From: a virus | Taxonomy: Duplodnaviria; Heunggongvirae; Uroviricota; Caudoviricetes | IMG/VR virus record: IMGVR_UViG_3300020160_002689 | Location: 20,134 to 84,133 of that record | Length of the DNA: 64,000 nt | Direction: 5' to 3' (one strand) | Part shown: one piece after another, positions 1 through 64,000 of the stretch | How the letters are laid out: each line of letters begins with the position of its first letter | Position numbering within the stretch: the stretch's first letter is position 1 | The notes under the pieces: generated by a model | What the model was told of the DNA's origin: nothing | What the model saw: the letters and a program-made list of their open reading frames with translations, nothing else | The model's database searches: none | Translations under genes and position numbers: made by a program

Positions 1-626
1 CCGGTATAGATATTACAATCATATTCATCTTTAGGATCAATAGTACATAAATATAAGAACATATTCTTAGGTTGAATTTCACAAACATAAATCATGTTTT
101 CAATAATATGTTTATATCTTTTCTCAGCATCTGGTTCCCAACTTTCTAATCCTTTCATTAATTTATAAATAACAACTGCAGGAAATGGACCTGTGCCATT
201 TGCAGGATCCAACCATTTTAAATTAGGATTAGACCATACTTCTTTTGGAAGAGTTGATAACATTTCCTTAACTAAATCAAGTGGTGTCATTACCTCACCA
301 AACTTTTTCTTTTCAACCTCTGCAATCTTAACATACTCTCTTAACATTAAGATAATGTTTTTAACATGTTCTATTTTAGACAAATTAATATCAGTCATAG
401 ATTCTTTAATCTGTGCAAATAGGTTTCTATCCTTATCTAATAAGGATAGAATAGCTAGTCTTTTATCTTTTTTAGGTAAAGATGAAATTGCTTGTTTAAA
501 TGTGTCATTCATTCCTGCAATACCATCAAGTATCATTGATTCAATGATATTCTCAAATATATTTTTATCTTTATCTTTATCAAATTGCTCATAATCTGCA
601 ACTGAATATTCTCCTGTTAGTATCAT
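1..626 (-). CDS. N6-adenine DNA methyltransferase, partial (N-terminal part only; gene runs off the window start)
   Basis: Reverse-strand translation from the ATG at 624-626 gives ...EVMTPLDLV... and LDPANGTGPF (AdoMet motif I, FxGxG) plus an xxTP motif typical of gamma-class N6A methyltransferases. There is no stop codon inside the window, so it is absent from the ORF track. The listed +ORF 193..594 is its shadow. Confidence 0.6.
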   Translation of the reverse strand, partial: MILTGEYSVADYEQFDKDKDKNIFENIIESMILDGIAGMNDTFKQAISSLPKKDKRLAILSLLDKDRNLFAQIKESMTDINLSKIEHVKNIILMLREYVKIAEVEKKKFGEVMTPLDLVKEMLSTLPKEVWSNPNLKWLDPANGTGPFPAVVIYKLMKGLESWEPDAEKRYKHIIENMIYVCEIQPKNMFLYLCTIDPKDEYDCNIYT

Positions 627-667
627 ATTTTATATATTAATTGTATTTGGTGTAAATATAGTGAAAT

Positions 668-2215
668 TTATTCTATAATTAAACCAAATTCTTTATTTAG
701 AATGTATTTATTTCTATCTTCATCTGATAAACTTGCTACATACTCATTTTCATAATCTGCTTCTACTTTATCAATATATTGTCCAATAGTTGGACATTTC
801 TTTTTAACCTCTGTTAAAGCATCTGGACCATCAACTGTTGGTAATCCATTAGTTGTATCAGTTGATACAATATCTTCACTTGGATTAAATCCATAGTCTC
901 TTAACTCAGTAATTAAATTACCAATGTGTTCTTTACTATCAGCATTCTCATGTATAATTGTAGGTACAATTACCCAGGCATAAGGTTTGTTAAAGTTTTC
1001 TAAATCATGAACACCCAACTTACCTTTATTTACTCTATCTCTATCATCAATATCTAAACGTGCTGCTCTACCAAATGTTTGTAAGAACTTAGCTTTACCC
1101 AAAGTTCTAATAGGTAAGATTGCAGTAATGCCAGGTACATCAATACCCTCTGCCAAAATATCATAGTGTAAAATGATAATCTCTTTTGTAGTATCTGCAC
1201 CATCAATCTTTAATCTTCTTAAAAATTCTCTTCTGTTTACTTTCTCACCATTAATATTGTTACCAATAACTTCATCTGATGCAACAGCATATATCATAAC
1301 ACCACTTCTAATGAAACCAGTATATTCTCTTGATTCAAAGAATGTTTTAATATCAGCGGTACCTTTTACAGATACTAACATTTTAGGTTTTGAAAAGTGA
1401 CCAATTGCATATCTATGTTGTGCAAATGATTCTGCAATGATTTTACCAAAACTTGTTTGAAAATCATCTGAGTTATAGTTTTTACCAGGTGTCATTACAA
1501 AGTGCATTCTTGGTCTAACCATTTTACCTTTGTCAATTGCTTCTCTTGGTGTCATTAAATAAATGATTTCACCATAAGAATCAACATTATTCATTCCTCT
1601 ACCTTTATCAGATGGAGTATTAATAGTAGTTGCAGTAAAGAAGTAACATCTATCAGTTTTTAATGTATGAATAATATCATGAAATTGCTCTTGAACTAAG
1701 TATTGTGCTTCATCATTTACAACAATGTTAATTTCTTTGTCATAGATAGCATCATTAATTCTTTCTGCAGAATTGTATGTTGAAAAGAAAATCAATGGTA
1801 ACTTTTGTTTCTCAGCTGTTTCAGTAAATTCTCTAATTAATAATGGTGAAGTACCATTCTGAATTTCAGCAAATGGAATACTATAACCTTCATTAAGGTT
1901 AGCATCAATTCTAATTTTTTCTAAATCTTCTAAGTCAGTTGTTCCACCAGAGTGAACTGACATATATCTTGCTTCAATACCTTCACTAACAAGAAATGAA
2001 TAAACTTCTTTTAGTAATTGGTATGATAACATAATACGAGGAGCATTAATAACATAAATACCAAACTTATCTCTATTTTTAAGTATATCTCTTGCAATTA
2101 CTGCTGCTTGTACAAAGGTTTTACCTGAACCTGTTGGCATACAAACAATTCCTTTTTTGTTATTATCAGTTGCTAATATAGCATCATTCTGATAGTCATA
2201 TAAGTTTTCTAACAT
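668..2215 (-). CDS. SF2 DEAD/DEAH-type helicase (ResIII-like ATPase)
   Basis: Q-motif YDYQNDAI; Walker A CMPTGSGKT; motif II VVNDEAQY; motif III FFTATT; motif VI QTFGRAARL. Confidence 0.7.
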   Translation of the reverse strand: MLENLYDYQNDAILATDNNKKGIVCMPTGSGKTFVQAAVIARDILKNRDKFGIYVINAPRIMLSYQLLKEVYSFLVSEGIEARYMSVHSGGTTDLEDLEKIRIDANLNEGYSIPFAEIQNGTSPLLIREFTETAEKQKLPLIFFSTYNSAERINDAIYDKEINIVVNDEAQYLVQEQFHDIIHTLKTDRCYFFTATTINTPSDKGRGMNNVDSYGEIIYLMTPREAIDKGKMVRPRMHFVMTPGKNYNSDDFQTSFGKIIAESFAQHRYAIGHFSKPKMLVSVKGTADIKTFFESREYTGFIRSGVMIYAVASDEVIGNNINGEKVNRREFLRRLKIDGADTTKEIIILHYDILAEGIDVPGITAILPIRTLGKAKFLQTFGRAARLDIDDRDRVNKGKLGVHDLENFNKPYAWVIVPTIIHENADSKEHIGNLITELRDYGFNPSEDIVSTDTTNGLPTVDGPDALTEVKKKCPTIGQYIDKVEADYENEYVASLSDEDRNKYILNKEFGLIIE

Positions 2216-2261
2216 ATTTTTCTTTTATTTTTACAAAGATAATAAAAATTATCTTATTATT

Positions 2262-2591
2262 TTATCCATGTTCAAAATCATGTAAATCATAGAATTTTGT
2301 TACTCTAATAACATTAACATCATCATATTCATATAGTTTAATTTTATTTTCTAAAATCTCACCTTCTTCAATAAAGGTATAACCCATTACACCACAATAG
2401 TGTTTGTATCTTTCACAATAGTCTTTTTTACCTTTAATCCAATTATCCCAAGTTTTTTGAAATAATTTTTTAGATAGAATCAGTACTATTGGTTCATCAT
2501 TTTCATCATATACTTTTATATGAATGTCTTTACCAAATACACCCAAAACTTCATCAGTACTTGGATCATATGATATATTATTTATATTCAT
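2262..2591 (-). CDS. hypothetical protein
   Basis: 109-aa ORF packed tightly in the minus-strand operon between the helicase and the Mrr-like gene. Confidence 0.4.
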   Translation of the reverse strand: MNINNISYDPSTDEVLGVFGKDIHIKVYDENDEPIVLILSKKLFQKTWDNWIKGKKDYCERYKHYCGVMGYTFIEEGEILENKIKLYEYDDVNVIRVTKFYDLHDFEHG

Positions 2592-2594
2592 TTT

Positions 2595-3197
2595 TTATTT
2601 TTTAATTTTTGAGTCTTCAATTTCTTTTACAATCTCTCTACATAAGTTCCAAAAAGATAAGTTATTATCTAATAGAACTCTTAGTTGTTCAAAACCAATA
2701 CAATGAACAAATCCTTTGAAGTTTTCATTGTCTGTATAGTGGTGTAATCCTGTTGCAGTTGTTACAACATAATGTCTTGGAATTTTAGTATTATCCTCTG
2801 CAATTACAACTTTATGTTTAATCATACCATCAGAAATCATATTTGATAAGTGGTCAGTATTTGCAGTTAAGACAGTTTTACTATTTGATCTATATTTAAC
2901 CTGTACTACACATTTCTCACCTGATAAGTTTACACCAACACCATCTACACCATTATCATCTGACTGAACAGGTTCATAATTGGTTATACCAAGTCTATTG
3001 TCATAAGCATGACTTTTTAATAGAATCTCTACTAAAAACTCAAACCCATCACCTTTATATTTATTTGAATCATACCTATCAGGATCAATTAAAGATTGTT
3101 TCTCTAATTTACCCATAAAGGTTGATACTTTATTTGTCTTATTAAAAAGAGCAGTCAAATCATGAGCTCTTAATCCAAATCCATGTGAAATCTTCAT
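2595..3197 (-). CDS. Mrr-cat / PD-(D/E)xK restriction endonuclease-like protein
   Basis: GDGFEFLVEILL ... DDNGVDGVGV ... CVVQVKYR matches the Mrr catalytic-domain pattern FE..v..ll...D..GiDg....vQcK. Confidence 0.6.
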   Translation of the reverse strand: MKISHGFGLRAHDLTALFNKTNKVSTFMGKLEKQSLIDPDRYDSNKYKGDGFEFLVEILLKSHAYDNRLGITNYEPVQSDDNGVDGVGVNLSGEKCVVQVKYRSNSKTVLTANTDHLSNMISDGMIKHKVVIAEDNTKIPRHYVVTTATGLHHYTDNENFKGFVHCIGFEQLRVLLDNNLSFWNLCREIVKEIEDSKIKK

Positions 3198-3382
3198 ATA
3201 TTATATAATTTTTCTATTCTATTTGTTTTCATATTCAATAACATATCACCACCAATGACCTCATAGTTAATACCATTAACTACTCTAATCTTTCCATGTT
3301 CTTTATGTGACCTTATTGATTTTAATAATTGTGAAGTGTCTTCACAAAATACTCTTACTGGTACTTTTCTTGTCTTAGCCAT
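3194..3382 (-). CDS. hypothetical small protein
   Basis: 62-aa ORF overlapping its neighbours by 4 nt and 1 nt (operon-style packing). Confidence 0.3.
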   Translation of the reverse strand: MAKTRKVPVRVFCEDTSQLLKSIRSHKEHGKIRVVNGINYEVIGGDMLLNMKTNRIEKLYNI

Positions 3383-3837
3383 TACTTATCTGCTTTACCT
3401 GTTTCTCTTAATCTTAATAATCTACCACAAAACTCAGATGTAGTTAATACAGTCTCACTCTTATTAGTTTTACCCATTGAGTGTGTTAATGCACCATTAC
3501 CACTTGCCATTAAAGCTTTTCTGAAACTTTCAGATTGGTCATACATTGCATTATATGCCTTATCAAGTAAATCTTGATACTCTTTAGATTTTCTATCTAT
3601 TTCAACACCTTTCCAATATAATGTTTGTGTTCTTTGCCAGTTTTTACCTGATCCTTTTCTCTTAGCAGCACCTCCAATTAATTTACATACAGATTCTTGC
3701 ATTTCCACAGATTTGAATTTTAATGATTGTAAAAATCCTTCCATAGAATAACACTCTACATCATCAATAGTAAATCTATGACCTGCAAAGTTGCTTAATG
3801 ATGATGCTGGGTAACTACTACCTGAACTTATATTCAT
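3382..3837 (-). CDS. NADAR (YbiA/DUF1768) domain protein
   Basis: LSNFAGHRF ... SMEGFLQSLKF parallels YbiA FSNFA ... SEHYFQAQKF. The downstream helical region also aligns with YbiA architecture. Confidence 0.55.
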   Translation of the reverse strand: MNISSGSSYPASSLSNFAGHRFTIDDVECYSMEGFLQSLKFKSVEMQESVCKLIGGAAKRKGSGKNWQRTQTLYWKGVEIDRKSKEYQDLLDKAYNAMYDQSESFRKALMASGNGALTHSMGKTNKSETVLTTSEFCGRLLRLRETGKADK

Positions 3838-3841
3838 AATT

Positions 3842-4087
3842 CTAATTTAATATTTTGTTTATTTTAACCTCTCTTTGAAATTGTATATAGTCACTTAATA
3901 AGTAATCATTCCAATCCTTATTAAGCATGTCAACTGCAGTCTTGTCAAAAAATACTCTTAAATAGATAAGACCATCATTATTCATTACTTCATGTGCCCA
4001 CTTTCCTTGTAACATTTTTATATGAATGGAAAGTATAAAATTATATTGTCTAATAAAATTTTGAAGTTCTTCTTTATTAATTTCCAT
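3842..4087 (-). CDS. hypothetical protein
   Basis: 81-aa ORF in the operon. Confidence 0.35.
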   Translation of the reverse strand: MEINKEELQNFIRQYNFILSIHIKMLQGKWAHEVMNNDGLIYLRVFFDKTAVDMLNKDWNDYLLSDYIQFQREVKINKILN

Positions 4088-4875
4088 TAGTACTCTACCC
4101 AGTTTTCAAAACTATTGATAAATTCTGATAAATCAAAATCTTTCAACTTATCACTCTTCTCTTTGAATGAATCAGACTTACAATAATCTAAAAAGATTTT
4201 GTTAATCTCAATACCCTCAATCACATTTATATGTTGAGCCAACCCTAAAGTTTTAGAATTGAACTTCTCAGTTAATACATTTCTTAATTCAGAAATCTTA
4301 CTATCATACTCTTTTAATAATTTGTTAGTTGTAACATCTATTGTAATTCCCAATAACTCTTTGTTACATCTATCAAAGTCAAAATCATTCTCAATCATAT
4401 CTCTTGAATATAAATATCCTCTGATAACATGTTTTAACTTCTTAGCTTTGTCATACTCAGTCTTAGCACTGAAAAAGTGTTTAGCATCCCTGCGAGCAAG
4501 TCCCAAGTAGCTACGTATAACAGTATATGTTAAAAATGTTTTTCTGTAATTGTAAAGGAATTCAATATCTGTTCCAATCAATGAAGTTGAATTGATAACC
4601 TCAAAGTTAATAGTAGAGTCACCATTCAAGCAGTTATTTAAGAAATTGTGTAATGATACAAAATTGTAGTCAACACCATCCTCTTTGTATTGTAATTGGT
4701 GGTGTGTTTTAATAAATGAGTTCAACTCATTCTCAGAAGTTGCATAAATATATAAGTAGTCTATATCAGAACTTTCTGTATTAGTTCCATACATATTAGA
4801 ACCAACAACAACTTTAGCAATTGTTGCTGACTTTAACTTTTCAAAAAGTTCCTTATCTGTAAAGTGAATGTTCAT
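4087..4875 (-). CDS. Pol-beta-superfamily nucleotidyltransferase
   Basis: VVVGSNMYGTNTESSDIDYLYIY fits the GS-x(10)-[DE]hD minimal nucleotidyltransferase motif. Confidence 0.5.
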   Translation of the reverse strand: MNIHFTDKELFEKLKSATIAKVVVGSNMYGTNTESSDIDYLYIYATSENELNSFIKTHHQLQYKEDGVDYNFVSLHNFLNNCLNGDSTINFEVINSTSLIGTDIEFLYNYRKTFLTYTVIRSYLGLARRDAKHFFSAKTEYDKAKKLKHVIRGYLYSRDMIENDFDFDRCNKELLGITIDVTTNKLLKEYDSKISELRNVLTEKFNSKTLGLAQHINVIEGIEINKIFLDYCKSDSFKEKSDKLKDFDLSEFINSFENWVEY

Positions 4876-4950
4876 TTGTTTAATATTTCTACAAATATAA
4901 GGAACTTTTCACTAATATTCTCATATAATAATAAAATAAATTTTTTAAAT

Positions 4951-6075
4951 ATGAAATTAAGAGTAATTGAATTGTTTGCTGGGATAGGAAGCCAACATAA
5001 AGCACTTAAAAATATTGGAGTTGATTGTGAAGTAGTTGGTATAAGTGAATGGTCTATTGACTCAATCATAAGTTATGCTAATGTTCACCACAACTCAGAT
5101 GAAATAACTGACTTAACTAAAGAAGAAATACTTGAAGAACTTAAAGACTTTACTTTCTCTTCTAATACTAAAACACCTATCAAAACAAGTACACTTAAAC
5201 TTGATCGTCTTAAAAAGTTATATGTAGCTAATAAAAATTCTAAAAACCTTGGATCAATTGTTGATTTAAAAGGTTCTATGACACCAGACCATGATTTATT
5301 AACTTACTCATTCCCTTGTCAAGATTTGTCAAACCAAGGGTCTCAAAGAGGTTTATTTGAAGGTAAATCATCTTCTCTTTTATGGGATGTAAATAGATTA
5401 CTAAATGAATTAAATGAAGAAGGTAGATTACCTAAATATCTTTTAATGGAAAATGTACCTGCTATCTTTGGTGAGAAAAATAAAGATGGTTTCAATATCT
5501 GGAAAGATAATCTTAAAGAAATGGGTTACATCAACTTTGACTTTAAATTGAAAGCATCATACTTTGGTATTCCTCAGAATAGAGAAAGAGCTTATATGGT
5601 TTCTATCTTAAATGGTACAGAGAATGATTTTGTTATTCCTACACAAGGAGAATTAACAAAAATGACAATTGCTGATATTTTAACACCTAATCAAGTTAGT
5701 AAATACTACTTAGACTTTAAGAGATTTTATCCACCTGTAATTAAAACAGATGTTACTAAAAATGGTATTAGTTGTTTTGATTTAGTTGGTTACACTAACT
5801 TTGCAAGTGAAAGAAAGGTATATCACTTAAATAGTATATCACCAACAATTACTGCAACTGGTGCTCAGTCAAGAATTAAAGTATATGAAAATGGTGAGAT
5901 TAGAATGTTAAGTCCAAGAGAATGTTGGAAGATGATGGGTTTCACAGACTCAGACTTTGATAAAGTAGAAGGAACTTTAATTGATAGTGCTTTAACTAAA
6001 CAAGCAGGAAACTCAATTGTAGTAAATGTTTTAGAAGCAATCTTCACAAATCTATTTAAAAAAGAAAAAGTCTAA
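4951..6075 (+). CDS. DNA (cytosine-5)-methyltransferase
   Basis: ELFAGIGS (motif I), FPCQDLS (PCQ, motif IV), ENV (VI), QNRERAYMV (VIII), GNS (X). Start moved to the ATG at 4951 (MKLRVIELFAG); the longer ORF start at 4864 overlaps the upstream gene. Confidence 0.85.
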   Translation: MKLRVIELFAGIGSQHKALKNIGVDCEVVGISEWSIDSIISYANVHHNSDEITDLTKEEILEELKDFTFSSNTKTPIKTSTLKLDRLKKLYVANKNSKNLGSIVDLKGSMTPDHDLLTYSFPCQDLSNQGSQRGLFEGKSSSLLWDVNRLLNELNEEGRLPKYLLMENVPAIFGEKNKDGFNIWKDNLKEMGYINFDFKLKASYFGIPQNRERAYMVSILNGTENDFVIPTQGELTKMTIADILTPNQVSKYYLDFKRFYPPVIKTDVTKNGISCFDLVGYTNFASERKVYHLNSISPTITATGAQSRIKVYENGEIRMLSPRECWKMMGFTDSDFDKVEGTLIDSALTKQAGNSIVVNVLEAIFTNLFKKEKV

Positions 6076-6093
6076 CAAATGTTAGACTTTTTT
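6066..6093. terminator. bidirectional rho-independent terminator hairpin
   Basis: GTCTAAC-aaat-GTTAGAC stem flanked by an A-run and a T-run, between convergent genes. Confidence 0.55.
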
Positions 6094-6095
6094 AT

Positions 6096-6398
6096 TTAGT
6101 ATGCTAATCCAGAATCATCCTTATCCCAGTGTTGTTGTAATTCTGTTTTTAATTCTTCAATTATACTTTCATCAACTTTTCCAGATAGTTTATTAATTAT
6201 ATGTTCATATGCATCTGCTTGTGCTTTTTTACAAATCCAAACTGCATCACTTCTATCTAAAAATTTACATCTATCAAATTCATCTTTATATAATTCCTTA
6301 AATCTTCTACCACTTGCAGTTTGTCTTATGAAGAAGTCTTTCCAGGTTTCACCATTACCATCTGGTTCAACATTCTCATTAAATTTCTTTATTTTCAT
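6096..6398 (-). CDS. hypothetical protein
   Basis: 100-aa ORF. Confidence 0.4.
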   Translation of the reverse strand: MKIKKFNENVEPDGNGETWKDFFIRQTASGRRFKELYKDEFDRCKFLDRSDAVWICKKAQADAYEHIINKLSGKVDESIIEELKTELQQHWDKDDSGLAY

Positions 6399-6410
6399 AA
6401 TTTATATATC

Positions 6411-7259
6411 TTAGTTAAGAATTTTTTTTGTATTTTCTAAAATTGTAAATTTTTTGTTGTTAATGAAAGAACAGTTTGCAGTGTTTAAGTTATGTCTTTG
6501 AGATACCATATAAACAACTTCACCTTCATTTTTAAAAACTAAATAAACATAGTTAAATTTAGTATCAACATGTAATGAAACTTCAACATCACCTTGAGTC
6601 ATTGTTACAAAGTCAATTTTCTTCATATAGTTCTCTTTAACATTAGCACAGATAAAGAATTTTTCTTGAGTCAATTCTAATTCTTGGTAAGCAAATCCAA
6701 TTTCATTGTAAGAAATGAAGTGTGTAAAGTTTTCAGATGAAATAGTACCTAATACAACATCTGTTGCTTGTAAACCTTTGTTTGATCCTTTTCTATAAAC
6801 TTCTTTTCTTAAATTTTCATAAATTGATTTTGTATCATCAGAATAAAATTTAATATCTAATACATTGTTTAATGCATATTTCATATTAGAGTCAATACCT
6901 TTAGTAAAGTCAGATGATGCTAAACCTAACTCTTGTGGAAATTTCATAATTCCTGTAATAGCATCATATAATTTATCATCACCTACAGAACTTTTACCAT
7001 CAACTCTAATCATTTTTTTATCACCTCTTGCAGCAGATTTGAAGTGACCTTTAAAACCAAACTCATTTCTCACCATATTAGCAGTAGCCAATTTTCTTTG
7101 AGCATTGAAAGAGTTAACTTTCTTTGTATCAATATCTTCAAAGTCAACAAAAGTATCATTAAGAGCAGTATTTGCTTCTGTAATGAAGTGTTGTTTGTCA
7201 GTGATATTAGATTGTTCAAATTGTGCTGGAGTCATAGTTTTTCTTATTTTGTTATACAA
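6411..7259 (-). CDS. hypothetical protein
   Basis: 282-aa ORF with no recognisable motifs. Confidence 0.45.
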   Translation of the reverse strand: MYNKIRKTMTPAQFEQSNITDKQHFITEANTALNDTFVDFEDIDTKKVNSFNAQRKLATANMVRNEFGFKGHFKSAARGDKKMIRVDGKSSVGDDKLYDAITGIMKFPQELGLASSDFTKGIDSNMKYALNNVLDIKFYSDDTKSIYENLRKEVYRKGSNKGLQATDVVLGTISSENFTHFISYNEIGFAYQELELTQEKFFICANVKENYMKKIDFVTMTQGDVEVSLHVDTKFNYVYLVFKNEGEVVYMVSQRHNLNTANCSFINNKKFTILENTKKILN

Positions 7260-7304
7260 ATATACAACTAATAAATGGATTTACCAAATTTAGATGTAAA
7301 AATG

Positions 7305-7322
7305 TTTAATAATATATAGTAT
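7305..7322 (+). promoter_or_regulatory. promoter-like motif TTAATAATATATAGTATT directly upstream of the ATG
   Basis: Member of the recurring TTAATATATA(T)AG motif family (see findings). Confidence 0.35.
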
Positions 7323-7323
7323 T

Positions 7324-7830
7324 ATGTCAAGAAAAAGTTCAATTAATAAAATAAAAAGAGATAATTCAAAGTCAAAGAACATAGAAGCTGCTCTTTGTAT
7401 ATACCTCTATGAGAAGTCACACTCACCTATAACAACTCACTTTACTGGTATGGGTTTACAAGAGTGTGATGTAATATCTATATCTAAGTCTGATTATATC
7501 TATGAGTATGAAGTTAAAGTAAGTAAAGCAGATTTTAAGAAAGATTTTATAAAAGAAAAACATACTCATATCATAAATGAAAAATACACCAAGACTAGAA
7601 AAGGTGAGTTGATGTATTTACTTCCAAATTATTTCAATTTTGTAACACCAAAAGATTTAATAGCTTTAGATGAAGTTCCTGATTATGCTGGGTTAATTTA
7701 TATGAATGAAGATGGTTCATTTGATATTATAAGAAAACCAAAACTCCTTCATAATACTAAAGCAAATGATTTATTCATTAGAAAGTTAGCACATAATTTA
7801 AGTTGTAAACTTGTGTTTAAAAAAGTTTAA
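7324..7830 (+). CDS. PD-(D/E)xK nuclease-like protein (MmcB/VRR-NUC-like)
   Basis: ECDVISISKSDYIYEYEVKVSKADFKKD contains a D...EYEVK arrangement typical of PD-(D/E)xK folds. Confidence 0.4.
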   Translation: MSRKSSINKIKRDNSKSKNIEAALCIYLYEKSHSPITTHFTGMGLQECDVISISKSDYIYEYEVKVSKADFKKDFIKEKHTHIINEKYTKTRKGELMYLLPNYFNFVTPKDLIALDEVPDYAGLIYMNEDGSFDIIRKPKLLHNTKANDLFIRKLAHNLSCKLVFKKV

Positions 7831-8051
7831 AGCTCAATTTTAACTGGTTTTTTATATTTTAAAATTATATTAATTATTTTAGTCATTGCAATAGTAAATG
7901 GCCATATTGCAAAAACTCTATACCAAAAGTATTGACCATTACATATTTCAGAAAATAGTCCAATGGTTGCTAACCACATTATTACTAAAAAGATTATTAA
8001 GAATGCTTTCATAGATATTATATTATTTAGTTGAACAATGTTCATGTCCAC
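7827..8051 (-). CDS. small membrane protein
   Basis: 74 aa, predicted hydrophobic helices. Confidence 0.3.
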   Translation of the reverse strand: MDMNIVQLNNIISMKAFLIIFLVIMWLATIGLFSEICNGQYFWYRVFAIWPFTIAMTKIINIILKYKKPVKIEL

Positions 8052-8301
8052 ATTTTTTATGTCTGCACTTATATGAAGTAATTAGAAGAGGTATAATGCA
8101 ACAAAAAATGTGAAACTTAAATCCATATACAAAAATGAATCCAAACCAACCTAACCACCCAAAATTAAGTGTATGTAGATTTATGTTGAAGATATAAGAG
8201 ATTAAATGCTCTAGTAAATAGAACACTATAAATGATACTATAAATGTGATAATAAATTTTTTCATATAGGTTTTTTTATTGTTAGTATTTGTTAAAAACA
8301 T
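8023..8301 (-). CDS. small membrane protein
   Basis: 92 aa, hydrophobic N-terminus and a Cys/His-rich tail. Confidence 0.3.
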   Translation of the reverse strand: MFLTNTNNKKTYMKKFIITFIVSFIVFYLLEHLISYIFNINLHTLNFGWLGWFGFIFVYGFKFHIFCCIIPLLITSYKCRHKKCGHEHCSTK

Positions 8302-8335
8302 GTAACATCATGATATATAATATAAATAATATAAA

Positions 8336-9052
8336 TTACTCCACCAATCTTAACATTTTATCTACTCTTAATTCTGATAATTTAATCAGTCTATCTAAGT
8401 AAGTGTTTAGAGTTTTGTAATCTTTTTCTGACAATTCTTCTCTTCTTAACATTGGTGCCAAGTCTGGATAGTTTTGTATTAATCCATTTTTAGTATAGGA
8501 GTCTTTTTCAAAACCATCAACTAAAGAGAATAACTGACCAAATTGAAAAGCCATCACTTTGTAAATGTCTTTGATTGATTCTTTTTTACCAGGAAAGTCT
8601 TTCATTACTTCAAAGTCAATCATTTTCATCACAGGGATTTTATCTCTTAAATCACCTCTAAGTGCTGGTTTGATAACAGCTCTCAAATGACTTCTTGAGA
8701 AGAAAGATAAGATGTTTCTGTAAGCTCTAAGTATTTTCATATCATATTCTCTTACAATAGGTTCTTTAACTACTAAAGGATGATATTGAGTATGAAAGTC
8801 ATAAGTATAGAAAAGTGCATTGTTAACTTCATCAGGTGTACCTTTGAATACTTTAACAATAAATCCATCTTCAACAATAGCTAAGTTACAGTTTAATGGT
8901 TTGTCTGTTAAAATTTTAGACAACTCTACATCATACATTTTACACAATGTATGAGATTGATCAATGATTTCAGGTATTTCATCAACAAATACCATTACAT
9001 CATAATCTAAACTATTTTCACTACCAAAAATTTGAAATCTTTCCATATGCAA
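8336..9052 (-). CDS. hypothetical protein
   Basis: 238-aa ORF; FGSENSLDYDVMVFVDE is weakly nucleotidyltransferase-like. Confidence 0.45.
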   Translation of the reverse strand: MHMERFQIFGSENSLDYDVMVFVDEIPEIIDQSHTLCKMYDVELSKILTDKPLNCNLAIVEDGFIVKVFKGTPDEVNNALFYTYDFHTQYHPLVVKEPIVREYDMKILRAYRNILSFFSRSHLRAVIKPALRGDLRDKIPVMKMIDFEVMKDFPGKKESIKDIYKVMAFQFGQLFSLVDGFEKDSYTKNGLIQNYPDLAPMLRREELSEKDYKTLNTYLDRLIKLSELRVDKMLRLVE

Positions 9053-9081
9053 ATATAATAAAATTATTTTATATATAAGGT

Positions 9082-9303
9082 ATGAAGTATTTAAAAAGAT
9101 TTTTAATAACAGAAAGAGTTGACTTAGATGAACTACAAACTACTTGTGATAATACACTAGCTTATCTTATTGATGAAGGATTTAAAGTAGAGATTAATCA
9201 ATTTAATGCTAAGGGATATATTGCAATTCTTTTGAGAAAATTTGATGGTAATAGAAATGATATTTTTTCCTGGTCAGATTATAAAGATGATACCATTTAT
9301 TGA
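9082..9303 (+). CDS. hypothetical protein
   Basis: 73-aa ORF. Confidence 0.3.
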   Translation: MKYLKRFLITERVDLDELQTTCDNTLAYLIDEGFKVEINQFNAKGYIAILLRKFDGNRNDIFSWSDYKDDTIY

Positions 9304-9496
9304 GTATTTATATGAGAAATATAATTGTGAAGAAAGAATTAGTATAATAGATAAACATAATGCTTCTACACAATTAAAAATAGCTAATCCAAAATTAGGT
9401 TATCATAATAAAACAGAAATTATAAAAGACTATTTAGAGAGAGTAAAAATAGATTACTTGTTATCTGGAATATTCTTCTATATAAACATTGAATAA
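9242..9496 (+). CDS. hypothetical protein
   Basis: 84-aa ORF overlapping the previous one in another frame. Confidence 0.3.
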   Translation: MMVIEMIFFPGQIIKMIPFIEYLYEKYNCEERISIIDKHNASTQLKIANPKLGYHNKTEIIKDYLERVKIDYLLSGIFFYINIE

Positions 9497-9524
9497 AAAA
9501 GTCCAGATTACTCTGGACTTTTCA
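9495..9524. terminator. bidirectional terminator hairpin
   Basis: AGTCCAGA-ttac-TCTGGACT stem with an A-run before and a T-run after, between convergent genes. Confidence 0.5.
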
Positions 9525-17698: not shown

Positions 17699-18054
17699 TG
17701 AATAGACCAGAAGTAAGAATTATTAGTCAACAAGAAGAAACTACAAGAGAAGTATCAGGATGGGAAGCAGAACAACTACTTAGAAAATATGGTCAAGATC
17801 AAAGTTTTTCTACAAGACCTCAAGTTCAACAACCTGAACAACCAGGATTAACTTTTGAAGAAATGATTGCACAAGAAGAAGCTAAATTAAAACAAGAACA
17901 AATTAGAAAGCATCAACAAATGATGGGTCCTAAGCCAGTTACATTTAATGGTCAAAATGGTTATGATTCAGAAGTAAGATATGGCTCTGATTCAGATAGT
18001 GGATTTGGTTTTAAGATTGAAATCACTACTGATATGAATTTACCTAAATATTAA
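17698..18054 (+). CDS. hypothetical protein
   Basis: 118 aa, Q/E-rich. Confidence 0.4.
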   Translation: MNRPEVRIISQQEETTREVSGWEAEQLLRKYGQDQSFSTRPQVQQPEQPGLTFEEMIAQEEAKLKQEQIRKHQQMMGPKPVTFNGQNGYDSEVRYGSDSDSGFGFKIEITTDMNLPKY

Positions 18055-18347
18055 TTAAGTACCACTTTAGCTTTTAATCTAAGTTGATTACAAGGTTTTA
18101 TAGGTCTTGGACATAATACCATAAAAGGTTCATCAACATCTTTAGTTATAATTGGTAGTTTTATTACATCACCTGTATTAAATCTTTTATCATCTGTTTT
18201 AAGTATCTTAACATTTGCAATTGCAGGAACTCTGTGAGGACTCCATTCATAATCAACTAAAGCAGCGGTTAAGGTTACTACATTTTCACCTTCAATAAGT
18301 TCAATGTTCAACTCTTTGTTATAATCTATTTTGTTCCAATCAATCAT
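18051..18347 (-). CDS. hypothetical protein
   Basis: 98 aa. Confidence 0.4.
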   Translation of the reverse strand: MIDWNKIDYNKELNIELIEGENVVTLTAALVDYEWSPHRVPAIANVKILKTDDKRFNTGDVIKLPIITKDVDEPFMVLCPRPIKPCNQLRLKAKVVLN

Positions 18348-18388
18348 GACTTTTAGTTTGTTTTGTTATACAAAGATACAAATAATTT

Positions 18389-18853
18389 TTAATTCCTAAA
18401 ATTTTTCATTACACTATTTAATGTAAGTTCTAATGCAATATCTTGGTATTCATCTTCTGTAAGACCTGTACCATATGCATCTTCTATCTTTTTAATCATT
18501 TCATATTTTGGTTTCTCTGTTTCTGCTCTTCTTTCTTGACCATCAATTTGAGTTTTTACTAATTCATCACTCCAATTAGTTTCTCTATCAAGTATCTCAA
18601 TATCTTCTAATTTTAATATACATCCTGCAACTCCTGATCCAGTAACTGCATTTGCTAATTCTTTAGGAACTGCAGCCCAAGTTCTACCACCATCAGAAAA
18701 GTCATAAACATATAAGTATCCAGATAACCTATATTCATTAGAAGAATATTTACTTTTCTTTTCTCTTGTATCTCTAAAACAAGTTCTACCAATAGTAGTG
18801 TTATTCAACATATCTGTAGTAACTGCTTCATTAAATTTTCTCAAATGTTTCAT
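18389..18853 (-). CDS. hypothetical protein
   Basis: 154 aa. Confidence 0.45.
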   Translation of the reverse strand: MKHLRKFNEAVTTDMLNNTTIGRTCFRDTREKKSKYSSNEYRLSGYLYVYDFSDGGRTWAAVPKELANAVTGSGVAGCILKLEDIEILDRETNWSDELVKTQIDGQERRAETEKPKYEMIKKIEDAYGTGLTEDEYQDIALELTLNSVMKNFRN

Positions 18854-18877
18854 AGATTATATATAAAAAATGGGAAA

Positions 18878-19129
18878 CTAACTTTTAGTAATTAAGTTAA
18901 TTTTGGCTTCTCTTAACAAGACTTTTATAAGTTCAAAGTCTTTTTCTGTTAAACCCCAATGGTCTTTAGGTTCAGTTAATAAATAAACAAGGTCTGTCAT
19001 TGTAGAGTCTAATTTAAGATACTCTAATTGTTTTTCACATTGTCTTATATGAGCAGCCAACATAAAGTGTTGTCTATATGTAGCTTCATTTTTCATGAAG
19101 TTTATCACATCTTGTATATTATAATTCAT
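18878..19129 (-). CDS. hypothetical protein
   Basis: 83 aa. Confidence 0.35.
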   Translation of the reverse strand: MNYNIQDVINFMKNEATYRQHFMLAAHIRQCEKQLEYLKLDSTMTDLVYLLTEPKDHWGLTEKDFELIKVLLREAKINLITKS

Positions 19130-19376
19130 CTAATAATAGTGTTAATTTTAAGTCTCTTAAACATTGACTTTTAGGATTATATTTATTGAAGTATTCTACT
19201 ACTTTAGTAAGTTCAATTTTTAAGTTTTCTAAAGTAGGTTCAATATAAGTATTATTATATTGGTTCTTAAAAGAATTTTCAATATCTCTTAGTTTACCAG
19301 CCATTTCATAGTCTTGAACTTTAACTGCAAAAGACTTTAATTCATATACTTTATCAATTACTTCTTGATTAGACAT
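19119..19376 (-). CDS. hypothetical protein with a UVR-like motif
   Basis: YEMAGKLRDIEN resembles the UvrB/UvrC interaction (UVR) motif. Confidence 0.35.
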   Translation of the reverse strand: MSNQEVIDKVYELKSFAVKVQDYEMAGKLRDIENSFKNQYNNTYIEPTLENLKIELTKVVEYFNKYNPKSQCLRDLKLTLLLDEL

Positions 19377-19890
19377 TTCCTAATATTCTTTTTAATTTTA
19401 TATCTCTTATTTCATCATCACTTCTTCTGAACCAAAGAGTTTGTTCATATGCCAATTTTAATTCTTTCCAAGTAGGTTTAACATCCCAAACACCATAAAC
19501 ATACATTGAATCATCCCAACAAATACAACTTCTTAATTCTGACCTTTGATCATCTGCCCAACTTTTATATGTTTTATCATCATATTTATATTCAAATTGA
19601 GTATTTCTTTCCCAGGTTCTTCTTACATCAACCCATTCAACCTCAATTGCCATATCAACTACATAATCATCAATATGTAATCCAAGTTTAGGATAATAAA
19701 GTCTTTCTTCATAATCTTCACCAATTCTTTTAATTGGTTCAGTAATTTCATATAGAAAGAATTTCCCAGTATTAACTTTGGCTTTTAAAAAATCATATTT
19801 ATCATTATGTTTTCTTAAAAAGTTACCACTATAAGTAACAATTTTACTTATTTTTCTTTTCTCTGCTATTTGTTCTTTAGTTAAAATCAT
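19369..19890 (-). CDS. hypothetical protein
   Basis: 173 aa. Confidence 0.45.
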   Translation of the reverse strand: MILTKEQIAEKRKISKIVTYSGNFLRKHNDKYDFLKAKVNTGKFFLYEITEPIKRIGEDYEERLYYPKLGLHIDDYVVDMAIEVEWVDVRRTWERNTQFEYKYDDKTYKSWADDQRSELRSCICWDDSMYVYGVWDVKPTWKELKLAYEQTLWFRRSDDEIRDIKLKRILGNV

Positions 19891-19907
19891 TTTACAAATA
19901 TAAAAAA

Positions 19908-19931
19908 TTAATATATAAGATACAAAATAAT
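19908..19931 (+). promoter_or_regulatory. promoter-like motif TTAATATATAAGATACAAAATAAT
   Basis: Close match to the 16966 motif; sits about 12 nt upstream of the ATG at 19944. Confidence 0.4.
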
Positions 19932-19943
19932 ATAGAATTAATT

Positions 19944-22619
19944 ATGGCTTTAGTTGTCTTTGGTGAAAAAATAGATTTTACTTTAATTACTCTTCCAGAA
20001 GAAGGTGGTTATGTAGTAGGATATGATATAAATACTGATTTATTATCACAGATGGATTACCTTGGTAATGTTACTGTAATAGGTGGAAGTGGTGGTGGTT
20101 CTTTATCTACTACTCTATCTTTGGGTAACAATACTGGAACATATTCTATAGTATTAGATAGTTCTATAACAAAAGGAACTAATAAAATATTACTAGATGA
20201 TGGTAGAGTTTCTATAACAACTGCTAATGGTAATTACAATGAATCATATTTATTTATGAACTCAACTGATACAATTTTAGGTAATGGTTCAAGTAAAAGC
20301 TTTAGAATAGAAAGTACTGGTATAATTACTAAATGGTCAGATACAGATAGACAAGTAATTAATACAAATTCATATGAGTTATTTTTAAATAATTTGAATA
20401 CTTTACAATTTGGAAAATTATCATCAGGAGCAGGAAGTAAATTATCAGCATTAATATCAACAGATAATTCTACTATTGGTAATGGTCTTGTCAATACAGT
20501 AGTTATTGGTGGACAAAATATAAGTGCATTAGAAAGTAATTCAGTTTATGTTCCTTATTTATTAATTCAAGATGGTAAAGTAATAAAGGGCACAAAAGGT
20601 TCAGGTCAAATACAATTCACTGAAACAGGAGATGTTATTTCATCAAATAGTAATTCTGTTATAGGTGTTATATCTTCAACAAGTTCAATTGCATTTACAC
20701 AAAATGGTATTTTTATAAAAGATAGTGCAACTGCATCAAGTTCACCAAATATAGATAGTGGAATTACTTATGTATCTACAAGAAACTCAAGTGCAACTGC
20801 AAGTATTAAAAACTCTGTAGTTATAGGTGGACAAGGTTTAATTGCAACTGCAGATGATACGGTTTATTTAGGTAATAATGTGAATATAAATAATGCATTT
20901 ACTTTACCTACAACTGATGGTTCTATAGGTCAAGTATTAAAAACTGATGGATTAGGAAATGTAACTTGGGGTGGTGTTGCAGCAACATTAAACTTAGTTA
21001 CTTTAAATCGTACTTCATTTGTAAGTTTATCAGGTGTATTTGAAGTAGATACAACTTATGTTATTACAAATGCAGATACATCATTATATGGTGGTACAGA
21101 AATATATTTAACTACAAATTCAAATGGAGTATTGAATGATGAAGGTATTGGTAAATTTTACAATCCTAATTATGACCAAGGTACTGCAGGTAATGGAATT
21201 TTCAGTACATCATCAACTTATGCAATTAATACCACAACAATTTGGGGTGGATATATTTGGCAAAATAATACTGGGACACACTCATCCCCAACAAACTTAT
21301 TTGAATTAAATGGTCTGGATTTAGTGGAAAATTGGACACAAATACCATTTGATGAAGTATATTATACAATATCATATGATAAAATTAAATATGATTGGCA
21401 GAATGATTTAATAGTTTATAGAAATGAAAAAAATACAAATATAGTTAGTACAAGTAAATCAAATATTGCATACTGGATTAATTTAATTGGTTACAATCCA
21501 ATAAAATCATTCCAATGGGGGAATATCTATAATTTTATTTCTAGTAAAGGTATTGGTAGTCAAAATATAATTAATTCTTATAATGAGAATATTAATTTTA
21601 GAGGAACTTCACAAAATAATATAACAATGATTAATTCATCTGCTCAATATAATATACCAAGTTCAAATACAATATCACAAGATAATTTAACTTTTGACAA
21701 TTACAAGTATAATAGACAATCAATCACATTTTCATCTGAGAGTGGTTTAGTTTTTCAAGGTGATTTACCAAATACAACACCATCAAAATTGATGGGTAAA
21801 GTTAATAATCAACAAGTAGAAATAGATTTAGCTGTAACTTCTTTAGTTACACCAGTAATTACATCAAGATGGAACATATTTAATAATGGTGGTACTGTAT
21901 CATTTGGTCCAACTGCAATAGATGGTATAACAATAGGAACATTTAGTACATCAAATGTATTAACAGTTCCTATTGGTTGTAGAGTTTCATATACAGGAAC
22001 AAGCACTATTCCTGCAGCAACTATTGGATTTTCTACACCTACAACAAGAACTGGTAGCTTTACATTTTCAGGTAGTACATATCCTGTAGTTAGTGCAACA
22101 CTATCTACTACAGGTCTATCAGCAAGTACTACTTATAATACAACAATAACAAAACCAAGAACTGGTCTAATAGTATCCGGTTTACAAGTAATTGCAGCAA
22201 CTGGAAGTGATGTTATATCAGTAAGTACACAGATAATATTCAGTAATTTATTTTATTTTGGATATTTGAATATTGGACCTGTTTCATCAAATATATCTCA
22301 AATTACAGTTGATGGATTGACAGCAAGTCAAATACAAGGATTGGGTAATTATAAGTTTGGTGGTAGAGCACAAACATTCATAGCAAATGATGGTGGTGCA
22401 GGATCAAGATTGATATTTGCTTATCCTTCTTCATTAGGAGTTCTTACATCATTGACATATACTGGTTCAACAGTGAATTCACTTGGTGCATTTACAAGAG
22501 CTACAAATCCAGTAACTATTACAACAATAAGTGGTGCTTCAATATCATATCATGTTTATGTAGCAAATGCAGATAATACTTGGGGTAATGGAACAACAGT
22601 AACAATAACAACAACATAA
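19944..22619 (+). CDS. large structural protein (tail fibre / adhesin-like)
   Basis: 891 aa, rich in G/S/T/N with beta-strand-like repeats; directly precedes two tail-fibre paralogs. Confidence 0.55.
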   Translation: MALVVFGEKIDFTLITLPEEGGYVVGYDINTDLLSQMDYLGNVTVIGGSGGGSLSTTLSLGNNTGTYSIVLDSSITKGTNKILLDDGRVSITTANGNYNESYLFMNSTDTILGNGSSKSFRIESTGIITKWSDTDRQVINTNSYELFLNNLNTLQFGKLSSGAGSKLSALISTDNSTIGNGLVNTVVIGGQNISALESNSVYVPYLLIQDGKVIKGTKGSGQIQFTETGDVISSNSNSVIGVISSTSSIAFTQNGIFIKDSATASSSPNIDSGITYVSTRNSSATASIKNSVVIGGQGLIATADDTVYLGNNVNINNAFTLPTTDGSIGQVLKTDGLGNVTWGGVAATLNLVTLNRTSFVSLSGVFEVDTTYVITNADTSLYGGTEIYLTTNSNGVLNDEGIGKFYNPNYDQGTAGNGIFSTSSTYAINTTTIWGGYIWQNNTGTHSSPTNLFELNGLDLVENWTQIPFDEVYYTISYDKIKYDWQNDLIVYRNEKNTNIVSTSKSNIAYWINLIGYNPIKSFQWGNIYNFISSKGIGSQNIINSYNENINFRGTSQNNITMINSSAQYNIPSSNTISQDNLTFDNYKYNRQSITFSSESGLVFQGDLPNTTPSKLMGKVNNQQVEIDLAVTSLVTPVITSRWNIFNNGGTVSFGPTAIDGITIGTFSTSNVLTVPIGCRVSYTGTSTIPAATIGFSTPTTRTGSFTFSGSTYPVVSATLSTTGLSASTTYNTTITKPRTGLIVSGLQVIAATGSDVISVSTQIIFSNLFYFGYLNIGPVSSNISQITVDGLTASQIQGLGNYKFGGRAQTFIANDGGAGSRLIFAYPSSLGVLTSLTYTGSTVNSLGAFTRATNPVTITTISGASISYHVYVANADNTWGNGTTVTITTT

Positions 22620-22620
22620 T

Positions 22621-25600
22621 ATGAGTATAACATACGGTGATAATTTAAAACATAATAATCCACTATTTCCAATTGTGGATATTGAGGATGTTAAAGGTGG
22701 TATAAGAACTATTGCCACTTTTAGTAATACTGATTTATATAATGAATTTAATAGTATACCTGATAAGTTAAGACAAAATTATACTAGTTTAATTGTAACA
22801 AGTACAAACCAACACTATTATTTGACAGGAACAGATGCTACAATTACAACAAGTTGGACACTAACAGGTAGTGGACTTTCTGCATCAGGTACAACCAATA
22901 GTATTGTCAAGTGGACAGGTTCAACATCTTTAGGAGATAGTTTAATTACAGACAGTGGTGACACTGTAACTATTAATGGTAATCTTAATGTTATTGGGAC
23001 AAGTTCAACAATAACAAGTGAAAACTTATTAGTTAAGGATCCTATTATATTATTAGCAGGTTCTCAATCAACACCATTATTTGATTCAGGTTTATTTGTC
23101 AATAGAGGTACAGGTGATACACAAGCATTTATATGGGATGAATCTTCAAGTGAATTTTCATTCTTTTCAACTACTAGTAGTGCAACAACATCAGGTAATG
23201 TCTTGATTGGAACATATTCTAATGTAAGAACAGGACCATTATCAGTTGGTACTGGTATAACATCAAGTAGTAGATTTTCAGTTTCATCAACTGGTGGTAC
23301 ATTATCATTAGTTGTTAATGAACAAGGTGATGCTATTTTTAGAGGTGATACAAAAATAATAGGTGCAACACTTTCTACTAACTCTAGTATACCAGCAGGT
23401 TCAATTTTATTTGGAACAAAGACTTCAATATATTCACCTGGTGATAGACAAATAATTATAGGTACTGATAGATCTTCTACATATAATTATGCAAGTGGAT
23501 GGAAATTCACAGACTATCAAATAACAAATCTATGGGGGAATGCAATAGAGATGCAAAATACAATGGGTACTATAAGAGATTTATTTGTTGGTGCAAATAT
23601 TGCTTTTATAGGATATGGAATACGTCAACAAAGTACACTATTTGTTAAAGGTACTACAGCAAGTATTATGAGAGTTGTTGGTACTGGTGCAACTTGGAGT
23701 AATAGTGAAAGTATATTTGAAATAACAGATAATGGTGTTGGAATAGGAACTAATTCACCATCTACTAAATTACATGTTTATGCAACACAATCAGGAGCAT
23801 TTAGATTACAAGATGGGAGTGAACAAAATGATTATATTTTAAAATCAGATTCAAATGGTGTTGCTTCTTGGGTTTCTTTATCAACTATTGGAATTAGTGG
23901 TGCATCTGGTTCTGTACCTAAATTCACTGGAACTAGTTCATTAGGAGATAGTAGATTTACAGATAATGGTACTACTGGTTTTTATGGTTCAACAACTGAT
24001 TATGTTTCTTTTATATCAGGAGGAAATACATATTTATCATTGGTTAGAGCTCAGGCATCATTGTCTTTTTATTTAGGTAATCCACAAATATCACAAAATT
24101 GTCGAATAATATCTACTAATACATTAGGATTAACTATTGAGTCTGCTGGATATACTCAATTCAAAGTTGGTGTATCTTATAGTACATCATTAACAATAGA
24201 TTCAAATGGTGTCTATAATCAAATTAAAGGAACCTCAAATACTATTTATGGATATCAAGCATTATTTACAGCAACTGCATCATCATTAAATAATACTGCA
24301 TTTGGTTATCAAGCACTATATGCAAGTACTGTAAATGAAAGTGTTGCATTTGGATATCAAGCTCTACGTTTTAATACAACAGGTATTTATAATACCGCAT
24401 TGGGAAATTACTCATTATATAACAATACAACTGGTGGTAAAAATATTGCAGTTGGTTTAACAAGTTTATATAAAAATAAAACAGGTTATGATAATACTGC
24501 AGTTGGTCATCAATCAATGTATAGTAATACAACAGGATATCAAAATACTGCCATAGGTTCTTCATCACTACTTAATAATACTACTGTAGTTAATACAATT
24601 AATATAATCAATGGTGGTTCTGGATATACTGCAAGTAGTACTTTTTCTAATGTACAATTATCATATTTATCTGGTAGTAGTGCTACTACATATCCATCAG
24701 TGACGGTTTATGTTGGGGTAGGTGGAACAGTAAGTAATGTAATATTAGAGACATATGGTACAGGATTTATAGATTCTACAACAATTATGAGTGGAAATTT
24801 AGGAACAGGAGTTACTTTTTCTGTTGGTATAAGTAGTTTAACCTCAGGTGATAATAATACTGCAGTTGGTTATAATTCATTGTACTCTAATGTAAGAGGA
24901 GTTCAAAATACCGCAATTGGTTCAGGTACATTATATGCAAATAATGCTAACTTCAATATTGCAATTGGTCATAATTCTTTATATAACAATACAACTGGTT
25001 ATTACAACCTTGCAATTGGTGTAAGTTCATTACAAAATAATAAAATAGGTTTATATAATATTGCTATAGGTAACTCAGCTTTATTAACATCAACACAAAG
25101 TTATTTTAATACTGCCATAGGTTCATCTGCATTACAAGTTACTACATCGGGTCAACAAAATGTTGGTGTTGGTCATTCTACATTATCTGCAAATACAACT
25201 GGTGGATATAATAATACATTAGGTGCATTTACATTACAACAAAACACTACAGGTGTGAATAATATTGCTATAGGTAGTAGTTCATTAAATATTAACACAA
25301 CAGGTTCTAATAATATTGGTATAGGTTCACAAGCTGGATCATTTGATATTAGTTCAAATGGTGTTACTAGTTCAAATACGTCAATTTTTATAGGAAGTGA
25401 TACTAAACCAAATTCAATTAATCAATCTAATCAAATAATTATTGGACATGGCGCAACAGGTTCAGGTTCAAACTCAGTAACATTAGGTGCAAGTACAATA
25501 ACAAAGACACAATTAAGAGGAACAATAAATATAGGTAATGTACCACAATATGCAAGTAATGGTGCTGCAATATCTGGTGGTTTAGTTCCAGGAGATATAT

Positions 25601-25638
25601 ATCAAACTTTATCAAATGTTTTGATGGTGGTTATATAA
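22621..25638 (+). CDS. tail fibre protein with YadA-head-like NTA(I/V)G repeats
   Basis: 1005 aa; dozens of (Y)(Q)NTAIG/NTAVG..N.L..NTTG repeat units; N-terminal ~120 aa shared with the next gene. Confidence 0.65.
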   Translation: MSITYGDNLKHNNPLFPIVDIEDVKGGIRTIATFSNTDLYNEFNSIPDKLRQNYTSLIVTSTNQHYYLTGTDATITTSWTLTGSGLSASGTTNSIVKWTGSTSLGDSLITDSGDTVTINGNLNVIGTSSTITSENLLVKDPIILLAGSQSTPLFDSGLFVNRGTGDTQAFIWDESSSEFSFFSTTSSATTSGNVLIGTYSNVRTGPLSVGTGITSSSRFSVSSTGGTLSLVVNEQGDAIFRGDTKIIGATLSTNSSIPAGSILFGTKTSIYSPGDRQIIIGTDRSSTYNYASGWKFTDYQITNLWGNAIEMQNTMGTIRDLFVGANIAFIGYGIRQQSTLFVKGTTASIMRVVGTGATWSNSESIFEITDNGVGIGTNSPSTKLHVYATQSGAFRLQDGSEQNDYILKSDSNGVASWVSLSTIGISGASGSVPKFTGTSSLGDSRFTDNGTTGFYGSTTDYVSFISGGNTYLSLVRAQASLSFYLGNPQISQNCRIISTNTLGLTIESAGYTQFKVGVSYSTSLTIDSNGVYNQIKGTSNTIYGYQALFTATASSLNNTAFGYQALYASTVNESVAFGYQALRFNTTGIYNTALGNYSLYNNTTGGKNIAVGLTSLYKNKTGYDNTAVGHQSMYSNTTGYQNTAIGSSSLLNNTTVVNTINIINGGSGYTASSTFSNVQLSYLSGSSATTYPSVTVYVGVGGTVSNVILETYGTGFIDSTTIMSGNLGTGVTFSVGISSLTSGDNNTAVGYNSLYSNVRGVQNTAIGSGTLYANNANFNIAIGHNSLYNNTTGYYNLAIGVSSLQNNKIGLYNIAIGNSALLTSTQSYFNTAIGSSALQVTTSGQQNVGVGHSTLSANTTGGYNNTLGAFTLQQNTTGVNNIAIGSSSLNINTTGSNNIGIGSQAGSFDISSNGVTSSNTSIFIGSDTKPNSINQSNQIIIGHGATGSGSNSVTLGASTITKTQLRGTINIGNVPQYASNGAAISGGLVPGDIYQTLSNVLMVVI

Positions 25639-25673
25639 TATAATATATAAGAAAGAAAAATAATTAAGAAGAA

Positions 25674-27449
25674 ATGAGTATTCAATTTGGTGACATATTA
25701 CAACACAACAATCTACTTTATCCTATTGTTGATATAAATGATGTTAAAGGTGGATTAAGAAGTATAGCTACTTTTAGTAGTCCTGCTTTAGTTTCAGAAT
25801 ATGCATCTATTCCTGAAAAGTATAGAAGTGGTTATAGTTTATTATTAGAAACAAGCACAGGTACTATCTATTATTTGGCAGGTACTGATGCAACTAATAA
25901 ATTTCATTGGAGTCCTGTAGGGGTAGGTGGTAATGGATATGGAGTTACAAATACAATACCAAAATGGACAAGTTCTTCTATATTAGGCAATAGTAATATT
26001 ACTGATAATGGTGATACTATAACTATTAATGGAAATCTAATGGTTATTGGTACTACCTCAACAGTTAGTTCTGAAAACTTATTAGTTAAAGATCCAATAA
26101 TTCTATTAGCAGGATCTCAATCAGGAGTACCTACATATGATGCTGGTTTATTTGTTAATAGAGGAAGTTCTACAACTCAAGCATTTATATGGGATGAGTC
26201 TGAAAAAGAGTTTAAATTTATCACTACAACAAGTGGTGCAACAGTATCAGGAGATGTAACAATTGGAACTTATTCAAGTGTAAGAACTGGAATTTTAAGT
26301 GTTGGTACAGGAAGTATAGCAAATAGTAGATTTATAGTTTCATCATCTGGCGGAACTGTTTCTTTGGTAGTAGATGAATTTGGAAATGTTTATAATAATG
26401 GAAATGGTGGAATAGCTACCAATACTGCATTTGGTGCAAGTGCATTATCAGTAAACACAACCGGTTATAGAGACACTGCAATAGGCGTTAATGCATTACT
26501 CTCAAATACAACAGGACATGAGAATACTGCAATTGGATATAATTCATTATCACTAAATACAATAGGAAAATTTAATACTACTATAGGTGATTCTACAATG
26601 GTACTGAATACAACTGGAAGTTATAACGTTGCAGTTGGATATGGTGCATTATATTATAATAATGGTAATTTTAATACTGCAGTTGGTATGGCATCATTGC
26701 AATTAAATAGTACAGGTATTAATAATACTGCACTTGGTTATAATACTTTGGGTATGAATACAACCGGTACTGATAATGTTGCCATAGGTAATGGGGCCTT
26801 GGGTTCAAATACAATAAGTTCTGGAAATATTGCAATTGGTTCAGATGCTCTGACAAATAGTAATAGTGATGATAATTTAGCTATAGGTACTCAGGCTTTG
26901 GGTTATTCAACAACAGGTATATTTAATGTTGGGATTGGTTCACTTACATTATTTTCTAATACTACAGGTTATCAAAATACTGCAATAGGATATAACTCAT
27001 TGGCTTTGAATAAAATAGGTTATCAAAATACTGCTATAGGACATCAGGCAGGACCTTCTCTTAATGGCGCAACCAACTCTATAAACTCAATTTATATAGG
27101 ACATCAGGCAGGTCATTATTCTAATGGTTATAGTAATGAAATTATAATAGGAACTACACAAAGTTATGGTACAAACTCAGTTGTATTAGGTAATACATCA
27201 ATTACCAAAACTATTTTAAGAGGTAGTATTCTTGTTGGTACAACTACAACATCTTCTTCAGCAATATTAAAAATAGATAGTTTTAGTCAGGGTGTATTAG
27301 TTCCAAGAATGAGAACCAGTGAAATAAATTCAATTGCACTTCCTATAGAGGATGGATTAATAGTTTATAATACTGATATAAATTTGATATGTTATTATGA
27401 TGGTGGTAGTGCAAACTGGATGAAGATTACTGGTGTTACAACAATGTAA
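25674..27449 (+). CDS. tail fibre protein paralog
   Basis: N-terminus (MSIQFGDILQHNNLLYPIVDINDVKGGLRSIATFS ... YYLAGTDAT) is homologous to the 22621 N-terminus; same NTAIG repeats; different C-terminal domain. Confidence 0.65.
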   Translation: MSIQFGDILQHNNLLYPIVDINDVKGGLRSIATFSSPALVSEYASIPEKYRSGYSLLLETSTGTIYYLAGTDATNKFHWSPVGVGGNGYGVTNTIPKWTSSSILGNSNITDNGDTITINGNLMVIGTTSTVSSENLLVKDPIILLAGSQSGVPTYDAGLFVNRGSSTTQAFIWDESEKEFKFITTTSGATVSGDVTIGTYSSVRTGILSVGTGSIANSRFIVSSSGGTVSLVVDEFGNVYNNGNGGIATNTAFGASALSVNTTGYRDTAIGVNALLSNTTGHENTAIGYNSLSLNTIGKFNTTIGDSTMVLNTTGSYNVAVGYGALYYNNGNFNTAVGMASLQLNSTGINNTALGYNTLGMNTTGTDNVAIGNGALGSNTISSGNIAIGSDALTNSNSDDNLAIGTQALGYSTTGIFNVGIGSLTLFSNTTGYQNTAIGYNSLALNKIGYQNTAIGHQAGPSLNGATNSINSIYIGHQAGHYSNGYSNEIIIGTTQSYGTNSVVLGNTSITKTILRGSILVGTTTTSSSAILKIDSFSQGVLVPRMRTSEINSIALPIEDGLIVYNTDINLICYYDGGSANWMKITGVTTM

Positions 27450-28239
27450 TATAATTATATACTGTTTCAATCACTAATTCATTCTCTTTAGTTTTTTTAC
27501 TATCTGATACAAAGTGTGTATATCCCAATATACTTGCAGCATGCTCAATATTATTTATAGATGAGAAATCTGTAATCAACTTAACTCTGTAATTAAAATA
27601 ATTACATAAATTAGTAATATAAAACTGCTCAAAGATTAGAGATGTTATCTCATATTCTATATTGTAACTATCAATGTATTCAATGTATTTTAATGCTTCA
27701 TCCCACCAAATATCTAATATATCTAATTTATTAAATCCAATTATACCACAATTATAAGATTCTTTAAAATCCCAATTTATGTATTTTGAATCAAGTCTAA
27801 AGTTATTTATAAGATTAATGTAAGGACGTATATGTTCTAATCCTACATCTTTCATAATCTCACTTTCTTGAAAACAAGCATCTGAACTTAATAAATCAAT
27901 ATGAGGTTTCTTTGACCAAATTACATCATTGTCAATATGAATAAATGGTTCCTTCTGTATCTTACAAGCATATATTTTACCAATGGCCCAATGTTTAGAA
28001 TCAATATCTTTAAGTGCTTCTTCCAATTCAATAGATACTGATGTAAATGGTAAACCATATTTATCAATTAAAAGTTCTCTACCTTTAATATCTGTTACCA
28101 ATTCAACATGAGTAAAATACTTCTTACTCATTTCTAGTGAAATTGATAAACATTTTATAAATATTTCCTCACTATTAAACCCAACTGAAAAGTTGTCCAT
28201 TGGTTTTGTCCAAAGTGAATATATTGCCTTATCTATCAT
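27436..28239 (-). CDS. hypothetical protein
   Basis: 267-aa ORF convergent with the tail fibre genes; overlaps them by 14 nt. Confidence 0.45.
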   Translation of the reverse strand: MIDKAIYSLWTKPMDNFSVGFNSEEIFIKCLSISLEMSKKYFTHVELVTDIKGRELLIDKYGLPFTSVSIELEEALKDIDSKHWAIGKIYACKIQKEPFIHIDNDVIWSKKPHIDLLSSDACFQESEIMKDVGLEHIRPYINLINNFRLDSKYINWDFKESYNCGIIGFNKLDILDIWWDEALKYIEYIDSYNIEYEITSLIFEQFYITNLCNYFNYRVKLITDFSSINNIEHAASILGYTHFVSDSKKTKENELVIETVYNYITLL

Positions 28240-28270
28240 TTAATTTATATTAAATAACTTATATAAGTTG

Positions 28271-28356
28271 AAGAGAGCAAGGAAATCGAATCCTATCCAG
28301 TTTCCCGGACGTCTCGCTTAGCAGGCGGACCCTATCACCATCAAGGTTTACTCTCC
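28271..28356 (-). tRNA. tRNA-Ser(GCU) (tentative, class II)
   Basis: 86 nt, long variable arm (TCCGG-GAAA-CTGGA), loop CUGCUAA, T-arm TAGGA-TTCGATT-TCCTT, acceptor GGAGAGT/GCTCTCT. Confidence 0.5.
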
Positions 28357-28364
28357 ATATTTAG

Positions 28365-28450
28365 CAGTGAAAAAGAGAATCGAACTCTATACATATAAAC
28401 GTACGTACTGCTTTCCGGGCAGACCCAATCACCATCAAGGTTTATTCACT
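28365..28450 (-). tRNA. tRNA-Ser(GGA) (tentative, class II)
   Basis: Paralog of the previous tRNA (shared ATCACCATCAAGGTTTA D-region); loop CCGGAAA; acceptor AGTGAAT/TTTCACT. Confidence 0.5.
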
Positions 28451-29110
28451 ATTATTTGTTAAATTATTGATAATTTTTTCTTTCCAATAATTTCTTCTTT
28501 TTGAGTTTTTATTTTTTGATTTGAATGTATCAGTTTGTGAATCACAATTGGGACATATCATTCTTATATTACTTCTTAAATTGTTAGAGGCATCACCATC
28601 AATATGATCAATTACAAATATTAACTTCTTATACATCCAAACAGGTTCTATTTCACATATAGAACATTTATTATTTTGTTCTTTTATAAAAAAATCTTTA
28701 AATGCTTTAGGTGTATAATTTCCTCTACAATAATCATTATTATTATTTAAAAAATCACAATATGCTTCTTTGTGTTTATGTTCTTGTGAACACTTATTAG
28801 AACAATATTTATTCTTTGCAACCTCTCCACAATTATTACACTTTTTATATTCTTTTTTAGAATATTTTGGTAGTGAATATTTACTTACTGTACTTTCACT
28901 AACATTATATTTTTTTGCAATTTCTTTTATTTTTAATTTACTATCATTTTTAATATTTTCTATTAATTCATCACTTATTTTTAAAATTGGATTCTGTAAA
29001 TTTTCATTACTACAATGATATGATATTGTACCTTTTGAACATCCTAATATTTCAGCTATTTTATTATATGATAATCCACTTTTTCTTAATTCTATAATTT
29101 TTTCTTTCAT
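28442..29110 (-). CDS. HNH homing endonuclease with N-terminal helix-turn-helix
   Basis: SYNKIAEILGCSKGTISYHC (HTH) and VIDHIDGDASNNLRSNIRMICPNCDS (HNH motif). The 3' end overlaps a tRNA by 9 nt. Confidence 0.7.
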   Translation of the reverse strand: MKEKIIELRKSGLSYNKIAEILGCSKGTISYHCSNENLQNPILKISDELIENIKNDSKLKIKEIAKKYNVSESTVSKYSLPKYSKKEYKKCNNCGEVAKNKYCSNKCSQEHKHKEAYCDFLNNNNDYCRGNYTPKAFKDFFIKEQNNKCSICEIEPVWMYKKLIFVIDHIDGDASNNLRSNIRMICPNCDSQTDTFKSKNKNSKRRNYWKEKIINNLTNNSE

Positions 29111-29191
29111 AATTTTAATACTTTTTTAATCTATATATTAAAATGAAAAAGTGAAAAAGTTCTAAAATAAATTGAACAATAATAACTTTTG

Positions 29192-29274
29192 AAGAGGGTA
29201 GAGAAATCGAATCCCGTACAGTTTCCCGTACCCCTGGGGTTCAAGCCCAGTTTGCCACCTTGACGGTACCCTCC
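29192..29274 (-). tRNA. tRNA-Ser(UGA)
   Basis: Stem CTGGG/CCCAG with loop CUUGAAC; long variable arm; acceptor GGAGGGT/ACCCTCT; paralogous to the two preceding Ser tRNAs. Confidence 0.6.
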
Positions 29275-29281
29275 ATATTTG

Positions 29282-29366
29282 TGATTCTAGAAGGATTCGA
29301 ACCTTCACTTGCATTTCTGTCTCCTGGGCCGTAACCAGGTGTTTTCTCCATTTAAACTATAGAACC
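29282..29366 (-). tRNA. tRNA, class-II-like, anticodon possibly ACG (Arg?)
   Basis: Palindromic T-arm GAAGG-TTCGAAT-CCTTC, acceptor GGTTCTA/TAGAATC, D-stem GTTT/AAAC, stem CCTGG/CCAGG with loop UUACGGC; extra 16-nt arm. Confidence 0.4.
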
Positions 29367-29367
29367 A

Positions 29368-29403
29368 ATAAAAAACCCACAAACTTTGAGGTTTGTGGGT
29401 TTC
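29368..29403 (-). terminator. rho-independent terminator (minus-strand orientation)
   Basis: Perfect 11-bp stem AACCCACAAAC / GTTTGTGGGTT with loop TTTGAG, followed on the minus strand by a T-run. Confidence 0.6.
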
Positions 29404-29639
29404 AGATAACTTTTTAATAAAAAATTATGAATACACAAGATCCTCACTCAATTTACTTGAACGACTTGAAGAACTTGACGATGTACTGATAATTGTTTTC
29501 ATTGTTATATATATTAAAATTTTATTCTTTGTTTTATTTTTTTGTAGTCTGAACAGGAATTGCACCTATACACGATCGAAGATACCCCAGAAACTGGATC
29601 GACAACCTATACTGCCTATTATATTATCAGACTAATTTG

Positions 29640-29713
29640 GGTGTAAGACGGGACTTGAACCCGCAATATCCTGGCTCACAACCAGGCGCTTTGACCAATT
29701 AAACTACCTACAC
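29640..29713 (-). tRNA. tRNA-His(GUG) without an encoded G-1
   Basis: Acceptor GTGTAGG/CTTACAC, discriminator C73, D-stem GTTT/AAGC, stem CCTGG/CCAGG with loop UUGUGAG, T-arm GCGGG-TTCAAGT-CCCGT. The base at position -1 is U in the gene. Confidence 0.7.
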
Positions 29714-29715
29714 AG

Positions 29716-29790
29716 TAACCCCGGTGAGACTCGAACTCACAACCCCCGCATTAAAAGTGCGGTGCTCTAAACCAATTGAGCTACGAAGTC
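29716..29790 (-). tRNA. tRNA-Lys(UUU)
   Basis: D-stem GCTC/GAGC, stem CCGCA/TGCGG with loop CUUUUAA, T-arm GTGAG-TTCGAGT-CTCAC; acceptor GACTTCG/CGGGGTT with three G:U pairs. Confidence 0.65.
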
Positions 29791-29872
29791 ATTTTTTAGT
29801 TGTCCCAGATATGGTCAAGAGGTTAACATTGACCATTTCCTTAACTGTATTCCGACAGATGAACTATTTTTG

Positions 29873-29943
29873 CACGCCACACAGGGTTCGAACCTGTAAC
29901 ATTGGTTTTGGAGACCAAGATGATACCATTTCACCAGTGACGT
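29873..29943 (-). tRNA. tRNA-Trp(CCA)
   Basis: Acceptor ACGTCAC/GTGGCGT, D-stem GTGA/TCAT, stem TTGGT/ACCAA with loop CUCCAAA, T-arm ACAGG-TTCGAAC-CCTGT. Confidence 0.7.
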
Positions 29944-29949
29944 ATTTGT

Positions 29950-30050
29950 GGAAATTCCAGTTATCGAAGCTGGGACGCAGAGCTTCTGTGCCCTCGTTCT
30001 AAAGTTTTCTATAATTCCTATTTTAGAAAGTGCTCTGAGCTAAATCTCCA
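29950..30050 (-). tRNA. tRNA-like remnant with a hairpin insertion
   Basis: Acceptor GGAGATT/AATTTCC pairs; 5' TAGCTCAGAGC D-arm remnant; degenerate T-arm CAGC-TTCGATAA-CTGG; internal hairpin TTCTAAA...TTTAGAA. Confidence 0.3.
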
Positions 30051-30054
30051 TTTG

Positions 30055-30126
30055 TGCGGATTATCGGAATCGAACCGATCTCTTAGGGACTTCACGCCTA
30101 CGCTAAACCGTCTCAGCTAAATCCGC
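30055..30126 (-). tRNA. tRNA-Phe(GAA)-like (mismatch in anticodon stem)
   Basis: Acceptor GCGGATT/AATCCGC, D-stem GCTG/TAGC, loop GUGAAGU, T-arm ATCGG-TTCGATT-CCGAT. Confidence 0.5.
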
Positions 30127-30134
30127 AATTTTTG

Positions 30135-30207
30135 GGTGAAAGACGGGGCTCGAACCCGCGACAACTTGAACCACAATCAAGCACTCTACCTCTGAGCTAC
30201 AATCACC
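30135..30207 (-). tRNA. tRNA-His(GUG)-like with genomically encoded G-1
   Basis: 5' G-GTGATTG, D-stem GCTC/GAGT, loop UUGUGGU, discriminator C; two U:U mismatches in the acceptor stem (5-68, 6-67). Confidence 0.5.
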
Positions 30208-30214
30208 ATGTTTG

Positions 30215-30303
30215 GGTGTAAAACGGGATTCGAACCCGCATTAGAGATATGTCTCATTCCAGATCCACAATCTGGTCGGCTGCCTTTACCGGTTACAAAC
30301 ACC
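30215..30303 (-). tRNA. tRNA-His-like (GUG), 88 nt with extra arm
   Basis: Stem CCAGA/TCTGG with loop UUGUGGA; encoded G-1; same ACACCCAAA 3' flank as the other two His-type genes; extra GAGACATATCTC hairpin. Confidence 0.4.
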
Positions 30304-30312
30304 ATATTTGAG

Positions 30313-30385
<73 letters not shown>

Positions 30386-30392
30386 TTTTTTG

Positions 30393-30478
30393 CACAGATT
30401 AAGAGAATCGAACTCTTTACTACCACCCTAAGGTGCCAAGGTTTTGGAGACCTGGTGCATACCATTATGCTAACCCGT
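30393..30478 (-). tRNA. tRNA-like, CCA anticodon with long variable arm (possible pseudo-tRNA or unusual decoder)
   Basis: Acceptor ACGGGTT/AATCTGT, 4-nt D-loop, anticodon stem with a bulge and loop CUCCAAA, variable hairpin CACC-TTAG-GGTG, T-arm AAGAG-TTCGATT-CTCTT. Confidence 0.4.
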
Positions 30479-30893
30479 ATTTTGCTTTAAACCAATTTTG
30501 TGTTTTAGATGTTCTTTTTTTATGACAATTACCACAAACAACCTCACACTTTTCTATTTCTTCAATTATTCTTTTTATTCCATATCTTTTTGATAATGCA
30601 TCTGATATATTAAATTCTTTATCTCTTTGATGGTCAAATTCAAGTACAATTGGATCACTTTCTCCACAATCAGTACAAGAATTATTTTTTAAATAATTTA
30701 ACACATATTCTTTACTTCTAATAGTACTTTCTTTATTATGATTAAATACACATTCTTTATTTTCAGAATACCATTTTGATTGATATGATTTTCTACATAA
30801 TTTACATATATTACTATATCCGTCTTTTTTAGTTTTATTTTTATGAAATTCTAATAATTCTTTAGATTCCTTACACATAACACAATTTTTCAT
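30465..30893 (-). CDS. HNH endonuclease (zinc-finger HNH)
   Basis: N-terminal CxxC...CxxC; EFDHQRDKEFNIS ... CEVVCGNCHKKRT HNH core. Confidence 0.7.
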   Translation of the reverse strand: MKNCVMCKESKELLEFHKNKTKKDGYSNICKLCRKSYQSKWYSENKECVFNHNKESTIRSKEYVLNYLKNNSCTDCGESDPIVLEFDHQRDKEFNISDALSKRYGIKRIIEEIEKCEVVCGNCHKKRTSKTQNWFKAKYGLA

Positions 30894-31019
30894 ATTGACT
30901 TTTAATTTTTTTATATATTAAAAGTCTTTGTTCCCCCTACCGGTAACGATCCGATTTCCATAGGTTAAAAGCCTATTGCATCACCATTAATGCTTAGAGG
31001 GATTTTAATTTCTTTAAAT

Positions 31020-31053
31020 AAAAAAACCCGAACTTTTTTAAGTTCGGGTTTCT
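31020..31053. terminator. bidirectional terminator hairpin
   Basis: ACCCGAACTT-tttt-AAGTTCGGGT flanked by A- and T-runs. Confidence 0.55.
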
Positions 31054-31309
31054 GTTTATGTTTTATTATTCTCTTTATATAAATATAATACTTAAATTAA
31101 GTCTATATCTGAGAACGACATACTCATACATCCGAACTTGTGGCTGAACCACTTGAACGATTTACTAAAGCTTGTATGTTTAAAATTTGTTCTCATTATA
31201 ATTGTATATATTAAAGTTTTATTCTCTCTTTTTGTTATTTTGTTATTTTTATAGTACAAAAGTAATAAAAGTTTACTTCTCTACCTAATTTTTTCTAATT
31301 TATTTTTAA

Positions 31310-31582
31310 TTATCTTTCTATTTCAAAGTTATTTGATAATAATATAAGTTCTATATCATTTACACTCAAATCTGTTTTAAGGCCTAAAAATCCATTATCA
31401 TCCATTTGAATTTCTCCTAAATTTAATCTATTGAATATAGGAAAACTAGATAATATATCTTGATCATACATGTCTCCATTTGGAAGAGTAAATGTTATTC
31501 CTATATTTACATCTTCATCTTGATATAATTCATCTTGCCAATCAATATTTGAATTTGCAAAATCTTCAACTTTTAATTTCAT
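31310..31582 (-). CDS. hypothetical protein
   Basis: ORF 31310..31606 trimmed to the second Met (MKLKVEDF); the longer start overlaps a tRNA-like T-arm. Confidence 0.35.
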   Translation of the reverse strand: MKLKVEDFANSNIDWQDELYQDEDVNIGITFTLPNGDMYDQDILSSFPIFNRLNLGEIQMDDNGFLGLKTDLSVNDIELILLSNNFEIER

Positions 31583-31596
31583 ATTAATTTTTTTTT

Positions 31597-31721
31597 GTGG
31601 ATACAACAGGATTCGAACCTGTGATTGCTTTCAATATTTACTTCTCTACTTTGCAACGGTGTTTTCATCCTTATAGTAAAATGGACTTGGACTCCTGTAT
31701 TTGGCCACTCTACCATATACC
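31597..31721 (-). tRNA. tRNA-like element (canonical T-arm and 3' acceptor; distant 5' partner)
   Basis: ACAGG-TTCGAAT-CCTGT T-arm and TGTATCC-A 3' end; a matching GGGTATA lies 118 nt upstream. Confidence 0.25.
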
Positions 31722-31784
31722 CTTTATTGTTGATACAAAAGTAATACATAATTTTGTATCAACCTAATTTTATTTTATTTATTT

Positions 31785-32816
31785 TTAAACTCCTGTAAAT
31801 TTAACAGTTACAATAGGAGTTGTTTCATCTAATTTAGTAATGTGTTTTTGTGTTTCTAATATAGATTTTGAATCTTTGTATGCAAAGTCAAACTCTTGTA
31901 TGATACTACTATCAAATTCACCACTTCTATTTAATAGTTCAGAGAATCTTTTCTTATAGGATTCTTTTTCACTTCTTCTCATTGAGTGCCAAAATTTTAA
32001 AGTATCAGTTCTACCTAATTTTCTACCTGCACCATGTGAACAACTTGCTAATGAATCTTCAAGGTTATATGGTTGAGGACTAACTATTAAACTACCTCTT
32101 GACATAGAAAGTGGGATAACAATAGGATCCTTTATTAACTCTGTACTTCCTTTATGATGTATAATAGAATTATCATTAAAACTCAATAAGTTATGACAAC
32201 TATCATGTATGATATAATTAGGATTTTTAATATATCCATTTCTACTTAAAAAGTTAAAACTTTTCTCTAAGAATTCATATCTTCTTTTTACTGCATAATC
32301 TAAAATTCTTTGATATTCAGTTCTATATTTTTCATCTGCAAATTCAATAGGTAACCATTCATTACCTGGATTATGTTCTTGTAACATACTATAATTTTGT
32401 TGATACATATAGATACCTAAGTTTCTACTTCCTGTATGAACTATAATGTATAAATACTTATCAGACTCTTCAATTGATAGAAAGTGATTACCACCACCTA
32501 ATCCTTCATCTGTCATTGTATAAGATTCTTTTTCAAATGCTCTATAATGAACATCTTTATCAAATCTTTTTAAGTAATCTTTTTTATCTATTTTTAAATA
32601 AGCAACACCACAACCCATATCTTTTCCAGTAATAAGTGGATAAAATACATCTGTTGTTTTGAATGAAACCCCAACTGGGATAGCTTTTTCTGAACAATAA
32701 TGTATATCAGGAAATACAGTAATTTTTTCAATATTAGATTCCTGTTCAAAGTGTTCTAAACACTTTAAAGCATTATCTTCTATATCGTTCTTATCTGTAA
32801 AATAATTTACTTTCAT
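31785..32816 (-). CDS. rtcB: RtcB-family RNA 3'-phosphate/5'-OH ligase
   Basis: PDIHYCSEKAIPVG, GKDMGCGVAY, LGGGNHFLSIEE and CSHGAGRKLGR correspond to the RtcB metal-binding and nucleotidyl-His motifs (GSGNHFIE, HNHAGR). At 343 aa it is a compact variant. Confidence 0.75.
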   Translation of the reverse strand: MKVNYFTDKNDIEDNALKCLEHFEQESNIEKITVFPDIHYCSEKAIPVGVSFKTTDVFYPLITGKDMGCGVAYLKIDKKDYLKRFDKDVHYRAFEKESYTMTDEGLGGGNHFLSIEESDKYLYIIVHTGSRNLGIYMYQQNYSMLQEHNPGNEWLPIEFADEKYRTEYQRILDYAVKRRYEFLEKSFNFLSRNGYIKNPNYIIHDSCHNLLSFNDNSIIHHKGSTELIKDPIVIPLSMSRGSLIVSPQPYNLEDSLASCSHGAGRKLGRTDTLKFWHSMRRSEKESYKKRFSELLNRSGEFDSSIIQEFDFAYKDSKSILETQKHITKLDETTPIVTVKFTGV

Positions 32817-32847
32817 TATTACTGTTTTTTTCTTGTTTTGTTTTTTA

Positions 32848-32937
32848 GTCAGGAAAAAAGGACTCGAACCTTACTCCAGATACCCTCAAAGTATTCTGCG
32901 CCAGCCCCTCATTAAAACTAATTAACTCAGGTTTCCT
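32848..32937 (-). tRNA. tRNA-like element, 90 nt (class-II-like, anticodon unresolved)
   Basis: Perfect 7-bp acceptor CAGGAAA/TTTCCTG, T-arm TAAGG-TTCGAGT-CCTTT, internal arm with loop UUUGAGG. Confidence 0.35.
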
Positions 32938-33080
32938 GTTATGTTTTTACAAAGATAGGTTTTATTTTTTAACAAACAAACATTTATCTCTTTGATCCCC
33001 AAAGCATGTAACCAACAAATATTCCTAATAGAAATGCTCCCATTTTATTTTATTTTATTTTATTTTTTTATATATAGATT

Positions 33081-33257
33081 ATGTCAAAGTCTCGTAAAGA
33101 ATTAAAATATATTTTTAAGATGCGTAAAAAGTTCAAAGATAAAAAGAATACACCAAAAGATAAAAAATGGGTATTCAATGATGAATGGACTAAAGGTATT
33201 GAGACTGGTGGTATGCCTACCAAGGTTAAAGATTATAAAACCTTTAATTCAGATTAG
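33081..33257 (+). CDS. small basic protein (58 aa), below the ORF-track cutoff
   Basis: ATG preceded by TATATATAGATT, the same motif that precedes 38015. Translates to MSKSRKELKYIFKMRKKFKDKK... Confidence 0.3.
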   Translation: MSKSRKELKYIFKMRKKFKDKKNTPKDKKWVFNDEWTKGIETGGMPTKVKDYKTFNSD

Positions 33258-33751
33258 TAAAAACCTTCCCAAGAATTTATACCATTTTGTTTAGCTTGTT
33301 CATAAACACCAGGTGTTTCGTATAGAACAGAATTCTTTCTTATTTTTCTTCTTAAATTCTTTTTAATTATATTATTAACATAATCACATATTTCTTCATC
33401 AGCACTACCTAAAAAATTACCTTTTTCATCTATTTTATCAATTCTACCTTTACTAAAGATACCAAGTTTTACTTCTTGTTCTTCAGATAATAAGTTAGAT
33501 AATATTTTATCTCTACTAACTGGTAGTGTATTAATATCATTAAGTTCTAAAAACTTATCAAATGAGGTTAGATATTTTGGACAATCTAATCCTAATTTTG
33601 ATAAAGCAGGTCCAATTGTCTTAAATTTTTTTGCTTCAAACCAATTTTGTGAATAGGTGTCAGAAAGTTTATTCTTATAAACAACAAAATACCCATCACC
33701 TTGTGGTAATGAGTACATTGTAAATGGTTCTTTCCAAACTATATAGAACAT
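33254..33751 (-). CDS. hypothetical protein
   Basis: 165 aa. Confidence 0.45.
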   Translation of the reverse strand: MFYIVWKEPFTMYSLPQGDGYFVVYKNKLSDTYSQNWFEAKKFKTIGPALSKLGLDCPKYLTSFDKFLELNDINTLPVSRDKILSNLLSEEQEVKLGIFSKGRIDKIDEKGNFLGSADEEICDYVNNIIKKNLRRKIRKNSVLYETPGVYEQAKQNGINSWEGFY

Positions 33752-33758
33752 TAGTTAG

Positions 33759-34169
33759 TTAGTTAGTTAGTAATACTTCTTTAATAACCTCTGATACTAC
33801 TTTTCTATCAACTTGTAAAGTTGCAAACTCTTTCATAATTCCACCAACATTTGTAACACCTGATGTAACTAATTCATTTACTTTTGTAACAATATCTTCT
33901 CTTGTTAATGGTGCTGGAAGTAATGCTTCTACAATTTCTAATTGTAATTTAGATTCTTTATCACCATTAGTTGAAATAACTTCATTTAAAGACTTTGCAG
34001 TTTTGTTAAGGATTTTGATTACTTCTGTATCAGAAAGACAATCAACTCCTGTATTTTTTTCAATAGTTTGGATTTCTCCTTTTACTACAGAAAGTAAATT
34101 TTTTGCTACTGCATTTCTTTCTTTGAAAGCAGTCATGTAGTCTTTGCTAATTTTTTCTTTTAAACTCAT
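33759..34169 (-). CDS. GatB/YqeY domain protein
   Basis: 136 aa with the YqeY-like pattern (AFKERN ... GEIQ ... EIVEALLPAPLTREDI ... GIMKEFATLQVDRKVVSEVIKEVL). Confidence 0.6.
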   Translation of the reverse strand: MSLKEKISKDYMTAFKERNAVAKNLLSVVKGEIQTIEKNTGVDCLSDTEVIKILNKTAKSLNEVISTNGDKESKLQLEIVEALLPAPLTREDIVTKVNELVTSGVTNVGGIMKEFATLQVDRKVVSEVIKEVLLTN

Positions 34170-34696
34170 AATTTCTAATTTTTAGTTCTGCAAATGTAGA
34201 ACAATTATTTTATTCAACCTAATTTATTTTAAAAAATATGAAGAGGGTGGAACGCCTGTTAAGTATGGCCGGAATCCGAGAGCCTAACCTTAACTTTTAT
34301 GATCTAATCACTTGGGATTGCCTTTTAATGGATTTGTGTCCTTGGTTTCGTAGTGTTACCATTCTACGCATTTAATTTCTTCATAGTGTTGGATTTAGTT
34401 TCAGTAAGTTATTTTCTTATTTATAACCTACTTTCATCTGTTTAGTTTTGAGTATCTATTACCATCACAATTTCAATACTACACCTTTACATTTTATCAT
34501 ATATTTAAGTACAAGGTAGTTCACTAATTTTATCAAAGGTGTTAACTTATTTGTTAGCTACTTACTACCATAAACATTATTAAAGTTATGTGACTTTTGT
34601 TCATTATTTATAACTGTCAACCTTAATAACTTCTTATTATTATACAAATATATAACAAAAGTTTTAATTTGAGAAATTTATTTTAATATATAAGTA

Positions 34697-36313
34697 ATGA
34701 AATATATTAAATTATTCGAAGCCTTTGAATCAGAGGCAATTACTAATACAATTAAATTCTTAACTAAGAAGATAGGACAGAAAAATACAGAATCTTTCTT
34801 TAATGATATTAAAAGATTAATGACACAATATGATATTCCTATTTCAAGAATAAAAGAAGATGACTTAGAATACATTAGAGTGGCAAAAGCTATCAAAATT
34901 AAAAATGATGGACAAGTTTACAATAATTGGAATATTTATTGTATAAAATATTGGTTCTCTATTGAACAAGGATTTTTGGGTAAAACTTGTACAGGTAATT
35001 TAACTACACCATATGTTAAGGTAAAAAATGATTATTCTTATAAAAATATGAATTTTAATGAGGATCAATTTAATTATATTAAAAATGAATTAGAAATAAG
35101 AAAAGGTAAATTATCATCAGTATTAGATTATAAAATTTTAAAAACAGGTGATGATGTTTTAGTTGTGCTTGGTGATAATAGTAATTCAAATAGAGTAGCA
35201 ATAGGTAAAGTATTTATTGATACTATGAATTCTAATGCAATTTATGTTTATAATGATTATAAATCAGATGGAACTTCTGTTTATGGAGATAGACCAGATT
35301 TTGCAAGTAATTATACATATACTTGGAGATTAGGACGTGATGAGAATGAAGATGGTATAGTTCATACAGATGGTGATCATTTTAGATTACATCTTTATAC
35401 CAAAACTAATAGACAATTAAGACAAGAAATTAAAATTGATAAACCTAAACATAAAGCTAATTTAGCAGATTTTAATAAACCATTAGATAATAGTGGTAAT
35501 ATTGTAGATTGGACATTAAATAATCAAGGTATAATTGAAAATGTTATAGAAAAAGCAGACTTTGCTATTATTGTCTATATGGATAAACTACTTTCAATAC
35601 CAAATATAAATACTATAAAAAGAGATAGAACCAGTGCTAGACAAGGTGCTACTGCTCTTATGTCTGATTATGATATAAAGCAAATAAATATTAATAATTA
35701 TACTACTAAATTAGTTGCTAAGTATGGATTACATAAAGATACAGAAGACTTTTCTAAATTGAATAAATTTGTTAATAATATAATGTGTAATAAGTTTGTT
35801 ATGTTTAATCTTTATTTAGATAATAATATGAGTTCATTGAATAATCTTATTAATCAATTATATAATTTAGTAAATGAAGATGATAAAGAGTATTATTTCA
35901 GTAATGTTTTAAGTGTATTTAAAAATAGTAGAGAAAATACTGCAAGTTATAGTAATATTTACAGAAATAATTTAGATGTTATTCTAAAATCAAATGATGA
36001 AAATCTTATTACTATAATAAAAAGATTTCTAAATTTAGGTGAAAAAATAAATAACTATATTGTAAATATTGATGTTGAGAATATACATGATATGATAATG
36101 ATTAAATATAAGTTAAGTGTTATACAAAGTTTTATAGCCGATCGTAGAAATAAATTGGCAACACCATATAATGATGTTATAAATTCATTTGATTCAAGTA
36201 GTAGTAATATGTCTAGATATATTTCATATTGTGATGGTGCCACAGATGAGTTTGAACAATCAATGGAAAAATTAGATATAATTGAAAAGTTTGTTAATAG
36301 TTTATTAAAGTAA
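34697..36313 (+). CDS. hypothetical protein
   Basis: 538-aa ORF. Confidence 0.5.
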   Translation: MKYIKLFEAFESEAITNTIKFLTKKIGQKNTESFFNDIKRLMTQYDIPISRIKEDDLEYIRVAKAIKIKNDGQVYNNWNIYCIKYWFSIEQGFLGKTCTGNLTTPYVKVKNDYSYKNMNFNEDQFNYIKNELEIRKGKLSSVLDYKILKTGDDVLVVLGDNSNSNRVAIGKVFIDTMNSNAIYVYNDYKSDGTSVYGDRPDFASNYTYTWRLGRDENEDGIVHTDGDHFRLHLYTKTNRQLRQEIKIDKPKHKANLADFNKPLDNSGNIVDWTLNNQGIIENVIEKADFAIIVYMDKLLSIPNINTIKRDRTSARQGATALMSDYDIKQININNYTTKLVAKYGLHKDTEDFSKLNKFVNNIMCNKFVMFNLYLDNNMSSLNNLINQLYNLVNEDDKEYYFSNVLSVFKNSRENTASYSNIYRNNLDVILKSNDENLITIIKRFLNLGEKINNYIVNIDVENIHDMIMIKYKLSVIQSFIADRRNKLATPYNDVINSFDSSSSNMSRYISYCDGATDEFEQSMEKLDIIEKFVNSLLK

Positions 36314-36655
36314 AATCAAATCATTTATTCGATCATTTATTTCATAGAGTAAACCCATACATTCTCTCTTCAAATCTTTTAATCTATTAAAGTCACTAAC
36401 ACTAATTGGTTTACCTAAAGAATCATCTATACCCTTTATTTCCAATTCTATATTATCTCTGATTAAACCAATCTCAAATAAAATATCACCTTTAATTTCA
36501 TTTATTAATAAACTAAAATAAGGATTACTCATAAGTCTTTCTTTGTATGAAGATACATTGAAACTTTTGATAATCCTTTTAAGATTTTTTATTACTTCTT
36601 CTTCACTACCTGAACTATGTAGTTTTTCAAAGAAGTCTTCTATGTTATTTTTCAT
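36305..36655 (-). CDS. hypothetical protein
   Basis: 116 aa. Confidence 0.4.
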   Translation of the reverse strand: MKNNIEDFFEKLHSSGSEEEVIKNLKRIIKSFNVSSYKERLMSNPYFSLLINEIKGDILFEIGLIRDNIELEIKGIDDSLGKPISVSDFNRLKDLKRECMGLLYEINDRINDLILL

Positions 36656-37521
36656 AATTTTAAATCTCTTTTAACCTTATAAATAAGTGACTGACTAAAT
36701 CCTGTATTGTTTTTTATATTTTTAATATCATGTCCCTCAATGAGTAGATTTTGTATAATGTTATATTTATCACATTTTAATGTTCTATCAACCACTCTAT
36801 CCCATTTTCTTTTCATTATAGGTAAATTTAGAGACAATGCTCTATTCTTGATTTTAAGAACTTCTTTATTTTTAGTTATACATATTTTTGAACATCCATC
36901 AGTTGATATATAAAAATTCTTTTTTGATGATGTTAGTATATAATATGCTTCTTCTAAAAAATATCCCCACGAGGAATCACATTTAAGATATAACAAACCC
37001 TTTTTATTTATACAACCATCACCATCTATAAACCCAATTATCATACTGAATAGTTGATCATCTGTAATGTAATTTGGTATTTTAACAGGATTTTTAGTTT
37101 TATTAGATAACCAATTAAAGTCATTTGATAATTTACTTATACTTTTTCTATCTGATATTACAAGTCTTATATCATCTTTATACTCATATTTACATACTTG
37201 TCCTATATGTTCTTCAATTTTTAAAATATATTCTTTGTCTTTTATTGACAAGTTTATCTGAATATTAGACTCTTTGTATATATGACCATCTGCAAGTATA
37301 AAACCTATCCAATAACAAGTTATATTATCACTATAATCAATTATCTTTGAATACTTTGAGTTATTTTTTGATTCATTAGAACCCTTTTTGATTTTATTTA
37401 AACATGCTATTTTTTGTATATAGTTCCAAGAAAGATTTGTATCTTTAATTATTTCATCTTTAGATTTTTTATTATAATTAGATTTTAAATAATCAATCAA
37501 TTTTATTTTAGATGGTTTCAT
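36652..37521 (-). CDS. LAGLIDADG homing endonuclease (double-motif)
   Basis: Two LAGLIDADG-type motifs: WIGFILADGHI and IGFIDGDGCI. Confidence 0.65.
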   Translation of the reverse strand: MKPSKIKLIDYLKSNYNKKSKDEIIKDTNLSWNYIQKIACLNKIKKGSNESKNNSKYSKIIDYSDNITCYWIGFILADGHIYKESNIQINLSIKDKEYILKIEEHIGQVCKYEYKDDIRLVISDRKSISKLSNDFNWLSNKTKNPVKIPNYITDDQLFSMIIGFIDGDGCINKKGLLYLKCDSSWGYFLEEAYYILTSSKKNFYISTDGCSKICITKNKEVLKIKNRALSLNLPIMKRKWDRVVDRTLKCDKYNIIQNLLIEGHDIKNIKNNTGFSQSLIYKVKRDLKL

Positions 37522-37551
37522 ATTACATATTATTTTTTACTATATATAAAA

Positions 37552-37986
37552 TTAAACCATACCTCTTTTAATTTCCCTTTCTATATCTTTCTTTTTAATA
37601 TCTTCTCTTTTATTCCATAATTTTTTACCAGTTGCTACACCAATTTTAATTTTAATTCTGTTTCTTTTTAGAAATATACTTAATGGTATTGCTGTTGTTC
37701 CTTTATCTTGTAGTTTTCTTTCAATTCTATTGATTTCTTTTCTACTTAAAAGTAACTTCTTATCTCTGTTCTCTTCATGTTTAGTTAATGGATGTGATGA
37801 TTTATATCTTGCCACATTCATATTCTTTAACCATACTTCATTATCCTTTAAGTAAATAAAAGAATCTGCTATAGTAACATTACCCATTCTGATTGATTTT
37901 ACTTCACTTCCAACAAGTACTATTCCTGCTTCAAATTCCTCAAGTATATTATACAAATAGTATGCCTTTTTATTATTTATTATCAT
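37552..37986 (-). CDS. smpB: SsrA-binding protein SmpB
   Basis: KKAYYLYNILEEFEAGIVLVGSEVKSIRMGNVTIADSFIYLKDNEVWL ... RDKKLLLSRKEI ... GTTAIPLSIFLKRNRIKIKIGVATGKKLWNKRED closely follows the SmpB consensus. Confidence 0.8.
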   Translation of the reverse strand: MIINNKKAYYLYNILEEFEAGIVLVGSEVKSIRMGNVTIADSFIYLKDNEVWLKNMNVARYKSSHPLTKHEENRDKKLLLSRKEINRIERKLQDKGTTAIPLSIFLKRNRIKIKIGVATGKKLWNKREDIKKKDIEREIKRGMV

Positions 37987-37998
37987 AATTAATTTTTT

Positions 37999-38014
37999 TT
38001 AATATATAGATTAT
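37999..38014 (+). promoter_or_regulatory. promoter-like motif TTTAATATATAGATTAT immediately before the ATG
   Basis: Identical core to the element upstream of the small ORF at 33081. Confidence 0.35.
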
Positions 38015-38236
38015 ATGAATAGTAATGAAAAAGTTATTGAACAATTTAAGAAAGTACATGATGATTTATATGATTACTCATTAGTTAATTATATAAATAA
38101 TACAACAAAAGTTAATATTATATGTAGAAAACATGGAATTTTTAGTCAAACTCCACATCATCATAAGAGAGGTGGTGGTTGTCCAAAATGTACAAAGGGT
38201 AAAAAAGAAAGTATTTTGACAAAAGAAATATTATAA
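38015..38236 (+). CDS. small zinc-ribbon protein
   Basis: HHHKRGGGCPKC motif; 73 aa. Confidence 0.4.
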   Translation: MNSNEKVIEQFKKVHDDLYDYSLVNYINNTTKVNIICRKHGIFSQTPHHHKRGGGCPKCTKGKKESILTKEIL

Positions 38237-38728
38237 TTTTATATCTATTTGAGATCCACCTTCACGGTTTTTCATTATTCTTACTCTATCTTCTCTAATT
38301 ATACCTACAAAATCAGCCATATATAATCCTGTATTACCACCACTAAAATTGTAATCATCATTACCCATTGTATTATATATTGGACAAGTGATTAATAGTT
38401 TAAAATTGGTATCTATTAATTCAGTTGCTATTCTTTGAAGAGAGTTTTTTATTACATTAACTCTACTTGTTTCACCTCTACCTACCATAAAGTTATTTAT
38501 GTCTAATAAGAAGTGACTTGGTGTTTCAGTTCTATTATTTAATATAGTATCAATTTTAGAATCTCTTATATAAGAAAGCATAGAAAAAGATGAATTTATT
38601 TCTGGTAACTCAATATGAGAAACTTGTGAAATAATTTCATCTTTAATTTTTTCTTCCTTGAATGTGTAACCTAATAGAGAAATATTTGACTTATTAATTA
38701 ATTCAAATAAATATTCTGTTGGTTCCAT
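38231..38728 (-). CDS. hypothetical protein
   Basis: 165 aa. Confidence 0.45.
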   Translation of the reverse strand: MEPTEYLFELINKSNISLLGYTFKEEKIKDEIISQVSHIELPEINSSFSMLSYIRDSKIDTILNNRTETPSHFLLDINNFMVGRGETSRVNVIKNSLQRIATELIDTNFKLLITCPIYNTMGNDDYNFSGGNTGLYMADFVGIIREDRVRIMKNREGGSQIDIKL

Positions 38729-38732
38729 TAAA

Positions 38733-39056
38733 TTAGTTTAAATGAGTGTTAATCAATTCAGCTAATTTTTCTTTAGTTGTCATTCCTGTACTTCTTTCAA
38801 TAATCTCTCCATTTTTGAAAAGGATTAATGTAGGAATATTTCTAACTCCTAATTCAACAAGAATGTCTCTGTTTTCATCAGCATTTAATTTACCAACTTG
38901 TAATTGTTCCATAAAATCTAAAGAGATTTGATCTACAATTGGTGAAATTTGACGACATGGGCCACACCAAACAGCATGGACATCTATCAAAACTAAACCA
39001 TCTTTAATAAATTCTCCATAAGTTGAAGGAGTTAATTCTACTGCATTTGTTGCCAT
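38733..39056 (-). CDS. trx: thioredoxin
   Basis: WCGPC active site; 107 aa. Confidence 0.85.
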   Translation of the reverse strand: MATNAVELTPSTYGEFIKDGLVLIDVHAVWCGPCRQISPIVDQISLDFMEQLQVGKLNADENRDILVELGVRNIPTLILFKNGEIIERSTGMTTKEKLAELINTHLN

Positions 39057-39085
39057 AATTTTAAATTTGTTTTTGTTTATATTAA

Positions 39086-40342
39086 TTATATTGTGAAAAG
39101 TTTATCTATAACTTCTTTATCAACCTCAGTTTCATCCTCAATCAATATTTTATTTACTTTACCTCTTGTATCATTAACAATTTCTTTTCTAACTGATAAT
39201 TCAAGTAATAACTTAGTTTGTTCATCTAATTCAATATCTTTATCTAATTTATTCTTTTCTAATACAGATATTGCTATAATAGGATCATCATTATATACTT
39301 CAAGAAGTTTTCTGACTAGATTAATTTGTTCTGATAACTTTAGACCTTTTAGATTAGGTATTGCATTAGGTGCATTGTAAACAAGTCTTGAAAGAAGTTT
39401 AATATCTTCTTCACTTACTTCTTTATCAACATAACCAGGTGTATCATAAAAGTAATGTAAATGTTCCCAAATTAGTTTTAGATTTTGATTTTTATTACTA
39501 TAGATATTTCTGATATAGAATAAATAATTATCTGCTTTTAGTCCTTGTAAATTTTTATCATCAAATACTCTTTGATTACTTGATATTAATTTCCAAAGTT
39601 TAACATCTTTATTTTGTGAAACTTTAAGCCATTCAATACATTGAACATCTTTCTGTATATAAAAGAACTCACTTAGTCTATCAATGTATTTAACAAATAC
39701 CTCTAAATATCTTTCTTGAAATCTAACCTTATATGGACTCAAATAAACATTATCACTTAATGCATATTGTAAGATGTTTAACTCAAATTCAGTGAGAGTA
39801 GCATTTAATTCATCTGCCTTTTTTATTATTCTCAATACAGTATGAGAAGGTGTCTTAATATTAGTGATTCTTAATATACCTGTCTCTAAGAATTTTTCAA
39901 ATTCCTCAGTCCAGTAGTATTCATCATTATCAATTGAATATCCAACTGCAGTACAATTAATATCAAAAGAATCAATTACTACTCTTGGTTCTGGAGAATT
40001 AGATTGATATTTTATATAGTTGAACATACCATCTTTAGTAGATTCATTTATACAATAAAAATCTTTTTCTTTAGTCATAAAAGCAATACCATTATAATCT
40101 TCATACCAAATGTCTTCTTTGGTAGAGTGTTCATAAAGTGTTTGAGATTTATCTTGTACTAACTTCTCTAAAATACCATCAAATAAAAATACATCAATGT
40201 CATTTATAACTGCTTTGTTACCTGATACTTCTTCCCAGATTAGGTTTGCAATAGACCCACCAGTAATAAAACCACTTTGAGGAAGACCCCAAGTGGTTTT
40301 AATTTTATCAATTGCTCTTTTAGCTAATTGTTCTACATTCAT
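39086..40342 (-). CDS. Pol-beta-fold nucleotidyltransferase domain protein
   Basis: N-terminal ITGGSIANLIW...NDIDVFLFDG resembles the GG[SA]...DxD heads of CCA-adding/poly(A) polymerase-type nucleotidyltransferases; 418 aa. Confidence 0.45.
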   Translation of the reverse strand: MNVEQLAKRAIDKIKTTWGLPQSGFITGGSIANLIWEEVSGNKAVINDIDVFLFDGILEKLVQDKSQTLYEHSTKEDIWYEDYNGIAFMTKEKDFYCINESTKDGMFNYIKYQSNSPEPRVVIDSFDINCTAVGYSIDNDEYYWTEEFEKFLETGILRITNIKTPSHTVLRIIKKADELNATLTEFELNILQYALSDNVYLSPYKVRFQERYLEVFVKYIDRLSEFFYIQKDVQCIEWLKVSQNKDVKLWKLISSNQRVFDDKNLQGLKADNYLFYIRNIYSNKNQNLKLIWEHLHYFYDTPGYVDKEVSEEDIKLLSRLVYNAPNAIPNLKGLKLSEQINLVRKLLEVYNDDPIIAISVLEKNKLDKDIELDEQTKLLLELSVRKEIVNDTRGKVNKILIEDETEVDKEVIDKLFTI

Positions 40343-40602
40343 TATTTTTTCTTTTTAATGTTCATTATGTGAGCCATATGGTCATTAACATCTCTTGTTT
40401 TAATTTCCTCTCTTTCTTTGTAAGCATCATGTGCTAAATTCATATCAAAGTTATCTGCTTCATGAAATGCCTTAGATTGTCTTTGAATAGGACCATCAAA
40501 TGGATCTTCTATTTTAGAAGGAGTATCTTTAGTTAAAATTTTATAAATTGCACCTATTGCTAAAATAGATAACGCTATAATTGGTATAATGTAATTTGTC
40601 AT
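40342..40602 (-). CDS. small membrane-anchored protein
   Basis: N-terminal hydrophobic helix; 86 aa. Confidence 0.35.
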   Translation of the reverse strand: MTNYIIPIIALSILAIGAIYKILTKDTPSKIEDPFDGPIQRQSKAFHEADNFDMNLAHDAYKEREEIKTRDVNDHMAHIMNIKKKK

Positions 40603-40607
40603 ATTTT

Positions 40608-41288
40608 TTATAAATACATTTCATCTATCTCAGAAAACTCTTTCTTAGATTGTTCCATTAGAATATGACGTCCATTTCTAATTTGTGATTTTATAGTAGA
40701 TAAATTTTTACCTAATAAGTCTGCAATGTCTTTATAAGCCATTCTGTTTATCTCTCTCATTTCAATAACTGTCTTATAAGGTTCTTTCAATTCTGAGATA
40801 TGTTTTTTCAAAACATCTGCTTTTTTACTATAGACATCATAAACTGCTTCATTACTCTCAGTTTCTTGTATAAAGTCTTTTAGTGTAGTACCTTCATCAT
40901 CAAACTCAATGTCTAATGAGATACTTCTGTTTTCTATTTTTAAGTCTTGTAGTGCAAGATTTCTTGCTATTGTAAATAACCAAGTTGAAAATTGAGCTTT
41001 CTCTTTGTCATACTTGTCTATTTTTTCTAGTGCTACTATGAAAGAGTCTGTAGAAATATCCTCTGCTTTTTGCACATCCTTACATATCTTAGATATGAAG
41101 TAAATTAATTTTGGGTAATACTTTTGGTAAAGTGTTGAAAAGTCTTTACCTGTTCTTTCTTTAAAAATTTTCTCTTGTTCACTGAACAAACTCATTGGGG
41201 CTGTTGATACCATTAATTGCTTTTTAGTTTTTTGTTGACTTGCTGTCAATTGCTTTTGATTGTTTTTGATTGCTTTATATTGTAACAA
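40608..41288 (-). CDS. RNA polymerase sigma factor (sigma-70/ECF-like regions 2 and 4)
   Basis: FSTWLFTIARNLALQDLK (region 2.x) and AYKDIADLLGKNLSTIKSQIRNGRHIL (region 4 HTH). Confidence 0.7.
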   Translation of the reverse strand: MLQYKAIKNNQKQLTASQQKTKKQLMVSTAPMSLFSEQEKIFKERTGKDFSTLYQKYYPKLIYFISKICKDVQKAEDISTDSFIVALEKIDKYDKEKAQFSTWLFTIARNLALQDLKIENRSISLDIEFDDEGTTLKDFIQETESNEAVYDVYSKKADVLKKHISELKEPYKTVIEMREINRMAYKDIADLLGKNLSTIKSQIRNGRHILMEQSKKEFSEIDEMYL

Positions 41289-41344
41289 TTTATATTACAA
41301 AGTATATATAAAGTTTGATTAGTTCTCTATGTTTTTTATACTTT

Positions 41345-41860
41345 TTAATTGTCAAAGAAGAATACACACCTAACCTTTTCAGGATCAGTATCTAATTGTT
41401 TCATCTTTTCAATTGTTTCAAAAAATTCTGAAAGGTACTGAATTTCATACTTTGACCAATCAACATCTAATAATTCTTTTAATGTAAAGTAAGATTTTGA
41501 ATGAGCATCTCCTTCCCATTGTTTTAATTGTTCTCTATATGCATCAGATATATCACCAGGAACACCTCTTGGTTCACTAATCTTATCACAATCTCTATCA
41601 CCTCTAACACCTGCTAAAATTTCAAATAGATAGTAATTTCTACCACTATAAAATCTTTTATTCCTAACTACTGACCAGTATGCATATTCATCATCTTCAT
41701 CAAGATACTCCCAACTATCTGCAGTAATCCACCTTGGTTCAGGTTCTGTTTCTAATACTTCTAGTAATTTGGTATTTCTTTCTTCCAGGACACTTTTTGG
41801 CCCTTCATAATCTTTGTCTGTTGAAAACCTTTCAACAAAGAAATGTATGTCACATCCCAT
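41345..41860 (-). CDS. hypothetical protein
   Basis: 171 aa. Confidence 0.45.
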   Translation of the reverse strand: MGCDIHFFVERFSTDKDYEGPKSVLEERNTKLLEVLETEPEPRWITADSWEYLDEDDEYAYWSVVRNKRFYSGRNYYLFEILAGVRGDRDCDKISEPRGVPGDISDAYREQLKQWEGDAHSKSYFTLKELLDVDWSKYEIQYLSEFFETIEKMKQLDTDPEKVRCVFFFDN

Positions 41861-41870
41861 AATTTTAATT

Positions 41871-42482
41871 TTAGGTTAATACTTGATTTATTTTTTTCTC
41901 TCTATTCTCTGCAATTATTTCTTGTATATAATCACTAAGACCTTCTTTTTTAAGAATATCAATGTTTTTATATACATTATTCTTCTCAACATAATCTTCA
42001 ATATAGAATGGTTGATTAACTCTTAACCATTCAAACCATGCTTCTTGATTATCAATATCAATATTTGGTCTATCCCAATCTTGTTGAATAATTTTAGATT
42101 TGTCAAATGATGGTAAATCACCAACACTTGCTTTGACCATTTCAATATTTACTTTTAATTGATAGTTATTTCTTGGATCAAATTTATATTCTGCTACTAT
42201 TATATCCAACATTTTTTTACCAACTAATGTAAACTTTATTTCACCTTCATGAAAAATACAAAGTGCTGTCTTATTAACTTGTTGTCTATAAATATTATTG
42301 TAGCCATCCTCTTTGTAAAGTTTATTAGTTAGAGCTTTTCTTAAAATTCCATCTGATGTATCATATATTATCTTCTGACCAATAAAAAATCCTCTTAGTT
42401 CTTCTACTGTAGAAAAACCACCTTTCTTTTTTAATATTGGTAGTATTTTAACTACATCACCATCTTTTAGTTTATACATCAT
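41871..42482 (-). CDS. hypothetical protein
   Basis: 203 aa. Confidence 0.45.
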   Translation of the reverse strand: MMYKLKDGDVVKILPILKKKGGFSTVEELRGFFIGQKIIYDTSDGILRKALTNKLYKEDGYNNIYRQQVNKTALCIFHEGEIKFTLVGKKMLDIIVAEYKFDPRNNYQLKVNIEMVKASVGDLPSFDKSKIIQQDWDRPNIDIDNQEAWFEWLRVNQPFYIEDYVEKNNVYKNIDILKKEGLSDYIQEIIAENREKKINQVLT

Positions 42483-43191
42483 CTTCTAATAATTTATCTA
42501 ATACAATTGCTCTTAACTCTGATTTTGCTGGTTTCCACTGTGTCATATGTGAATGAATTCTATCCATACCAAATGATTTCCAGTATGCTTCAATTGCATC
42601 ATAATCTTGTCTTGGACTACCAATACCAGTTTTAGCTTTCTCAAAACCATACCATCTTGGTTCAAATCCACCTGCAAAGAAATCCATTATAAAGTTAGCA
42701 AATTCTTTTAGAACTTCTCTTTCTAATCCATAATCATAATCATCTAAATAATCATCATAGTCTTCATCTTCATAATCTTTTTTCTCAATTACTCCACAGA
42801 TTTCTAATTCTTCTCTTACATCACCTTCAACTGCAGAGTTACCAAATGGTCTTTTATAACCCATCATTATAGAATTACCTTCTAAACTACCATGATTATC
42901 TACATCAAGATATAGTTGTCTCATTAAATTAACAAGATACTTTCTCTTATCATTAAGATGATATTTGTGAATTAATTCTACAGAAGGTTCTGCAGTCATT
43001 GTTAAAAACTGCATTGTGATCCAAAGGTCTTGTAGTTCTTCATCAGTACCATCAAAGTACCACTTTACCATATCATCATAGTAACCTGACTCTTCAACTT
43101 TACCTTGAAGAGTCTTAATTTTATCTAATACAGATTTCTCTATAGTATATGACCTTTCTTCCCAGTCATAAAAAAATTGACTATCTACCAT
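42472..43191 (-). CDS. hypothetical acidic protein
   Basis: 239 aa with a D/E/Y-rich segment. Confidence 0.45.
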   Translation of the reverse strand: MVDSQFFYDWEERSYTIEKSVLDKIKTLQGKVEESGYYDDMVKWYFDGTDEELQDLWITMQFLTMTAEPSVELIHKYHLNDKRKYLVNLMRQLYLDVDNHGSLEGNSIMMGYKRPFGNSAVEGDVREELEICGVIEKKDYEDEDYDDYLDDYDYGLEREVLKEFANFIMDFFAGGFEPRWYGFEKAKTGIGSPRQDYDAIEAYWKSFGMDRIHSHMTQWKPAKSELRAIVLDKLLEDDV

Positions 43192-43768
43192 ATTTAGAAT
43201 CTAAAGTGTTCATCAATGCTACTCTAATCACATCTTCACCAACTAATTCAATTCTACTTTTGAATAGTTTATAGTTCTCTTTAGATGTTTCAGTTGAGTT
43301 AATCTTTTGGATTAATGAATTTACAAATCCTTCACCAAAGTTACCAACCATGTTTCCTTTACCATCTTTGAAATCTTTATTTTCTAAAAGATTATATTTA
43401 ATGTCATGAATGTTTGCCATTAAACATTTGATAGGACAAGGTACAATGTTTCCTGCTTCTGTAAAGACTCTTACATTATCACCAATCATTTGTGTAATAA
43501 TTTCATTGCTGGTTGTGATGATAATTACCTCTGGTTTTGGACTTGCAACAATCATACCAATAAGTGAACTTAATTGTCCTCTTGGAATAGTGTTCTCTGG
43601 GAATACAAAAATGTTATCAGCCCACTCTAAATTCTTTTCAAAGTATTCTGCAGTGTGGTATGGTGCTACTAAACACTTAATAACCTTCCCATCATAGAAC
43701 ATTTTAGTAAAATCTTCTTGTCCTTTTTCTAATTTAAAAATCTCTTTATTTATCATATTTTTATCCAT
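43181..43768 (-). CDS. hypothetical protein
   Basis: 195 aa. Confidence 0.45.
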   Translation of the reverse strand: MDKNMINKEIFKLEKGQEDFTKMFYDGKVIKCLVAPYHTAEYFEKNLEWADNIFVFPENTIPRGQLSSLIGMIVASPKPEVIIITTSNEIITQMIGDNVRVFTEAGNIVPCPIKCLMANIHDIKYNLLENKDFKDGKGNMVGNFGEGFVNSLIQKINSTETSKENYKLFKSRIELVGEDVIRVALMNTLDSKYGR

Positions 43769-44177
43769 TTAATATTTGGTCAATTTTATCATTTCTCATT
43801 TTTGATGTTTCATCAATCCACTCAATGTCTGTTGATAACATCCAAGTATTATCAACCATTTCTGCAAGTTTTTTCTTAGTTGTGGTATCATTATATTCTG
43901 AACGGCTTGATACCATTGAGATAACTTCAACTTTTGACTTAGTAGAGGTAGATTCTAACTCACCTAATTCAAACTGTACTTCAAATGATTTTTTATTTTC
44001 ACCAGAACCACCACTATATCCATTAGACCAAATGCCTCGTCTAGTGTATTTTGGTTCTTCTTTAGATTTTTTAGTTTCTGTTTCTGTTTCTTTCTGTTCT
44101 TTTGAATTTCCAATTAAAAATCCTAAACCCCCAAATACTAATCCACCTACTAAAAATCCTACTATAAATGTCCACAT
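43761..44177 (-). CDS. membrane-anchored hypothetical protein
   Basis: N-terminal hydrophobic helix (FIVGFLVGGLVFGGLGFLIG); 138 aa. Confidence 0.4.
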   Translation of the reverse strand: MWTFIVGFLVGGLVFGGLGFLIGNSKEQKETETETKKSKEEPKYTRRGIWSNGYSGGSGENKKSFEVQFELGELESTSTKSKVEVISMVSSRSEYNDTTTKKKLAEMVDNTWMLSTDIEWIDETSKMRNDKIDQILNG

Positions 44178-44181
44178 AACT

Positions 44182-44484
44182 TTAATCTATTAATTTATTT
44201 AACTTTTTTTCTCTAATTCTTCTTGTTACCTCATTTCTGAGTAATTCTTTATCAGTATTAAACTCTCTATAATATCTGAACTTATATGCAGTCATTATGG
44301 TATTAAACTGTTTTTCATCTGCATTAATCATGTTATCTAAGATACCATCTTCAACACCTTTATAAAATCCGACTGTACCAAAATCTTCACCTCTATGATT
44401 ATCATTATATCTTTTGAGAATATCAGTCATTTCTTTCATATTTTGAATCATATTATCTAAATGTAATTCTAATTCTTCATTCAT
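44182..44484 (-). CDS. hypothetical protein
   Basis: 100 aa. Confidence 0.4.
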   Translation of the reverse strand: MNEELELHLDNMIQNMKEMTDILKRYNDNHRGEDFGTVGFYKGVEDGILDNMINADEKQFNTIMTAYKFRYYREFNTDKELLRNEVTRRIREKKLNKLID

Positions 44485-44485
44485 A

Positions 44486-44797
44486 CTAAATATTTTCTAA
44501 AATTGATTTCCAAGTTTTTTCACCTAATTCAGGTTCAATCTTTTTTGTAACTACATATATAGATGTCTGAAATATTTCACCTTCTTCAATTGGTGCAGAT
44601 AAAATAGTTCTTTGATCATATACATATAAAACTACACAATGATAATAAGTTGATTCATTACCAATAATACTTTTGAAACACATAACATCACCTTTATTAG
44701 GTATTCTGTCTGTTTCAAAATCTGTTGGTAAATCAATTTGTTTATCAATATCAACAAATGTTATACCATTATAAAATGCACTTTTCTGTTTATCCAT
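44486..44797 (-). CDS. hypothetical protein
   Basis: 103 aa; abuts the ligase gene. Confidence 0.4.
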   Translation of the reverse strand: MDKQKSAFYNGITFVDIDKQIDLPTDFETDRIPNKGDVMCFKSIIGNESTYYHCVVLYVYDQRTILSAPIEEGEIFQTSIYVVTKKIEPELGEKTWKSILENI

Positions 44798-46617
44798 TAT
44801 TTCAACATATCTTCTAATTCAGCAACAGTAAGAATTGTTACTCCTAAACTGATTGCTTTTGTTTCTTTACTTGATCCTGACCCTTTGGCTTTCATTACAA
44901 GGTGAGTAGTAGTTTTTGATACAGATGAACCAATTTTACCACCTCTTGATTCAATTACTTCTTCTAAGTCAGCTCTTCTTACTCCAGTGAATACAAATGA
45001 AGTGTTTGCTAAATCATCACCAACTTGTACTGCTTCTACTTTCTCTGCAATTGTTACAGGAAGACCTTTAACAAAAGTAAAGAATTTATCATAACTATCC
45101 AAATAAGATTTTGCAGAAATCTCAGCAAATCCTTCAATTGACATAACTTGTTGTAATGTAGGTTTTTCATCAAACTCTAAAAGAGCTAATTTTTTACTAC
45201 CAAGTCCTTTGAAGAAACCTGTAGCATGTTGTAGTTTAGATAACTCAACATTTGTAGTGGCTTTTCTGATTGAGTCAAAAACAATAGCTGCTTTTCTTTT
45301 ACCAAATCTATCAATAGATTCTAAATCTTTTTTAGTTGCATTTAATACAGCTTCAATTGTTTGATAACCAGCATCCCATAATTGAGTAATAACTCCTTCA
45401 CCAACATTGTCTGCTTCTAAAATTTCAAAGAAAGCAACAATTTGTTTTAATTTTTGTTCATCAGTTTCAGTTAAAGTGATTACTTCAATACCAGCTTCAT
45501 TCCATCCAAGTTCAACACCTTCAATAGTAGGCATAACAAAATCAACTGATTTTAAAACTTCAACAATTTTAGGAATAACCATACCACTTCGGATTACTCT
45601 AATTTTTGATCCAATACCTAATCCATTTTCTTTAACAAATTTTGCATTATTTCCAGTTACATTTGAAACAGTAACACCATCTAAGTTTATAGGTTCCACT
45701 TGTAGAACAGGTTTTAATAAACCTTGTTTAGAAATATTCCAAGTTATTCCTGTTACTGTTGTTATTTTATTTTCAACAAAAGAAATGTGTTTAAATGCTC
45801 TTGAAAAACAAGGATTTGATGTTGAGGTTTCTCTACCTAATTCTTCTTGTAGTTTTAGATTATTTATTTCAATAATAAGACCATCAATCTCATAATCAAT
45901 AGACCATTCCTTAAATAATTCAATTAATAAACTTTCTGATAAATCACTTATTTTTGAAATGTGATAGGAAACTTTAATCTCTTGATTACTATTTAATTCA
46001 TCAATGAGTTCTTTTTTTGTAGATAATCCATCAATTATACCACCATATTTTATATAATCAATATCTTCTAATATATCATGTATAGTTTTAGAATTCAACA
46101 TCCCTGCAACTAAGTTTCTAGGATTAGCAAATTCTTTGGAGTATTTATCTAAAAATACTTTTTTAGACATTATAGCTTCTCCATAAGTTATGGAAAAGTT
46201 TGTATTTTTATTAAGTTTATTATTTATTAATTTATAATGTTCATTGGAGTTTTGTCCAATAAAACCATCACCTCTTGTAGTTGCAGTATCTTTTGTTTCA
46301 TCAACACATAAAGATAATCCATCAAACTTAGGAGTAATAATTACTTCTTCATTTTTAGATATTCCTTTTAGCCTACACCAATCAGATATTTCCTCCATAG
46401 TTTTAATCTTATTCATACTAAACATAGGAATAGGTAATTTAACCTTTCTAGAATCATCCAATACTTCAATTCCTACTTTATTAAAGTATTCATTTTCTGG
46501 ATCATACTCTAAAAGAGTTTCTAGTAATTGATCATAATCATAATCAGACATTATAGGATTTCCTTGTCTGTATTTATCATTAGCTTCTTCTAATTTTGCT
46601 ACTATTCTATCTATCAT
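44797..46617 (-). CDS. ligA: NAD-dependent DNA ligase
   Basis: Adenylation motif ITPKFDGLS (KxDG), OB/HhH regions and a C-terminal BRCT (FVFTGVRRADLEEVIESRGGKIGSSVSKTTTHLV); 606 aa. Confidence 0.9.
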   Translation of the reverse strand: MIDRIVAKLEEANDKYRQGNPIMSDYDYDQLLETLLEYDPENEYFNKVGIEVLDDSRKVKLPIPMFSMNKIKTMEEISDWCRLKGISKNEEVIITPKFDGLSLCVDETKDTATTRGDGFIGQNSNEHYKLINNKLNKNTNFSITYGEAIMSKKVFLDKYSKEFANPRNLVAGMLNSKTIHDILEDIDYIKYGGIIDGLSTKKELIDELNSNQEIKVSYHISKISDLSESLLIELFKEWSIDYEIDGLIIEINNLKLQEELGRETSTSNPCFSRAFKHISFVENKITTVTGITWNISKQGLLKPVLQVEPINLDGVTVSNVTGNNAKFVKENGLGIGSKIRVIRSGMVIPKIVEVLKSVDFVMPTIEGVELGWNEAGIEVITLTETDEQKLKQIVAFFEILEADNVGEGVITQLWDAGYQTIEAVLNATKKDLESIDRFGKRKAAIVFDSIRKATTNVELSKLQHATGFFKGLGSKKLALLEFDEKPTLQQVMSIEGFAEISAKSYLDSYDKFFTFVKGLPVTIAEKVEAVQVGDDLANTSFVFTGVRRADLEEVIESRGGKIGSSVSKTTTHLVMKAKGSGSSKETKAISLGVTILTVAELEDMLK

Positions 46618-46618
46618 A

Positions 46619-46804
46619 TTAAAATTCTTTTTCTATATTTTTACCTCTTTTTTCCATATCTTCTCTAATCAACTTTTCAATATATCTTGATCTCTTGGGT
46701 ATTTCATTTTTATCCAAGTAATCATCCAATTTATCTAATAACTTTTCATTAACAGAAAATGATATTTTTCTTTTCTTTTTATCCTCAGATTTCTTATTTG
46801 CCAT
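46619..46804 (-). CDS. ribbon-helix-helix (CopG/Arc-like) DNA-binding protein
   Basis: KISFSVNEKLLDKLDDYL...SRYIEKLIRED is a typical RHH beta-strand plus two helices. Confidence 0.5.
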   Translation of the reverse strand: MANKKSEDKKKRKISFSVNEKLLDKLDDYLDKNEIPKRSRYIEKLIREDMEKRGKNIEKEF

Positions 46805-46893
46805 TGTATAATTTTTATTTTACAAATATATATATAAAATTTCAATTTATTACAAAAAAAGTATAAAATTATTACTTTTTGAGTTTTTGAAAC

Positions 46894-46919
46894 TTAATAT
46901 ATACTATAACAAAAATAAG
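46894..46919 (+). promoter_or_regulatory. promoter-like motif TTAATATATACTATAACAAAAATAAG in divergent intergenic region
   Basis: Same family as the 16966 and 19908 motifs. Confidence 0.4.
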
Positions 46920-46929
46920 TAATTAAATT

Positions 46930-47097
46930 ATGAAAACAAAGAGTAAAAAGGAAAAAGTGATAGTATCATTATCAATAGACCAAAAATTAGATGATTATAT
47001 GAATGAAATGTTTGAAAATAAGTCTCAATATATTGAGTGGTTGGTAGAACAGGACTTATTAAAAAATGGAGTTAATTTAGAAAAAATAATATTGTAA
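46930..47097 (+). CDS. ribbon-helix-helix protein (55 aa), below the ORF-track cutoff
   Basis: IVSLSIDQKLDDYMNEMFENKSQYIEWLVEQDL is paralogous to the RHH at 46619. It ends 4 nt before the GIY-YIG gene. Confidence 0.4.
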   Translation: MKTKSKKEKVIVSLSIDQKLDDYMNEMFENKSQYIEWLVEQDLLKNGVNLEKIIL

Positions 47098-47101
47098 TAA
47101 T

Positions 47102-47842
47102 ATGGAAAGAAAAGATAATGGATATTGGACTTATGAGAGATGTAGAGAAGAAGCTTTAAAATATATTAGTTCATCTGAATTACAAAGAAAGTGTAGTAGT
47201 GTATATAATAAAATTTATATTAATGGTTGGAATGAACTTACTCAACATTTTATTAAAATTGGGAATAGATATAAAAGATTGGTGTATGTTTATGAATTTA
47301 GTGATAATTTTTTCTATGTAGGTCTTACAGGTAATATCAATAGAAGAATGAAACAACATGTTAATGATATTAATAGTTCTGTGTATAAACATTCAAATTT
47401 AACAAAGTTAAATCCAAATTTATTAATAGTATCAGATTATATTGATGTTGATAATTCAATAGAGTTGGAAAAATTATATTTGGAAAAATATATTAAAGAT
47501 GGATGGAATTCACTTAATAAAGTAAAAACAGGTAATATTGGCTCTTGTAATATAAAATGGAACAAAGAAGAATGTTTTAAAGAGAGTATAAAATATTTAA
47601 CAATAACAGATTATCAGAGGAATTCTAAAAGTTCATATAATACCGCACTTAAAAATGGTTGGATTGATGAAATATGCTCTCATATGAAAAGAAGAAAGTG
47701 TAAAAATGGTGAGTATGATAATAAGAATAAATGTTCTATTGAAGCAAGAAAATACAAAAGTAAGTCAGAGTTTCATAAAAATAATTGGAGTGCTTGGAAT
47801 TACTCAAAAAAGAATGGTTGGTTAGATGAATTTTACAACTAA
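47102..47842 (+). CDS. GIY-YIG nuclease (homing-endonuclease-like, with NGW repeats)
   Basis: VYVYEFSDNFFYVGLTGNINRRMKQH (GIY-YIG core); C-terminal repeated KNGW(I/L)DE modules. Confidence 0.7.
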   Translation: MERKDNGYWTYERCREEALKYISSSELQRKCSSVYNKIYINGWNELTQHFIKIGNRYKRLVYVYEFSDNFFYVGLTGNINRRMKQHVNDINSSVYKHSNLTKLNPNLLIVSDYIDVDNSIELEKLYLEKYIKDGWNSLNKVKTGNIGSCNIKWNKEECFKESIKYLTITDYQRNSKSSYNTALKNGWIDEICSHMKRRKCKNGEYDNKNKCSIEARKYKSKSEFHKNNWSAWNYSKKNGWLDEFYN

Positions 47843-47891
47843 CTTTTACTAAATAATACAATATAAGTATAAATAAAAAAGAAATATAATA

Positions 47892-49058
47892 ATGGATTTT
47901 GTAAATAAATATAGTGATAAAGAAAAGAAAAAAAATGGAGTTTTTTATACTCCAAAAGATATAGCTGAGTTTATGGCTAGTAAAAGTAAATTTGATGATG
48001 GTAAAGGTATATGGTTAGATCCTTGTTGTGGATTAGGTATATTATCAATTATGTTGGCCTCAATTCAAGATGATCCAATTGATTTTATAGAAAATAGATT
48101 GATAATCAATGATATGGATAAATTACAACTGGATATAGCTTTAAATAATTTTAAAGAAAAATTTGGTGTTGTTCCAAAAAGTTTCAATGAAGATTTTTTA
48201 TTATATGATTTTAAATGTGATTATGTTATAATGAATCCACCTTATTTTAGATATAAGGATAATGATATATATGGATACTTCATAGAAAAAGTTTGTAGTA
48301 TATCAAATGGATTTATCAGTATAAATCCAATATCATTTACAAATGGTTCAAAATTTAGAAAAATTAGAAAATCTATCTTAGATTTTAATTCTATTAATTT
48401 ATATCATTTTGATAATATACCAGGGCATATTTTTGATGATGCTGATGTTAGAGTTTCTATTATCATATGTCATAATAAGTCAAATGATAGAAAGACAACC
48501 ACACAAATTAGATGGCAATCAAAAAAGAGAGAAGAAATGATTAAAAACTTAGATAATAATTTAGATGATGCTATTTTTACAGAAGATATTTTCTACAAAA
48601 CATCACCAAATACAACACATTTTATACATGATAACACTTTATTAAATTATGTGGTTAGTAAATCAGATTATCCAATTTATATTACTAGTTTAACAAGATA
48701 TTTTATAACTGGATCAACAAAAAAGTTGGATAGGAATGGACAGATAGAAATTTTTATGAAAGATGAAGATTCATATAATAAGGCTTTAATTATGATAAAT
48801 AGTTCATATCTTTATTGGTGGTGGAGAACATCAGATAGTTCAATGTCTTTGACTAAAAGAACTTTATTATCTCTACCATGGATTGATTTTGTATATGAAA
48901 ATTCTATAATATGTGAAATAGTGAATAGTGAAGTAGTGAATAAGGTCTATAAAATGAATGCTGGAAAATCACAAGAGAATATAAAACATAACAAAGAATT
49001 GGTTAAAAAATTAAATTCTTTATTCATACCAGAGGATTTTATTAAATTACAAGATTAA
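47892..49058 (+). CDS. N6-adenine DNA methyltransferase (gamma class, type II-like)
   Basis: VFYTPKDIAEF (motif X), LDPCCGLG (motif I), MNPPYF (motif IV NPPY). Confidence 0.8.
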   Translation: MDFVNKYSDKEKKKNGVFYTPKDIAEFMASKSKFDDGKGIWLDPCCGLGILSIMLASIQDDPIDFIENRLIINDMDKLQLDIALNNFKEKFGVVPKSFNEDFLLYDFKCDYVIMNPPYFRYKDNDIYGYFIEKVCSISNGFISINPISFTNGSKFRKIRKSILDFNSINLYHFDNIPGHIFDDADVRVSIIICHNKSNDRKTTTQIRWQSKKREEMIKNLDNNLDDAIFTEDIFYKTSPNTTHFIHDNTLLNYVVSKSDYPIYITSLTRYFITGSTKKLDRNGQIEIFMKDEDSYNKALIMINSSYLYWWWRTSDSSMSLTKRTLLSLPWIDFVYENSIICEIVNSEVVNKVYKMNAGKSQENIKHNKELVKKLNSLFIPEDFIKLQD

Positions 49059-49090
49059 ATAAAAAAATCCCTTTAAAGGGATTTTTTTTA
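49059..49090. terminator. bidirectional terminator (perfect palindrome)
   Basis: AAAAAAATCCCTTTAAAGGGATTTTTTTT between convergent genes. Confidence 0.6.
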
Positions 49091-50017
49091 TTATTTTTTA
49101 GTTAAAAAGTGTTGTATAGATACTTCACCAACATGTTGTTTAATTTTACTGAACTCTATATATGTTCCATAACTATCTTCTTTTAAATCACTCTTTTTGA
49201 AAGAGAAAGTTGCATTATTATGTATGTATTTATATCTACTAGAAGTTCTACCACCTCTTTGTGTAATATCTTCAATATCATTCTTATTTACATAATGTTT
49301 ATTATCTATTAAAGATAGTTTATTTTCAGTAAAAACTTTTCTAGTATTTCTACCACAACTTCTAACTTCAATTTTAAAAGAAAAACTCTTTTTATATTCA
49401 TCAATAGTCATTATATTTAAGTTCCCATTATTATCATAACTAATGATATAATCAAATTCATTTGTAATAATATCTTCAATGTTAAATATTTTATTATGAC
49501 CTTGATTTTCTAAGATATTATAATTCTCTAATTCACCACCAATTTCAAATAAAGATTTTACATATTCTTTATATTTCTCACTTTTTGATGTAAAATCAAC
49601 AGGTTTCCCATTATCATTATAAGTAAATCCACAAGATTTACCATAAGCTACAGGTTCTTTTATTTCAAATATCTCAACCTTATTATCAATCTTATGTGTT
49701 ATAATTAAGTCAGGCATTCCAGAACCACCATCTTGTTTAATTGAATATAATTCATTTTCATAAATTCCATTACCAATATAGACACAGCCTAAATGGTTAG
49801 ATATAGCTTGAATTATCATAGTTTCAACTATTCTTCCTGGTTGAAATAAGACACCATTGTTTATTCTATTATTTATATCATTTTTTAGAAATGGTAAATT
49901 TTCCAAAATATAAGATACTTCATCAATTCTCTCAAAATTATCTTTAACTGAATTTTTAACTTTATTCAGTTCTATCAAATTTATTTTTAAATTACCACTT
50001 TTTAGACTATCTATCAT
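49091..50017 (-). CDS. putative PD-(D/E)xK restriction endonuclease (candidate partner of the adjacent methyltransferase)
   Basis: GMPDLIITHKIDNKVEIFEIKEP contains a PD...ExK arrangement; convergent with the N6A methyltransferase. Confidence 0.45.
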   Translation of the reverse strand: MIDSLKSGNLKINLIELNKVKNSVKDNFERIDEVSYILENLPFLKNDINNRINNGVLFQPGRIVETMIIQAISNHLGCVYIGNGIYENELYSIKQDGGSGMPDLIITHKIDNKVEIFEIKEPVAYGKSCGFTYNDNGKPVDFTSKSEKYKEYVKSLFEIGGELENYNILENQGHNKIFNIEDIITNEFDYIISYDNNGNLNIMTIDEYKKSFSFKIEVRSCGRNTRKVFTENKLSLIDNKHYVNKNDIEDITQRGGRTSSRYKYIHNNATFSFKKSDLKEDSYGTYIEFSKIKQHVGEVSIQHFLTKK

Positions 50018-50047
50018 ATTACTATTATTTTTTACAAAGATAAGGTA

Positions 50048-50323
50048 TTAAACTAATTTATCCAACTTTTTATTTCTTTTATAAGCTTTTTTATCATAAA
50101 CTTCTATGACATATCCTTTTATTTTAAATTCACTTACCCATTTATCATAACCTGTTTTATAACTTGGGTGTTTCTCTAAAACTTTTTCAATTGCTTCTTG
50201 TTTGTTTTCGGCTACTATCTGAAAACTTGGTAGTGGACCACTATGCCAACCACCATCATTAAATGTTACTTCATATATTTTCATAACACAAATATACAAA
50301 ATAAAACTTAAAGAAATAAACAA
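50048..50323 (-). CDS. hypothetical protein
   Basis: Probably starts at the internal Met (MKIYEV, about 50284). Confidence 0.4.
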   Translation of the reverse strand: MFISLSFILYICVMKIYEVTFNDGGWHSGPLPSFQIVAENKQEAIEKVLEKHPSYKTGYDKWVSEFKIKGYVIEVYDKKAYKRNKKLDKLV

Positions 50324-50325
50324 AA

Positions 50326-50347
50326 TTTAATATATACTAAAAAATCA
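50326..50347 (+). promoter_or_regulatory. promoter-like motif TTTAATATATACTAAAAAATCA
   Basis: Upstream of the structural block that starts at 50358. Confidence 0.35.
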
Positions 50348-50357
50348 TTTTAGAATA

Positions 50358-51851
50358 ATGGCAATTCAAAGTTCATTTCCAAAGGTAGCTGATCAAATAA
50401 TATCTTATAATAAAAATATTGTTGAAATACTATCTAAAATTAGTTCATTAACAACAACAACTGAGTCATCAGTAAACCTTCAAATATATGATGCAAATGG
50501 TGTGTTGAGAAATTTCACTATGCCTTCATTCACATCATTGAAAGGTGAGATTGATAGATTAAATAATAATATAAATTCATTGTATGGTATTGATGGTGCT
50601 GGTTCTTTAATACAAACAACAACACAAAACAAATATAAGAAACTTATCACAGTTGATTTGAATAGGGATCCTACTCCAATTAGTAGTATTGGTTTTATAT
50701 CAACCTTTAAATCAAGTCCAAACTGGTTTTTTGATTCATTAATGGATCCAATGATTTCAGTAGAATTGGACTTATCCAACAAAATTGAGGATAATGTAAG
50801 AAAATGTTTAATTAGAAGATACATTGTTGATTTTGAAAAAAATGCAGATGGTTCATTAACTACTAATGGTCAATCAGCATTAAATTCATATAATCAATTA
50901 TTTAGAGGAAATGCAAATATCATAATTTCAGAATTTGAAAATTGGCACAAAACTACTACTGGTGTTCTAAATGCTATTAATCCTAAGTTTGATGAACAGA
51001 TTTTTGATTTAGAACCAAACAACTTATTATATGATGGTCAATTTAGTGTATTGAGAATACAAGAAGATAGACTAAATAAAAAACTTTGGTGTGTATTAGA
51101 TACACTTGAATATTTAGTAGTTGATGCAGGACAAACTAAACAATTGGCTGTTGGAGATGAGTTAATTATAAATACTACTCAATCATCTACTAGATATAAA
51201 ATCATTGAAGTTTCTACTGTTGAGAGTAATCCAAGAGTTAGAGTTGAAAGATTAGAAGGAATTGAACCAATTCCAGTTGGTATTGGAACATTAAAAGTTT
51301 ATTCTGATGTTATCTATACCAAAAAATGTAGAGTGAGTGTTGGTTACAATGAAAGAAATGTTCTTTTCATTAAACCAATTAATACTGATAATCACTTAGT
51401 TGCTAAGAAATGGAGTTTAGGTACTGGTTACTATACAAATGATTTAAGATTAGATTCTACATCTACTGCAAATGGTTTGTCAATGGAACAATTCTATATT
51501 GATTATGTTTATGATTATGGTGTTGTTTTACAAGATTTAGTTGCTAAGAAAACTCCTAATGCATTAGGTGGTACTCCTGTTGCACCAGCTTTGAGTGTTG
51601 ATAACTTTAAAGTTGTTCAAATTAATAAACACCTTACTGATTCACCAGATTCTAATTTAGTTAAACAAAAACATAACTATCAGTTATCTTTAAAATCAGA
51701 GATACAACAAATACAAGAAGCAATTTTATCAAGAAATAAAACTGCTAAATTTACTAAGTATAAGTCAGATTCTGCAAAGAAACAAGCTGATTTAGAGATT
51801 GAAGGATTGGTATCTAAAAAGATAGTAAAAGTAAATTACTTGCATCAGTAA
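50358..51851 (+). CDS. structural protein, frame-0 part of a probably frameshifted gene
   Basis: 497-aa ORF ending ...GLVSKKIVKVNYLHQ*; the -1 frame is open from 51803 onward. Confidence 0.5.
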   Translation: MAIQSSFPKVADQIISYNKNIVEILSKISSLTTTTESSVNLQIYDANGVLRNFTMPSFTSLKGEIDRLNNNINSLYGIDGAGSLIQTTTQNKYKKLITVDLNRDPTPISSIGFISTFKSSPNWFFDSLMDPMISVELDLSNKIEDNVRKCLIRRYIVDFEKNADGSLTTNGQSALNSYNQLFRGNANIIISEFENWHKTTTGVLNAINPKFDEQIFDLEPNNLLYDGQFSVLRIQEDRLNKKLWCVLDTLEYLVVDAGQTKQLAVGDELIINTTQSSTRYKIIEVSTVESNPRVRVERLEGIEPIPVGIGTLKVYSDVIYTKKCRVSVGYNERNVLFIKPINTDNHLVAKKWSLGTGYYTNDLRLDSTSTANGLSMEQFYIDYVYDYGVVLQDLVAKKTPNALGGTPVAPALSVDNFKVVQINKHLTDSPDSNLVKQKHNYQLSLKSEIQQIQEAILSRNKTAKFTKYKSDSAKKQADLEIEGLVSKKIVKVNYLHQ

Positions 51852-53557
51852 CTCAAGAGATTATTGACCTTTCAAAAGATCCTAAAACTAAAGTTGATCC
51901 TCAATTTAATGTAAGAGGTTTCTGGAATATTCCAGAAGCGGTCATTACAACTGGAACTAGACCACAAGAAATTGTACAATTTAGGGTTCAGTACAGAAAA
52001 GTAAGTAAAGATGGTAAAGAATCACCAGTTGAAACTTTTTCAATAACAGATTCTCAAAGTAAAGCAGCTTTCTCTAACTGGTCTGAATATAAAACAGATG
52101 CAAGAAAGAGAGTTTACAATAGTACAACTGGTGAGTACACTTGGCAAATTGAAGATGTTACATCAGCAGATACTCCAAATATAAATCAATTTGATTTACC
52201 TATTTTACCAAATGAAAGAATTGAGTTTAGAATTAAATCAATTTCAGAAGTTGGTTGGCCAGAAGCTGCAGTAGAATCAGATTGGTCTGATATATTGACA
52301 GTAGACTTCCCAGATGACTTAAATACAGTTCTTAATGAGAATGACTTTATACTAAGAGAAGCTACTAAGGAAGACTTAAAAACAAGTATGAATGCAGAAT
52401 TATCTGCTAAAGGTTTAGATGAACACTTATCAGATACAGTAACAATTAATAATGTTACTTATCATCATGAAGCTAAGAAAGTTCTTTCTGGTTTTCAAGA
52501 TGAAAATGGTGTTTCATTAGATTTATATACTTATATTCAAAAGTTAACAGATAGAATTACTGCATTAGAAGAAAAAATCAAGAGAGCTAAAGGTGAACTT
52601 GAAATTATTATTCTTAGAAATAACCAAGAGTTTGTTGTATCAAATGGTTCAGAGACAACATTCAATGTTGAGTGTGAAGATTATTTAGATTCATATACTG
52701 CAACAGGTGCACCTACTGGTAGAGTTTATCAAAATAATATTTATATAATTAAAGACTTTATTGTTAAATTTAGAAATAAAGCAACTGAATCAGTATTAGG
52801 TTTATTATCAAATAGAAATTATATTGATGGTACAGGAAATGTTTATAATTCAACAGCACCACAAACTTTCTGGGTAAATAATCAAGATGAATTAAAAACA
52901 GTTGATGTAAGTGGTCAAACAAGAACACAACTTGATAATCAATTTATTTGGATGGTTAACTATGATTCTATTACACAAACAACAGTTTCTAAATTATCTG
53001 AAAATATTGGTAATGCATTTAATGTAGATAATTCAAACTCAGTAACTAATGTACTTTCATCAAATGAGTATAATATAGGTTACAATGAGTCATCAATACT
53101 GGCATTTATTGGTAATAATAAATCATTATTGGATCCAACAAAGTGGAATGATACTACGGTATCAGTTGCATCAACAACTAAATTCTTGACTACAATTCAT
53201 CCAGTTATTAAAGACCTTGAAAGTATTCAAGAAGTAAATAGTGATAAGATTCATACAGTTGCTGCAGGTGATAAAAATTCTATAATAGTTCCATTGAATA
53301 TTTATTTCAAGATGAACTCATTAGATAGTAGTCAAAATGGATTAAACTATCAGTATATTGATTTGAATAATTCAACTCAGACAGTTAAACATGTTAAAAA
53401 ATTAAAGTTTTTTGTAGAGAATGAATCTGAAAATAGACCATTCACCTTTACTCTTAAATTTAATTTAAACAGAAATAAAGTTGCAGTTAGAAAATTCAAT
53501 AATATAGGTGGTGGACCTGCATACATTGATGATTATTCAACAACAAGTAAAAAATAA
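51803..53557 (+). CDS. structural protein, -1-frame continuation (no ATG; the ORF-track entry starts at a TTG at 52295)
   Basis: The -1 frame is open with coding-like sequence (QEIIDLSKDPKTKVDPQFNVRGFWNIPEAV...) for 164 codons upstream of the listed start, and it contains no Met. Confidence 0.45.
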
Positions 53558-53566
53558 TAAGTCATA

Positions 53567-56500
53567 TTGAAATCATTTGCCATATTAAGAACCAATGTTG
53601 GTTTAACAACTAATATAAAAATAATGATTGATACTAACTATAAACTAAGTTTAGATAGTATTGAATCAAATATGAATTTGTCCTTTGATAAATTCAAAAA
53701 GGTCTCATTTAATAAGAGTAATTATTATGATGAGTTAATACCTTATTTTTATAAAGATTTACCAGCAGAGACTGCATATAGTATAAAATATGAGAATGAT
53801 GCAGAAACAATGTCAAATGATTTTGCTTATCAATATGATGAACTATATAATTATGGTGCAAGAAATATAGTTGATAATAAGAATTATTCAGAAGAGTATG
53901 AATACTTTGCACCTCTTTATATTACTAAAACTGGTCTTCCTAAAAAATTTATTGTATTTAGAGTAGATGGTCCAGGTATTGGAACACTAACAACTGCAAA
54001 TTTTAGAACAGATATAATTAATAAATTAAAAACAGTTAAACTATTTGATTTAACTAAAGAAAGTCTATTTGGAGAATGGTTATATACAAACTTTGTTGAT
54101 AACAAATATTTTCCTGACGCTCCATTAGAAATAGATTTTAGAAATCTTGAGTTTTGTAGATGGAATGGTATTGATTATCAAAATGGTGGTTATACTTCTA
54201 AATCATTATTTATTGATGATATTTTAGATGAAGAAAAAGAAATATTTGAACTTGAAAAGTTTGTATTTGATTCTTATAAAAATAATAAAGTTGTTTTTCC
54301 TAACATATTAAATTTATCATTTTTATTTGATGATACACCTTCTACATCAGAACAAAAAAGAAGATGGTCTATAAATAGATACTATGGATTCTACTTAGAT
54401 GATTTAGAGTTAGTAACAACAATGTCATCTTATATTCCAGTTCCTTTAAAAAGTGATATTGTTGTTCTATCAGGTGATGATAGAAATATACTATCATCAC
54501 CAAGTGGTTATCCATTTGAAGAAGTTTGGACTGATAAAAAACCTTTTTATGTAGAGTATAAAGGTAAATATTATAAAGTAGAACAATATACTGAAACTAT
54601 TACAAATCAATTAATTAAAGTTAAAAACACTAAAGGTAATACATCAGAAGATAGAATGCAAAGAGACTTAGGATTTAGTTCATCTAAAAAACAAGCATCT
54701 GCTGTTAAAATAGTCAATACTAAAGATTTAACTACTAATACAAAATCTGCAGTTGAAAATTATGGTGAAGTAATTGTAACTAAGTATAGAATAATATCTG
54801 ATTTAGATTTTGGAGGAATGACTTATTCTGACTTTAATCAAAACTTTGGTGAGATTAAAGATAATGTATTGAAAGACTTGAGTAATAAGTCAATTACTAT
54901 TGATAATTTTGAATCTGCTGATATTTGGTTAATTAACATTGATGGTATTTATCATAATTTAATTAGTAGTGGTACTAATTCAATTAGTGTTAATAGTGAT
55001 TATTCATTTCAATTTAATGAGAATAGTTATACTTATAAGGTAAATGGTGTTGAGAAAACTGTTAATACAATAGTTGATTTTAATAACCCACCTACAATAT
55101 TTAATATTTATAAGGCAAAGTTAACAGACATTAAAGACTTTGATGATAGATTAGTTGATACTGAATATTCTAAATATGAATATGAAAAACTAACAGACCT
55201 TACAAATACAGATGAAACTAAAATGTATTTTGAAGATTTGACAAGTAAAACTGATCCAAGAGATTTAGATGACTTTGTTTATAAGAATGAAGTGGTTAAA
55301 ATTCCAGTATCATCTGAGTACACTGCAAATTATGAAACTTTTAAAGTTGATGATACAACCGGTAACTTATCAGAAATATGGAGAAAGAATCCAGTTTATT
55401 GTAGATTTGGCTTTCAAAACTCAATATCAGGAAATGATGTTCCTTACTTATTAAATAACTCTTTGATATTTGAAGATTATAATAGAACTGTAAATGTTTC
55501 TGATATACATCCTAAAAGAATTGAAAGAAATTTAGATTATTTTTATACTATAAATTCTGCAACATCATCATATTTACATCATAGCTTACATATTGAAGGA
55601 TTTACTTATAGTGGTATTGATAACACATTTAAGTTTGAGTTAGATAAGTACTTAAATCAAGGAACTTACTCTTATGATTATTTTAGTTACTTCTTTAGTA
55701 AACAAACACAATTTTTAAATGGTGATATTAAAAAGAATACTAAAAAATATTCTTATTTTAATGTTGGTGATGACTCTGTTCCTAATCATAGTTTATTTAG
55801 AGGAATTAGATTTGATATTTATAAAGTAGATGGGGTTAACTTAAACTCTAATAATCAAATTGATAAAATTAACATATCAACAAATAATGAATTTGTAGAT
55901 TATAAAATGTCTGTTTTATTATCTGATAATGATTGGTCAATTACTAATACTATACCTGCATCATTAACACAATCTGTAAGTACTTTAGAATGGACTATAA
56001 TTGATGAGTGGAAAATGGATAAAATATATGCATCAGGTTCTGTTGTAATATTTGATGATATTTTATTTAAGAATACTAATGGAACTAAAGATCCTTGTGG
56101 TCCTACAACTAAAATTACCATAAATCAACAGGAATACCATGTTTTATCAAATCCTGCTAACCAAGGTTGGTCTATTTATAGTGATGTTCCTACTAATAGA
56201 GAGATATTTTGGTCACCTGGAAATTCAAATACAAATGGAAGTTTTGTGTATAATTCAGGTGAATATTATGTAGAAAATACTATACCTACCCAAACAAGTT
56301 CACAATATTATAGTTCACCTGCAATTGGTATAAGTAACTTGATACCTTATACTATAGATTTTTGGAAACCTTCTAATCAATATGCAACTGGAAGTATTGT
56401 AATGTATAATAATAAAGTTTTTATATCCAATACAAATAATAATATTTTTCATCCTAATCAAAGTCAATGGGTTGATATATCCACTATTAATAATTTCAAT

Positions 56501-57844
56501 TCAACTGTAACATATTCTAAATCTGATATTGTTAAAAGTAATAATTATTACTATATATCATTAACAAGTAGTAATGTTAATACTTTAAACCCACCTGCAT
56601 GGGAAATTTCATCAAGAGTTCCTTTATCAAGTTTTTTTAAATGGAAATTAGTTGAAATTTGGAATCCTAATAAATCATATATTACAGGATCTTATGTTGT
56701 TCATAATGAAATATTATATAATAATTCATTTACAATATTACCAGGTTTAGAACCAGGTATTTACAATGGTTGGGAAAGAAGATATAGTTTAATACCAGAT
56801 ACAGATTTTAAATATAATATAAACTATACAGAAGATAATACAAATGGAAATCCAATTATTTTACTAAATGATAAGTATTATTTATCAACTAATAAATCAA
56901 TAGAATCAACACTTGATAATGGTATTATAATCTATATCAATAAAAAGTGGAAAAACATATTAGTTAATATAAATATATCAGATAATACATATACTAATGT
57001 TTCATCTACTAATAGAGATGATCTTTATAATGAATTGTATAAAAAATTAACTGCCACTAATTTTATGGCAGCAATAAATGATATAACTAATAAGTATGGA
57101 TTTACTGATTATGTATCTTATGTAGTTATTGATGAAGATAATACAATTAATAAATATAGTTATACTAATAACATTGTTAATCTACCTTATATAATTAAGT
57201 GTGAAGGACCTGATAGTTTAGATGTTAAAATACAATCTTTATTAAAGAGACCTATTTTCTTACCCAATCCATTGAATCCAATTAAAAAGTTGGAAAGTGG
57301 AAAAATATTAAATATTGACCAGTTAAATTTTTATAATGGTAATCCAGTTGGTGTTAATATAATTGAGAATCAATTTGCACCTAAGGTCACTGAAAACTAT
57401 CATGGTTCAAAAAATATTTTAAAAGATACTATTTATAGATTTAGTGGTTATTATATGCCATTATTTTATGATATAGAATTATTTAAAAGAGATTATGAGT
57501 ATAAACAAACTGGTAATTATTTATTTGATACTACACTAACAAACTTTGGTATTATAAAAGAAAGAAAAGTTCGAAAAATAAATAGAAAAGGAAGTATTTT
57601 AAAATTAAAAGATAATCCAGATGAGAAATCAATTTATCCAATGTTAGATGAATTTGGTTATTCTATTTATGACTTTTTTATTTTCTCATCAACTTGGGAT
57701 TTAAAGTATTATTTAGAAACATCTACACTAACTAAAGCAAATAAAGACTATTTAGAGAAATATACAATAGATGAAAATATTGTAAATAACAATAATATAG
57801 TAATACCTATTACAATACCAACAAATATTGGACCATCAAATTAA
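53567..57844 (+). CDS. very large structural protein (baseplate/tail-fibre class)
   Basis: 1425 aa, N/T/S/Y-rich; follows the structural genes. Confidence 0.6.
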   Translation: MKSFAILRTNVGLTTNIKIMIDTNYKLSLDSIESNMNLSFDKFKKVSFNKSNYYDELIPYFYKDLPAETAYSIKYENDAETMSNDFAYQYDELYNYGARNIVDNKNYSEEYEYFAPLYITKTGLPKKFIVFRVDGPGIGTLTTANFRTDIINKLKTVKLFDLTKESLFGEWLYTNFVDNKYFPDAPLEIDFRNLEFCRWNGIDYQNGGYTSKSLFIDDILDEEKEIFELEKFVFDSYKNNKVVFPNILNLSFLFDDTPSTSEQKRRWSINRYYGFYLDDLELVTTMSSYIPVPLKSDIVVLSGDDRNILSSPSGYPFEEVWTDKKPFYVEYKGKYYKVEQYTETITNQLIKVKNTKGNTSEDRMQRDLGFSSSKKQASAVKIVNTKDLTTNTKSAVENYGEVIVTKYRIISDLDFGGMTYSDFNQNFGEIKDNVLKDLSNKSITIDNFESADIWLINIDGIYHNLISSGTNSISVNSDYSFQFNENSYTYKVNGVEKTVNTIVDFNNPPTIFNIYKAKLTDIKDFDDRLVDTEYSKYEYEKLTDLTNTDETKMYFEDLTSKTDPRDLDDFVYKNEVVKIPVSSEYTANYETFKVDDTTGNLSEIWRKNPVYCRFGFQNSISGNDVPYLLNNSLIFEDYNRTVNVSDIHPKRIERNLDYFYTINSATSSYLHHSLHIEGFTYSGIDNTFKFELDKYLNQGTYSYDYFSYFFSKQTQFLNGDIKKNTKKYSYFNVGDDSVPNHSLFRGIRFDIYKVDGVNLNSNNQIDKINISTNNEFVDYKMSVLLSDNDWSITNTIPASLTQSVSTLEWTIIDEWKMDKIYASGSVVIFDDILFKNTNGTKDPCGPTTKITINQQEYHVLSNPANQGWSIYSDVPTNREIFWSPGNSNTNGSFVYNSGEYYVENTIPTQTSSQYYSSPAIGISNLIPYTIDFWKPSNQYATGSIVMYNNKVFISNTNNNIFHPNQSQWVDISTINNFNSTVTYSKSDIVKSNNYYYISLTSSNVNTLNPPAWEISSRVPLSSFFKWKLVEIWNPNKSYITGSYVVHNEILYNNSFTILPGLEPGIYNGWERRYSLIPDTDFKYNINYTEDNTNGNPIILLNDKYYLSTNKSIESTLDNGIIIYINKKWKNILVNINISDNTYTNVSSTNRDDLYNELYKKLTATNFMAAINDITNKYGFTDYVSYVVIDEDNTINKYSYTNNIVNLPYIIKCEGPDSLDVKIQSLLKRPIFLPNPLNPIKKLESGKILNIDQLNFYNGNPVGVNIIENQFAPKVTENYHGSKNILKDTIYRFSGYYMPLFYDIELFKRDYEYKQTGNYLFDTTLTNFGIIKERKVRKINRKGSILKLKDNPDEKSIYPMLDEFGYSIYDFFIFSSTWDLKYYLETSTLTKANKDYLEKYTIDENIVNNNNIVIPITIPTNIGPSN

Positions 57845-57852
57845 GAATAAAA

Positions 57853-58542
57853 ATGAGAAGAAGTTATATATCACCAGAGTATCAAACTAAAGCAGTATAT
57901 GGAACATTAAACATGCTTGAAGAAAGTACATTTTTTGGTGCAAAGATGTTAGAAATAGAAGATAGTATAGTTATAGATACTTTAGATATAATATACTATC
58001 AGAATCAGAATGGTGAACAATTGGACCTTTCAATTGAATCATCATTTGCATCTATTGTTTACTCATCTAGTGATAATAAAAAAAGTAATCATACTTTAGT
58101 TTTAGATCCATCTCAACCAAAATTTCAATTAGATAATAATACAAGATGGATATTAACAATAGATTTAAAGACCATAATAACAGATTACCTATTTGCAACA
58201 CTTAAAAAGTTTAGAACTTTTGAAGGTATTAAAAATGACATGAATATTTATGCAAATACAGATACTGCAATTAAAAGTTACATAAATTATAATATTCTTA
58301 ATAGATACAGATATAAAAGTATTCAATTATATGTGAACTATGTGGATTTGAGAAACCAAAATGCACTTAGATATAAAAATACTTGGGATAAAAATTCTAT
58401 AAATACTTCTAATCTTTTAACTAAGTTACAAACTGAAACTGAGTTTGATGAGTCTTCAATTAAAGTTACTTTTAATCAGGAAAAACCAAGTTCAACTTAT
58501 AGATTTGATTATTATTTTAACATTTTATTTGAGAAAATATAA
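57853..58542 (+). CDS. hypothetical (structural-associated) protein
   Basis: 229 aa; 9 nt after the giant ORF. Confidence 0.45.
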   Translation: MRRSYISPEYQTKAVYGTLNMLEESTFFGAKMLEIEDSIVIDTLDIIYYQNQNGEQLDLSIESSFASIVYSSSDNKKSNHTLVLDPSQPKFQLDNNTRWILTIDLKTIITDYLFATLKKFRTFEGIKNDMNIYANTDTAIKSYINYNILNRYRYKSIQLYVNYVDLRNQNALRYKNTWDKNSINTSNLLTKLQTETEFDESSIKVTFNQEKPSSTYRFDYYFNILFEKI

Positions 58543-58572
58543 ACTTACTCAATGTAAATTCATAAAAAAGTT

Positions 58573-58920
58573 ATGAATGAAGAGTTTCAAAACAATCTTG
58601 TAAATTTTCTAAAACTATTTAAAAATAGACCTTATCATCTTGCTAAGTATCTAATAGATAACTCTGCATTAACAAAAGATTTTTATAATAAAATATCTAA
58701 ATCAGATAAATTAGAAAACAATAAGTATTTCACAGATATAACAGAAATGAATGAATTTTATAATTCAATTTTGGATATAAAGAAGTCTAAAAAGTCTGTA
58801 GAAGAGATTACTAAAGAAGCTAATATTAAAATGGATCAGCTTATTAAGAATGAAAATTTTGAAGAAGCTGCAAAACTTAGAGATTATATGACAAAAAATA
58901 AAATAAAAAGATTGAGATAA
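58573..58920 (+). CDS. hypothetical protein with UVR motif
   Basis: FEEAAKLRDYM matches the UvrB/C (UVR) motif. Confidence 0.4.
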   Translation: MNEEFQNNLVNFLKLFKNRPYHLAKYLIDNSALTKDFYNKISKSDKLENNKYFTDITEMNEFYNSILDIKKSKKSVEEITKEANIKMDQLIKNENFEEAAKLRDYMTKNKIKRLR

Positions 58921-58972
58921 CTAAACTTTTTGAATTTTACTAATAAAACTTAAACACTTAAATTAAATAAAT

Positions 58973-60064
58973 ATGACACAAAATGAAATTTTAAACCCAG
59001 AATTAGGTAACCCAGACTTTGACCTTTTATATGCAGAAGATACATATAAAAAAGGACAAAAGTTACAAGATAAATACCTTGATTCACTTTATGACTCTAT
59101 TCAAATAGAGACCCCTTCTGCTGGTTCAGTAGTAAGATCTACTTATTTGGGTATGATGTCCAATCAATATGTGTTCAGTGTTGTTGGTTACAAAGATGAT
59201 GTTCGTATTGAGAACAAACCAGGTGAAGCAAAATATCTTAACTCCATTGAAGTTGGAGAACAAGTTGATTTGTTAATCACTGAGGTAGTACAAAGTACTT
59301 ACTTCATCAAAGGAAGTATTGCTTCTTTATATGAATCTAGAGCTCATGAAAATATGAAGTCTTTAGAGGAAGGAGAATCAGTAACTGCTTATATTAGAGC
59401 ATTAAACCCTGCAGGTTATGATGTAGAGTTGACAAATGGAGGAGTTACTCTTCCTGCATTTATGCCTAATACCTTAGCAGGTATCAACAAACTTTATGAC
59501 CCAAGTTCTATTATTGGAGATACATTCCAAGTAATGGTTGAGTCATTCTCTGAACACGAAGGAACTTACATAGTAAGTCGTAGAAAGTATCTACAAAGCT
59601 TGATTCCTGATGAAATCAGTAATCTTGAGTTTAATACTCTATATTCAGGTAGAGTTACTGGTACTACACCATTTGGTATCTTTGTTGAGTTTAATGAATG
59701 TCTAACAGGTATGATCCACAAAGCTAATGTAACAGAAGAGTGGCAAAACAGAATTTCTGAAATCAAACCGGGACAACAAATTGAATTCTATATCAAAGAA
59801 ATCATTAAAGATAAAATTATACTTACTCAAGTTTTGAGAGAAACTTTGTGGGATAATATCAAAAATGGTCAATTGATTGAAGGTAGAGTAAAAGATGTTA
59901 AACAATTTGGTACTTTAGTTATCTTAGATGATGAAACAGTTGGATTAATCCACACATCAGAAATGGAGAAACTTGGTAAGAGATTCACATCTGGACAAGA
60001 TATTAGAGTGAAAGTTTTGAGTGTTGACCGCTCATCAAGAAAAATCTTTCTTACTCTTGGATAA
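58973..60064 (+). CDS. S1-domain protein (ribosomal protein S1-like, multiple S1 repeats)
   Basis: Repeated S1 cores (GRVTGTTPFGIFVEF...GMIHKANV; GQLIEGRVKDVKQFGTLVILDDETVGLIHTSEM; GEQVDLLITEVVQST). Confidence 0.65.
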   Translation: MTQNEILNPELGNPDFDLLYAEDTYKKGQKLQDKYLDSLYDSIQIETPSAGSVVRSTYLGMMSNQYVFSVVGYKDDVRIENKPGEAKYLNSIEVGEQVDLLITEVVQSTYFIKGSIASLYESRAHENMKSLEEGESVTAYIRALNPAGYDVELTNGGVTLPAFMPNTLAGINKLYDPSSIIGDTFQVMVESFSEHEGTYIVSRRKYLQSLIPDEISNLEFNTLYSGRVTGTTPFGIFVEFNECLTGMIHKANVTEEWQNRISEIKPGQQIEFYIKEIIKDKIILTQVLRETLWDNIKNGQLIEGRVKDVKQFGTLVILDDETVGLIHTSEMEKLGKRFTSGQDIRVKVLSVDRSSRKIFLTLG

Positions 60065-60077
60065 TATCTAATTCAAA

Positions 60078-60112
60078 TAAAGGCCTCATATTTTAATATG
60101 AGGCCTTTTTTA
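60078..60112 (+). terminator. rho-independent terminator
   Basis: AAGGCCTCATAT-ttta-ATATGAGGCCTT followed by TTTTTT. Confidence 0.65.
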
Positions 60113-60242
60113 TATTTCTATTTGTATAACTACATAATGGTTGAAAATTTTTATAATGATTCAATCTATAAATATCTTCTTTGGATTTGGCACTTGACAT
60201 TTTTTCATAACATATATATTAAAAAAATCTTTCTTCCCTAAA

Positions 60243-60279
60243 TAAAAAAACCTCATATGAAAATATGAGGTTTTTTTTA
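60243..60279. terminator. terminator hairpin (paralog of 60078)
   Basis: AACCTCATAT-gaaa-ATATGAGGTT followed by T8; shares the CCTCATAT...ATATGAGG core with the other hairpin. Confidence 0.55.
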
Positions 60280-60291
60280 TATCTTTTTTAA

Positions 60292-60516
60292 TTATATTAT
60301 ATGAATTCCTTTTTCATCATTTGAAACCATCTTATCAAATGCTCTTCCTATCTTCCACCAACCTTCATCATTACTTGATCCAACTGGTTCATGTCTTGAT
60401 ACATTCTCTCTGGATAAACAAATTAGTATAGGAAATTCAAAATGGCTTTCAATATATTCTGCTGTTCTTCTTGCCACATCTAAATCATCTGTATCTAAAA
60501 TAGATTGATATGCCAA
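60292..60516 (-). CDS. hypothetical protein
   Basis: 74 aa. Confidence 0.35.
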   Translation of the reverse strand: MAYQSILDTDDLDVARRTAEYIESHFEFPILICLSRENVSRHEPVGSSNDEGWWKIGRAFDKMVSNDEKGIHII

Positions 60517-60606
60517 ACCTAAATGCGATGCTCCTTGTGGTTTAACCCACCAATCAACATCTAAACTATTAAAAGTTTCTAAAGACTCTAACCAGAAAGG
60601 TTTTTA

Positions 60607-62508
60607 TTACTTTTTACCTTTTTTGTCAGTAGTTTCTTCAACTGCTGGAATGTCAATAACATTACTATTATTTGCAGGTTTCATACCTTTACCCATCATT
60701 TCCATGATTTGCATCCCAAGTAATCCATCTAATGAACCATTACCACCTTGTCCACCACCATTGATTAATAAGTCAGGCATAATTTTCACTTTACCTTTAC
60801 CAATCTCTTCTGTTACTTTGAATGTAGTAAAGTTATCTTTACCCATTGCATTAACTGCTAATTCATATGCCTTAGCAGTTGAAGTACCTACTGCCAAGAT
60901 AGCATTTGCATCAGCTTCTCCAAGAAGAGTTTTCTTAGTAGCTTCAGCTTCAGCATTTAATTTAGTTGCCTCAGCATTAGCTTCAGCTGCAATTTTTACT
61001 GAGCTTGCAGCACCAGTTGCTTTTTTAACTTCTGCATCTGCAATTTTTTCAGAAATCTCAACACCTTGATTTGCTTTTACAACTTCACTTTGCATATCTG
61101 CAATTGCAGTCTCTTTTTCAAGAGTTTGTCTTTGGATTTGAGCCATTTTTTGTGTCTCATAAGTTGTTTTTTGTTCTTCTGCAATTTTACGATCAGTTAA
61201 TGTTTTCATCAATGATTCTGGTGGTGTAATATCACCAATTAATGTATCAACTGCATGAACATTGTACTCTTCAAGTACAGATGAAATAGCTTGTTTAGCA
61301 GCATCTTGTCTTGATTGACGAGTAGATAAGAATGCAATAACATCTGAATTTTGTGCAGAGTTACGGAAGTAGTTACCAATTGTTGGCTCTAATACTTGAG
61401 ATACAAGTGCTTGTGTAGAACCAAAACGTGCAATTACTTTTGGAGCTTCTGCCATAGGAATATGAATAATTTGAGATACATCTAAGTTAAATGGGAAACC
61501 ATCTTTAGAACGTACAGTAATTGTACTCAATCCTTTATCTAAATTATGAGATTCAGTTCTTGCATTTGCCCAGTTAAGTACAAGGTTAGTTGTAGGTACA
61601 ATCTCAATTGTATTAGTATATACATTAATTGCATATTTACCAGGTCCTAATGGTTCGGCCCAAACACCTTTTTGTCCTTTAGATACTAAGTTACCATGTT
61701 TAAATCCAGCACCAGTTACATCAACACCATCTGCACCAACATAAGAAATAACAACACCACAATGACCAATTGGAATTTCTGTCATTTGTACTTCTTCAAC
61801 TTGAACAGCCCAAGGATTAAGGTTGTAAGATCCTGCTTGAATAACTTGAGTTTGTAAACCTCTGTTACCACCACTTGATAAGAATGTATCAAAATCTTGA
61901 AAGTTATTATGTCCTTCCACTTTATCACCAGCAATTTGGTCTTTACTAAGTGGCTCACCATCTAATGTAGTAACAATACCCACCATATTCTCTTGTACAC
62001 TTACTTGTTTTGTAGTTGATATTTCAAATAAGAATGTATTGATTTTATAACTACCATTTGTAATATAAGCTGCTTGACGGCCTTTCTGACCACCATTTTT
62101 AATAAATGCTTCTGCATCTTGATAATCTTCACACTCAACTCTACGACCTAAGATACGTCCTGTTTGTGGAACTTTACCATCTTTAGCTGAAATCAAACCA
62201 ATGTGTCCTTCTGGAATAACTATAAATCCTTGCATATCAACAGAGTATTGCCAAGGCCACATCCACCAGTGTAAACCGGTCTCTAACATTTTTGCTTGTA
62301 AACCTGCTTCTCCATTTACTGCAATAATTCTATCACCACTTAATTCTTTGTTTGCACCAAAAAGAACAAACTTTTTTGTTACTAGACCAACTTTGTTCTC
62401 AGGAACAATAACCAATCCGAAAAATACTCTTAGTATAAATTTATACAATACTAAAGAGAACACAAGGGCAATAGCCCACCAATAATTAGCTAAAAAGTCT
62501 AATACCAT
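60607..62508 (-). CDS. SPFH/Band-7 flotillin-like membrane protein
   Basis: N-terminal transmembrane helix, PHB/SPFH core, long Ala/Glu/Lys heptad coiled-coil (AEAEATKK repeats) and a Gly-rich C-terminus; 633 aa. Confidence 0.7.
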   Translation of the reverse strand: MVLDFLANYWWAIALVFSLVLYKFILRVFFGLVIVPENKVGLVTKKFVLFGANKELSGDRIIAVNGEAGLQAKMLETGLHWWMWPWQYSVDMQGFIVIPEGHIGLISAKDGKVPQTGRILGRRVECEDYQDAEAFIKNGGQKGRQAAYITNGSYKINTFLFEISTTKQVSVQENMVGIVTTLDGEPLSKDQIAGDKVEGHNNFQDFDTFLSSGGNRGLQTQVIQAGSYNLNPWAVQVEEVQMTEIPIGHCGVVISYVGADGVDVTGAGFKHGNLVSKGQKGVWAEPLGPGKYAINVYTNTIEIVPTTNLVLNWANARTESHNLDKGLSTITVRSKDGFPFNLDVSQIIHIPMAEAPKVIARFGSTQALVSQVLEPTIGNYFRNSAQNSDVIAFLSTRQSRQDAAKQAISSVLEEYNVHAVDTLIGDITPPESLMKTLTDRKIAEEQKTTYETQKMAQIQRQTLEKETAIADMQSEVVKANQGVEISEKIADAEVKKATGAASSVKIAAEANAEATKLNAEAEATKKTLLGEADANAILAVGTSTAKAYELAVNAMGKDNFTTFKVTEEIGKGKVKIMPDLLINGGGQGGNGSLDGLLGMQIMEMMGKGMKPANNSNVIDIPAVEETTDKKGKK

Positions 62509-62555
62509 AATTTTGTTTTTTGTTTTTAATTTTTAATTTTTTGTTGAAATTAGTG

Positions 62556-63155
62556 TCAACAAATCACTTTTTGAAATTGGTCTTTTTTATAAAAAACTCC
62601 ATCTTCTATAGATAAATCATCACAAGTATTATTAAGATATATTCTACCACATAATTTTATTAAGTAACTTTCCGGAAAGTTACTCTTTAGTTTATTTATA
62701 TCTCTATGTACCCATTGTACATTAGTTTTGATATATCCTAATGTACTATCAATTCTATCTAAAGTTGCAGTTTTATATTTCTTACTACCACATTTCTTAT
62801 TGAAATAAATTTCTATATTTGATAGTTTACATTTCTTATTTTGTTTTAAAAATAAATTCCATAAAAAATCAATATCTAAATCAAAATCTAATTTTCTATA
62901 TCTTGCACTTGATTTTATAGTTGTAAATAAATCAGAAGGTATCTCACCAGAACCCCTCCAAGATTTATGATTATATCCAAAATTACTATCATTATACTTA
63001 TCTATACATCCTTTACAATAGGTCTGATTCTTTATCTGAGAATTTCTAAAAGAATATACCCTACCACAATTATGTTCTGCTAACCAATAACCTTTCTTAT
63101 CTACTTTTTCAATTAATTTAAATCCATTTATTATATCATTTTCTTTCCATTTCAT
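62556..63155 (-). CDS. HNH homing endonuclease
   Basis: ATLDRIDSTLGYIKTNVQWVHRDINKLK is an HNH core as in I-HmuI-type enzymes. Confidence 0.6.
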   Translation of the reverse strand: MKWKENDIINGFKLIEKVDKKGYWLAEHNCGRVYSFRNSQIKNQTYCKGCIDKYNDSNFGYNHKSWRGSGEIPSDLFTTIKSSARYRKLDFDLDIDFLWNLFLKQNKKCKLSNIEIYFNKKCGSKKYKTATLDRIDSTLGYIKTNVQWVHRDINKLKSNFPESYLIKLCGRIYLNNTCDDLSIEDGVFYKKDQFQKVIC

Positions 63156-63229
63156 AAAATAGTTTTAATTTTATATATTAAATACATAACACTACCTTAT
63201 AAAAAATTATCTACTATGTATTTATATTT

Positions 63230-63946
63230 TTAATTTTCAATAAGTTTTAAAATATCTTTTAAAGGCATATCTAATAACTTATCATAGTCATTAATCTCTA
63301 AATCCATATTTTTACCCAATTGTTTTACTGTCCATTCAACAATATTTAAATGGTGTCTGTTACCATCAAGTATTGATTTTGATAAAAATTTCATGAGTTC
63401 TTTATTTTTATTCTCAACAAAGTCAATTTTCTTTAAATTTTTGAAATCTGACCTTGTTACTTTATCAGGAACATCATTTAACACTTGTTCAAGTGTCATT
63501 TCTCTTGCTTCATCTGTTGGCATTCTTTCAAATCTCCATTGACTAAAAAGTAACTTTCTAGAAACTCCTTCAAATCTAACATAGTTTTCATATGATGTTT
63601 GTAAAGTCCCATTATAACTCATATATTGTTTTGATGTGGTTGATAATTCTTTTATCTTATACATTTTATCTCTCATAAGACTTTTATAGTTATCACTTCT
63701 ACAAAATAAAATATCACCTTTAGAAAGTTCTTTAAAATCTAATGAAAATCTATCTCTCTTTTCAAGTTTTATTTCTTTTTTTGGTAGAGGTTTTCCATCA
63801 ATTTCAAAATTATTTACACTATACCAACCTATATTATCAATATAAACTCTACCAACACAAGTAGGATCAATGTTTTTTAAAGCAATTGCTTTATATAAAA
63901 CACCTTTTACCAATTTTATAGTTGCTTTTTTACAAATTACTACCAT
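63230..63946 (-). CDS. hypothetical protein
   Basis: 238 aa. Confidence 0.45.
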   Translation of the reverse strand: MVVICKKATIKLVKGVLYKAIALKNIDPTCVGRVYIDNIGWYSVNNFEIDGKPLPKKEIKLEKRDRFSLDFKELSKGDILFCRSDNYKSLMRDKMYKIKELSTTSKQYMSYNGTLQTSYENYVRFEGVSRKLLFSQWRFERMPTDEAREMTLEQVLNDVPDKVTRSDFKNLKKIDFVENKNKELMKFLSKSILDGNRHHLNIVEWTVKQLGKNMDLEINDYDKLLDMPLKDILKLIEN

Positions 63947-64000
63947 TAGTCTAACATTGTTTTTTTAATATTACCTTTTTCTTTTAATTTCTTGAATGAA

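What the first reader, a model, noticed from the sequence alone, without database searches (positions are those of the whole stretch)
1..4875. Tightly packed minus-strand operon: N6A methyltransferase, SF2 helicase, Mrr-type nuclease, NADAR and a nucleotidyltransferase
Eight genes with 0-4 nt spacers or overlaps encode a gamma-class N6A methyltransferase (truncated by the window edge), a 515-aa SF2 helicase (DEAQ box), an Mrr-cat PD-(D/E)xK nuclease, a NADAR domain protein, a minimal nucleotidyltransferase and three small unknown proteins. Methyltransferase plus helicase plus Mrr-like nuclease is the component set of helicase-coupled restriction systems (type III/ISP/Mrr-like). NADAR proteins reverse DarT-type DNA ADP-ribosylation. 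In a phage this could be a combined offence and defence island: self-protection, exclusion of competing phages, anti-DarTG. The precise gene combination does not match a named system that I know.
Basis: partly seen in the sequence, partly recalled or inferred. Interest (0 to 1): 0.6.

Follow-up and report, generated by a model that had tools for sequence, protein, structure and literature searches.

The report
Phage-borne split Type ISP-like restriction cassette
Three of the eight genes (a DNA-cutting enzyme, a DNA motor and a DNA methylase) form a cassette that many large phages carry together and that looks like a known one-protein restriction enzyme broken into separate genes; the other five genes are unrelated neighbours, one of them a known counter-defence enzyme.

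Summary
They are not one system.

**Conserved core.** Only three genes travel together: the Mrr-family nuclease (2595-3197), the SF2 helicase (668-2215) and the Eco57I-type gamma N6A methyltransferase (1-626, 541 aa in full).
- In 34 of 35 related phage loci the nuclease has the helicase on the same strand within 2.1 kb or less. Methyltransferase sequence is also present wherever the contig reaches. These loci include T4-like cyanophages and 160-633 kb metagenomic phage contigs.
- No other window gene recurs in these loci.

**Link to Type ISP.**
- Relatives exist as one chain in the Type ISP order: nuclease-helicase at 716-780 aa, and nuclease-helicase-methyltransferase at 1228-1257 aa.
- The Mrr catalytic signature is invariant.
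- The methyltransferase C-terminal part is only 18-26% identical between phages whose other parts are 67-80% identical. This looks like a swapped target-recognition domain.

**Best reading (inferred, untested).** A phage-borne, split Type ISP-like ATP-dependent restriction-modification enzyme.

**Neighbours.** The "NADAR" gene is AdfN (T4 gp30.3), a known anti-DarTG1 factor. The nucleotidyltransferase and the three small ORFs are not conserved neighbours.

The parts
1..626 (-). CORE: N-terminal 208 codons of a 541-aa Eco57I-type gamma-class N6-adenine DNA methyltransferase with a C-terminal variable (target-recognition) part. The rest lies beyond the window's left edge.
   Evidence: Start codon at 626. 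The full gene was recovered from the source contig, L006:11590-13215. Pfam Eco57I 1.1e-9 and N6_Mtase 5.8e-7. Motif X, motif I and NPPY are invariant in 5 relatives. The C-terminal part is only 18-26% identical among close relatives.
668..2215 (-). CORE: 515-aa SF2 helicase-like ATPase, the putative dsDNA translocase of the restriction type.
2262..2591 (-). 109-aa ORF of unknown function between the nuclease and the helicase. Not part of the conserved cassette.
   Evidence: No hit in Pfam, PHROGs, PADLOC or NCBIfam. Absent from all related loci, where the nuclease and helicase genes are usually 6-200 nt apart.
2595..3197 (-). CORE: 200-aa stand-alone Mrr-family PD-(D/E)xK nuclease (PHROG 7683).
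3194..3382 (-). 62-aa ORF of unknown function, a neighbour that is not conserved with the cassette.
   Evidence: No significant family hit. Absent from related loci.
3382..3837 (-). AdfN / T4 gp30.3 homologue: a NADAR-superfamily DNA ADP-ribosylglycohydrolase and anti-DarTG1 factor. An independent gene.
   Evidence: Pfam Phage_30_3 2e-52. 37% identity to T4 gp30.3 over the full length, E 3e-29, with T4 E36/K43 aligned to E33/K40. Function of the family is from PMC11257639. Not found next to the cassette in any other locus.
3842..4087 (-). 81-aa ORF of unknown function, a neighbour.
   Evidence: No family hit. Absent from related loci.
4087..4875 (-). 262-aa pol-beta-fold nucleotidyltransferase of the RlaP type, a neighbour. 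Possibly belongs with the Thg1-like gene at 9508-10335.
   Evidence: RlaP 1.3e-8 and NTP_transf_2 7e-4. phrog_388 3.5e-20. Absent from related loci.

Best explanation
Window 1-3197 encodes a three-subunit, phage-borne version of a Type ISP-like ATP-dependent restriction-modification enzyme.

**Proposed mechanism**
1. The methyltransferase subunit carries a gamma-class N6-adenine catalytic module and a C-terminal target-recognition part. It binds a specific DNA sequence.
2. It methylates that sequence on the phage's own DNA.
3. On unmethylated sites (host chromosome, co-infecting phages, plasmids) it engages the SF2 ATPase.
4. The ATPase translocates along double-stranded DNA, carrying the Mrr-family nuclease.
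5. The nuclease cuts when translocation stalls or two complexes collide, as in LlaGI and LlaBIII.

**Shown here**
- The identity and intact catalytic motifs of all three proteins.
- Their co-inheritance across distant phages, in shuffled gene orders.
- Single-chain relatives in the nuclease-helicase-methyltransferase order.
- Hypervariability of the methyltransferase C-terminal part.

**Inferred**
- That the three proteins form a physical complex.
- Sequence-specific adenine methylation.
- ATP-driven translocation.
- Cleavage of unmethylated DNA.
- The biological role: destruction of host DNA for nucleotide recycling, or exclusion of competing phages.

The remaining five genes of the finding are separate. 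One is AdfN (anti-DarTG1), one is an RlaP-type nucleotidyltransferase, and three are small ORFs of unknown function.
For: 1. **Synteny.** Of 35 loci that carry the Mrr-like gene, 34 have the helicase on the same strand within 2.1 kb or less. MTase sequence is present wherever the contig extends far enough. Five or more different gene orders occur. A tblastn of every window ORF against these loci finds only these three genes shared next to the cassette.
2. **Fusions.** A profile of the Mrr-like family finds 716-780-aa proteins made of the Mrr-like domain plus ResIII/DEAD/Helicase_C. It also finds 1228-1257-aa proteins made of Mrr-like, helicase and N6_Mtase/Eco57I.
   - P0410 aligns with the window helicase over its whole length (E 8e-69).
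   - P0410 aligns with the MTase from residue 19 (E 6e-42).
   - The fusion joint falls at the end of the stand-alone nuclease.
5. **MTase.** Between phages whose nuclease is 78-80% identical, helicase 73-78% and MTase catalytic part 67-77%, the MTase C-terminal part is only 18-26% identical. In the Bellamy-like cyanophages the NPPY+TRD gene is likewise the most divergent component and is often only partly alignable. This is the pattern expected of a swapped specificity domain.
6. **Phage restriction.** The family is essentially confined to phages. A scan of 185,579 species genomes with one peptide pattern gave one hit, on a 44-kb MAG contig. The fused P0430 also lies on a phage-like contig.
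Against: - There is no biochemical or genetic evidence for any member of the family.
- Type ISP is defined as a single polypeptide. Here there are three, or four where the MTase is itself split.
- The fused relatives show no significant sequence match to LlaBIII or LlaGI. This is therefore a separate lineage with the same architecture.
- The helicase model is only moderately confident (pLDDT 78.8).
- One locus (L032) has the nuclease and an MTase fragment but no helicase within 7 kb. In L007 the MTase lies 3 kb from the other two genes.
- A helicase paralogue without partners is a core gene of T4-like cyanophages.
- The closest structural relatives of the nuclease, apart from LlaBIII, are modification-dependent enzymes (AspBHI, MspJI).
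- PADLOC assigns none of the proteins to a complete named system.
Confidence: 0.6

Rival explanations
1. The three proteins act together on DNA, but not as a classical restriction system. For example, they could form a methylation-coupled processing machine used in phage replication, recombination or packaging. Alternatively the nuclease could cut methylated rather than unmethylated DNA, a Type IV-like polarity, with the MTase marking the target.
Against: A phage that methylates DNA and then cuts methylated DNA would attack its own genome. The nuclease-helicase-MTase-variable C-terminus architecture is that of enzymes that cut unmethylated DNA. Swapping of a specificity domain among close relatives is typical of restriction-modification, not of housekeeping DNA processing.
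Confidence: 0.15
2. The MTase is an orphan protective methylase used against host restriction. The nuclease and helicase are an unrelated two-protein helicase-nuclease for recombination, repair, host-DNA degradation or a Hachiman-like function. The linkage is only co-inheritance in a variable genome region.
For: The same window carries two further orphan-looking C5 methylases at 4951-6075 and 16095-16949. Nuclease-helicase fusions without an MTase are commoner than triple fusions. In L007 the MTase is 3 kb away, and L032 lacks the helicase. There is a weak N-terminal HamB hit.
Against: Three representative proteins fuse all three parts in one chain. MTase sequence accompanies the pair in every locus long enough to show it, across T4-like cyanophages and much larger phages, while the flanks change completely. 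The HamB match covers only the Walker A region at E 0.003.
Confidence: 0.12
3. One reading: all eight genes form one integrated offence/defence island. In this view restriction, anti-DarT and nucleotidyltransferase activities are co-ordinated.
For: The genes are co-directional and tightly packed, with no terminator-like site between them. AdfN is a true counter-defence gene.
Against: None of the five non-core genes is found near the cassette in any of 34 other loci. This includes relatives with 73-80% identical core proteins, where the flanks are Metallophos or NUDIX genes instead. AdfN works alone in T4 (PMC11257639).
Confidence: 0.04

Closest known systems
[quoted passage not shown]
   Same: - The same four modules in the same order: Mrr-family nuclease, SF2 helicase-like ATPase, gamma-class N6A methyltransferase and a C-terminal variable recognition part.
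- The same Mrr motif: E; D-x-G-V-D; Q-x-K.
- Single-chain relatives of the phage family have exactly this architecture.
   Different: - In the window there are three separate genes, and four where the MTase is split.
- The family is found on phage contigs, not on bacterial plasmids or chromosomes.
- There is no significant sequence similarity to LlaGI or LlaBIII, so it is a separate lineage.
- A coupler domain is not demonstrated.
- The activity is untested.
Type I restriction-modification (HsdR/HsdM/HsdS)
   Same: - Multi-subunit and ATP-dependent.
- A gamma-class N6A methylase.
   Different: - There is no separate HsdS specificity subunit. Specificity appears to reside in the MTase C-terminus.
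- The nuclease is of the Mrr family rather than the RecB family, and is a separate protein rather than the N-terminus of HsdR.
Type III restriction-modification (EcoP1I of phage P1, EcoP15I)
   Same: - A helicase-coupled system of Mod plus Res.
- EcoP1I is a precedent for a phage-borne ATP-dependent restriction system (own knowledge).
- Weak PADLOC REase_III hits to the helicase.
   Different: - Mod is a beta-class methylase with an internal recognition domain.
- Res carries its nuclease at the C-terminus.
- P1 is temperate, whereas these are T4-like and giant lytic-type phages.
Chlorovirus restriction-modification systems
   Same: A virus-encoded methylase plus nuclease, used to destroy host DNA while the methylated viral genome is spared (own knowledge). 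This is a functional analogy for the proposed role.
   Different: Those are Type II-like enzymes without a motor. There is no homology.
AdfN (T4 gp30.3), anti-DarT factor NADAR
   Same: The gene at 3382-3837 is a full-length homologue (Pfam 2e-52, 37% identity) with both catalytic residues conserved.
   Different: It sits in a 28% G+C marine phage rather than a Tevenvirinae member. Its activity on unmodified-cytosine DNA is not known.

Membership tests
Type ISP restriction-modification enzymes | All activities in a single polypeptide | tested here: not met
   The window has three separate ORFs with their own starts and stops. However, relatives P0410, P0430 and P0483 (1228-1257 aa) carry all three parts in one chain.
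Type ISP restriction-modification enzymes | N-terminal Mrr-family nuclease with motif I E, motif II D-x-G-h-D and motif III Q-x-K | tested here: met
Type ISP restriction-modification enzymes | SF2 helicase-like ATPase following the nuclease | tested here: met
Type ISP restriction-modification enzymes | Coupler domain between the helicase and the methyltransferase | tested here: inconclusive
   The helicase has a roughly 100-aa C-terminal extension and the MTase a roughly 100-aa N-terminal extension. These are contiguous in the fused P0410. No structural comparison of this segment was made.
Type ISP restriction-modification enzymes | Gamma-class N6-adenine methyltransferase followed by a target-recognition domain | tested here: met
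   The motifs run in the order X (GEVMTP), I (DPANGTG), IV (NPPY at residue 235), followed by about 300 aa. Pfam Eco57I and N6_Mtase match. That the C-terminal part is a recognition domain is inferred from its hypervariability only.
Type ISP restriction-modification enzymes | ATP-driven translocation from an unmethylated asymmetric site, cleavage on collision, and hemimethylation | not testable with these tools
   This needs biochemistry.
Type ISP restriction-modification enzymes | Sequence relatedness to LlaGI or LlaBIII | tested here: not met
   No significant phmmer or profile hit to 4xqk or 4xjx from the nuclease profile, the helicase, the MTase or the fused relatives. The similarity is structural and architectural only.
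Type I restriction-modification | Separate HsdS specificity subunit, and HsdR with an N-terminal RecB-family nuclease | tested here: not met
   No conserved fourth gene with S-subunit character accompanies the cassette. The nuclease is of the Mrr family and stands alone.
Type III restriction-modification | Beta-class Mod methylase, and Res with a C-terminal nuclease | tested here: not met
   The MTase motif order is gamma. No nuclease family was detected in the helicase C-terminus, and the nuclease is a separate gene, usually upstream.
Hachiman (HamA nuclease + HamB helicase) | HamA (DUF1837) and HamB family membership | tested here: not met
AdfN / NADAR (gene 3382-3837) | Phage_30_3 family membership with the catalytic Glu and Lys (T4 E36, K43) | tested here: met
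   Pfam 2e-52. BLASTP to T4 gp30.3 gave E 3e-29, with E33 and K40 aligned to E36 and K43. The mutant strains E36A and K43A are listed in PMC11257639.
AdfN / NADAR (gene 3382-3837) | Removes ADP-ribose from DNA and counters DarTG1 | not testable with these tools
   Known for the T4 protein (PMC11257639) and untested for this homologue.

The most novel reading that the evidence does not exclude
A phage-restricted lineage of Type ISP-like ATP-dependent restriction-modification enzymes exists in every state of gene fission. The states are one chain; nuclease-helicase plus MTase; three genes; and four genes with the methylase itself split between motifs III and IV. Lytic T4-like cyanophages, marine phages and phages with genomes over 600 kb would use it as an offensive weapon. 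It would shred the unmethylated host chromosome or rival phage genomes while their own methylated DNA is spared, and rapid swapping of the recognition domain would drive an arms race.
Probability: 0.45. Interest if true: 0.7.

Novelty: new variant of a known kind. Interest (0 to 1): 0.55.

Why it matters
- **Host-DNA degradation.** If the cassette restricts unmethylated DNA, it gives a concrete, testable answer to an open question. That question is how T4-like phages that lack hydroxymethylcytosine, such as cyanophages and marine relatives, tell host DNA from their own when they degrade it. It would also bear on how phages compete inside a co-infected cell.
- **Enzymology.** The family offers natural split and fused versions of one molecular machine. 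This is useful for dissecting how recognition, motor and nuclease are coupled in Type ISP and Type I enzymes.
- **Tractability.** Three cultured cyanophages carry the cassette: S-CAM7, ACG-2014f and Bellamy. The experiments are therefore feasible.
- **Annotation.** PHROG 7683 ('unknown function') can be named an Mrr-family nuclease subunit. The 'hypothetical' 130-aa and 400-aa cyanophage genes can be named as halves of a methyltransferase.

Tried and rejected
1. DNA-level search of window 1-8000 against GenBank phages. Only the AdfN gene matched (65-67% to enterobacterial T4-like phages), plus ORF 7324-7830 (78-83% to two uncultured phages of about 640 kb). This was no help for the cassette.
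2. Single-protein scans of viral contigs with the helicase found nothing, and with the nuclease found only two loci. An alignment query was needed.
3. Direct BLASTP of the truncated MTase against the cyanophage 393- and 417-aa proteins gave nothing. The relation only appeared once the full-length MTase was recovered and the cyanophage MTase was recognised as split in two genes.
5. NCBIfam gave nothing useful. There were weak dnd_restrict_1 and HsdR hits for the helicase and a weak NADAR-family hit for AdfN.
6. PADLOC gave no complete named system. There were PbeA, REase_III and REase_I fragments for the helicase and MTase_II for the methylase.
8. The promoter and terminator scan was uninformative in this AT-rich sequence.
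9. Two literature searches for a prior description of such a phage cassette found none. They covered cyanophage/helicase/methyltransferase/Eco57I and phage-encoded restriction in lytic phages. This is absence from that library only.
10. The scan of species genomes used a single peptide pattern, so 'phage-restricted' is a lower-bound statement.

Full report
**1. What is in the sequence**

The leftmost gene is cut by the window edge. Its start codon is at 626.

An exact-protein look-up of the helicase recovered the source contig, an 80.6-kb ENA metagenome contig held as L006. That contig shows the cut gene to be 541 aa long.

Family searches confirm each domain call:

| Gene | Evidence |
|---|---|
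| Helicase | DEAD 6.4e-13, ResIII 1.1e-11 |
| 200-aa protein | Mrr_cat 2.9e-4; PHROG 7683 ('unknown function') 9.6e-37 |
| 151-aa protein | Phage_30_3 2e-52 |
| 262-aa protein | RlaP 1.3e-8, NTP_transf_2 7e-4 |
| Full methyltransferase | Eco57I 1.1e-9, N6_Mtase 5.8e-7 |
| 109-, 62- and 81-aa ORFs | no match in any library |

Five junctions are overlaps or gaps of 4 nt or less, and two are gaps of 41 and 46 nt. There is no terminator-like site on the minus strand in this stretch. Promoter-like sites are at chance level.

The window as a whole is a phage. It encodes tail-spike and virion proteins and an NAD-dependent ligase, at about 28% G+C. A relative with a 77% identical helicase lies on a 633,508-bp contig.

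**2. Only three of the eight genes belong together**

A tblastn of the Mrr-like protein against GenBank phages found it only in T4-like cyanophages. There it lies beside an orthologue of the helicase and beside methyltransferase genes.

More loci came from several sources:
- an alignment-based scan of viral contigs;
- a scan of one genome per species;
- look-ups of homologues from the protein database.

Together these give 35 loci that carry the Mrr-like gene. In 34 of them the helicase lies on the same strand within 2.1 kb or less. Methyltransferase sequence is present wherever the contig reaches far enough. The exception is L032, which has the nuclease and a methylase fragment but no helicase within 7 kb.

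Gene order varies:

| Order | Where |
|---|---|
| nuclease-helicase-MTase | window, L035, L036 |
| MTase-nuclease-helicase | L030 |
| nuclease-helicase-MTc-MTn | many phage contigs |
| helicase-MTc-nuclease-MTn | Bellamy-like cyanophages |
| MTn-nuclease-MTc-helicase | ACG-2014f |
| nuclease-MTc-helicase-MTn | S-CAM7 |

When every window ORF of 60 aa or more is searched against these loci, the only genes shared next to the cassette are these three.

Even in close relatives the flanks differ. In L035 and L036 the nuclease is 78-80% identical and the helicase 73-77% identical to the window's. Their flanks are Metallophos or NUDIX genes. AdfN, the nucleotidyltransferase and the three small ORFs are all absent.

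So the eight-gene 'operon' is a conserved three-gene cassette embedded among unrelated, tightly packed phage genes.

**3. The three proteins are parts of one machine**

A profile of 126 Mrr-like sequences was searched against 1.84 billion representative proteins. It gave 673 hits.

Most hits are stand-alone proteins of 185-230 aa. Among the best 150, however, some are fusions:
- Six proteins of 716-780 aa consist of the Mrr-like domain followed by ResIII/DEAD/Helicase_C.
- Three proteins of 1228-1257 aa consist of the Mrr-like domain, the helicase and an N6_Mtase/Eco57I methyltransferase.

The fused protein P0410 aligns with the window proteins as follows:
- with the window helicase over its entire length, at 31% identity and E 8e-69;
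- with the window-phage methyltransferase from residue 19 onward, at E 6e-42.

The joint between nuclease and helicase in the fusions falls exactly where the stand-alone nuclease ends and the stand-alone helicase begins. The fusions also keep the nuclease motifs.

One fused gene, P0430, lies on an 84-kb phage-like contig.

Conserved linkage in shuffled orders, together with fusions in one chain, is strong evidence that the three proteins work as a complex.

**4. What kind of machine**

*Nuclease.*
- An AlphaFold model built on the 126-sequence alignment is confident (pLDDT 93.2).
- The family keeps the full Mrr signature defined by mutagenesis in LlaGI. That signature is E38, D74-x-G-V-D78 and Q92-x-K94, with D74, D78 and K94 essential (PMC2790908).
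- In the window protein these are E53, D81-N-G83-V-D85 and Q99-V-K101, with identical spacing between the last three.
- E53, G83, D85, Q99 and K101 are invariant in all 126 sequences. Position 81 is acidic in 124.

*Helicase.*
- The model is moderately confident (pLDDT 78.8).
- Generic SF2 proteins score 18.3 or less, and T4 UvsW scores 14.7 at rank 51.
- The Q motif and motifs I, II, III and VI are invariant in 12 diverse members.

*Methyltransferase.*
- The motifs run in the gamma order, X then I then IV, followed by about 300 residues.
- That C-terminal part is only 18-26% identical between the window phage, L035 and L036. Their catalytic parts are 67-77% identical.
- In the Bellamy-like cyanophages the NPPY-bearing gene is also the most divergent component and is often alignable only in its N-terminal half.
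- This is the behaviour of a target-recognition domain that is being exchanged.

Taken together, the order is Mrr nuclease, SF2 motor, gamma N6A methylase and a variable recognition domain. That is the Type ISP architecture (PMC4666363 abstract), here split into three genes.

**5. Most likely mechanism**

This mechanism is inferred by analogy with LlaGI and LlaBIII.

1. The methylase subunit recognises a specific, probably asymmetric, site.
2. It methylates an adenine in that site on phage DNA.
3. At unmethylated sites it activates the motor.
4. The motor translocates on double-stranded DNA with the nuclease.
5. The nuclease cuts on stalling or collision.

Virion DNA would already be methylated from the previous cycle. 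An infecting phage would therefore be protected, while the host chromosome and rival phages would not. Whether the pay-off is nucleotide recycling from host DNA or exclusion of competitors cannot be decided here.

Confidence that the three proteins form one DNA-acting machine is high. Confidence that it is a restriction-modification enzyme in the classical sense is moderate (0.6 overall).

**6. Reasons for caution**

- No member of the family has been tested experimentally.
- The family has no significant sequence similarity to LlaGI or LlaBIII, so the resemblance is of architecture and fold.
- One locus lacks the helicase, and one has the methylase 3 kb away.
- A partner-less paralogue of the helicase is a core gene of T4-like cyanophages ('T4-like GC 36').
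- The phage also carries two C5 methylases that look like ordinary protective enzymes.

**7. The other genes**

*AdfN homologue (3382-3837).* This is a full-length homologue of T4 gp30.3, with 37% identity and E 3e-29. The residues matching T4 E36 and K43 are conserved as E33 and K40. gp30.3 has been renamed AdfN. It is a NADAR-superfamily enzyme that removes ADP-ribose from DNA, and it is necessary and sufficient to overcome DarTG1 (PMC11257639).

*Nucleotidyltransferase (4087-4875).* This is an RlaP-type enzyme. A Thg1-like gene lies at 9508-10335, which hints at an RNA-repair set. This was not pursued.

*Small ORFs.* The three small ORFs remain unknown. The 109-aa ORF sits between the nuclease and the helicase only in this lineage.

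**8. Novelty and verdict**

The components and the enzyme class are known. The new points are these:
- the class exists as a widespread, apparently phage-restricted lineage;
- it occurs in one-, two-, three- and four-gene forms;
- T4-like cyanophages and very large phages carry it;
- the cyanophage genes involved are annotated as hypothetical.

Two literature searches found no description of it.

I rate it a new variant of a known kind, with interest 0.55.

Noticed in passing
L004:4897-5301 and 6032-7213; L003:9122-9523 and 6324-7577; L005:6557-6961 and 4746-5999; also L033 and L034: In cyanophages and many other phages the cassette's methyltransferase is split into two genes. One is a roughly 134-aa protein with motifs X and I. 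The other is a 324-417-aa protein with NPPY and the variable C-terminus. The two are sometimes separated by the nuclease or helicase gene. The larger piece has an extra N-terminal segment of about 95 aa with no counterpart in the fused enzyme. A gamma-class N6A methylase split in trans is unusual.
   Followed up: partly
window 4951-6075 (+) and 16095-16949 (-): There are two C5-cytosine DNA methyltransferases (Pfam DNA_methylase 2.5e-59 and 9.9e-41). With the N6A enzyme, that makes three DNA methylases in the first 17 kb.
   Followed up: no
window 9508-10335 (-), with 4087-4875 (-): A Thg1-like tRNA-His guanylyltransferase homologue (Thg1 1.9e-29, Thg1C 4.5e-5) lies near the RlaP-type nucleotidyltransferase. 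This may be a tRNA or RNA repair set. Thg1 also flanks the cassette region in the 633-kb relative (L036:2037-2855).
   Followed up: no
window 7312-7827 (ORF 7324-7830, +, 168 aa): Apart from AdfN, this is the only stretch of the first 8 kb with DNA-level similarity to GenBank phages. It is 78-83% identical to two uncultured phages of 634-642 kb (LR745206, LR756502). The protein has no Pfam hit.
   Followed up: no
window 3403-3842: The AdfN gene keeps 65-68% nucleotide identity to T4-like phages of Klebsiella, Cronobacter, Erwinia and Salmonella, despite the 28% G+C background. It is the best-conserved gene of the region across phage groups.
   Followed up: partly
L006:13250-14005, just beyond the window's left edge and downstream of the methylase: A 251-aa DUF7277/DUF7275 protein with a weak AbiEii nucleotidyltransferase-toxin hit (E 0.009). 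A GIY-YIG/NUMOD1 homing-endonuclease-like gene lies at L006:15203-16102, and a GIY-YIG gene also lies near the cassette in L036. This suggests a plastic region rich in mobile genes.
   Followed up: no
window 10656-11279 (-) and 12079-12726 (-): Two ORFs of 207 and 215 aa both match the same stretch of L013 and L029 (40-44% identity). They are therefore paralogues. Neither has a Pfam hit.
   Followed up: no
L032:7001-9095 (245-kb contig): This is the only locus where the Mrr-like gene has a methylase fragment nearby but no helicase and no NPPY-bearing gene within 7 kb. It may be a decayed or rearranged cassette.
   Followed up: partly
L005:1721-2944; L031:4007-5224: A partner-less paralogue of the cassette helicase is a core gene of T4-like cyanophages ('T4-like GC 36', matched in 419 phage records). 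In Bellamy-like phages it lies next to the cassette. Its function is not annotated beyond 'helicase'.
   Followed up: partly
window 22621-25638 (+) and 25674-27449 (+): Two adjacent large ORFs hit the same PHROGs (6002, 4636, 23837: virion structural and tail spike proteins) with repeated stretches. They are probably paralogous tail-fibre or tail-spike genes.
   Followed up: no

What the first reader, a model, noticed from the sequence alone, without database searches (positions are those of the whole stretch)
47892..50017. Candidate type II restriction-modification pair in convergent orientation
An N6A methyltransferase with clear FxTP, DPCCGLG and NPPY motifs (47892..49058) converges on a 308-aa ORF with a PD...EIFEIKE (PD-(D/E)xK) motif (49091..50017). 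They are separated only by a perfect palindromic bidirectional terminator. This is the classic layout of a type II R-M system, carried here by a phage alongside two C5 and another N6A methyltransferase in the same 64 kb.
Basis: partly seen in the sequence, partly recalled or inferred. Interest (0 to 1): 0.55.

Follow-up and report, generated by a model that had tools for sequence, protein, structure and literature searches.

The report
Phage-borne type II restriction-modification gene pair
A phage carries a DNA adenine methyltransferase next to an unnamed nuclease that folds like the restriction enzyme HhaI and is always found beside (or fused to) this kind of methyltransferase, so it is very probably a real but otherwise ordinary restriction-modification system built on an unannotated enzyme family.

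Summary
A 388-aa gamma-class N6-adenine MTase (47892..49058 +) converges on a 308-aa ORF (49091..50017 -) across a perfect 12-bp-stem hairpin.

- D103, E118 and K120 stay invariant down to 20% identity.
- Every homologue with enough flanking DNA (21/21 loci) sits beside this MTase.
- Five distant branches sit beside homologous 485-514-aa MTases, in both M-to-R and R-to-M order.
- One protein fuses the two domains.
- The MTase family also occurs without the nuclease; the reverse was never seen.
- Both genes are under purifying selection.

The pair lies in a ~3.4-kb cassette, with two small RHH-like genes and a GIY-YIG endonuclease gene. Related phages lack the cassette, and an 11-bp direct repeat bounds it.

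Not confirmed: "another N6A MTase". The hairpin is not conserved across loci.

Recognition sequence, enzyme activity and biological role are untested. Verdict: a new member of a known kind, of modest interest.

The parts
47892..49058 (+). M gene: 388-aa gamma-class N6-adenine DNA methyltransferase. Motif X FYTP at 47943..47954, motif I DPCCGLG at 48018..48038, motif IV NPPY at 48234..48245, target-recognition region in the C-terminal half.
   Evidence: Pfam N6_Mtase E=1.4e-9 with Eco57I and MTS. PADLOC type II MTase PDLC03219 E=4.9e-63, residues 11-380. PHROG DNA methyltransferase families. dN/dS 0.116 against L035.
49061..49088 (.). Perfect palindromic hairpin (12-bp stem, 4-nt loop) with T-runs on both strands. 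Likely a bidirectional intrinsic terminator between the convergent genes.
   Evidence: Terminator scan reports it on both strands. RNAfold gives -12.7 kcal/mol. Other loci have non-homologous hairpins or a 0-5-bp gap, so it is local and not a defining part of the module.
49091..50017 (-). R gene: 308-aa predicted PD-(D/E)xK restriction endonuclease with an R.HhaI-like fold. Catalytic candidates are E65, D103 (49709..49711), E118 (49664..49666) and K120 (49658..49660).
46930..47097 (+). rhh55: 55-aa ribbon-helix-helix-like gene at the head of the rhh55 - GIY-YIG - MTase transcription unit. Tentative regulator of the module.
   Evidence: Similar 49-54-aa ORFs lie directly upstream of the MTase, on the same strand, in three other contexts: L015/L016, L022 and L029/L030. 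Their Pfam RHH hits are only sub-threshold (E 0.004-0.02). rhh55-like genes also precede homing-endonuclease-like genes in L028, so the assignment is uncertain.
47102..47842 (+). 246-aa GIY-YIG homing-endonuclease-like gene lying between rhh55 and the MTase. A passenger of the cassette, or possibly its mobility agent.
   Evidence: Pfam GIY-YIG E=2e-8; phrog_20046 E=8e-27. It is present only in the window's close lineage.
46619..46804 (-). rhh61: 61-aa ribbon-helix-helix gene, divergent from rhh55 and abutting the ligase start codon. It is the left-hand end of the cassette.
   Evidence: Pfam RHH_3 E=3.7e-4. Absent from the empty-site relatives.
46805..46929 (.). 125-bp divergent intergenic region between rhh61 and rhh55, with a 17-nt inverted repeat (46829..46845 / 46887..46903) that carries a TTGAAA hexamer on each strand. 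Presumed divergent promoter/operator.
   Evidence: Inverted repeat I1, 88% complementary. Promoter-like hits on both strands, but promoter-like sites are not enriched over shuffles in this AT-rich DNA, so this is weak evidence.
46607..46617 (-). Left copy of the 11-bp direct repeat (ATGATAGATAG on the minus strand), which is the first codons of the ligase gene. Cassette boundary.
   Evidence: Read from the sequence. Alignment with the empty sites of L034 and L036.
50007..50017 (-). Right copy of the same 11-bp direct repeat, which is the first codons of the R gene. The R gene has taken over the upstream region that precedes the ligase gene in phages lacking the cassette.
   Evidence: In the window, the stretch from the end of small91 to the R start aligns with the stretch from the end of small91 to the ligase start in L034 and L036.

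Best explanation
This is a two-gene type II restriction-modification system carried by a large, AT-rich, tRNA-rich phage.

Mechanism. The 388-aa enzyme is a gamma-class SAM-dependent N6-adenine DNA methyltransferase. It methylates an adenine in a specific, still unknown, sequence on the phage's own DNA. The 308-aa protein is a Mg2+-dependent PD-(D/E)xK endonuclease with catalytic residues D103, E118 and K120, assisted by E65. It cuts the same sequence when it is unmethylated. Its fold most resembles R.HhaI, which works as a monomer that nicks the two strands of a short palindrome one after the other, so I infer the same mode of action here.

Location. The pair sits in a ~3.4-kb accessory cassette with two small RHH-like genes and a GIY-YIG endonuclease gene. 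The cassette was inserted exactly at the start codon of the phage's NAD-ligase gene.

Biological role. Incoming and replicating phage DNA is methylated or hemimethylated and therefore protected. Host DNA and co-infecting phage DNA are not. The likely role is to attack host DNA or competing phages. A selfish addiction effect that stabilises the cassette is an alternative or additional role.

What is shown: gene structure, motifs, fold similarity, conserved catalytic residues, conserved linkage and fusion, purifying selection, and the insertion.

What is inferred: enzymatic activity, shared specificity of the two proteins, monomeric action, regulation by the RHH protein, and the biological role.
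For: MTase:
- Pfam N6_Mtase, Eco57I and MTS hits.
- PADLOC type II MTase, 211 bits, over residues 11-380.
- Motif order X-I-IV followed by a C-terminal region.

Nuclease:
- Confident model, pLDDT 85.3 and pTM 0.72.
- Its only significant Foldseek hit in the PDB is R.HhaI (E=7.9e-7, probability 1.0).
- D103 lies just before strand 104-108, and E118/K120 lie at the end of strand 113-119. A helix carrying E65 precedes them. This matches the published R.HhaI geometry: D34 at the start of beta2, E46 and K48 at the end of beta3, and helix alphaA (PMC7026639).
- D103, E118 and K120 are invariant among 18 sequences at 20-51% identity to the window protein.

Linkage:
- The MTase is adjacent in 21/21 informative loci whose outer flanks differ from the window's. 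The orientation is either convergent or divergent.
- Distant nuclease homologues abut homologous 485-514-aa N6A MTases in Mycoplasmopsis californica (M-to-R, 2-bp gap), gut contigs (R-to-M), L043 (R-to-M, overlapping) and L044 (M-to-R).
- P0228 (896 aa) fuses the MTase to the nuclease domain (hhalign probability 97%, E=7e-11, D...ExK retained).
- The asymmetry is as expected for a toxic nuclease. An MTase-only branch exists. A nuclease-only locus was never seen.

Selection: dN/dS is 0.116 for M and 0.137 for R at unsaturated divergence. Identities of the two genes co-vary with r=0.91.

Mobility: empty sites in L034, L036, L037 and L038, and an 11-bp direct repeat at the cassette junctions.

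Precedent for virus-borne complete R-M systems and their roles: PMC7253447.
Against: - No enzymatic activity, methylation motif or cleavage site is known for any member of either family.
- The nuclease has no sequence similarity to any characterised restriction enzyme. The fold match to R.HhaI is moderate (TM 0.34-0.40, 17% identity), and the domain order may differ from that of R.HhaI.
- R.HhaI, HinP1I and MspI pair with C5 MTases and cut GC-only sites. This enzyme pairs with an N6A MTase.
- Adjacency and fusion show functional coupling. They do not prove that the two proteins share one recognition sequence.
- Palindrome depletion in the window (CTAG, GATC, CATG) cannot be attributed to this system.
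- In the sister contig L028 the R gene has 6 non-synonymous and 0 synonymous changes, against 6 and 16 in M (Fisher p=0.0025). This hints that R may be relaxed or attenuated in some lineages.
Confidence: 0.85

Rival explanations
1. The MTase is a solitary anti-restriction enzyme that protects the phage from host restriction. The 308-aa PD-(D/E)xK protein is an unrelated nuclease, such as a recombination, repair, homing or non-specific host-DNA-degrading enzyme, that merely lies next to it.
Against: The nuclease gene is never seen without the MTase (21/21 loci). It stays next to homologous MTases across 20-28% identity, in five gene arrangements that include a fusion. The best structural matches are restriction endonucleases, with R.HhaI well ahead of the others.
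Confidence: 0.07
2. The pair descends from an R-M system, but the R gene in this phage is inactive or attenuated. Only the methyltransferase would then matter, for self-protection.
For: R genes often decay while their M genes persist. In the sister contig L028 the R gene has 6 non-synonymous and 0 synonymous changes, against 6 and 16 in M. The window also carries a frameshift in a neighbouring structural gene, so this particular sequence may not be a fully fit genome, or it may contain assembly errors.
Against: The window's R ORF is full length and keeps every invariant residue of the family. At five of the six positions that changed in L028 it keeps a residue seen elsewhere in the family, and four of those match the 85%-identical relative P0002. 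dN/dS is 0.137 against L035.
Confidence: 0.05
3. The nuclease is modification-dependent (type IIM or type IV-like), or has a different specificity from the MTase. The MTase would then mark or protect DNA in a way not matched to the nuclease's site.
For: Shared specificity was not tested. Some PD-(D/E)xK monomers, for example DpnI, are methyl-dependent; DpnI is mentioned in PMC7026639.
Against: A methyl-directed nuclease linked to, and in one case fused with, an MTase that creates its substrate would be self-destructive. The strict co-occurrence and co-divergence (r=0.91) are what is expected of a cognate pair.
Confidence: 0.03

Closest known systems
R.HhaI (PDB 6UKE; Horton et al. 2020, PMC7026639), and more distantly the monomeric enzymes MspI and HinP1I
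   Different: There is no detectable sequence similarity, even with a profile. This protein has about 55 extra N-terminal helical residues, and its third beta-rich region is C-terminal, whereas R.HhaI's third domain is inserted between beta9 and beta10. The partner MTase is N6-adenine gamma-class, not C5. Monomeric action is not shown here.
Orthodox type II R-M systems with gamma-class N6A MTases (N6_Mtase PF02384 / Eco57I PF07669 type, TaqI-like architecture)
   Same: Separate adjacent M and R genes. Motif order X-I-IV followed by a C-terminal target-recognition region. Strong PADLOC type II MTase hit. The module is mobile, with variable gene order.
   Different: The R protein belongs to no Pfam, NCBIfam, PADLOC or PHROG family. 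The TaqI_C specificity-domain hit is insignificant (E=0.61). No HTH controller (C) protein is present. Instead, an RHH-like small ORF precedes M in some loci.
Virus-encoded complete R-M systems: chloroviruses (for example CviAI) and clade A marseilleviruses (PMC7253447)
   Same: A lytic-type virus carries an adjacent MTase and REase that it acquired horizontally and has maintained under selection. The proposed roles are host DNA degradation or a weapon against competitors.
   Different: Those are eukaryotic viruses with GATC-type, DpnII-like systems. This one is a bacteriophage with an unrelated nuclease family of unknown specificity. Neither packaging of the enzymes nor their expression timing is known here.
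Type IIC/IIG fused RM enzymes (Eco57I-like)
   Same: The distant relative P0228 joins a homologous N6A MTase and the nuclease domain in one 896-aa polypeptide.
   Different: In P0228 the MTase is N-terminal and the PD-(D/E)xK domain C-terminal. From memory, this is the reverse of typical Eco57I- or BpuSI-like enzymes. The window's system has two separate genes.

Membership tests
Type II restriction-modification system | Separate, adjacent genes for a DNA MTase and an endonuclease, with the linkage conserved in relatives | tested here: met
   Adjacent in 21/21 informative loci. Adjacent in five distant branches, and fused in one protein.
Type II restriction-modification system | The MTase has SAM-binding and catalytic motifs of a DNA amino-methyltransferase | tested here: met
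   DPCCGLG and NPPY. Pfam N6_Mtase E=1.4e-9. PADLOC MTase_II E=4.9e-63.
Type II restriction-modification system | The endonuclease and the MTase recognise the same DNA sequence, and methylation blocks cleavage | not testable with these tools
   Needs biochemistry or methylome data. REBASE was not available.
Type II restriction-modification system | The R gene is not tolerated without M (asymmetric occurrence) | tested here: met
   An MTase-only branch exists. No nuclease-only locus was found among the loci with enough DNA. This is indirect evidence, not a toxicity test.
PD-(D/E)xK nuclease superfamily | Conserved D...(D/E)xK on the beta2-beta3 hairpin of an alpha-beta-beta-beta core | tested here: met
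HhaI/HinP1I/MspI-like monomeric restriction endonucleases | Structural similarity of the catalytic and recognition beta-sheet domains | tested here: met
HhaI/HinP1I/MspI-like monomeric restriction endonucleases | Acts as a monomer with a single active site, cutting the two strands one after the other | not testable with these tools
   Inferred from the fold only. Needs SEC-MALS and nicking kinetics.
HhaI/HinP1I/MspI-like monomeric restriction endonucleases | Sequence-level family membership | tested here: not met
   No Pfam, NCBIfam, PADLOC or PDB sequence hit, even with a 30-sequence profile. I therefore do not file it as a member, only as having the same fold class.
Gamma-class N6-adenine DNA MTases (TaqI-like) | Motif order X, I, IV, followed by a C-terminal target-recognition domain | tested here: met
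   FYTP at 18-21, DPCCGLG at 43-49, NPPY at 115-118, then about 270 further residues. The match covers profile positions 46-463 of 504 in PDLC03219.
Gamma-class N6-adenine DNA MTases (TaqI-like) | TaqI_C-type specificity domain | tested here: inconclusive
   PF12950 E=0.61, 10.8 bits, against a cutoff of 26.5.
C-protein-controlled R-M systems | Small HTH controller gene upstream of R | tested here: not met
   The 91-aa ORF upstream of R has no family hit and belongs to the phage backbone. RHH-like ORFs precede M in 4 contexts, but only with sub-threshold RHH scores, and they are absent from other loci.

The most novel reading that the evidence does not exclude
The 308-aa protein founds an uncharacterised family of R.HhaI-fold, probably monomeric, restriction endonucleases that partner with N6-adenine rather than C5 methyltransferases. 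The family would have a new specificity. It spreads as a compact module among AT-rich environmental phages, Mycoplasmopsis and Firmicutes-like genomes, and sometimes exists as a single fused polypeptide. In phages it would serve as an offensive weapon against host or rival-phage DNA. It would be controlled by a ribbon-helix-helix regulator rather than a classical HTH C-protein, and moved together with a GIY-YIG homing endonuclease.
Probability: 0.3. Interest if true: 0.5.

Novelty: new member of a known kind. Interest (0 to 1): 0.38.

Why it matters
It gives a function and a testable catalytic site to a family of proteins that every public source calls hypothetical. That family comprises 49 clusters at 90% identity of close relatives and 63 representatives at 50% identity, which include the distant ones. 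It may be a source of a new restriction specificity.

It adds a clear example of a complete type II R-M system carried in an accessory cassette of a large environmental phage. The filled and empty sites can be compared directly, and a fused variant exists elsewhere. This is useful material for studying how phages acquire and use restriction systems against hosts or competitors. It does not overturn any current view.

Tried and rejected
- Megablast of the 4.5-kb region against INPHARED phages found no match, so no annotated relative could be used.
- Sequence and profile searches of the 308-aa protein against Pfam, NCBIfam, PADLOC, PHROGs and PDB sequences gave only chance-level hits. One example is the Sac7d/7kD DNA-binding hit at E of about 0.05-0.3, caused by an 'FTYDDNGK' hairpin. 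I rejected these as uninformative.
BFVD returned only one uncharacterised phage protein.
- Source names for both families were all 'hypothetical' or 'predicted RNA methylase'.
- I tried to infer the recognition site from palindrome depletion. CTAG (0.28), GATC (0.39) and CATG (0.43) are depleted, but this cannot be tied to this system: the phage protects itself and the cassette is an insertion.
- I considered the hairpin terminator as a module feature and rejected it. The hairpins in other loci are not homologous, and some loci have a 0-5-bp gap.
- I considered the 91-aa ORF upstream of R as a C-protein and rejected it. It is a backbone gene that is also present in the empty-site relatives.
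- I looked for a second N6A MTase in the window and found none.
- I considered stop-codon recoding to explain the '1066-aa' gene call. The real cause is a 1-nt poly-A length difference.
Full report
OBSERVATION

- The first, 47892..49058 (+), encodes 388 aa with FYTP (18-21), DPCCGLG (43-49) and NPPY (115-118).
- The second, 49091..50017 (-), encodes 308 aa with P102-D103 ... E118-I-K120-E121.

Between the two stop codons lies AAAAAAATCCCT-TTAA-AGGGATTTTTTT (49061..49088). It is a perfect 12-bp stem with T-runs on both sides. The terminator scan scores it on both strands: 3 sites in 4 kb against 0.4 expected.

The window is phage-like.
- It has 21 tRNA genes.
- It encodes Thg1, RtcB, an NAD-dependent ligase, and LAGLIDADG and GIY-YIG endonuclease-like genes.
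- It has virion-structural and tail-spike PHROG hits.
- Its relatives occur in IMG/VR viral contigs.

Two C5 MTases are confirmed. A further N6A MTase is not: a six-frame scan for motif IV finds only this one.

THE METHYLTRANSFERASE

Pfam gives N6_Mtase (E=1.4e-9) together with Eco57I and MTS. PADLOC gives a type II MTase model at 211 bits over residues 11-380. The motif order is X, I, IV, followed by a long C-terminal region, which is the gamma-class (TaqI-like) architecture. The TaqI_C specificity-domain hit is insignificant (E=0.61). About 150 homologues of 388-391 aa exist in metagenomes. More distant relatives are 485-524 aa long at 33-39% identity.

THE 308-AA PROTEIN

It has no significant hit in Pfam, NCBIfam, PADLOC, PHROGs or PDB sequences, even when a profile is used. 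It has 49 close homologues of 305-326 aa at 48-100% identity, and none of them is named. Their alignment shows invariant Q59-P-G, E65-T66, Q95, G97-G-S99, D103, E118-I119 and E121. K120 is R in only two sequences.

An AlphaFold2 model built on this alignment is confident, with pLDDT 85.3 and pTM 0.72.
- Foldseek against the PDB gives a single significant hit, R.HhaI (6uke, E=7.9e-7, probability 1.0).

The R.HhaI paper (PMC7026639) describes:
- a monomer with three five-stranded beta-sheet domains;
- an SD-X11-EAK site, with D34 at the start of beta2 and E46/K48 at the end of beta3;
- a helix alphaA preceding that hairpin.

In my model a helix (63-75) carries E65. D103 immediately precedes strand 104-108. 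E118 and K120 close strand 113-119. This is the same arrangement, with X14 spacing in place of X11.

An exhaustive profile search found 63 representatives. In an alignment of 18 sequences at 20-51% identity to the window protein, D103, E118 and K120 remain invariant and E65 is nearly invariant. G97, G137, N175, E217, R219, N224 and R254 are also invariant. Those further residues may contribute to DNA binding or recognition, but this is an untested guess.

LINKAGE, THE DECISIVE TEST

I fetched 23 loci carrying a close homologue from viral, metagenome and genome collections.
- In all 21 with enough DNA, the MTase is the immediate neighbour. The arrangement is convergent, except in L020 where it is divergent. 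Two further look-ups behaved the same way: L029/L030 are divergent and L031/L032 convergent.
- The outer flanks (ligase, GIY-YIG, small91, p497) are shared only with the 85-100% relatives. The pair therefore moves as a unit.
- Every locus checked for base composition is AT-rich, at 22-31% GC.

Distant nuclease homologues are also linked to MTases.
- In Mycoplasmopsis californica (LR215022.1), the 377-aa homologue lies 2 bp downstream of a 514-aa N6_Mtase/Eco57I MTase. That MTase is homologous to the window's (E=9e-34).
- In gut-metagenome contigs, the 351-aa homologue precedes a 493-aa MTase.
- In L043, a 311-aa homologue overlaps a 485-aa MTase. In L044, a 504-aa MTase precedes a 431-aa homologue.
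- P0228 (896 aa) is a single polypeptide. Its N-terminal MTase is homologous to the window's (E=1e-34). Its C-terminal nuclease domain aligns at hhalign probability 97% (E=7e-11), and GGxGxxD...IEFKEP, GRN and RGG..YK are all retained.

The reverse does not hold. A roughly 62-65%-identical MTase branch (P0123, P0146) occurs with no nuclease homologue within 5 kb. R never without M, and M sometimes without R, is the pattern expected of a toxic endonuclease and its protective methylase.

Both genes are under purifying selection. dN/dS is 0.116 for M and 0.137 for R at dS of about 0.5-0.6. Their divergences co-vary with r=0.91 over 14 pairs that are not independent. M is consistently better conserved than R.

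CONTEXT IN THIS PHAGE

Relatives with syntenic structural genes and ligase (L034, L036, L037, L038) have the small91 gene directly followed by the ligase gene. The gap is about 30 bp in L034 and L036. The window's lineage has about 3.4 kb inserted there. In window order the insert contains:
- rhh61 (-)
- a 125-bp divergent region
- rhh55 (+)
- GIY-YIG (+)
- M (+)
- the hairpin
- R (-)

In the window, the DNA from the end of small91 to the R start codon aligns with the DNA that leads into the ligase start codon in the empty-site phages. An exact 11-bp direct repeat, ATGATAGATAG on the minus strand, marks both junctions (46607..46617 and 50007..50017). R has therefore taken over the ligase's original upstream region. 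The ligase now follows rhh61.

The intergenic hairpin is not conserved. Other loci have unrelated hairpins or only 0-5 bp between the genes.

A 49-54-aa RHH-like ORF lies immediately upstream of M in L015/L016, L022 and L029/L030. This suggests that an RHH-M operon is ancestral for part of the family, and that the GIY-YIG gene was inserted between them in the window's lineage. The support is weak, however:
- the RHH scores are below Pfam thresholds;
- other loci lack such an ORF;
- rhh55-like genes also precede homing-endonuclease-like genes in L028.

MECHANISM AND ROLE

The best-supported reading is an orthodox type II R-M system. M methylates an adenine in a short site, and R cleaves the unmethylated site using D103, E118 and K120. 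Probability about 0.85.

The HhaI-like fold suggests a monomer that cuts the two strands one after the other. This is inference only, at perhaps 0.5.

For a phage, methylated parental DNA and hemimethylated progeny DNA are protected, while host and rival-phage DNA are not. Chloroviruses use such systems to degrade host DNA, and marseilleviruses appear to use them against competitors (PMC7253447). Either role, or a selfish stabilisation of the cassette, is possible here. None was tested.

RIVAL EXPLANATIONS

- An orphan MTase next to an unrelated nuclease. The linkage and the fusion contradict this.
- A decayed R gene. The intact invariant residues and the dN/dS contradict this. Even so, the L028 allele shows 6 non-synonymous and 0 synonymous changes against 6 and 16 in M (Fisher p=0.0025), so relaxation may occur in some lineages.
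- A methyl-dependent nuclease. This would be self-destructive next to its own MTase.

COMPARISON AND NOVELTY

It works like a type II R-M system and meets every membership criterion that can be tested by computation. Shared specificity and activity remain untested.

The nuclease belongs to the PD-(D/E)xK superfamily and resembles R.HhaI in fold. It fails sequence-level membership of any described REase family, so I do not file it in the HhaI, MspI or HinP1I families. Unlike those enzymes, its partner is an N6A MTase.

Restriction endonucleases are notoriously diverse in sequence, and complete R-M systems on viruses are known. This is therefore a new member of a known kind. Its modest added interest comes from three things: an unannotated family, a clean pair of filled and empty sites, and variants in several gene orders plus a fusion. 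I could not consult REBASE, which may already list some members as putative.

Noticed in passing
window 51811..51816 (within 50358..53558): The 497-aa and 420-aa ORFs are two halves of one 1066-aa gene; both match phrog_29329. The window has A5 where the 99.99%-identical contig L001 has A6, and this one-base difference in a poly-A tract splits the gene. It could be an assembly error, a natural variant or a slippage site.
   Followed up: yes
window 46607..46617 and 50007..50017: An exact 11-bp direct repeat (ATGATAGATAG on the minus strand) forms the first codons of both the ligase gene and the R gene, and bounds the ~3.4-kb cassette that related phages L034, L036, L037 and L038 lack. It looks like a microhomology or target-duplication junction.
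   Followed up: partly
window 46619..47097; L028 3697..4142 and 10172..10324; L016, L022 and L029 upstream of M: Small paralogous RHH-like genes (rhh61 and rhh55) recur in these phages. They are found next to homing-endonuclease-like genes (GIY-YIG, NUMOD, DUF723) and directly upstream of the MTase in other contexts. They may be regulators that travel with mobile cassettes.
   Followed up: partly
window 14756..16102 (+) and 16095..16949 (-): A 448-aa ORF with no Pfam or PHROG hit converges on, and overlaps by 8 bp, the 284-aa C5 cytosine MTase. This could be a second R-M pair in the same phage. It was not investigated beyond family searches.
   Followed up: partly
window 4087..4875 (-), 9508..10335 (-), 10575..13516 and 29281..31002, 31785..32816 (-), 39086..40342 (-): Two tRNA arrays (21 genes, one with an odd anticodon call) lie alongside Thg1-like tRNA-His guanylyltransferase, RtcB ligase, an RlaP/Pol-beta-type nucleotidyltransferase and another nucleotidyltransferase. 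Together these look like a tRNA repair and maturation toolkit, possibly a counter to host anticodon nucleases.
   Followed up: no
L028 9200..10126 versus window 49091..50017: In a 98%-identical sister contig the R gene has six non-synonymous changes (S4C, N27D, N53D, A71D, G100R, N179K) and no synonymous ones. The adjacent M gene has 6 non-synonymous and 16 synonymous changes (Fisher p=0.0025). The changes are derived in L028. This hints at relaxed or adaptive evolution, or attenuation, of R there.
   Followed up: partly
L024-L027 (4322..6768) and the P0146 contig: The MTase-only branch (about 62-65% identity) is always flanked by a 201-210-aa gene upstream and a 174-aa gene downstream on the same strand, although the wider contexts differ. 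The L024-type 210-aa protein has no Pfam hit. It could be an alternative partner, but this is unknown.
   Followed up: partly
L040 327..3017 (P0228): An 896-aa single polypeptide joins an N-terminal N6A MTase and a C-terminal domain of the 308-aa nuclease family. It is a natural RM fusion, found on a 4.6-kb metagenomic contig beside a pseudouridine synthase gene.
   Followed up: partly
whole window: The palindromes CTAG, GATC and CATG have observed/expected ratios of 0.28, 0.39 and 0.43. GATATC has 0.14 and CTTAAG is absent (0 observed against 8.8 expected). This probably reflects avoidance of host restriction systems and is not attributable to the system studied.
   Followed up: partly
window 36652..37521 (-) and 47102..47842 (+): The phage carries free-standing homing-endonuclease-like genes, one LAGLIDADG and one GIY-YIG. 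The sister contig L028 has additional NUMOD and DUF723 genes at positions that are empty in the window, which shows active endonuclease-gene turnover in this phage group.
   Followed up: no

What the first reader, a model, noticed from the sequence alone, without database searches (positions are those of the whole stretch)
50358..53557. Apparent -1 frameshift joining two structural ORFs at an A5 run
ORF 50358..51851 ends ...VSKKIVKVNYLHQ*. The downstream ORF (ORF-track start 52295, a TTG) is open in the -1 frame for 164 further codons back to 51803. That stretch has good coding character and contains no Met. The frames overlap at TCTAAAAAGATAG (51814..51826). So either a programmed -1 ribosomal or transcriptional slip at A5G produces a fusion protein of about 1060 aa, or there is a homopolymer sequencing error, or it is a recent pseudogenisation.
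Basis: seen in the sequence. Interest (0 to 1): 0.5.

Follow-up and report, generated by a model that had tools for sequence, protein, structure and literature searches.

The report
One gene, one missing A
The two "ORFs" are the halves of one conserved 1066-residue megaphage virion-type gene, split because this sequence has five A's where its closest relatives have six; this is an ordinary single-base loss (assembly miscall or very recent mutation), not an evolved programmed frameshift.

Summary
ORF 50358..51851 and the -1 frame open from 51818 to 53557 are the two halves of one protein (PHROG 29329, Sphingomonas phage PAU gp264-like). They join exactly at the A5 run, 51816..51820.

The recoding interpretation fails.
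- Three contigs 91-95% identical in DNA carry GTATCTAAAAAAGATAGT (A6) and an uninterrupted 1066-aa ORF. The window has GTATCTAAAAAGATAGT (A5).
- All 99 related viral and metagenomic loci, and the megaphages LR745206, LR756502 and LR756501, read through the junction in one frame.
- The two Lys codons vary synonymously (AAAAAA, AAGAAA, AAAAAG, AAGAAG), so no slip site is conserved.
- No downstream RNA structure is predicted (z = -0.07).
- A5 is too short for transcriptional slippage.

The downstream half shows no decay on the window's own branch (30 synonymous against 7 non-synonymous codon changes, no stops). This is the only frame-breaking indel in about 35 kb compared with near-identical contigs.

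So one A was lost from an A6 tract, either in the consensus or very recently in the phage. Only reads can decide which. If the loss is real, a slip on U_AAA_AAG would restore the exact wild-type protein at a low level.

Side note: the A-rich, Lys-rich central helix region is also broken in other family members.

The parts
50358..53557 (+). One gene for a PAU gp264-like / PHROG 29329 protein. It is 1066 aa once a single A is restored.
   Evidence: Relatives L015-L017 encode a colinear 1066-aa ORF with the same C-terminus.
50358..51851 (+). ORF1 as written in the window: 488 native codons, then 9 out-of-frame codons (IVKVNYLHQ), then TAA.
   Evidence: Homology to relatives stops at K488.
51816..51820 (+). 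A5 run where one A is missing relative to A6 in the closest relatives. It is the only indel inside this gene.
   Evidence: L015, L016, L017 and LR756502 have TCTAAAAAAGAT or ACTAAAAAAGAT.
51815..51821 (+). U_AAA_AAG, the only place where a -1 slip could rescue the frame. The A-site tRNA-Lys would move from AAG to AAA. The P-site re-pairing is imperfect (AAA to UAA).
   Evidence: Read directly from the sequence. A_AAG shiftiness is taken from PMC5009743.
51815..51817 (+). TAA stop in the -1 frame, immediately 5' of the junction. It sets the upstream limit of any frame change.
51818..53557 (+). C-terminal 578 codons plus stop, in the -1 frame. There is no ATG, GTG or TTG for the first 159 codons.
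   Evidence: 71-97% aa identity to relatives.
51849..51851 (+). TAA stop of ORF1, the downstream limit of the 31-nt overlap zone.
52295..52297 (+). TTG that the ORF track used as a start. It is an internal Leu codon (..DILTVDF..), not a real start.
   Evidence: Homology continues 159 codons upstream.
51801..51806 (+). GAAGGA, a Shine-Dalgarno-like hexamer 12 nt upstream of the AAG codon. It encodes E-G and is equally present in relatives with intact frames, so it is no evidence of a stimulator.

Best explanation
50358..53557 is a single gene for a conserved protein of about 1066 aa, found in jumbo phages and megaphages. Its predicted layout is an N-terminal beta-rich domain, a long helical hairpin (residues 430-507), an FN3-like beta domain (517-650) and distal domains.

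In this sequence one A is missing from an ancestral A6 tract (AAA AAA encoding Lys-Lys, residues 487-488). The reading frame therefore drops to -1 in the middle of helix 471-507.

This is a lineage-specific single-base loss, not an evolved recoding signal. It is either a homopolymer-length miscall in the consensus or a very young mutation in the phage. I put about 0.45 on each.

If the loss is real, most ribosomes make a 497-aa truncated product. Full-length protein can arise only when tRNA-Lys slips from AAG to the overlapping AAA in U_AAA_AAG. That slip would restore exactly the wild-type ...VSKKDSKS... sequence. Its efficiency is inferred to be low (per cent level or less) and was not measured.
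For: (1) One gene. PHROG 29329 matches ORF1 on profile positions 17-473 and the -1 stretch on 474-784. LR745206, LR756502 and LR756501 have single ORFs of 1059, 1058 and 1094 aa.

(2) The exact lesion. IMG/VR contigs L015 (94.9% nt identity) and L016/L017 (91.1%) carry GTATCTAAAAAAGATAGT where the window has GTATCTAAAAAGATAGT. This is the only indel inside the gene. They encode a colinear 1066-aa protein with the same C-terminus.

(3) No conservation of a two-frame layout. 97 of 99 related loci read through the junction in one alignment segment. All 99 show a single frame over the gene. 64 metagenomic proteins span the junction in one frame.

(4) No conserved slip site. The Lys-Lys codons are AAAAAA, AAGAAA, AAAAAG or AAGAAG in different relatives.

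(5) No stimulator. Positions 51815..51920 fold no better than shuffles (z = -0.07).

(6) The lesion is young or unreal. On the window's own branch the C-part has 30 synonymous against 7 non-synonymous codon changes. That matches the intact L015 branch (26:7). dN/dS is 0.06 on both sides of the break.

(7) The assembly is otherwise clean. This is the only frame-breaking indel among about 50 ORFs over window positions 27.4-62.5 kb compared with L114/L117. It is also the only one among about 25 orthologues compared with LR745206.
Against: Nothing contradicts a single-base loss. What stays open is whether the loss is real.

Points leaning towards 'real':
- Tenacibaculum phages PTm1 and PTm5, which are cultured isolates, carry a -1 frame change at the homologous residues 485-488.
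- Other environmental alleles are broken nearby by substitutions or indels.
- Breaks in this region therefore do exist in nature.

Points leaning towards 'miscall':
- The lesion is the textbook homopolymer -1 error.
- There are no secondary changes.

The U_AAA_AAG motif created by the deletion is intrinsically shifty in E. coli. Some rescue by slippage therefore cannot be excluded.
Confidence: 0.9

Rival explanations
1. Programmed -1 ribosomal frameshifting at U_AAA_AAG. It would deliberately make two products: a 497-aa short form and a 1066-aa fusion, as in dnaX or the phage tail-chaperone G/GT genes.
For: A_AAG is the minimal -1 shift motif and AAA_AAG is very shifty in E. coli (PMC5009743). 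The slip product would be the authentic protein sequence. A GAAGGA hexamer lies 12 nt upstream of the AAG codon. The window encodes two tRNA-Lys(UUU) genes and no tRNA-Lys(CUU).
Against: Relatives at 91-95% nt identity have A6 and one ORF. None of 99 related loci has the two-frame layout. The Lys codons are not conserved as a slip site. The heptamer's first base is U, so P-site re-pairing is imperfect. No downstream structure is predicted. GAAGGA is shared with intact relatives because it encodes E-G. The break falls mid-helix, not at a domain boundary.
Confidence: 0.04
2. Transcriptional slippage: RNA polymerase adds an A on the A5 run and restores the frame in a fraction of mRNAs.
For: The frame would be restored by one extra A in the mRNA.
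Against: By my recollection, known productive slippage tracts are about 8-9 or more identical bases, for example the run of A's used in Thermus dnaX. I did not check the length threshold in the text of PMC5009743. Here the run is only 5. The window holds 150 A5 and 199 T5 runs, so slippage at this length would wreck general expression.
Confidence: 0.01
3. Gene fission: the two halves are now separate polypeptides. The C-terminal half would be started independently, by termination-reinitiation or at a non-canonical start such as ATT at 51860/51863.
For: The family tolerates two-gene versions. The LR756501-like clade has 581-aa and 483-aa genes separated by two stops and a new ATG, seen on 18 contigs. 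In PTm5 the annotated start of ORF-004 is a TTG overlapping the ORF-003 stop (TTGGTAA). L122 has TAA followed directly by TTG at residue 484.
Against: In the window the C-part has no ATG, GTG or TTG for 159 codons. The conserved Leu484 TTG (51807..51809) lies in frame 0, not the -1 frame. There are no compensating changes relative to 95%-identical intact relatives.
Confidence: 0.03
4. This reading is a subset of the 'real mutation' branch. The A-rich, Lys-rich central helix would be a recurrent, tolerated break point, acting as a mutational on/off or long/short switch for the distal half of this virion protein.
For: There are independent breaks within or near residues 460-552:
- the window (488);
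- PTm1/PTm5 (485-488);
- L133, an A-run single-base loss near residue 460;
- L122, a TAA at 483;
- L123 and L124, deletions with a frame shift;
- L127, a TGA at 517; L128, a TAA at 545; L125, a TGA at 552.
PTm1 and PTm5 are viable isolates.
Against: Ascertainment is biased. The protein database appears to lack proteins above about 1010 aa, so it is enriched for fragments. I also looked preferentially near the junction. In the unbiased set of 99 loci there are 0 junction breaks and one stop elsewhere, at residue 239. Start positions of 124 C-terminal fragments are spread broadly, with only 3 at residues 484-487. A6 is short for efficient phase variation.
Confidence: 0.1

Closest known systems
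E. coli dnaX programmed -1 frameshift (A_AAA_AAG)
   Same: The same Lys-Lys AAA_AAG core, with tRNA-Lys able to re-pair on the overlapping AAA (PMC5009743).
   Different: dnaX has A at the first position of the heptamer, an upstream Shine-Dalgarno sequence and a downstream hairpin, and it is conserved. Here the first base is U, no structure is predicted, and the motif is absent from 99 relatives. It exists only because one A was lost.
Phage lambda PaPa side-tail-fibre (stf) frameshift. Recalled from memory (Hendrix and Duda 1992); not checked here.
   Same: A single-base deletion splits a long virion-appendage gene into two ORFs in one lineage, while close relatives (Ur-lambda) keep one ORF.
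   Different: In lambda the mutation is confirmed in DNA and the phenotype (no side fibres) is known. Here neither the reality of the deletion nor the protein's role is established.
'Savior' or compensated indels, for example the HSV thymidine kinase G-run
   Same: A homopolymer indel combined with low-level compensatory frameshifting that yields a little authentic product (PMC5009743).
   Different: No selective advantage or measured leakiness is known for the window's allele.
Phage tail assembly chaperone G/GT-type -1 programmed frameshift
   Same: A late-gene, virion-module location with two overlapping frames in a -1 relation.
   Different: G/GT frameshifting is conserved across orthologues and placed at a domain end. 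Here orthologues are single ORFs and the break is mid-helix.
Sphingomonas phage PAU gp264 / PHROG 29329 family (function unknown)
   Same: Full-length homology on both sides of the break. In Tenacibaculum phages PTm1 and pT24 the gene lies just downstream of head-completion and neck genes and is followed by a protein longer than 1000 aa; in PAU the neighbouring genes carry no functional annotation.
   Different: The window's copy is interrupted. Most members are a single ORF of 1058-1094 aa.

Membership tests
Programmed -1 ribosomal frameshift site | Slippery heptamer X_XXY_YYZ in the upstream frame, allowing both tRNAs to re-pair. | tested here: inconclusive
   The heptamer is U_AAA_AAG (51815..51821). 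The A-site move AAG to AAA is perfect. The P-site move AAA to UAA mismatches at the first base. Only the tetranucleotide A_AAG motif is satisfied (PMC5009743).
Programmed -1 ribosomal frameshift site | The two-frame arrangement and slip site are conserved among orthologues. | tested here: not met
   None of 99 related loci is frameshifted. The Lys codons vary synonymously. The closest relatives have A6 and one ORF.
Programmed -1 ribosomal frameshift site | A stimulatory element: a downstream hairpin or pseudoknot, or an upstream Shine-Dalgarno-like sequence. | tested here: not met
   The 106 nt from 51815 fold to -11.9 kcal/mol against a shuffle mean of -11.7 (z = -0.07). The upstream GAAGGA is a coding E-G dipeptide shared with intact relatives.
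Programmed -1 ribosomal frameshift site | Both the short and the fusion product are made. | not testable with these tools
   This needs proteomics or a reporter assay.
Transcriptional slippage site | A long homopolymer tract, roughly 8-9 or more identical bases (threshold from my recollection, not checked in a paper here). | tested here: not met
   The run is A5 (51816..51820).
Homopolymer single-base indel (sequencing miscall or spontaneous mutation) | It differs from the nearest relatives by exactly one base within a mononucleotide run. | tested here: met
   A5 against A6 in L015, L016, L017, L034, L035 and LR756502.
Homopolymer single-base indel (sequencing miscall or spontaneous mutation) | Restoring the base gives a full-length ORF colinear with orthologues, and the downstream frame shows no decay. 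| tested here: met
   The repaired ORF is 1066 aa, with the same length and C-terminus as L015-L017. On the window's branch the C-part has 30 synonymous against 7 non-synonymous changes.
Homopolymer single-base indel (sequencing miscall or spontaneous mutation) | Read-level support to tell a miscall from a mutation. | not testable with these tools
   No reads are available. The window itself was not found in any searchable collection.
Two-gene (fission) version of the family, as in the LR756501-like clade | The downstream half has its own canonical start codon close to the upstream stop. | tested here: not met
   There is no ATG, GTG or TTG in the -1 frame for 159 codons. Compare ATG 18 nt after the stop in L130-L132.
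Stop-codon reassignment (alternative genetic code) | The ORF is interrupted by in-frame stops of one kind at sense positions. | tested here: not met
   The window's break is a frame change, not an in-frame stop. In-frame stops in relatives are of different kinds (TAA, TGA) at different residue types.
PHROG 29329 / PAU gp264-like protein family | A profile match over the family's conserved N-terminal and central regions. | tested here: met
   E = 5e-37 on profile positions 17-473 and E = 2e-47 on 474-784. In the BFVD structure search, the top hit is a protein named Gp264 from an uncultured marine phage (E = 0) and the 1078-aa entry H9NCE1 matches at 3e-62.

The most novel reading that the evidence does not exclude
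The deletion is real, and the Lys-rich central helix of this conserved megaphage virion protein is a recurrent, tolerated break point. It is encoded by A-tracts.

Independent lineages are broken there: this window, the cultured Tenacibaculum phages PTm1/PTm5 at the same residues, and several environmental alleles broken by single-base loss, nonsense codons or deletions. A sister clade has fixed a two-gene version.

Populations might therefore toggle the distal half of the protein on and off. In the window's allele, U_AAA_AAG slippage would give leaky full-length product.
Probability: 0.1. Interest if true: 0.5.

Novelty: already known. Interest (0 to 1): 0.14.

Why it matters
The main value is for annotation. 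The locus should be recorded as one gene, either with a frameshift note or corrected to A6 after a read check. It should not be annotated as two ORFs or as a recoding event.

It also gives a worked example of how to separate programmed frameshifts from homopolymer lesions, using near-identical metagenomic relatives and branch-specific counts of synonymous and non-synonymous changes.

If the deletion proved real and tolerated, it would hint that the distal half of a protein conserved from PAU-like jumbo phages to phages above 600 kb is dispensable or switchable. That would be of moderate interest to phage structural biologists.

Tried and rejected
- **Near-identical assemblies.** Exact-pattern searches with a variable A-run length found nothing in viral contigs or genome contigs. 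An exact-protein look-up of ORF1 also found nothing. The window's own source is not in the collections.
- **Downstream stimulatory RNA.** None is predicted.
- **Odd tRNA with a 2-base anticodon call (11730..11801).** I considered it as a possible doublet-decoding shifter. I dropped the idea: it scores low as a tRNA (33 bits), ARAGORN lists no comparable odd tRNA in the matching cluster of LR745206 (sequences were not aligned), and nothing links it to the site.
- **Second frameshift candidate near 33042.** It is an 8-nt TTTTA-repeat indel in an intergenic region between divergent small ORFs, not a broken gene.
- **Apparent frameshift in relatives L118/L119, in the orthologue of 60607..62508.** The alignment ends at a 2-nt indel, which looks like a mosaic boundary and is not at a homopolymer.
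- **Alternative genetic code.** I considered this after seeing TGA at a conserved Gly position in L125. I rejected it because relatives carry different stop codons at different residue types.
- **Break hot spot at residues 483-488.** The start positions of 124 C-terminal fragments are spread broadly. L134 and L129 are scaffold N-gaps, and L135 is a contig edge. The result is inconclusive.
- **Function from fold.** The AlphaFold2 model (mean pLDDT 71, pTM 0.34) gave only weak matches to phage tail-tip and fibre proteins and to FN3 domains. Pfam gave nothing significant.
- **Original PTm1 paper.** It was not found in the searchable library.
Full report
**The observation**

ORF1 (50358..51851, frame 0) ends ...GLVSKKIVKVNYLHQ*. 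The -1 frame is open from 51818 to 53557. The ORF-track start at 52295 is only the first TTG in that frame. The 159 codons upstream of it contain no ATG, GTG or TTG.

The overlap zone is therefore 51818..51848, and the start-less stretch is 159 codons, not 164. The A run is 51816..51820, followed by G51821. Frame-0 codons are TCT AAA AAG ATA. Joining after AAG gives a 1066-aa protein.

**Both halves are one gene**

PHROG 29329, a profile of 1092 positions with unknown function, matches ORF1 on positions 17-473. It matches the -1 stretch on positions 474-784, so the two matches abut.

A tblastn search places the family in several phage groups:
- freshwater and subsurface megaphages (LR745206, LR756502, LR756504, LR756501/3, LR756500);
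- Lak phages;
- Tenacibaculum phages pT24 and PTm1/PTm5;
- Chryseobacterium phages MA9V-1 and MA9V-2;
- Sphingomonas phage PAU (gp264).

LR745206 and LR756502 belong to the group of megaphages above 630 kb (PMC9723777). LR745206, LR756502 and LR756501 carry single ORFs of 1059, 1058 and 1094 aa. LR756502 reads ACT AAA AAA GAT AGT exactly where the window reads TCT AAA AAG ATA GT.

**The decisive comparison**

IMG/VR contigs L015, L016 and L017 come from three different metagenomes. They are 94.9% (L015) and 91.1% (L016, L017) identical to the window in DNA over about 5-6 kb. All three read GTATCTAAAAAAGATAGT (A6). All three encode an uninterrupted 1066-aa protein with the same C-terminus as the repaired window protein.

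The single-base gap in the A run is the only indel inside this gene. The other indels are intergenic or multiples of three.

A metagenome scan added 80 more loci. Over all 99 loci, 97 read through the junction in one alignment segment. All 99 are single-frame over the part of the gene they hold. Only one in-frame stop occurs, at residue 239 of L072. In addition, 64 metagenomic proteins span the junction in one frame.

The two Lys codons at the junction are AAAAAA, AAGAAA, AAAAAG or AAGAAG in different relatives. No slippery sequence is conserved. The intact single-frame state is therefore ancestral and nearly universal. The window has lost one A.

**Is it an evolved recoding site?**

The features that define programmed -1 frameshifting were tested.
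- **Heptamer.** It is U_AAA_AAG. The A-site AAG to AAA re-pairing is ideal, and A_AAG is the minimal shifty tetranucleotide (PMC5009743). The P-site re-pairing mismatches.
- **Conservation.** It is absent.
- **Downstream structure.** It is no better than shuffles (z = -0.07).
- **Upstream GAAGGA.** It encodes E-G and is present in intact relatives.
- **Transcriptional slippage.** A5 is far below the tract length I recall being needed for it.
- **Position in the protein.** The AlphaFold2 model (mean pLDDT 71) puts residue 488 in the middle of helix 471-507 of a helical hairpin. It is not at a domain boundary, where a deliberately made short form would be expected to end.

I give programmed frameshifting about 0.04.

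**Age and reality of the lesion**

I polarised codon changes using L015 and L016. On the window's own branch the downstream half has 30 synonymous and 7 non-synonymous changes in the repaired frame. The intact L015 branch has 26 and 7. Pairwise dN/dS is about 0.06 on both sides of the break. There is no stop in 578 codons. The downstream half was therefore under purifying selection for essentially the whole branch. The lesion is either very recent or not real.

The assembly is otherwise clean. Against LR745206, only this gene among about 25 orthologues changes frame. Against the near-identical contigs (L114, L117, L116, L119), which cover window positions 27.4-62.5 kb, it is the only frame-breaking indel. 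A second candidate at 33042 turned out to be an intergenic repeat indel.

Reads are needed to tell a miscall from a mutation. The window itself is not in any searchable collection.

**Consequences if the loss is real**

ORF1 would give 488 native residues plus 9 junk residues. The C-part has no usable start codon. The conserved Leu484 TTG (51807..51809) is in frame 0. Full-length protein therefore needs a -1 slip at AAG (51819..51821). That slip would regenerate exactly ...GLVSKKDSKSKLL..., the sequence of L016. Its efficiency is inferred to be low and was not measured. The window encodes two tRNA-Lys(UUU) genes.

**What the protein is**

Pfam gives nothing significant. Fold searches give strong matches only to family members: a protein named Gp264 from an uncultured marine phage, the 1078-aa entry H9NCE1, and the PTm1/PTm5 pieces. 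Matches to lambda and Chi tail-tip proteins, T5-like straight fibre and FN3 domains are weak.

In PTm1 and pT24 the gene follows head-completion and neck genes. It precedes a protein longer than 1000 aa, annotated 'tail collar domain' in pT24. A virion appendage role is plausible but inferred.

**Other broken alleles in the family**

- **PTm1 and PTm5** (cultured isolates with identical DNA at this spot) change to the -1 frame at residues 485-488, at ATA AAA CTA. The annotated start of the downstream ORF is a TTG that overlaps the ORF-003 stop.
- **PTm1** has an extra break near residue 755 that PTm5 lacks.
- **The protein database is biased.** It returned no intact protein of about 1060 aa, although JGI contigs encode them. 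Its longest hit is 1009 aa. It seems to exclude longer proteins and so is enriched for fragments.
- **Broken alleles found in that set:**
  - L122, GAA to TAA at residue 483, followed by TTG;
  - L133, loss of one A from an A-run near residue 460;
  - L123 and L124, deletions with a frame shift;
  - L127, TGA at 517; L128, TAA at 545; L125, TGA at 552.
- **Breaks that are technical:** L129 and L134 are N-gaps, and L135 is a contig edge.
- **The LR756501-like clade** has a fixed two-gene version: 581 aa, two stops, then an ATG and 483 aa, seen on 18 contigs.

These alleles show that disrupted and split versions exist in nature and that the A-rich helix region is fragile. My sampling was biased towards the junction, however. 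The unbiased 99-locus set shows no junction break. Fragment start positions are spread broadly. I keep a 'tolerated, recurrent break point' as the most novel reading that is not excluded, at a probability of about 0.1.

**Verdict**

The programmed or transcriptional slip is not supported. The sequence shows an ordinary single-base loss in an A6 tract of one conserved gene, either a consensus miscall or a very recent mutation in about equal measure. The kind of event is already known, and interest is low.

Noticed in passing
L007 (AP019524, PTm1) 1515..4746; L013 (AP019525, PTm5) 1485..4717: Tenacibaculum phages PTm1 and PTm5 carry a -1 frame change in the orthologous gene at the homologous residues 485-488, at ATA AAA CTA. 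The annotated downstream start is a TTG overlapping the upstream stop (TTGGTAA). PTm1 has a second break near residue 755 that PTm5 lacks.
   Followed up: partly
L130-L132 3001..6216 (for example JGI Ga0334813_000005): In the LR756501-like megaphage clade the orthologue is a fixed two-gene version: 581 aa, TAA, 5 codons, TAA, then ATG and 483 aa. The split lies inside an S/T-rich insert within the FN3-like domain and is seen on 18 contigs. LR756501 itself has one 1094-aa ORF.
   Followed up: partly
L122 5447..5452; L125 about 4154; L127 about 4049; L128 about 4133; L133 about 2430; L072: Environmental alleles of the same gene carry in-frame nonsense codons: TAA at residue 483 followed by TTG, TGA at 517, TAA at 545, TGA at a conserved Gly at 552, and a stop at 239. 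One allele (L133) has lost one A from an A-run near residue 460. They may be real defective or variant alleles.
   Followed up: partly
window 11730..11801 (-) and 11468..11569 (-): ARAGORN calls a tRNA with a 6-nt anticodon loop ('anticodon tt'), which scores only 33 bits in Rfam. Rfam also finds a 102-nt tRNA-like match that ARAGORN does not list, which may contain an intron. Both lie inside a cluster of 11 tRNA genes.
   Followed up: partly
window 10575..13516 and 29281..31002 (-): There are 21 tRNA genes in two clusters, including two tRNA-Lys(UUU), three tRNA-Glu(UUC) and three tRNA-His(GUG). LR745206 has similar clusters but with more Lys tRNAs, including a CUU one.
   Followed up: no
window 53562..53569: The next gene (1425 aa, 53567..57844) starts with TTG. 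The 95%-identical contig L015 has ATG there. A 3-nt insertion (GTCATG to GTCATATTG) changed the start codon.
   Followed up: partly
window 46632..50006: A segment of about 3.4 kb is absent from the 95%-identical contig L015, where the flanks are adjacent. It holds a PHROG 20046 / endonuclease-like ORF, a DNA methyltransferase (47892..49058) and a minus-strand ORF (49091..50017). It looks like a variable island.
   Followed up: no
window 33040..33075: A TTTTA pentanucleotide repeat lies in a divergent intergenic region. It is 8 nt longer than in relatives L114-L116.
   Followed up: partly
window 58573..60064: There is a small protein with a UvrB/UvrC motif (58573..58920) and a 363-aa protein with a C-terminal S1 RNA-binding domain (58973..60064). 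Both lie just downstream of the putative virion genes.
   Followed up: no
protein database: No hit is longer than 1009 aa, although JGI contigs in the DNA collections encode intact 1066-aa orthologues. The protein collection seems to omit proteins above about 1000 aa, which enriches hits for fragments and broken alleles.
   Followed up: partly

What the first reader, a model, noticed from the sequence alone, without database searches (positions are those of the whole stretch)
58973..60064. Phage-encoded ribosomal protein S1-like protein
A 363-aa protein made of several S1 RNA-binding repeats. It resembles a truncated bS1 and lies at the end of the structural block. Phage-borne S1 homologs have been noted in metagenomic surveys but have not been functionally characterised. 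It may redirect ribosomes to AT-rich, Shine-Dalgarno-poor phage mRNAs.
Basis: partly seen in the sequence, partly recalled or inferred. Interest (0 to 1): 0.5.

Follow-up and report, generated by a model that had tools for sequence, protein, structure and literature searches.

The report
Shortened ribosomal protein S1 in megaphage
A giant bacteriophage carries its own four-domain, shortened copy of ribosomal protein S1, the protein that helps ribosomes capture messenger RNA; such genes have already been reported in huge phages, their function is still untested, and this copy keeps the parts that S1 uses to sit on the ribosome.

Summary
The ORF is real: 58973..60064 on the + strand, 363 aa, under purifying selection (dN/dS about 0.1). 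It has four OB/S1 folds and aligns collinearly with E. coli bS1 residues 15-345.

Pfam S1 detects only the two C-terminal domains. The two N-terminal domains match only bS1 D1 and D2, the ribosome-binding pair. That separates this protein from generic S1-domain proteins.

The window is a piece of a Mahaphage-type huge phage: 28% GC, 21 tRNAs, and best matches to the 634-735 kb phages of Al-Shayeb et al. 2020. Those phages are predicted to infect Bacteroidota.

The protein belongs to a large, monophyletic phage family. About 140 clusters at 50% identity score E<=1e-30. Some databases already name members "ribosomal protein S1".

Al-Shayeb et al. already reported possible rpS1 genes in SD-poor huge phages and proposed ribosome hijacking. 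So the finding is a new member of a known kind.

This analysis adds three things:
- The Lys43 loop and the OB2 aromatic pocket are conserved.
- The N-terminus is a two-helix segment resembling the 30S anchor of Bacteroidia bS1.
- The gene is the last one of a unit that ends at a strong terminator.

On-ribosome action is likely but unproven. Selectivity for phage mRNA has no support, because Bacteroidota hosts are SD-less too.

The parts
58973..60064 (+). Gene for the 363-aa phage bS1-like protein, stop codon included
   Evidence: ORF listing. bS1 homology. dN/dS 0.11 against relative L065.
59009..59056 (+). N-terminal aromatic/acidic segment, residues 13-28 (NPDFDLLYAEDTYKKG). Candidate counterpart of helix 1 of the Bacteroidia bS1 30S anchor (F[DN]Wxx[FY]ExG).
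   Evidence: Family consensus G-[ND]-P-x-[FLW]-x-x-[LIV]-[FY]-E-E, with F/Y in 43 of 52. Bacteroidota motif present in 108 of 120 bS1 N-termini. F. johnsoniae helix 11-20 is seen on the 30S. Similarity is weak for this sequence: 3.7 bits, with ambiguous register. Low pLDDT.
59063..59101 (+). Helix at residues 31-43 (LQDKYLDSLYDSI) directly before D1. Positional counterpart of the bS1 N-terminal uS2-anchoring helix.
   Evidence: AF2 helix 31-42. The family profile aligns it with E. coli QLFEESL and F. johnsoniae LQEFEELV. Bacteroidales bS1 reads LTKTYDESLNTV. Role of the helix in E. coli.
59120..59326 (+). OB domain 1 (residues 50-118), specific counterpart of bS1 D1. Contains K74 (59192-59194), equivalent to E. 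coli Lys43.
   Evidence: Family D1 profile scores 24.6 bits on E. coli D1 and <=10.7 on D2-D6. K at the Lys43 column in 49 of 53 members. Lys43 inserts into the uS2 zinc pocket.
59369..59587 (+). OB domain 2 (residues 133-205), specific counterpart of bS1 D2. Motif AFMPNTLAGINKL. Y149 and F163 are equivalent to E. coli F120 and F130.
   Evidence: Family D2 profile scores 38.8 bits on E. coli D2 and <=8.1 on the other domains. Y/F in 52 of 53 and F in 50 of 53. OB2 pocket described.
59630..59836 (+). OB domain 3 (residues 220-288), canonical S1 RNA-binding domain with F234, F237 and H249.
   Evidence: PF00575 E=3.3e-10. The most conserved domain of the family. Aromatic/His positions kept.
59864..60061 (+). 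OB domain 4 (residues 298-363), canonical S1 domain. F312 and H327 are kept; the second aromatic is replaced by L315.
   Evidence: PF00575 E=1.2e-10. Residue mapping. This domain is absent from the Lak phage homologue.
60079..60108 (.). 13-bp G+C-containing hairpin followed by a T-run, 15 nt after the stop codon. Bidirectional intrinsic-terminator-like site that closes the + strand unit.
   Evidence: Terminator scan. Sequence.
58573..58920 (+). 115-aa protein with a UvrB/UvrC (UVR) motif, directly upstream. Conserved partner gene in relatives.
   Evidence: PF02151 E=4e-8. Homologues directly upstream of the S1 gene in L001, L002 and L003 and in L065.
53567..58542 (+). Two upstream genes of the same unit (1425 aa and 229 aa), separated by 8-52 nt gaps with no terminator. 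Putative virion or tail proteins, unproven.
   Evidence: ORFs. No terminator between them. The N-terminal domain of the 1425-aa protein is shared with Lak, Tenacibaculum, Chryseobacterium and Sphingomonas PAU jumbo phages. No Pfam or PHROG structural hit.

Best explanation
The gene encodes a phage version of ribosomal protein bS1, cut down to the functional core: an N-terminal two-helix anchor, the ribosome-binding domains D1 and D2, and two canonical RNA-binding S1 domains.

Shown: it is a bS1 homologue with D1- and D2-specific similarity. It is a member of a large family confined to huge phages of the Mahaphage/Lak type. It is the last gene of a multigene + strand unit.

Inferred: during infection of a Bacteroidota host, the protein docks on the 30S platform at the site of host bS1, contacting uS2 and uS8 next to the mRNA exit. 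Docking would use the N-terminal helices, the Lys74 loop and D2. Domains D3-D4 would hold the A/U-rich, SD-less leaders of mRNAs and feed them into the mRNA channel. The protein would thus supplement or replace the loosely bound host bS1 when large amounts of phage protein are made. Whether it favours phage mRNAs over host mRNAs is open.
For: Identity:
- Collinear with E. coli bS1 15-345 (E=1.4e-23) and with rpsA models.
- Best Foldseek hits are bS1 chains on E. coli 30S complexes (9gut_B, E=4e-23, 362 columns).
- Four OB folds in the AF2 model.

bS1-specific parts:
- Family D1 and D2 profiles each match only E. coli D1 and D2.
- The Lys43 equivalent is K in 49 of 53 members.
- The OB2 pocket residues F120 and F130 are kept as Y149 and F163.
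- The D3 RNA face is intact.
- These residues contact uS2 or mRNA in E. coli.

Anchor:
- AF2 predicts a helix-loop-helix before D1.
- Bacteroidia bS1 residues 4-40 form a helix-loop-helix bound to uS2 and uS8.
- Its two motifs recur in real Bacteroidota bS1 (108 of 120) and, in degenerate form, in the phage family.
- 20 of 53 phage N-termini exceed the 95th percentile of shuffles, where 2.7 are expected. Lak reads SFNWTPYEDG, P0134 reads ENFDWDA, and L001 scores 13.6 bits.

Sufficiency:
- E. coli S1 lacking D5-D6 supports near-normal growth, and D1-D3 retain 30S binding, mRNA binding and melting.

Context:
- Only 2 of 59 window genes have any SD-like 4-mer, and leaders are 60-70% A at positions -9 to -18.
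- Relatives encode an L7/L12 C-terminal-domain protein 2-4 kb away.
- Phage bS21 sets a precedent for late, structural-module expression in Bacteroidota phages.
Against: - No binding data exist for any member of the family.
- The protein scores far below every curated rpsA cut-off (109.5 bits against 577).
- The N-terminal similarity to Bacteroidia bS1 is weak for this particular protein: 3.7 bits, between the 95th and 99th percentile of shuffles. Its register is ambiguous.
- In the helix next to D1, the position equivalent to the essential E. coli Phe5 is Leu36. Only the Phe9 equivalent (Tyr40) is aromatic.
- The same D1 surfaces also bind Qbeta replicase, so their conservation could reflect a non-ribosomal partner.
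- A D1-D2 tree does not place the phage clade with Bacteroidota: 18 of 200 bootstraps.
- The host is predicted, not known.
- Host mRNAs are SD-less too, so no basis for selectivity is evident.
Confidence: 0.5

Rival explanations
1. Off-ribosome RNA-binding protein or chaperone. It binds A/U-rich phage transcripts free in the cytoplasm, melting structure or shielding them from host RNases, as proposed for the short S1 homologues of Firmicutes and for single-S1 regulators such as GSP13/CvfD.
For: S1 domains are widespread outside ribosomal proteins. Al-Shayeb et al. explicitly left 'on or off the ribosome' open. D3 and D4 are the best-scoring and best-conserved parts. GSP13/CvfD models also hit. 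The length, about 360-390 aa with four domains, resembles Firmicutes S1 (NF005208, 86.8 bits).
Against: D1 and D2 carry no canonical RNA face, yet they are retained in all 53 family members analysed. They are specifically bS1-D1/D2-like, with the Lys43 loop nearly invariant. In Firmicutes-type S1 the first domain differs strongly from E. coli D1. A free chaperone would not need an N-terminal anchor segment conserved across a family with about 30% identity.
Confidence: 0.22
2. Dominant competitor that shuts off host translation. It occupies the bS1 site on uS2 but, lacking D5-D6, fails on host mRNAs that need full-length bS1, so ribosomes are freed for phage messages.
For: Same anchor evidence as the main explanation. 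Truncated S1 variants still bind ribosomes while mRNA recruitment is perturbed. The ribosome-hijack model was proposed for huge phages.
Against: E. coli S1 lacking D5-D6 is nearly fully functional, so loss of these domains alone is a weak basis for discrimination. No feature separating phage leaders from host leaders was found.
Confidence: 0.12
3. Accessory subunit of a phage enzyme, such as an RNA polymerase, RNase or recombination protein. It would use the D1-D2 surface as Qbeta replicase, T4 RegB and lambda Beta use host S1.
For: Qbeta replicase binds the N-terminal helix, Asp39 and Lys43 of S1, competing with uS2. Phage uses of host S1 are listed. The adjacent conserved UVR-motif protein is a candidate protein partner.
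Against: No RNA replicase or RegB-like gene was seen next to the gene in the window or in relatives. The known cases exploit host S1 rather than a phage copy.
Confidence: 0.08
4. Virion-associated protein. It would be made with the tail genes, packaged, and injected so that it acts on ribosomes at the very start of infection, or it has a purely structural OB-fold role.
For: It is the last gene of a unit with very large uncharacterised proteins. In relatives the homologue follows baseplate-hub and tape-measure-like genes (L005) or a tail-tube-like gene family (L003, L004, L066, L068).
Against: The tail-tube assignment is weak (phrog_45, E=1e-4, one of four members). The ancestry is clearly bS1 and the RNA-binding residues are retained. 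No virion proteome exists for this clade.
Confidence: 0.05

Closest known systems
'Possible rpS1' proteins of huge phages (Al-Shayeb et al. 2020, Nature 578:425; Mahaphage clade including Lak phages)
   Same: Same family. Best matches are in LR745206 (65% identity), LR756502 (60%), LR756504, LR756501/3 and LR756500, with a partial match in Lak. Same SD-poor genomes and the same proposed role. Predicted Bacteroidetes hosts.
   Different: The paper did not resolve whether these are 'true' rpS1. The D1/D2-specific homology, the Lys43 loop and OB2 pocket conservation, the N-terminal two-helix segment and the gene context are worked out only here. This window is a different genome, about 75% DNA identity over a 3.2-kb stretch (13% of the 24-kb query; the rest found no DNA match at that sensitivity) to LR745206.
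E. coli bS1 (rpsA, 557 aa, six domains), in particular the S1 delta-5-6 truncation
   Same: Collinear with residues 15-345, that is D1-D4. Lys43, F120, F130 and the D3 RNA face are conserved. S1 lacking D5-D6 is functional, and D1-D3 is the minimal active core.
   Different: About 20-25% identity. A 30-residue N-terminal extension is present. The Phe5 equivalent is not aromatic in the helix next to D1. The phage D3 resembles E. coli D4/D5 more than D3. Below the curated family cut-off.
Bacteroidia bS1 (F. johnsoniae, PDB 9zcd_A; Bacteroidales rpsA, about 590-600 aa)
   Same: Predicted host lineage. N-terminal helix-loop-helix anchor bound to uS2 and uS8, whose two motifs resemble the phage N-terminus. 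GYK[SD]D loop in D1. Stimulates initiation on SD-less mRNAs.
   Different: Six domains against four. Not the closest cellular sequence by score, and not sister to the phage clade in a D1-D2 tree.
Phage-encoded bS21 of Bacteroidetes phages (Chen et al. 2022)
   Same: A ribosomal initiation protein encoded by phages of SD-blind hosts, located in a structural-gene region, expressed late, and proposed to substitute into host ribosomes. bS21 neighbours bS1 on the 30S.
   Different: A different protein, and a different, smaller group of phages. Transcription data exist for bS21 and none for S1.
bS1 of Microcystis jumbo phage PhiMa05 (2026)
   Same: A phage-encoded bS1 annotated in a cultivated jumbo phage.
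   Different: It is part of a six-ribosomal-protein set apparently acquired from a Vampirovibrio-like host, so a recent capture. The megaphage family is an old, monophyletic and highly diversified phage clade. PhiMa05 did not appear among the phage matches.
Short S1 homologues of Firmicutes (four domains) and cyanobacteria/chloroplasts (three domains)
   Same: Similar size and domain number (NF005208 alignment 12-346 of 391; chloroplast S1 hits).
   Different: In those proteins the first domain differs strongly from E. coli D1, and ribosome binding is doubtful for Firmicutes. Here D1 and D2 are specifically bS1-like.

Membership tests
Ribosomal protein bS1 (rpsA) | Tandem S1/OB-fold domains (four to six) | tested here: met
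   Four OB barrels in the AF2 model. PF00575 on D3 and D4. Collinear alignment to bS1.
Ribosomal protein bS1 (rpsA) | Divergent N-terminal domains D1 and D2 that are specific to bS1 and bind the ribosome | tested here: met
   Family D1 profile: 24.6 bits on E. coli D1 against <=10.7 on the other domains. D2 profile: 38.8 bits on E. coli D2 against <=8.1.
Ribosomal protein bS1 (rpsA) | N-terminal anchoring helix with two aromatic residues that stack on uS2 Phe32 (E. coli Phe5 and Phe9) | tested here: inconclusive
   A helix at 31-42 precedes D1, with Tyr40 at the Phe9 position but Leu36 at the Phe5 position. A second upstream segment FDLLYAE fits FxxLFEE. Both are short motifs and the register is ambiguous.
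Ribosomal protein bS1 (rpsA) | Lys43 loop of D1 that inserts into the uS2 zinc pocket | tested here: met
   K74 in GYKDD aligns with E. coli GLKSE and Bacteroidales GYKSD. K in 49 of 53 family members.
Ribosomal protein bS1 (rpsA) | Score above the curated equivalog cut-off (TIGR00717 and the PRK06299 series) | tested here: not met
   109.5 bits against a cut-off of 577. All rpsA models are far below their cut-offs.
Ribosomal protein bS1 (rpsA) | Physical, exchangeable association with the 30S subunit and stimulation of initiation | not testable with these tools
   Needs co-sedimentation, cryo-EM and initiation assays.
Ribosomal protein bS1 (rpsA) | Placement inside the cellular bS1 tree, near the host lineage | tested here: not met
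   NJ tree on D1-D2 with 74 sequences. The phage family is monophyletic in 200 of 200 bootstraps and sister to Bacteroidota in only 18 of 200. Distances to all bacteria are saturated. Cellular sampling was small and biased.
Megaphage S1-like family ('possible rpS1' of huge phages) | Full-length homology to the roughly 350-420-aa proteins encoded on Mahaphage/Lak-type genomes | tested here: met
   31-65% identity over 79-96% of the length to LR745206, LR756500-4. 99% identical copies on contigs of 587-656 kb. About 140 clusters at 50% identity with E<=1e-30.
Pfam S1 domain (PF00575) | Score above the gathering threshold | tested here: met
   76.9 bits against 22.
Firmicutes-type four-domain S1 (PRK06676) | Equivalog score, and a first domain unlike E. 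coli D1 | tested here: not met
   86.8 bits against a cut-off of 368. The first domain is specifically D1-like.

The most novel reading that the evidence does not exclude
The megaphage protein is a genuine, exchangeable 30S subunit component. Using a Bacteroidia-type two-helix anchor plus D1-D2, it displaces host bS1 from uS2/uS8. It is produced together with tail-module genes, or even carried in the virion. It then changes which mRNAs the SD-blind host ribosome initiates on. That would be the first demonstrated virus-encoded mRNA-recruitment subunit of a bacterial ribosome. The conserved upstream UVR-motif protein would be a co-factor.
Probability: 0.3. Interest if true: 0.7.

Novelty: new member of a known kind. 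Interest (0 to 1): 0.42.

Why it matters
Ribosomal proteins were long taken as the line between cells and viruses. bS1 is the protein that recruits mRNA in bacteria that do not use Shine-Dalgarno pairing. If the megaphage copy really docks on host 30S subunits, it would show how the largest known phages take hold of translation initiation.

The question is now directly testable. An in vitro initiation system and cryo-EM of F. johnsoniae 30S subunits with the bS1 N-terminus resolved already exist. The residues named here (F16, Y20, Y40, K74, Y149, F163) give concrete mutants.

The gene itself is not a discovery. The family is already annotated and was already discussed in 2020.

Tried and rejected
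- PHROGs gave nothing for the protein.
- The scan of GTDB genomes could use only two peptide patterns, so it gave a biased set of cellular S1-domain genes and no Bacteroidota rpsA. The Muribaculaceae hit (L055) was not an rpsA locus.
- I first read the helix next to D1 as the only anchor. I then found that MAFFT placed the E. coli helix on the more N-terminal segment instead, while the profile placed it on the D1-proximal helix. I therefore report both and call the register ambiguous.
- A Bacteroidota origin was tested and is not supported by overall similarity. The family profile scores E. coli and an unnamed 563-aa bS1 above F. johnsoniae. The NJ tree gives 9% support for a sister relation.
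- The first bootstrap script timed out.
- I tried to name the conserved roughly 205-aa upstream neighbour of distant homologues. There was no PDB hit with a profile, and only one weak PHROG 'tail tube' hit.
- Contamination by a bacterial rpsA is rejected. All close DNA and protein matches are complete huge-phage genomes, and the neighbours are phage genes.
- Alternative genetic code is not indicated. Long ORFs tile the window under table 11.
Full report
OBSERVATION. An ATG-initiated ORF occupies exactly 58973..60064 on the + strand and encodes 363 residues. The window averages about 28% G+C, so an open frame of 1092 nt is not expected by chance. Compared with the same gene on a 587-kb relative (L065), 4.4% of bases differ but only 1.7% of residues, giving dN/dS about 0.11. 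The exact or near-exact protein occurs in many metagenomes, on contigs up to 656 kb, and JGI calls it 'ribosomal protein S1'.

HOW MANY REPEATS, AND WHICH. Pfam PF00575 matches the whole protein at E=1.6e-21, with two stretches that pass alone. Scanned as four separate pieces, D3 (E=3e-10) and D4 (E=1e-10) are canonical S1 domains. D1 and D2 give no Pfam hit at all.

Even so, the curated rpsA models align collinearly over residues 38-362 (TIGR00717 positions 6-342 of 516, 109.5 bits). This is far below the equivalog cut-off of 577. E. coli bS1 aligns over its residues 15-345, that is D1 to D4 (E=1.4e-23).

An AlphaFold2 model built on 47 family members has pLDDT 86.3 and pTM 0.68. It shows four five-stranded OB barrels and, before them, a low-confidence short helix (16-19) and a helix at 31-42. 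Its best matches among solved structures are bS1 chains on E. coli 30S complexes (9gut_B, E=4e-23 over 362 columns).

The decisive test for 'true bS1 or generic S1-repeat protein' used per-domain profiles of the phage family against the six E. coli domains:
- Phage D1 matches only E. coli D1 (24.6 bits, others <=10.7).
- Phage D2 matches only E. coli D2 (38.8 bits, others <=8.1).
- The two C-terminal domains match D3-D6 promiscuously, D4 best.

So the protein is D1 plus D2 plus two canonical RNA-binding S1 domains.

WHAT REPLICON. The window carries 21 tRNA genes. It also encodes RtcB, an NAD-dependent DNA ligase, a DEAD-box helicase and DNA methylases. The protein's best phage matches are the complete 634, 642, 636, 735 and 462-kb genomes LR745206 and LR756500-4 (65 to 32% identity), with a partial match in Lak megaphages. 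DNA similarity to LR745206 reaches 75%. Al-Shayeb et al. place these genomes and Lak in the Mahaphage clade and predict Bacteroidetes hosts. The neighbouring 1425-aa protein shares its N-terminal domain with Lak, Tenacibaculum and Chryseobacterium jumbo phages, which fits that host range.

THE FAMILY. An exhaustive search of 1.84 billion cluster representatives gave 3878 hits. Of these, 140 had E<=1e-30. Nearly all of the top 150 are full-length proteins of 350-420 aa. Proteins of cellular bS1 length (563-811 aa) appear only from about 1e-38, at about 30% identity.

A neighbour-joining analysis was run on the D1-D2 region: 74 sequences, comprising 53 phage members, 7 named Bacteroidota, E. coli, Thermaceae, Spirochaetes, Omnitrophota and others. 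The phage family is monophyletic in 200 of 200 bootstraps. It is sister to Bacteroidota in only 18 of 200, and distances are saturated. This is therefore an old, diversified phage lineage of bS1, not a recent capture from the host. The cellular sample was small and biased, so the origin stays open.

The Lak homologue lacks D4 and so equals D1-D3. UniProt/BFVD already holds members named '30S ribosomal protein S1 [uncultured marine phage]' (44% identity, TM 0.65).

WHAT IS ALREADY PUBLISHED. Mizuno et al. 2019 mention earlier metagenomic hints of viral bS1 and set S1-domain hits aside as ambiguous. Al-Shayeb et al. 2020 list S1 among huge-phage ribosomal proteins. [quoted passage not shown] They also state that true rpS1 is hard to confirm. 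A 2026 paper describes a bS1 in the cultivated jumbo cyanophage PhiMa05 as part of a recently acquired ribosomal-protein set. My searches found no functional study of a phage S1.

FEATURES THAT BEAR ON RIBOSOME BINDING. These are inferred from sequence. In E. coli, bS1 is anchored by an N-terminal helix whose Phe5 and Phe9 stack on uS2 Phe32 (both essential), and by Lys43 of D1 inserting into the uS2 zinc pocket. D2 residues Lys117, Phe120 and Phe130 form a pocket near the mRNA exit.

Mapped onto 53 family members:
- The Lys43 column is K in 49 (K74 here, in GYKDD; Bacteroidales bS1 reads GYKSD).
- Phe120 is Y or F in 52 (Y149 here).
- Phe130 is F in 50 (F163 here).
- The D3 RNA-face residues Tyr205, Phe208 and His219 are kept as F234, F237 and H249.
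- In D4 the second aromatic is replaced by Leu.

The N-terminus contains two conserved segments:
- NPDFDLLYAED(TYKKG), residues 13-28. The family consensus is G-[ND]-P-x-[FLW]-x-x-[LIV]-[FY]-E-E, with F or Y in 43 of 52.
- The helix LQDKYLDSLYDSI, residues 31-43, directly before D1. The family profile aligns this with E. coli QLFEESL and F. johnsoniae LQEFEELV.

A 2026 cryo-EM study shows that F. johnsoniae bS1 residues 4-40 form a helix-loop-helix stably bound to uS2 and uS8, with helix 11-20 reading FLANFNWHNF (sequence confirmed in PDB 9zcd_A). Real Bacteroidota bS1 N-termini (Alistipes, Flavobacterium, Dysgonomonas, Prevotellaceae, Muribaculaceae and others) carry F[DN]Wxx[FY][EQ]xG in 108 of 120 cases. 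It is followed 13-17 residues later by L..TYD[EQ][ST]LN.

The phage family shows the same two-part layout. Lak reads SFNWTPYEDG ... SYAQELYDAY, P0134 reads ENFDWDA, and LR745206 reads DDLCKLYESTMVE. A profile of the Bacteroidota N-termini scores 20 of 53 phage N-termini above the 95th percentile of composition-matched shuffles (2.7 expected) and 5 above the 99th. This window's protein scores only 3.7 bits, and the register of its first segment is ambiguous. I rate this as suggestive, not proven.

SUFFICIENCY OF FOUR DOMAINS. In E. coli, deleting D5-D6 barely affects growth. D1-D3 retain 30S binding, mRNA binding and melting activity. A D1-D4 protein, and even the three-domain Lak version, would therefore be competent in principle.

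GENE CONTEXT. The gene follows genes of 1425, 229 and 115 aa on the same strand, with gaps of 8, 30 and 52 nt and no terminator-like site between them. A 13-bp hairpin with a T-run lies 15 nt after the stop codon, at 60079-60108. An over-represented intergenic motif, TTAATATATA, occurs 18 times against 2.7 expected and precedes many genes, but not this one. So the gene is probably the last cistron of a longer unit.

The upstream proteins have no recognisable structural domains, so 'structural block' is not shown in this window. Relatives give more:
- In LR756500 the homologue follows a baseplate-hub gene (phrog_37871 E=4e-13; phrog_430 E=6e-12) and a tape-measure-like gene.
- In four divergent lineages it follows a conserved roughly 205-aa gene with one weak tail-tube hit.
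- The 115-aa UVR-motif protein directly upstream is conserved in LR745206, LR756502, LR756504 and L065.
- Close relatives also encode a protein with an L7/L12 C-terminal domain 2-4 kb away.

Phage bS21 in Bacteroidetes phages likewise sits among structural genes and is expressed late.

TRANSLATION SIGNALS. Of 59 non-overlapping ATG genes in the window, only 2 have any SD-like 4-mer at positions -20 to -4. Random positions give 6%. G is depleted to 2-8%. A reaches 60-70% at -9 to -18, and 66-69% at -3 and -4.

This is the Bacteroidia mode of initiation. The anti-SD is sequestered by bS21, bS18 and bS6, and upstream adenines enhance translation. bS1 stimulates initiation on SD-less mRNAs and is loosely bound and sub-stoichiometric on purified ribosomes. 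Hence the correlation 'S1-carrying phages lack SD' is most simply a host-lineage effect. SD-poverty gives no obvious basis for discriminating phage mRNAs from host mRNAs.

MECHANISM AND VERDICT.
- Shown: a conserved, selected, four-domain bS1 homologue with bS1-specific D1 and D2, belonging to a large megaphage family.
- Inferred, about 50%: it docks at the host bS1 site and recruits A/U-rich leaders, supplementing or replacing host bS1 during heavy phage protein synthesis.
- Rivals: a free RNA chaperone or protector (about 22%), a dominant competitor that shuts off host translation (about 12%), a cofactor of a phage enzyme using the D1-D2 surface as Qbeta replicase does (about 8%), and a virion-associated protein (about 5%).

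It is a new member of a known kind. Interest is moderate, mainly because the hypothesis is now directly testable with existing Bacteroidia translation and cryo-EM systems.

Noticed in passing
window, 18 sites, e.g. 14720-14729 (+), 16966-16975 (+), 19908-19917 (+), 34683-34692 (+), 50327-50336 (+), 11299-11308 (-), 12744-12753 (-), 63172-63181 (-): The 10-mer TTAATATATA occurs 18 times against 2.7 expected (0 of 100 shuffles reach 18). At the sites I inspected it is intergenic and points toward the next gene, often 4-26 nt before the ATG. It is probably a phage promoter element. It does not resemble the sigma-70 consensus or the Bacteroidota TAnnTTTG -7 element (the latter from my own knowledge).
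   Followed up: partly
window 50358..51851 and 52295..53557 (frame change at about 51816-51820): These two ORFs are one 1066-aa gene in a close relative (L065 1431-4631). In the window an A-run is one base shorter (A5 against A6, in TCT-AAAAA(A)-G), which shifts the frame. This could be an assembly error, a pseudogene or a slippage site.
   Followed up: partly
window 10575-13516 and 29281-31002 (- strand); 31785..32816 (-): There are 21 tRNA genes in two clusters with several duplicates (Glu x3, His x3, Gly x2, Tyr x2, Phe x2, Trp x2, Lys x2). One has an abnormal anticodon-loop call (11730-11801). His (89 nt), Trp (87 nt) and Arg (86 nt) genes are unusually long. An RtcB RNA ligase gene lies next to the second cluster.
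   Followed up: no
L065 15228-15644 (-) and L001 12234-12698 (-); the corresponding position lies just beyond window base 64000: Close relatives encode a 137-153-aa protein whose N-terminal part matches the L7/L12 C-terminal domain (PF00542, 29-30 bits, above the 25.9 cut-off). It lies 2-4 kb from the S1 gene, so two ribosomal-protein-like genes sit in one neighbourhood.
   Followed up: partly
window 58573..58920 (+): A 115-aa protein with a UvrB/UvrC (UVR) interaction motif lies directly upstream of the S1 gene. The same arrangement is conserved in LR745206, LR756502, LR756504 and L065. It is a possible partner protein of unknown role.
   Followed up: partly
window 60093..60200 (-), 60213-60222 (-), 60244-60277: A 35-aa ORF starts 12 nt after a copy of the TTAATATATA motif and lies between two strong hairpins (60079-60108 and 60244-60277). 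It could be a tiny independently transcribed gene or a small RNA opposite the end of the S1 unit.
   Followed up: no
window 60607..62508 (-): A 633-aa membrane-anchored SPFH/Band 7 (flotillin-like) protein with a long coiled, Ala/Glu/Lys-rich C-terminal half. It is conserved near the S1 gene in LR756502 and L065.
   Followed up: no
L008 (JALOAD010000029.1, 43-kb contig binned as Candidatus Muiribacterium halophilum MAG), match at 3001-3978: A 60%-identical homologue of the phage S1 sits on a contig assigned to a bacterial MAG. Most likely it is a mis-binned megaphage contig rather than a cellular gene.
   Followed up: no
window 62556..63155 (-): A 199-aa HNH/endonuclease VII-like protein (phrog_3322, E=3.5e-23). 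It also hits families annotated as Srd anti-sigma factor or sigma-70 decoy.
   Followed up: no
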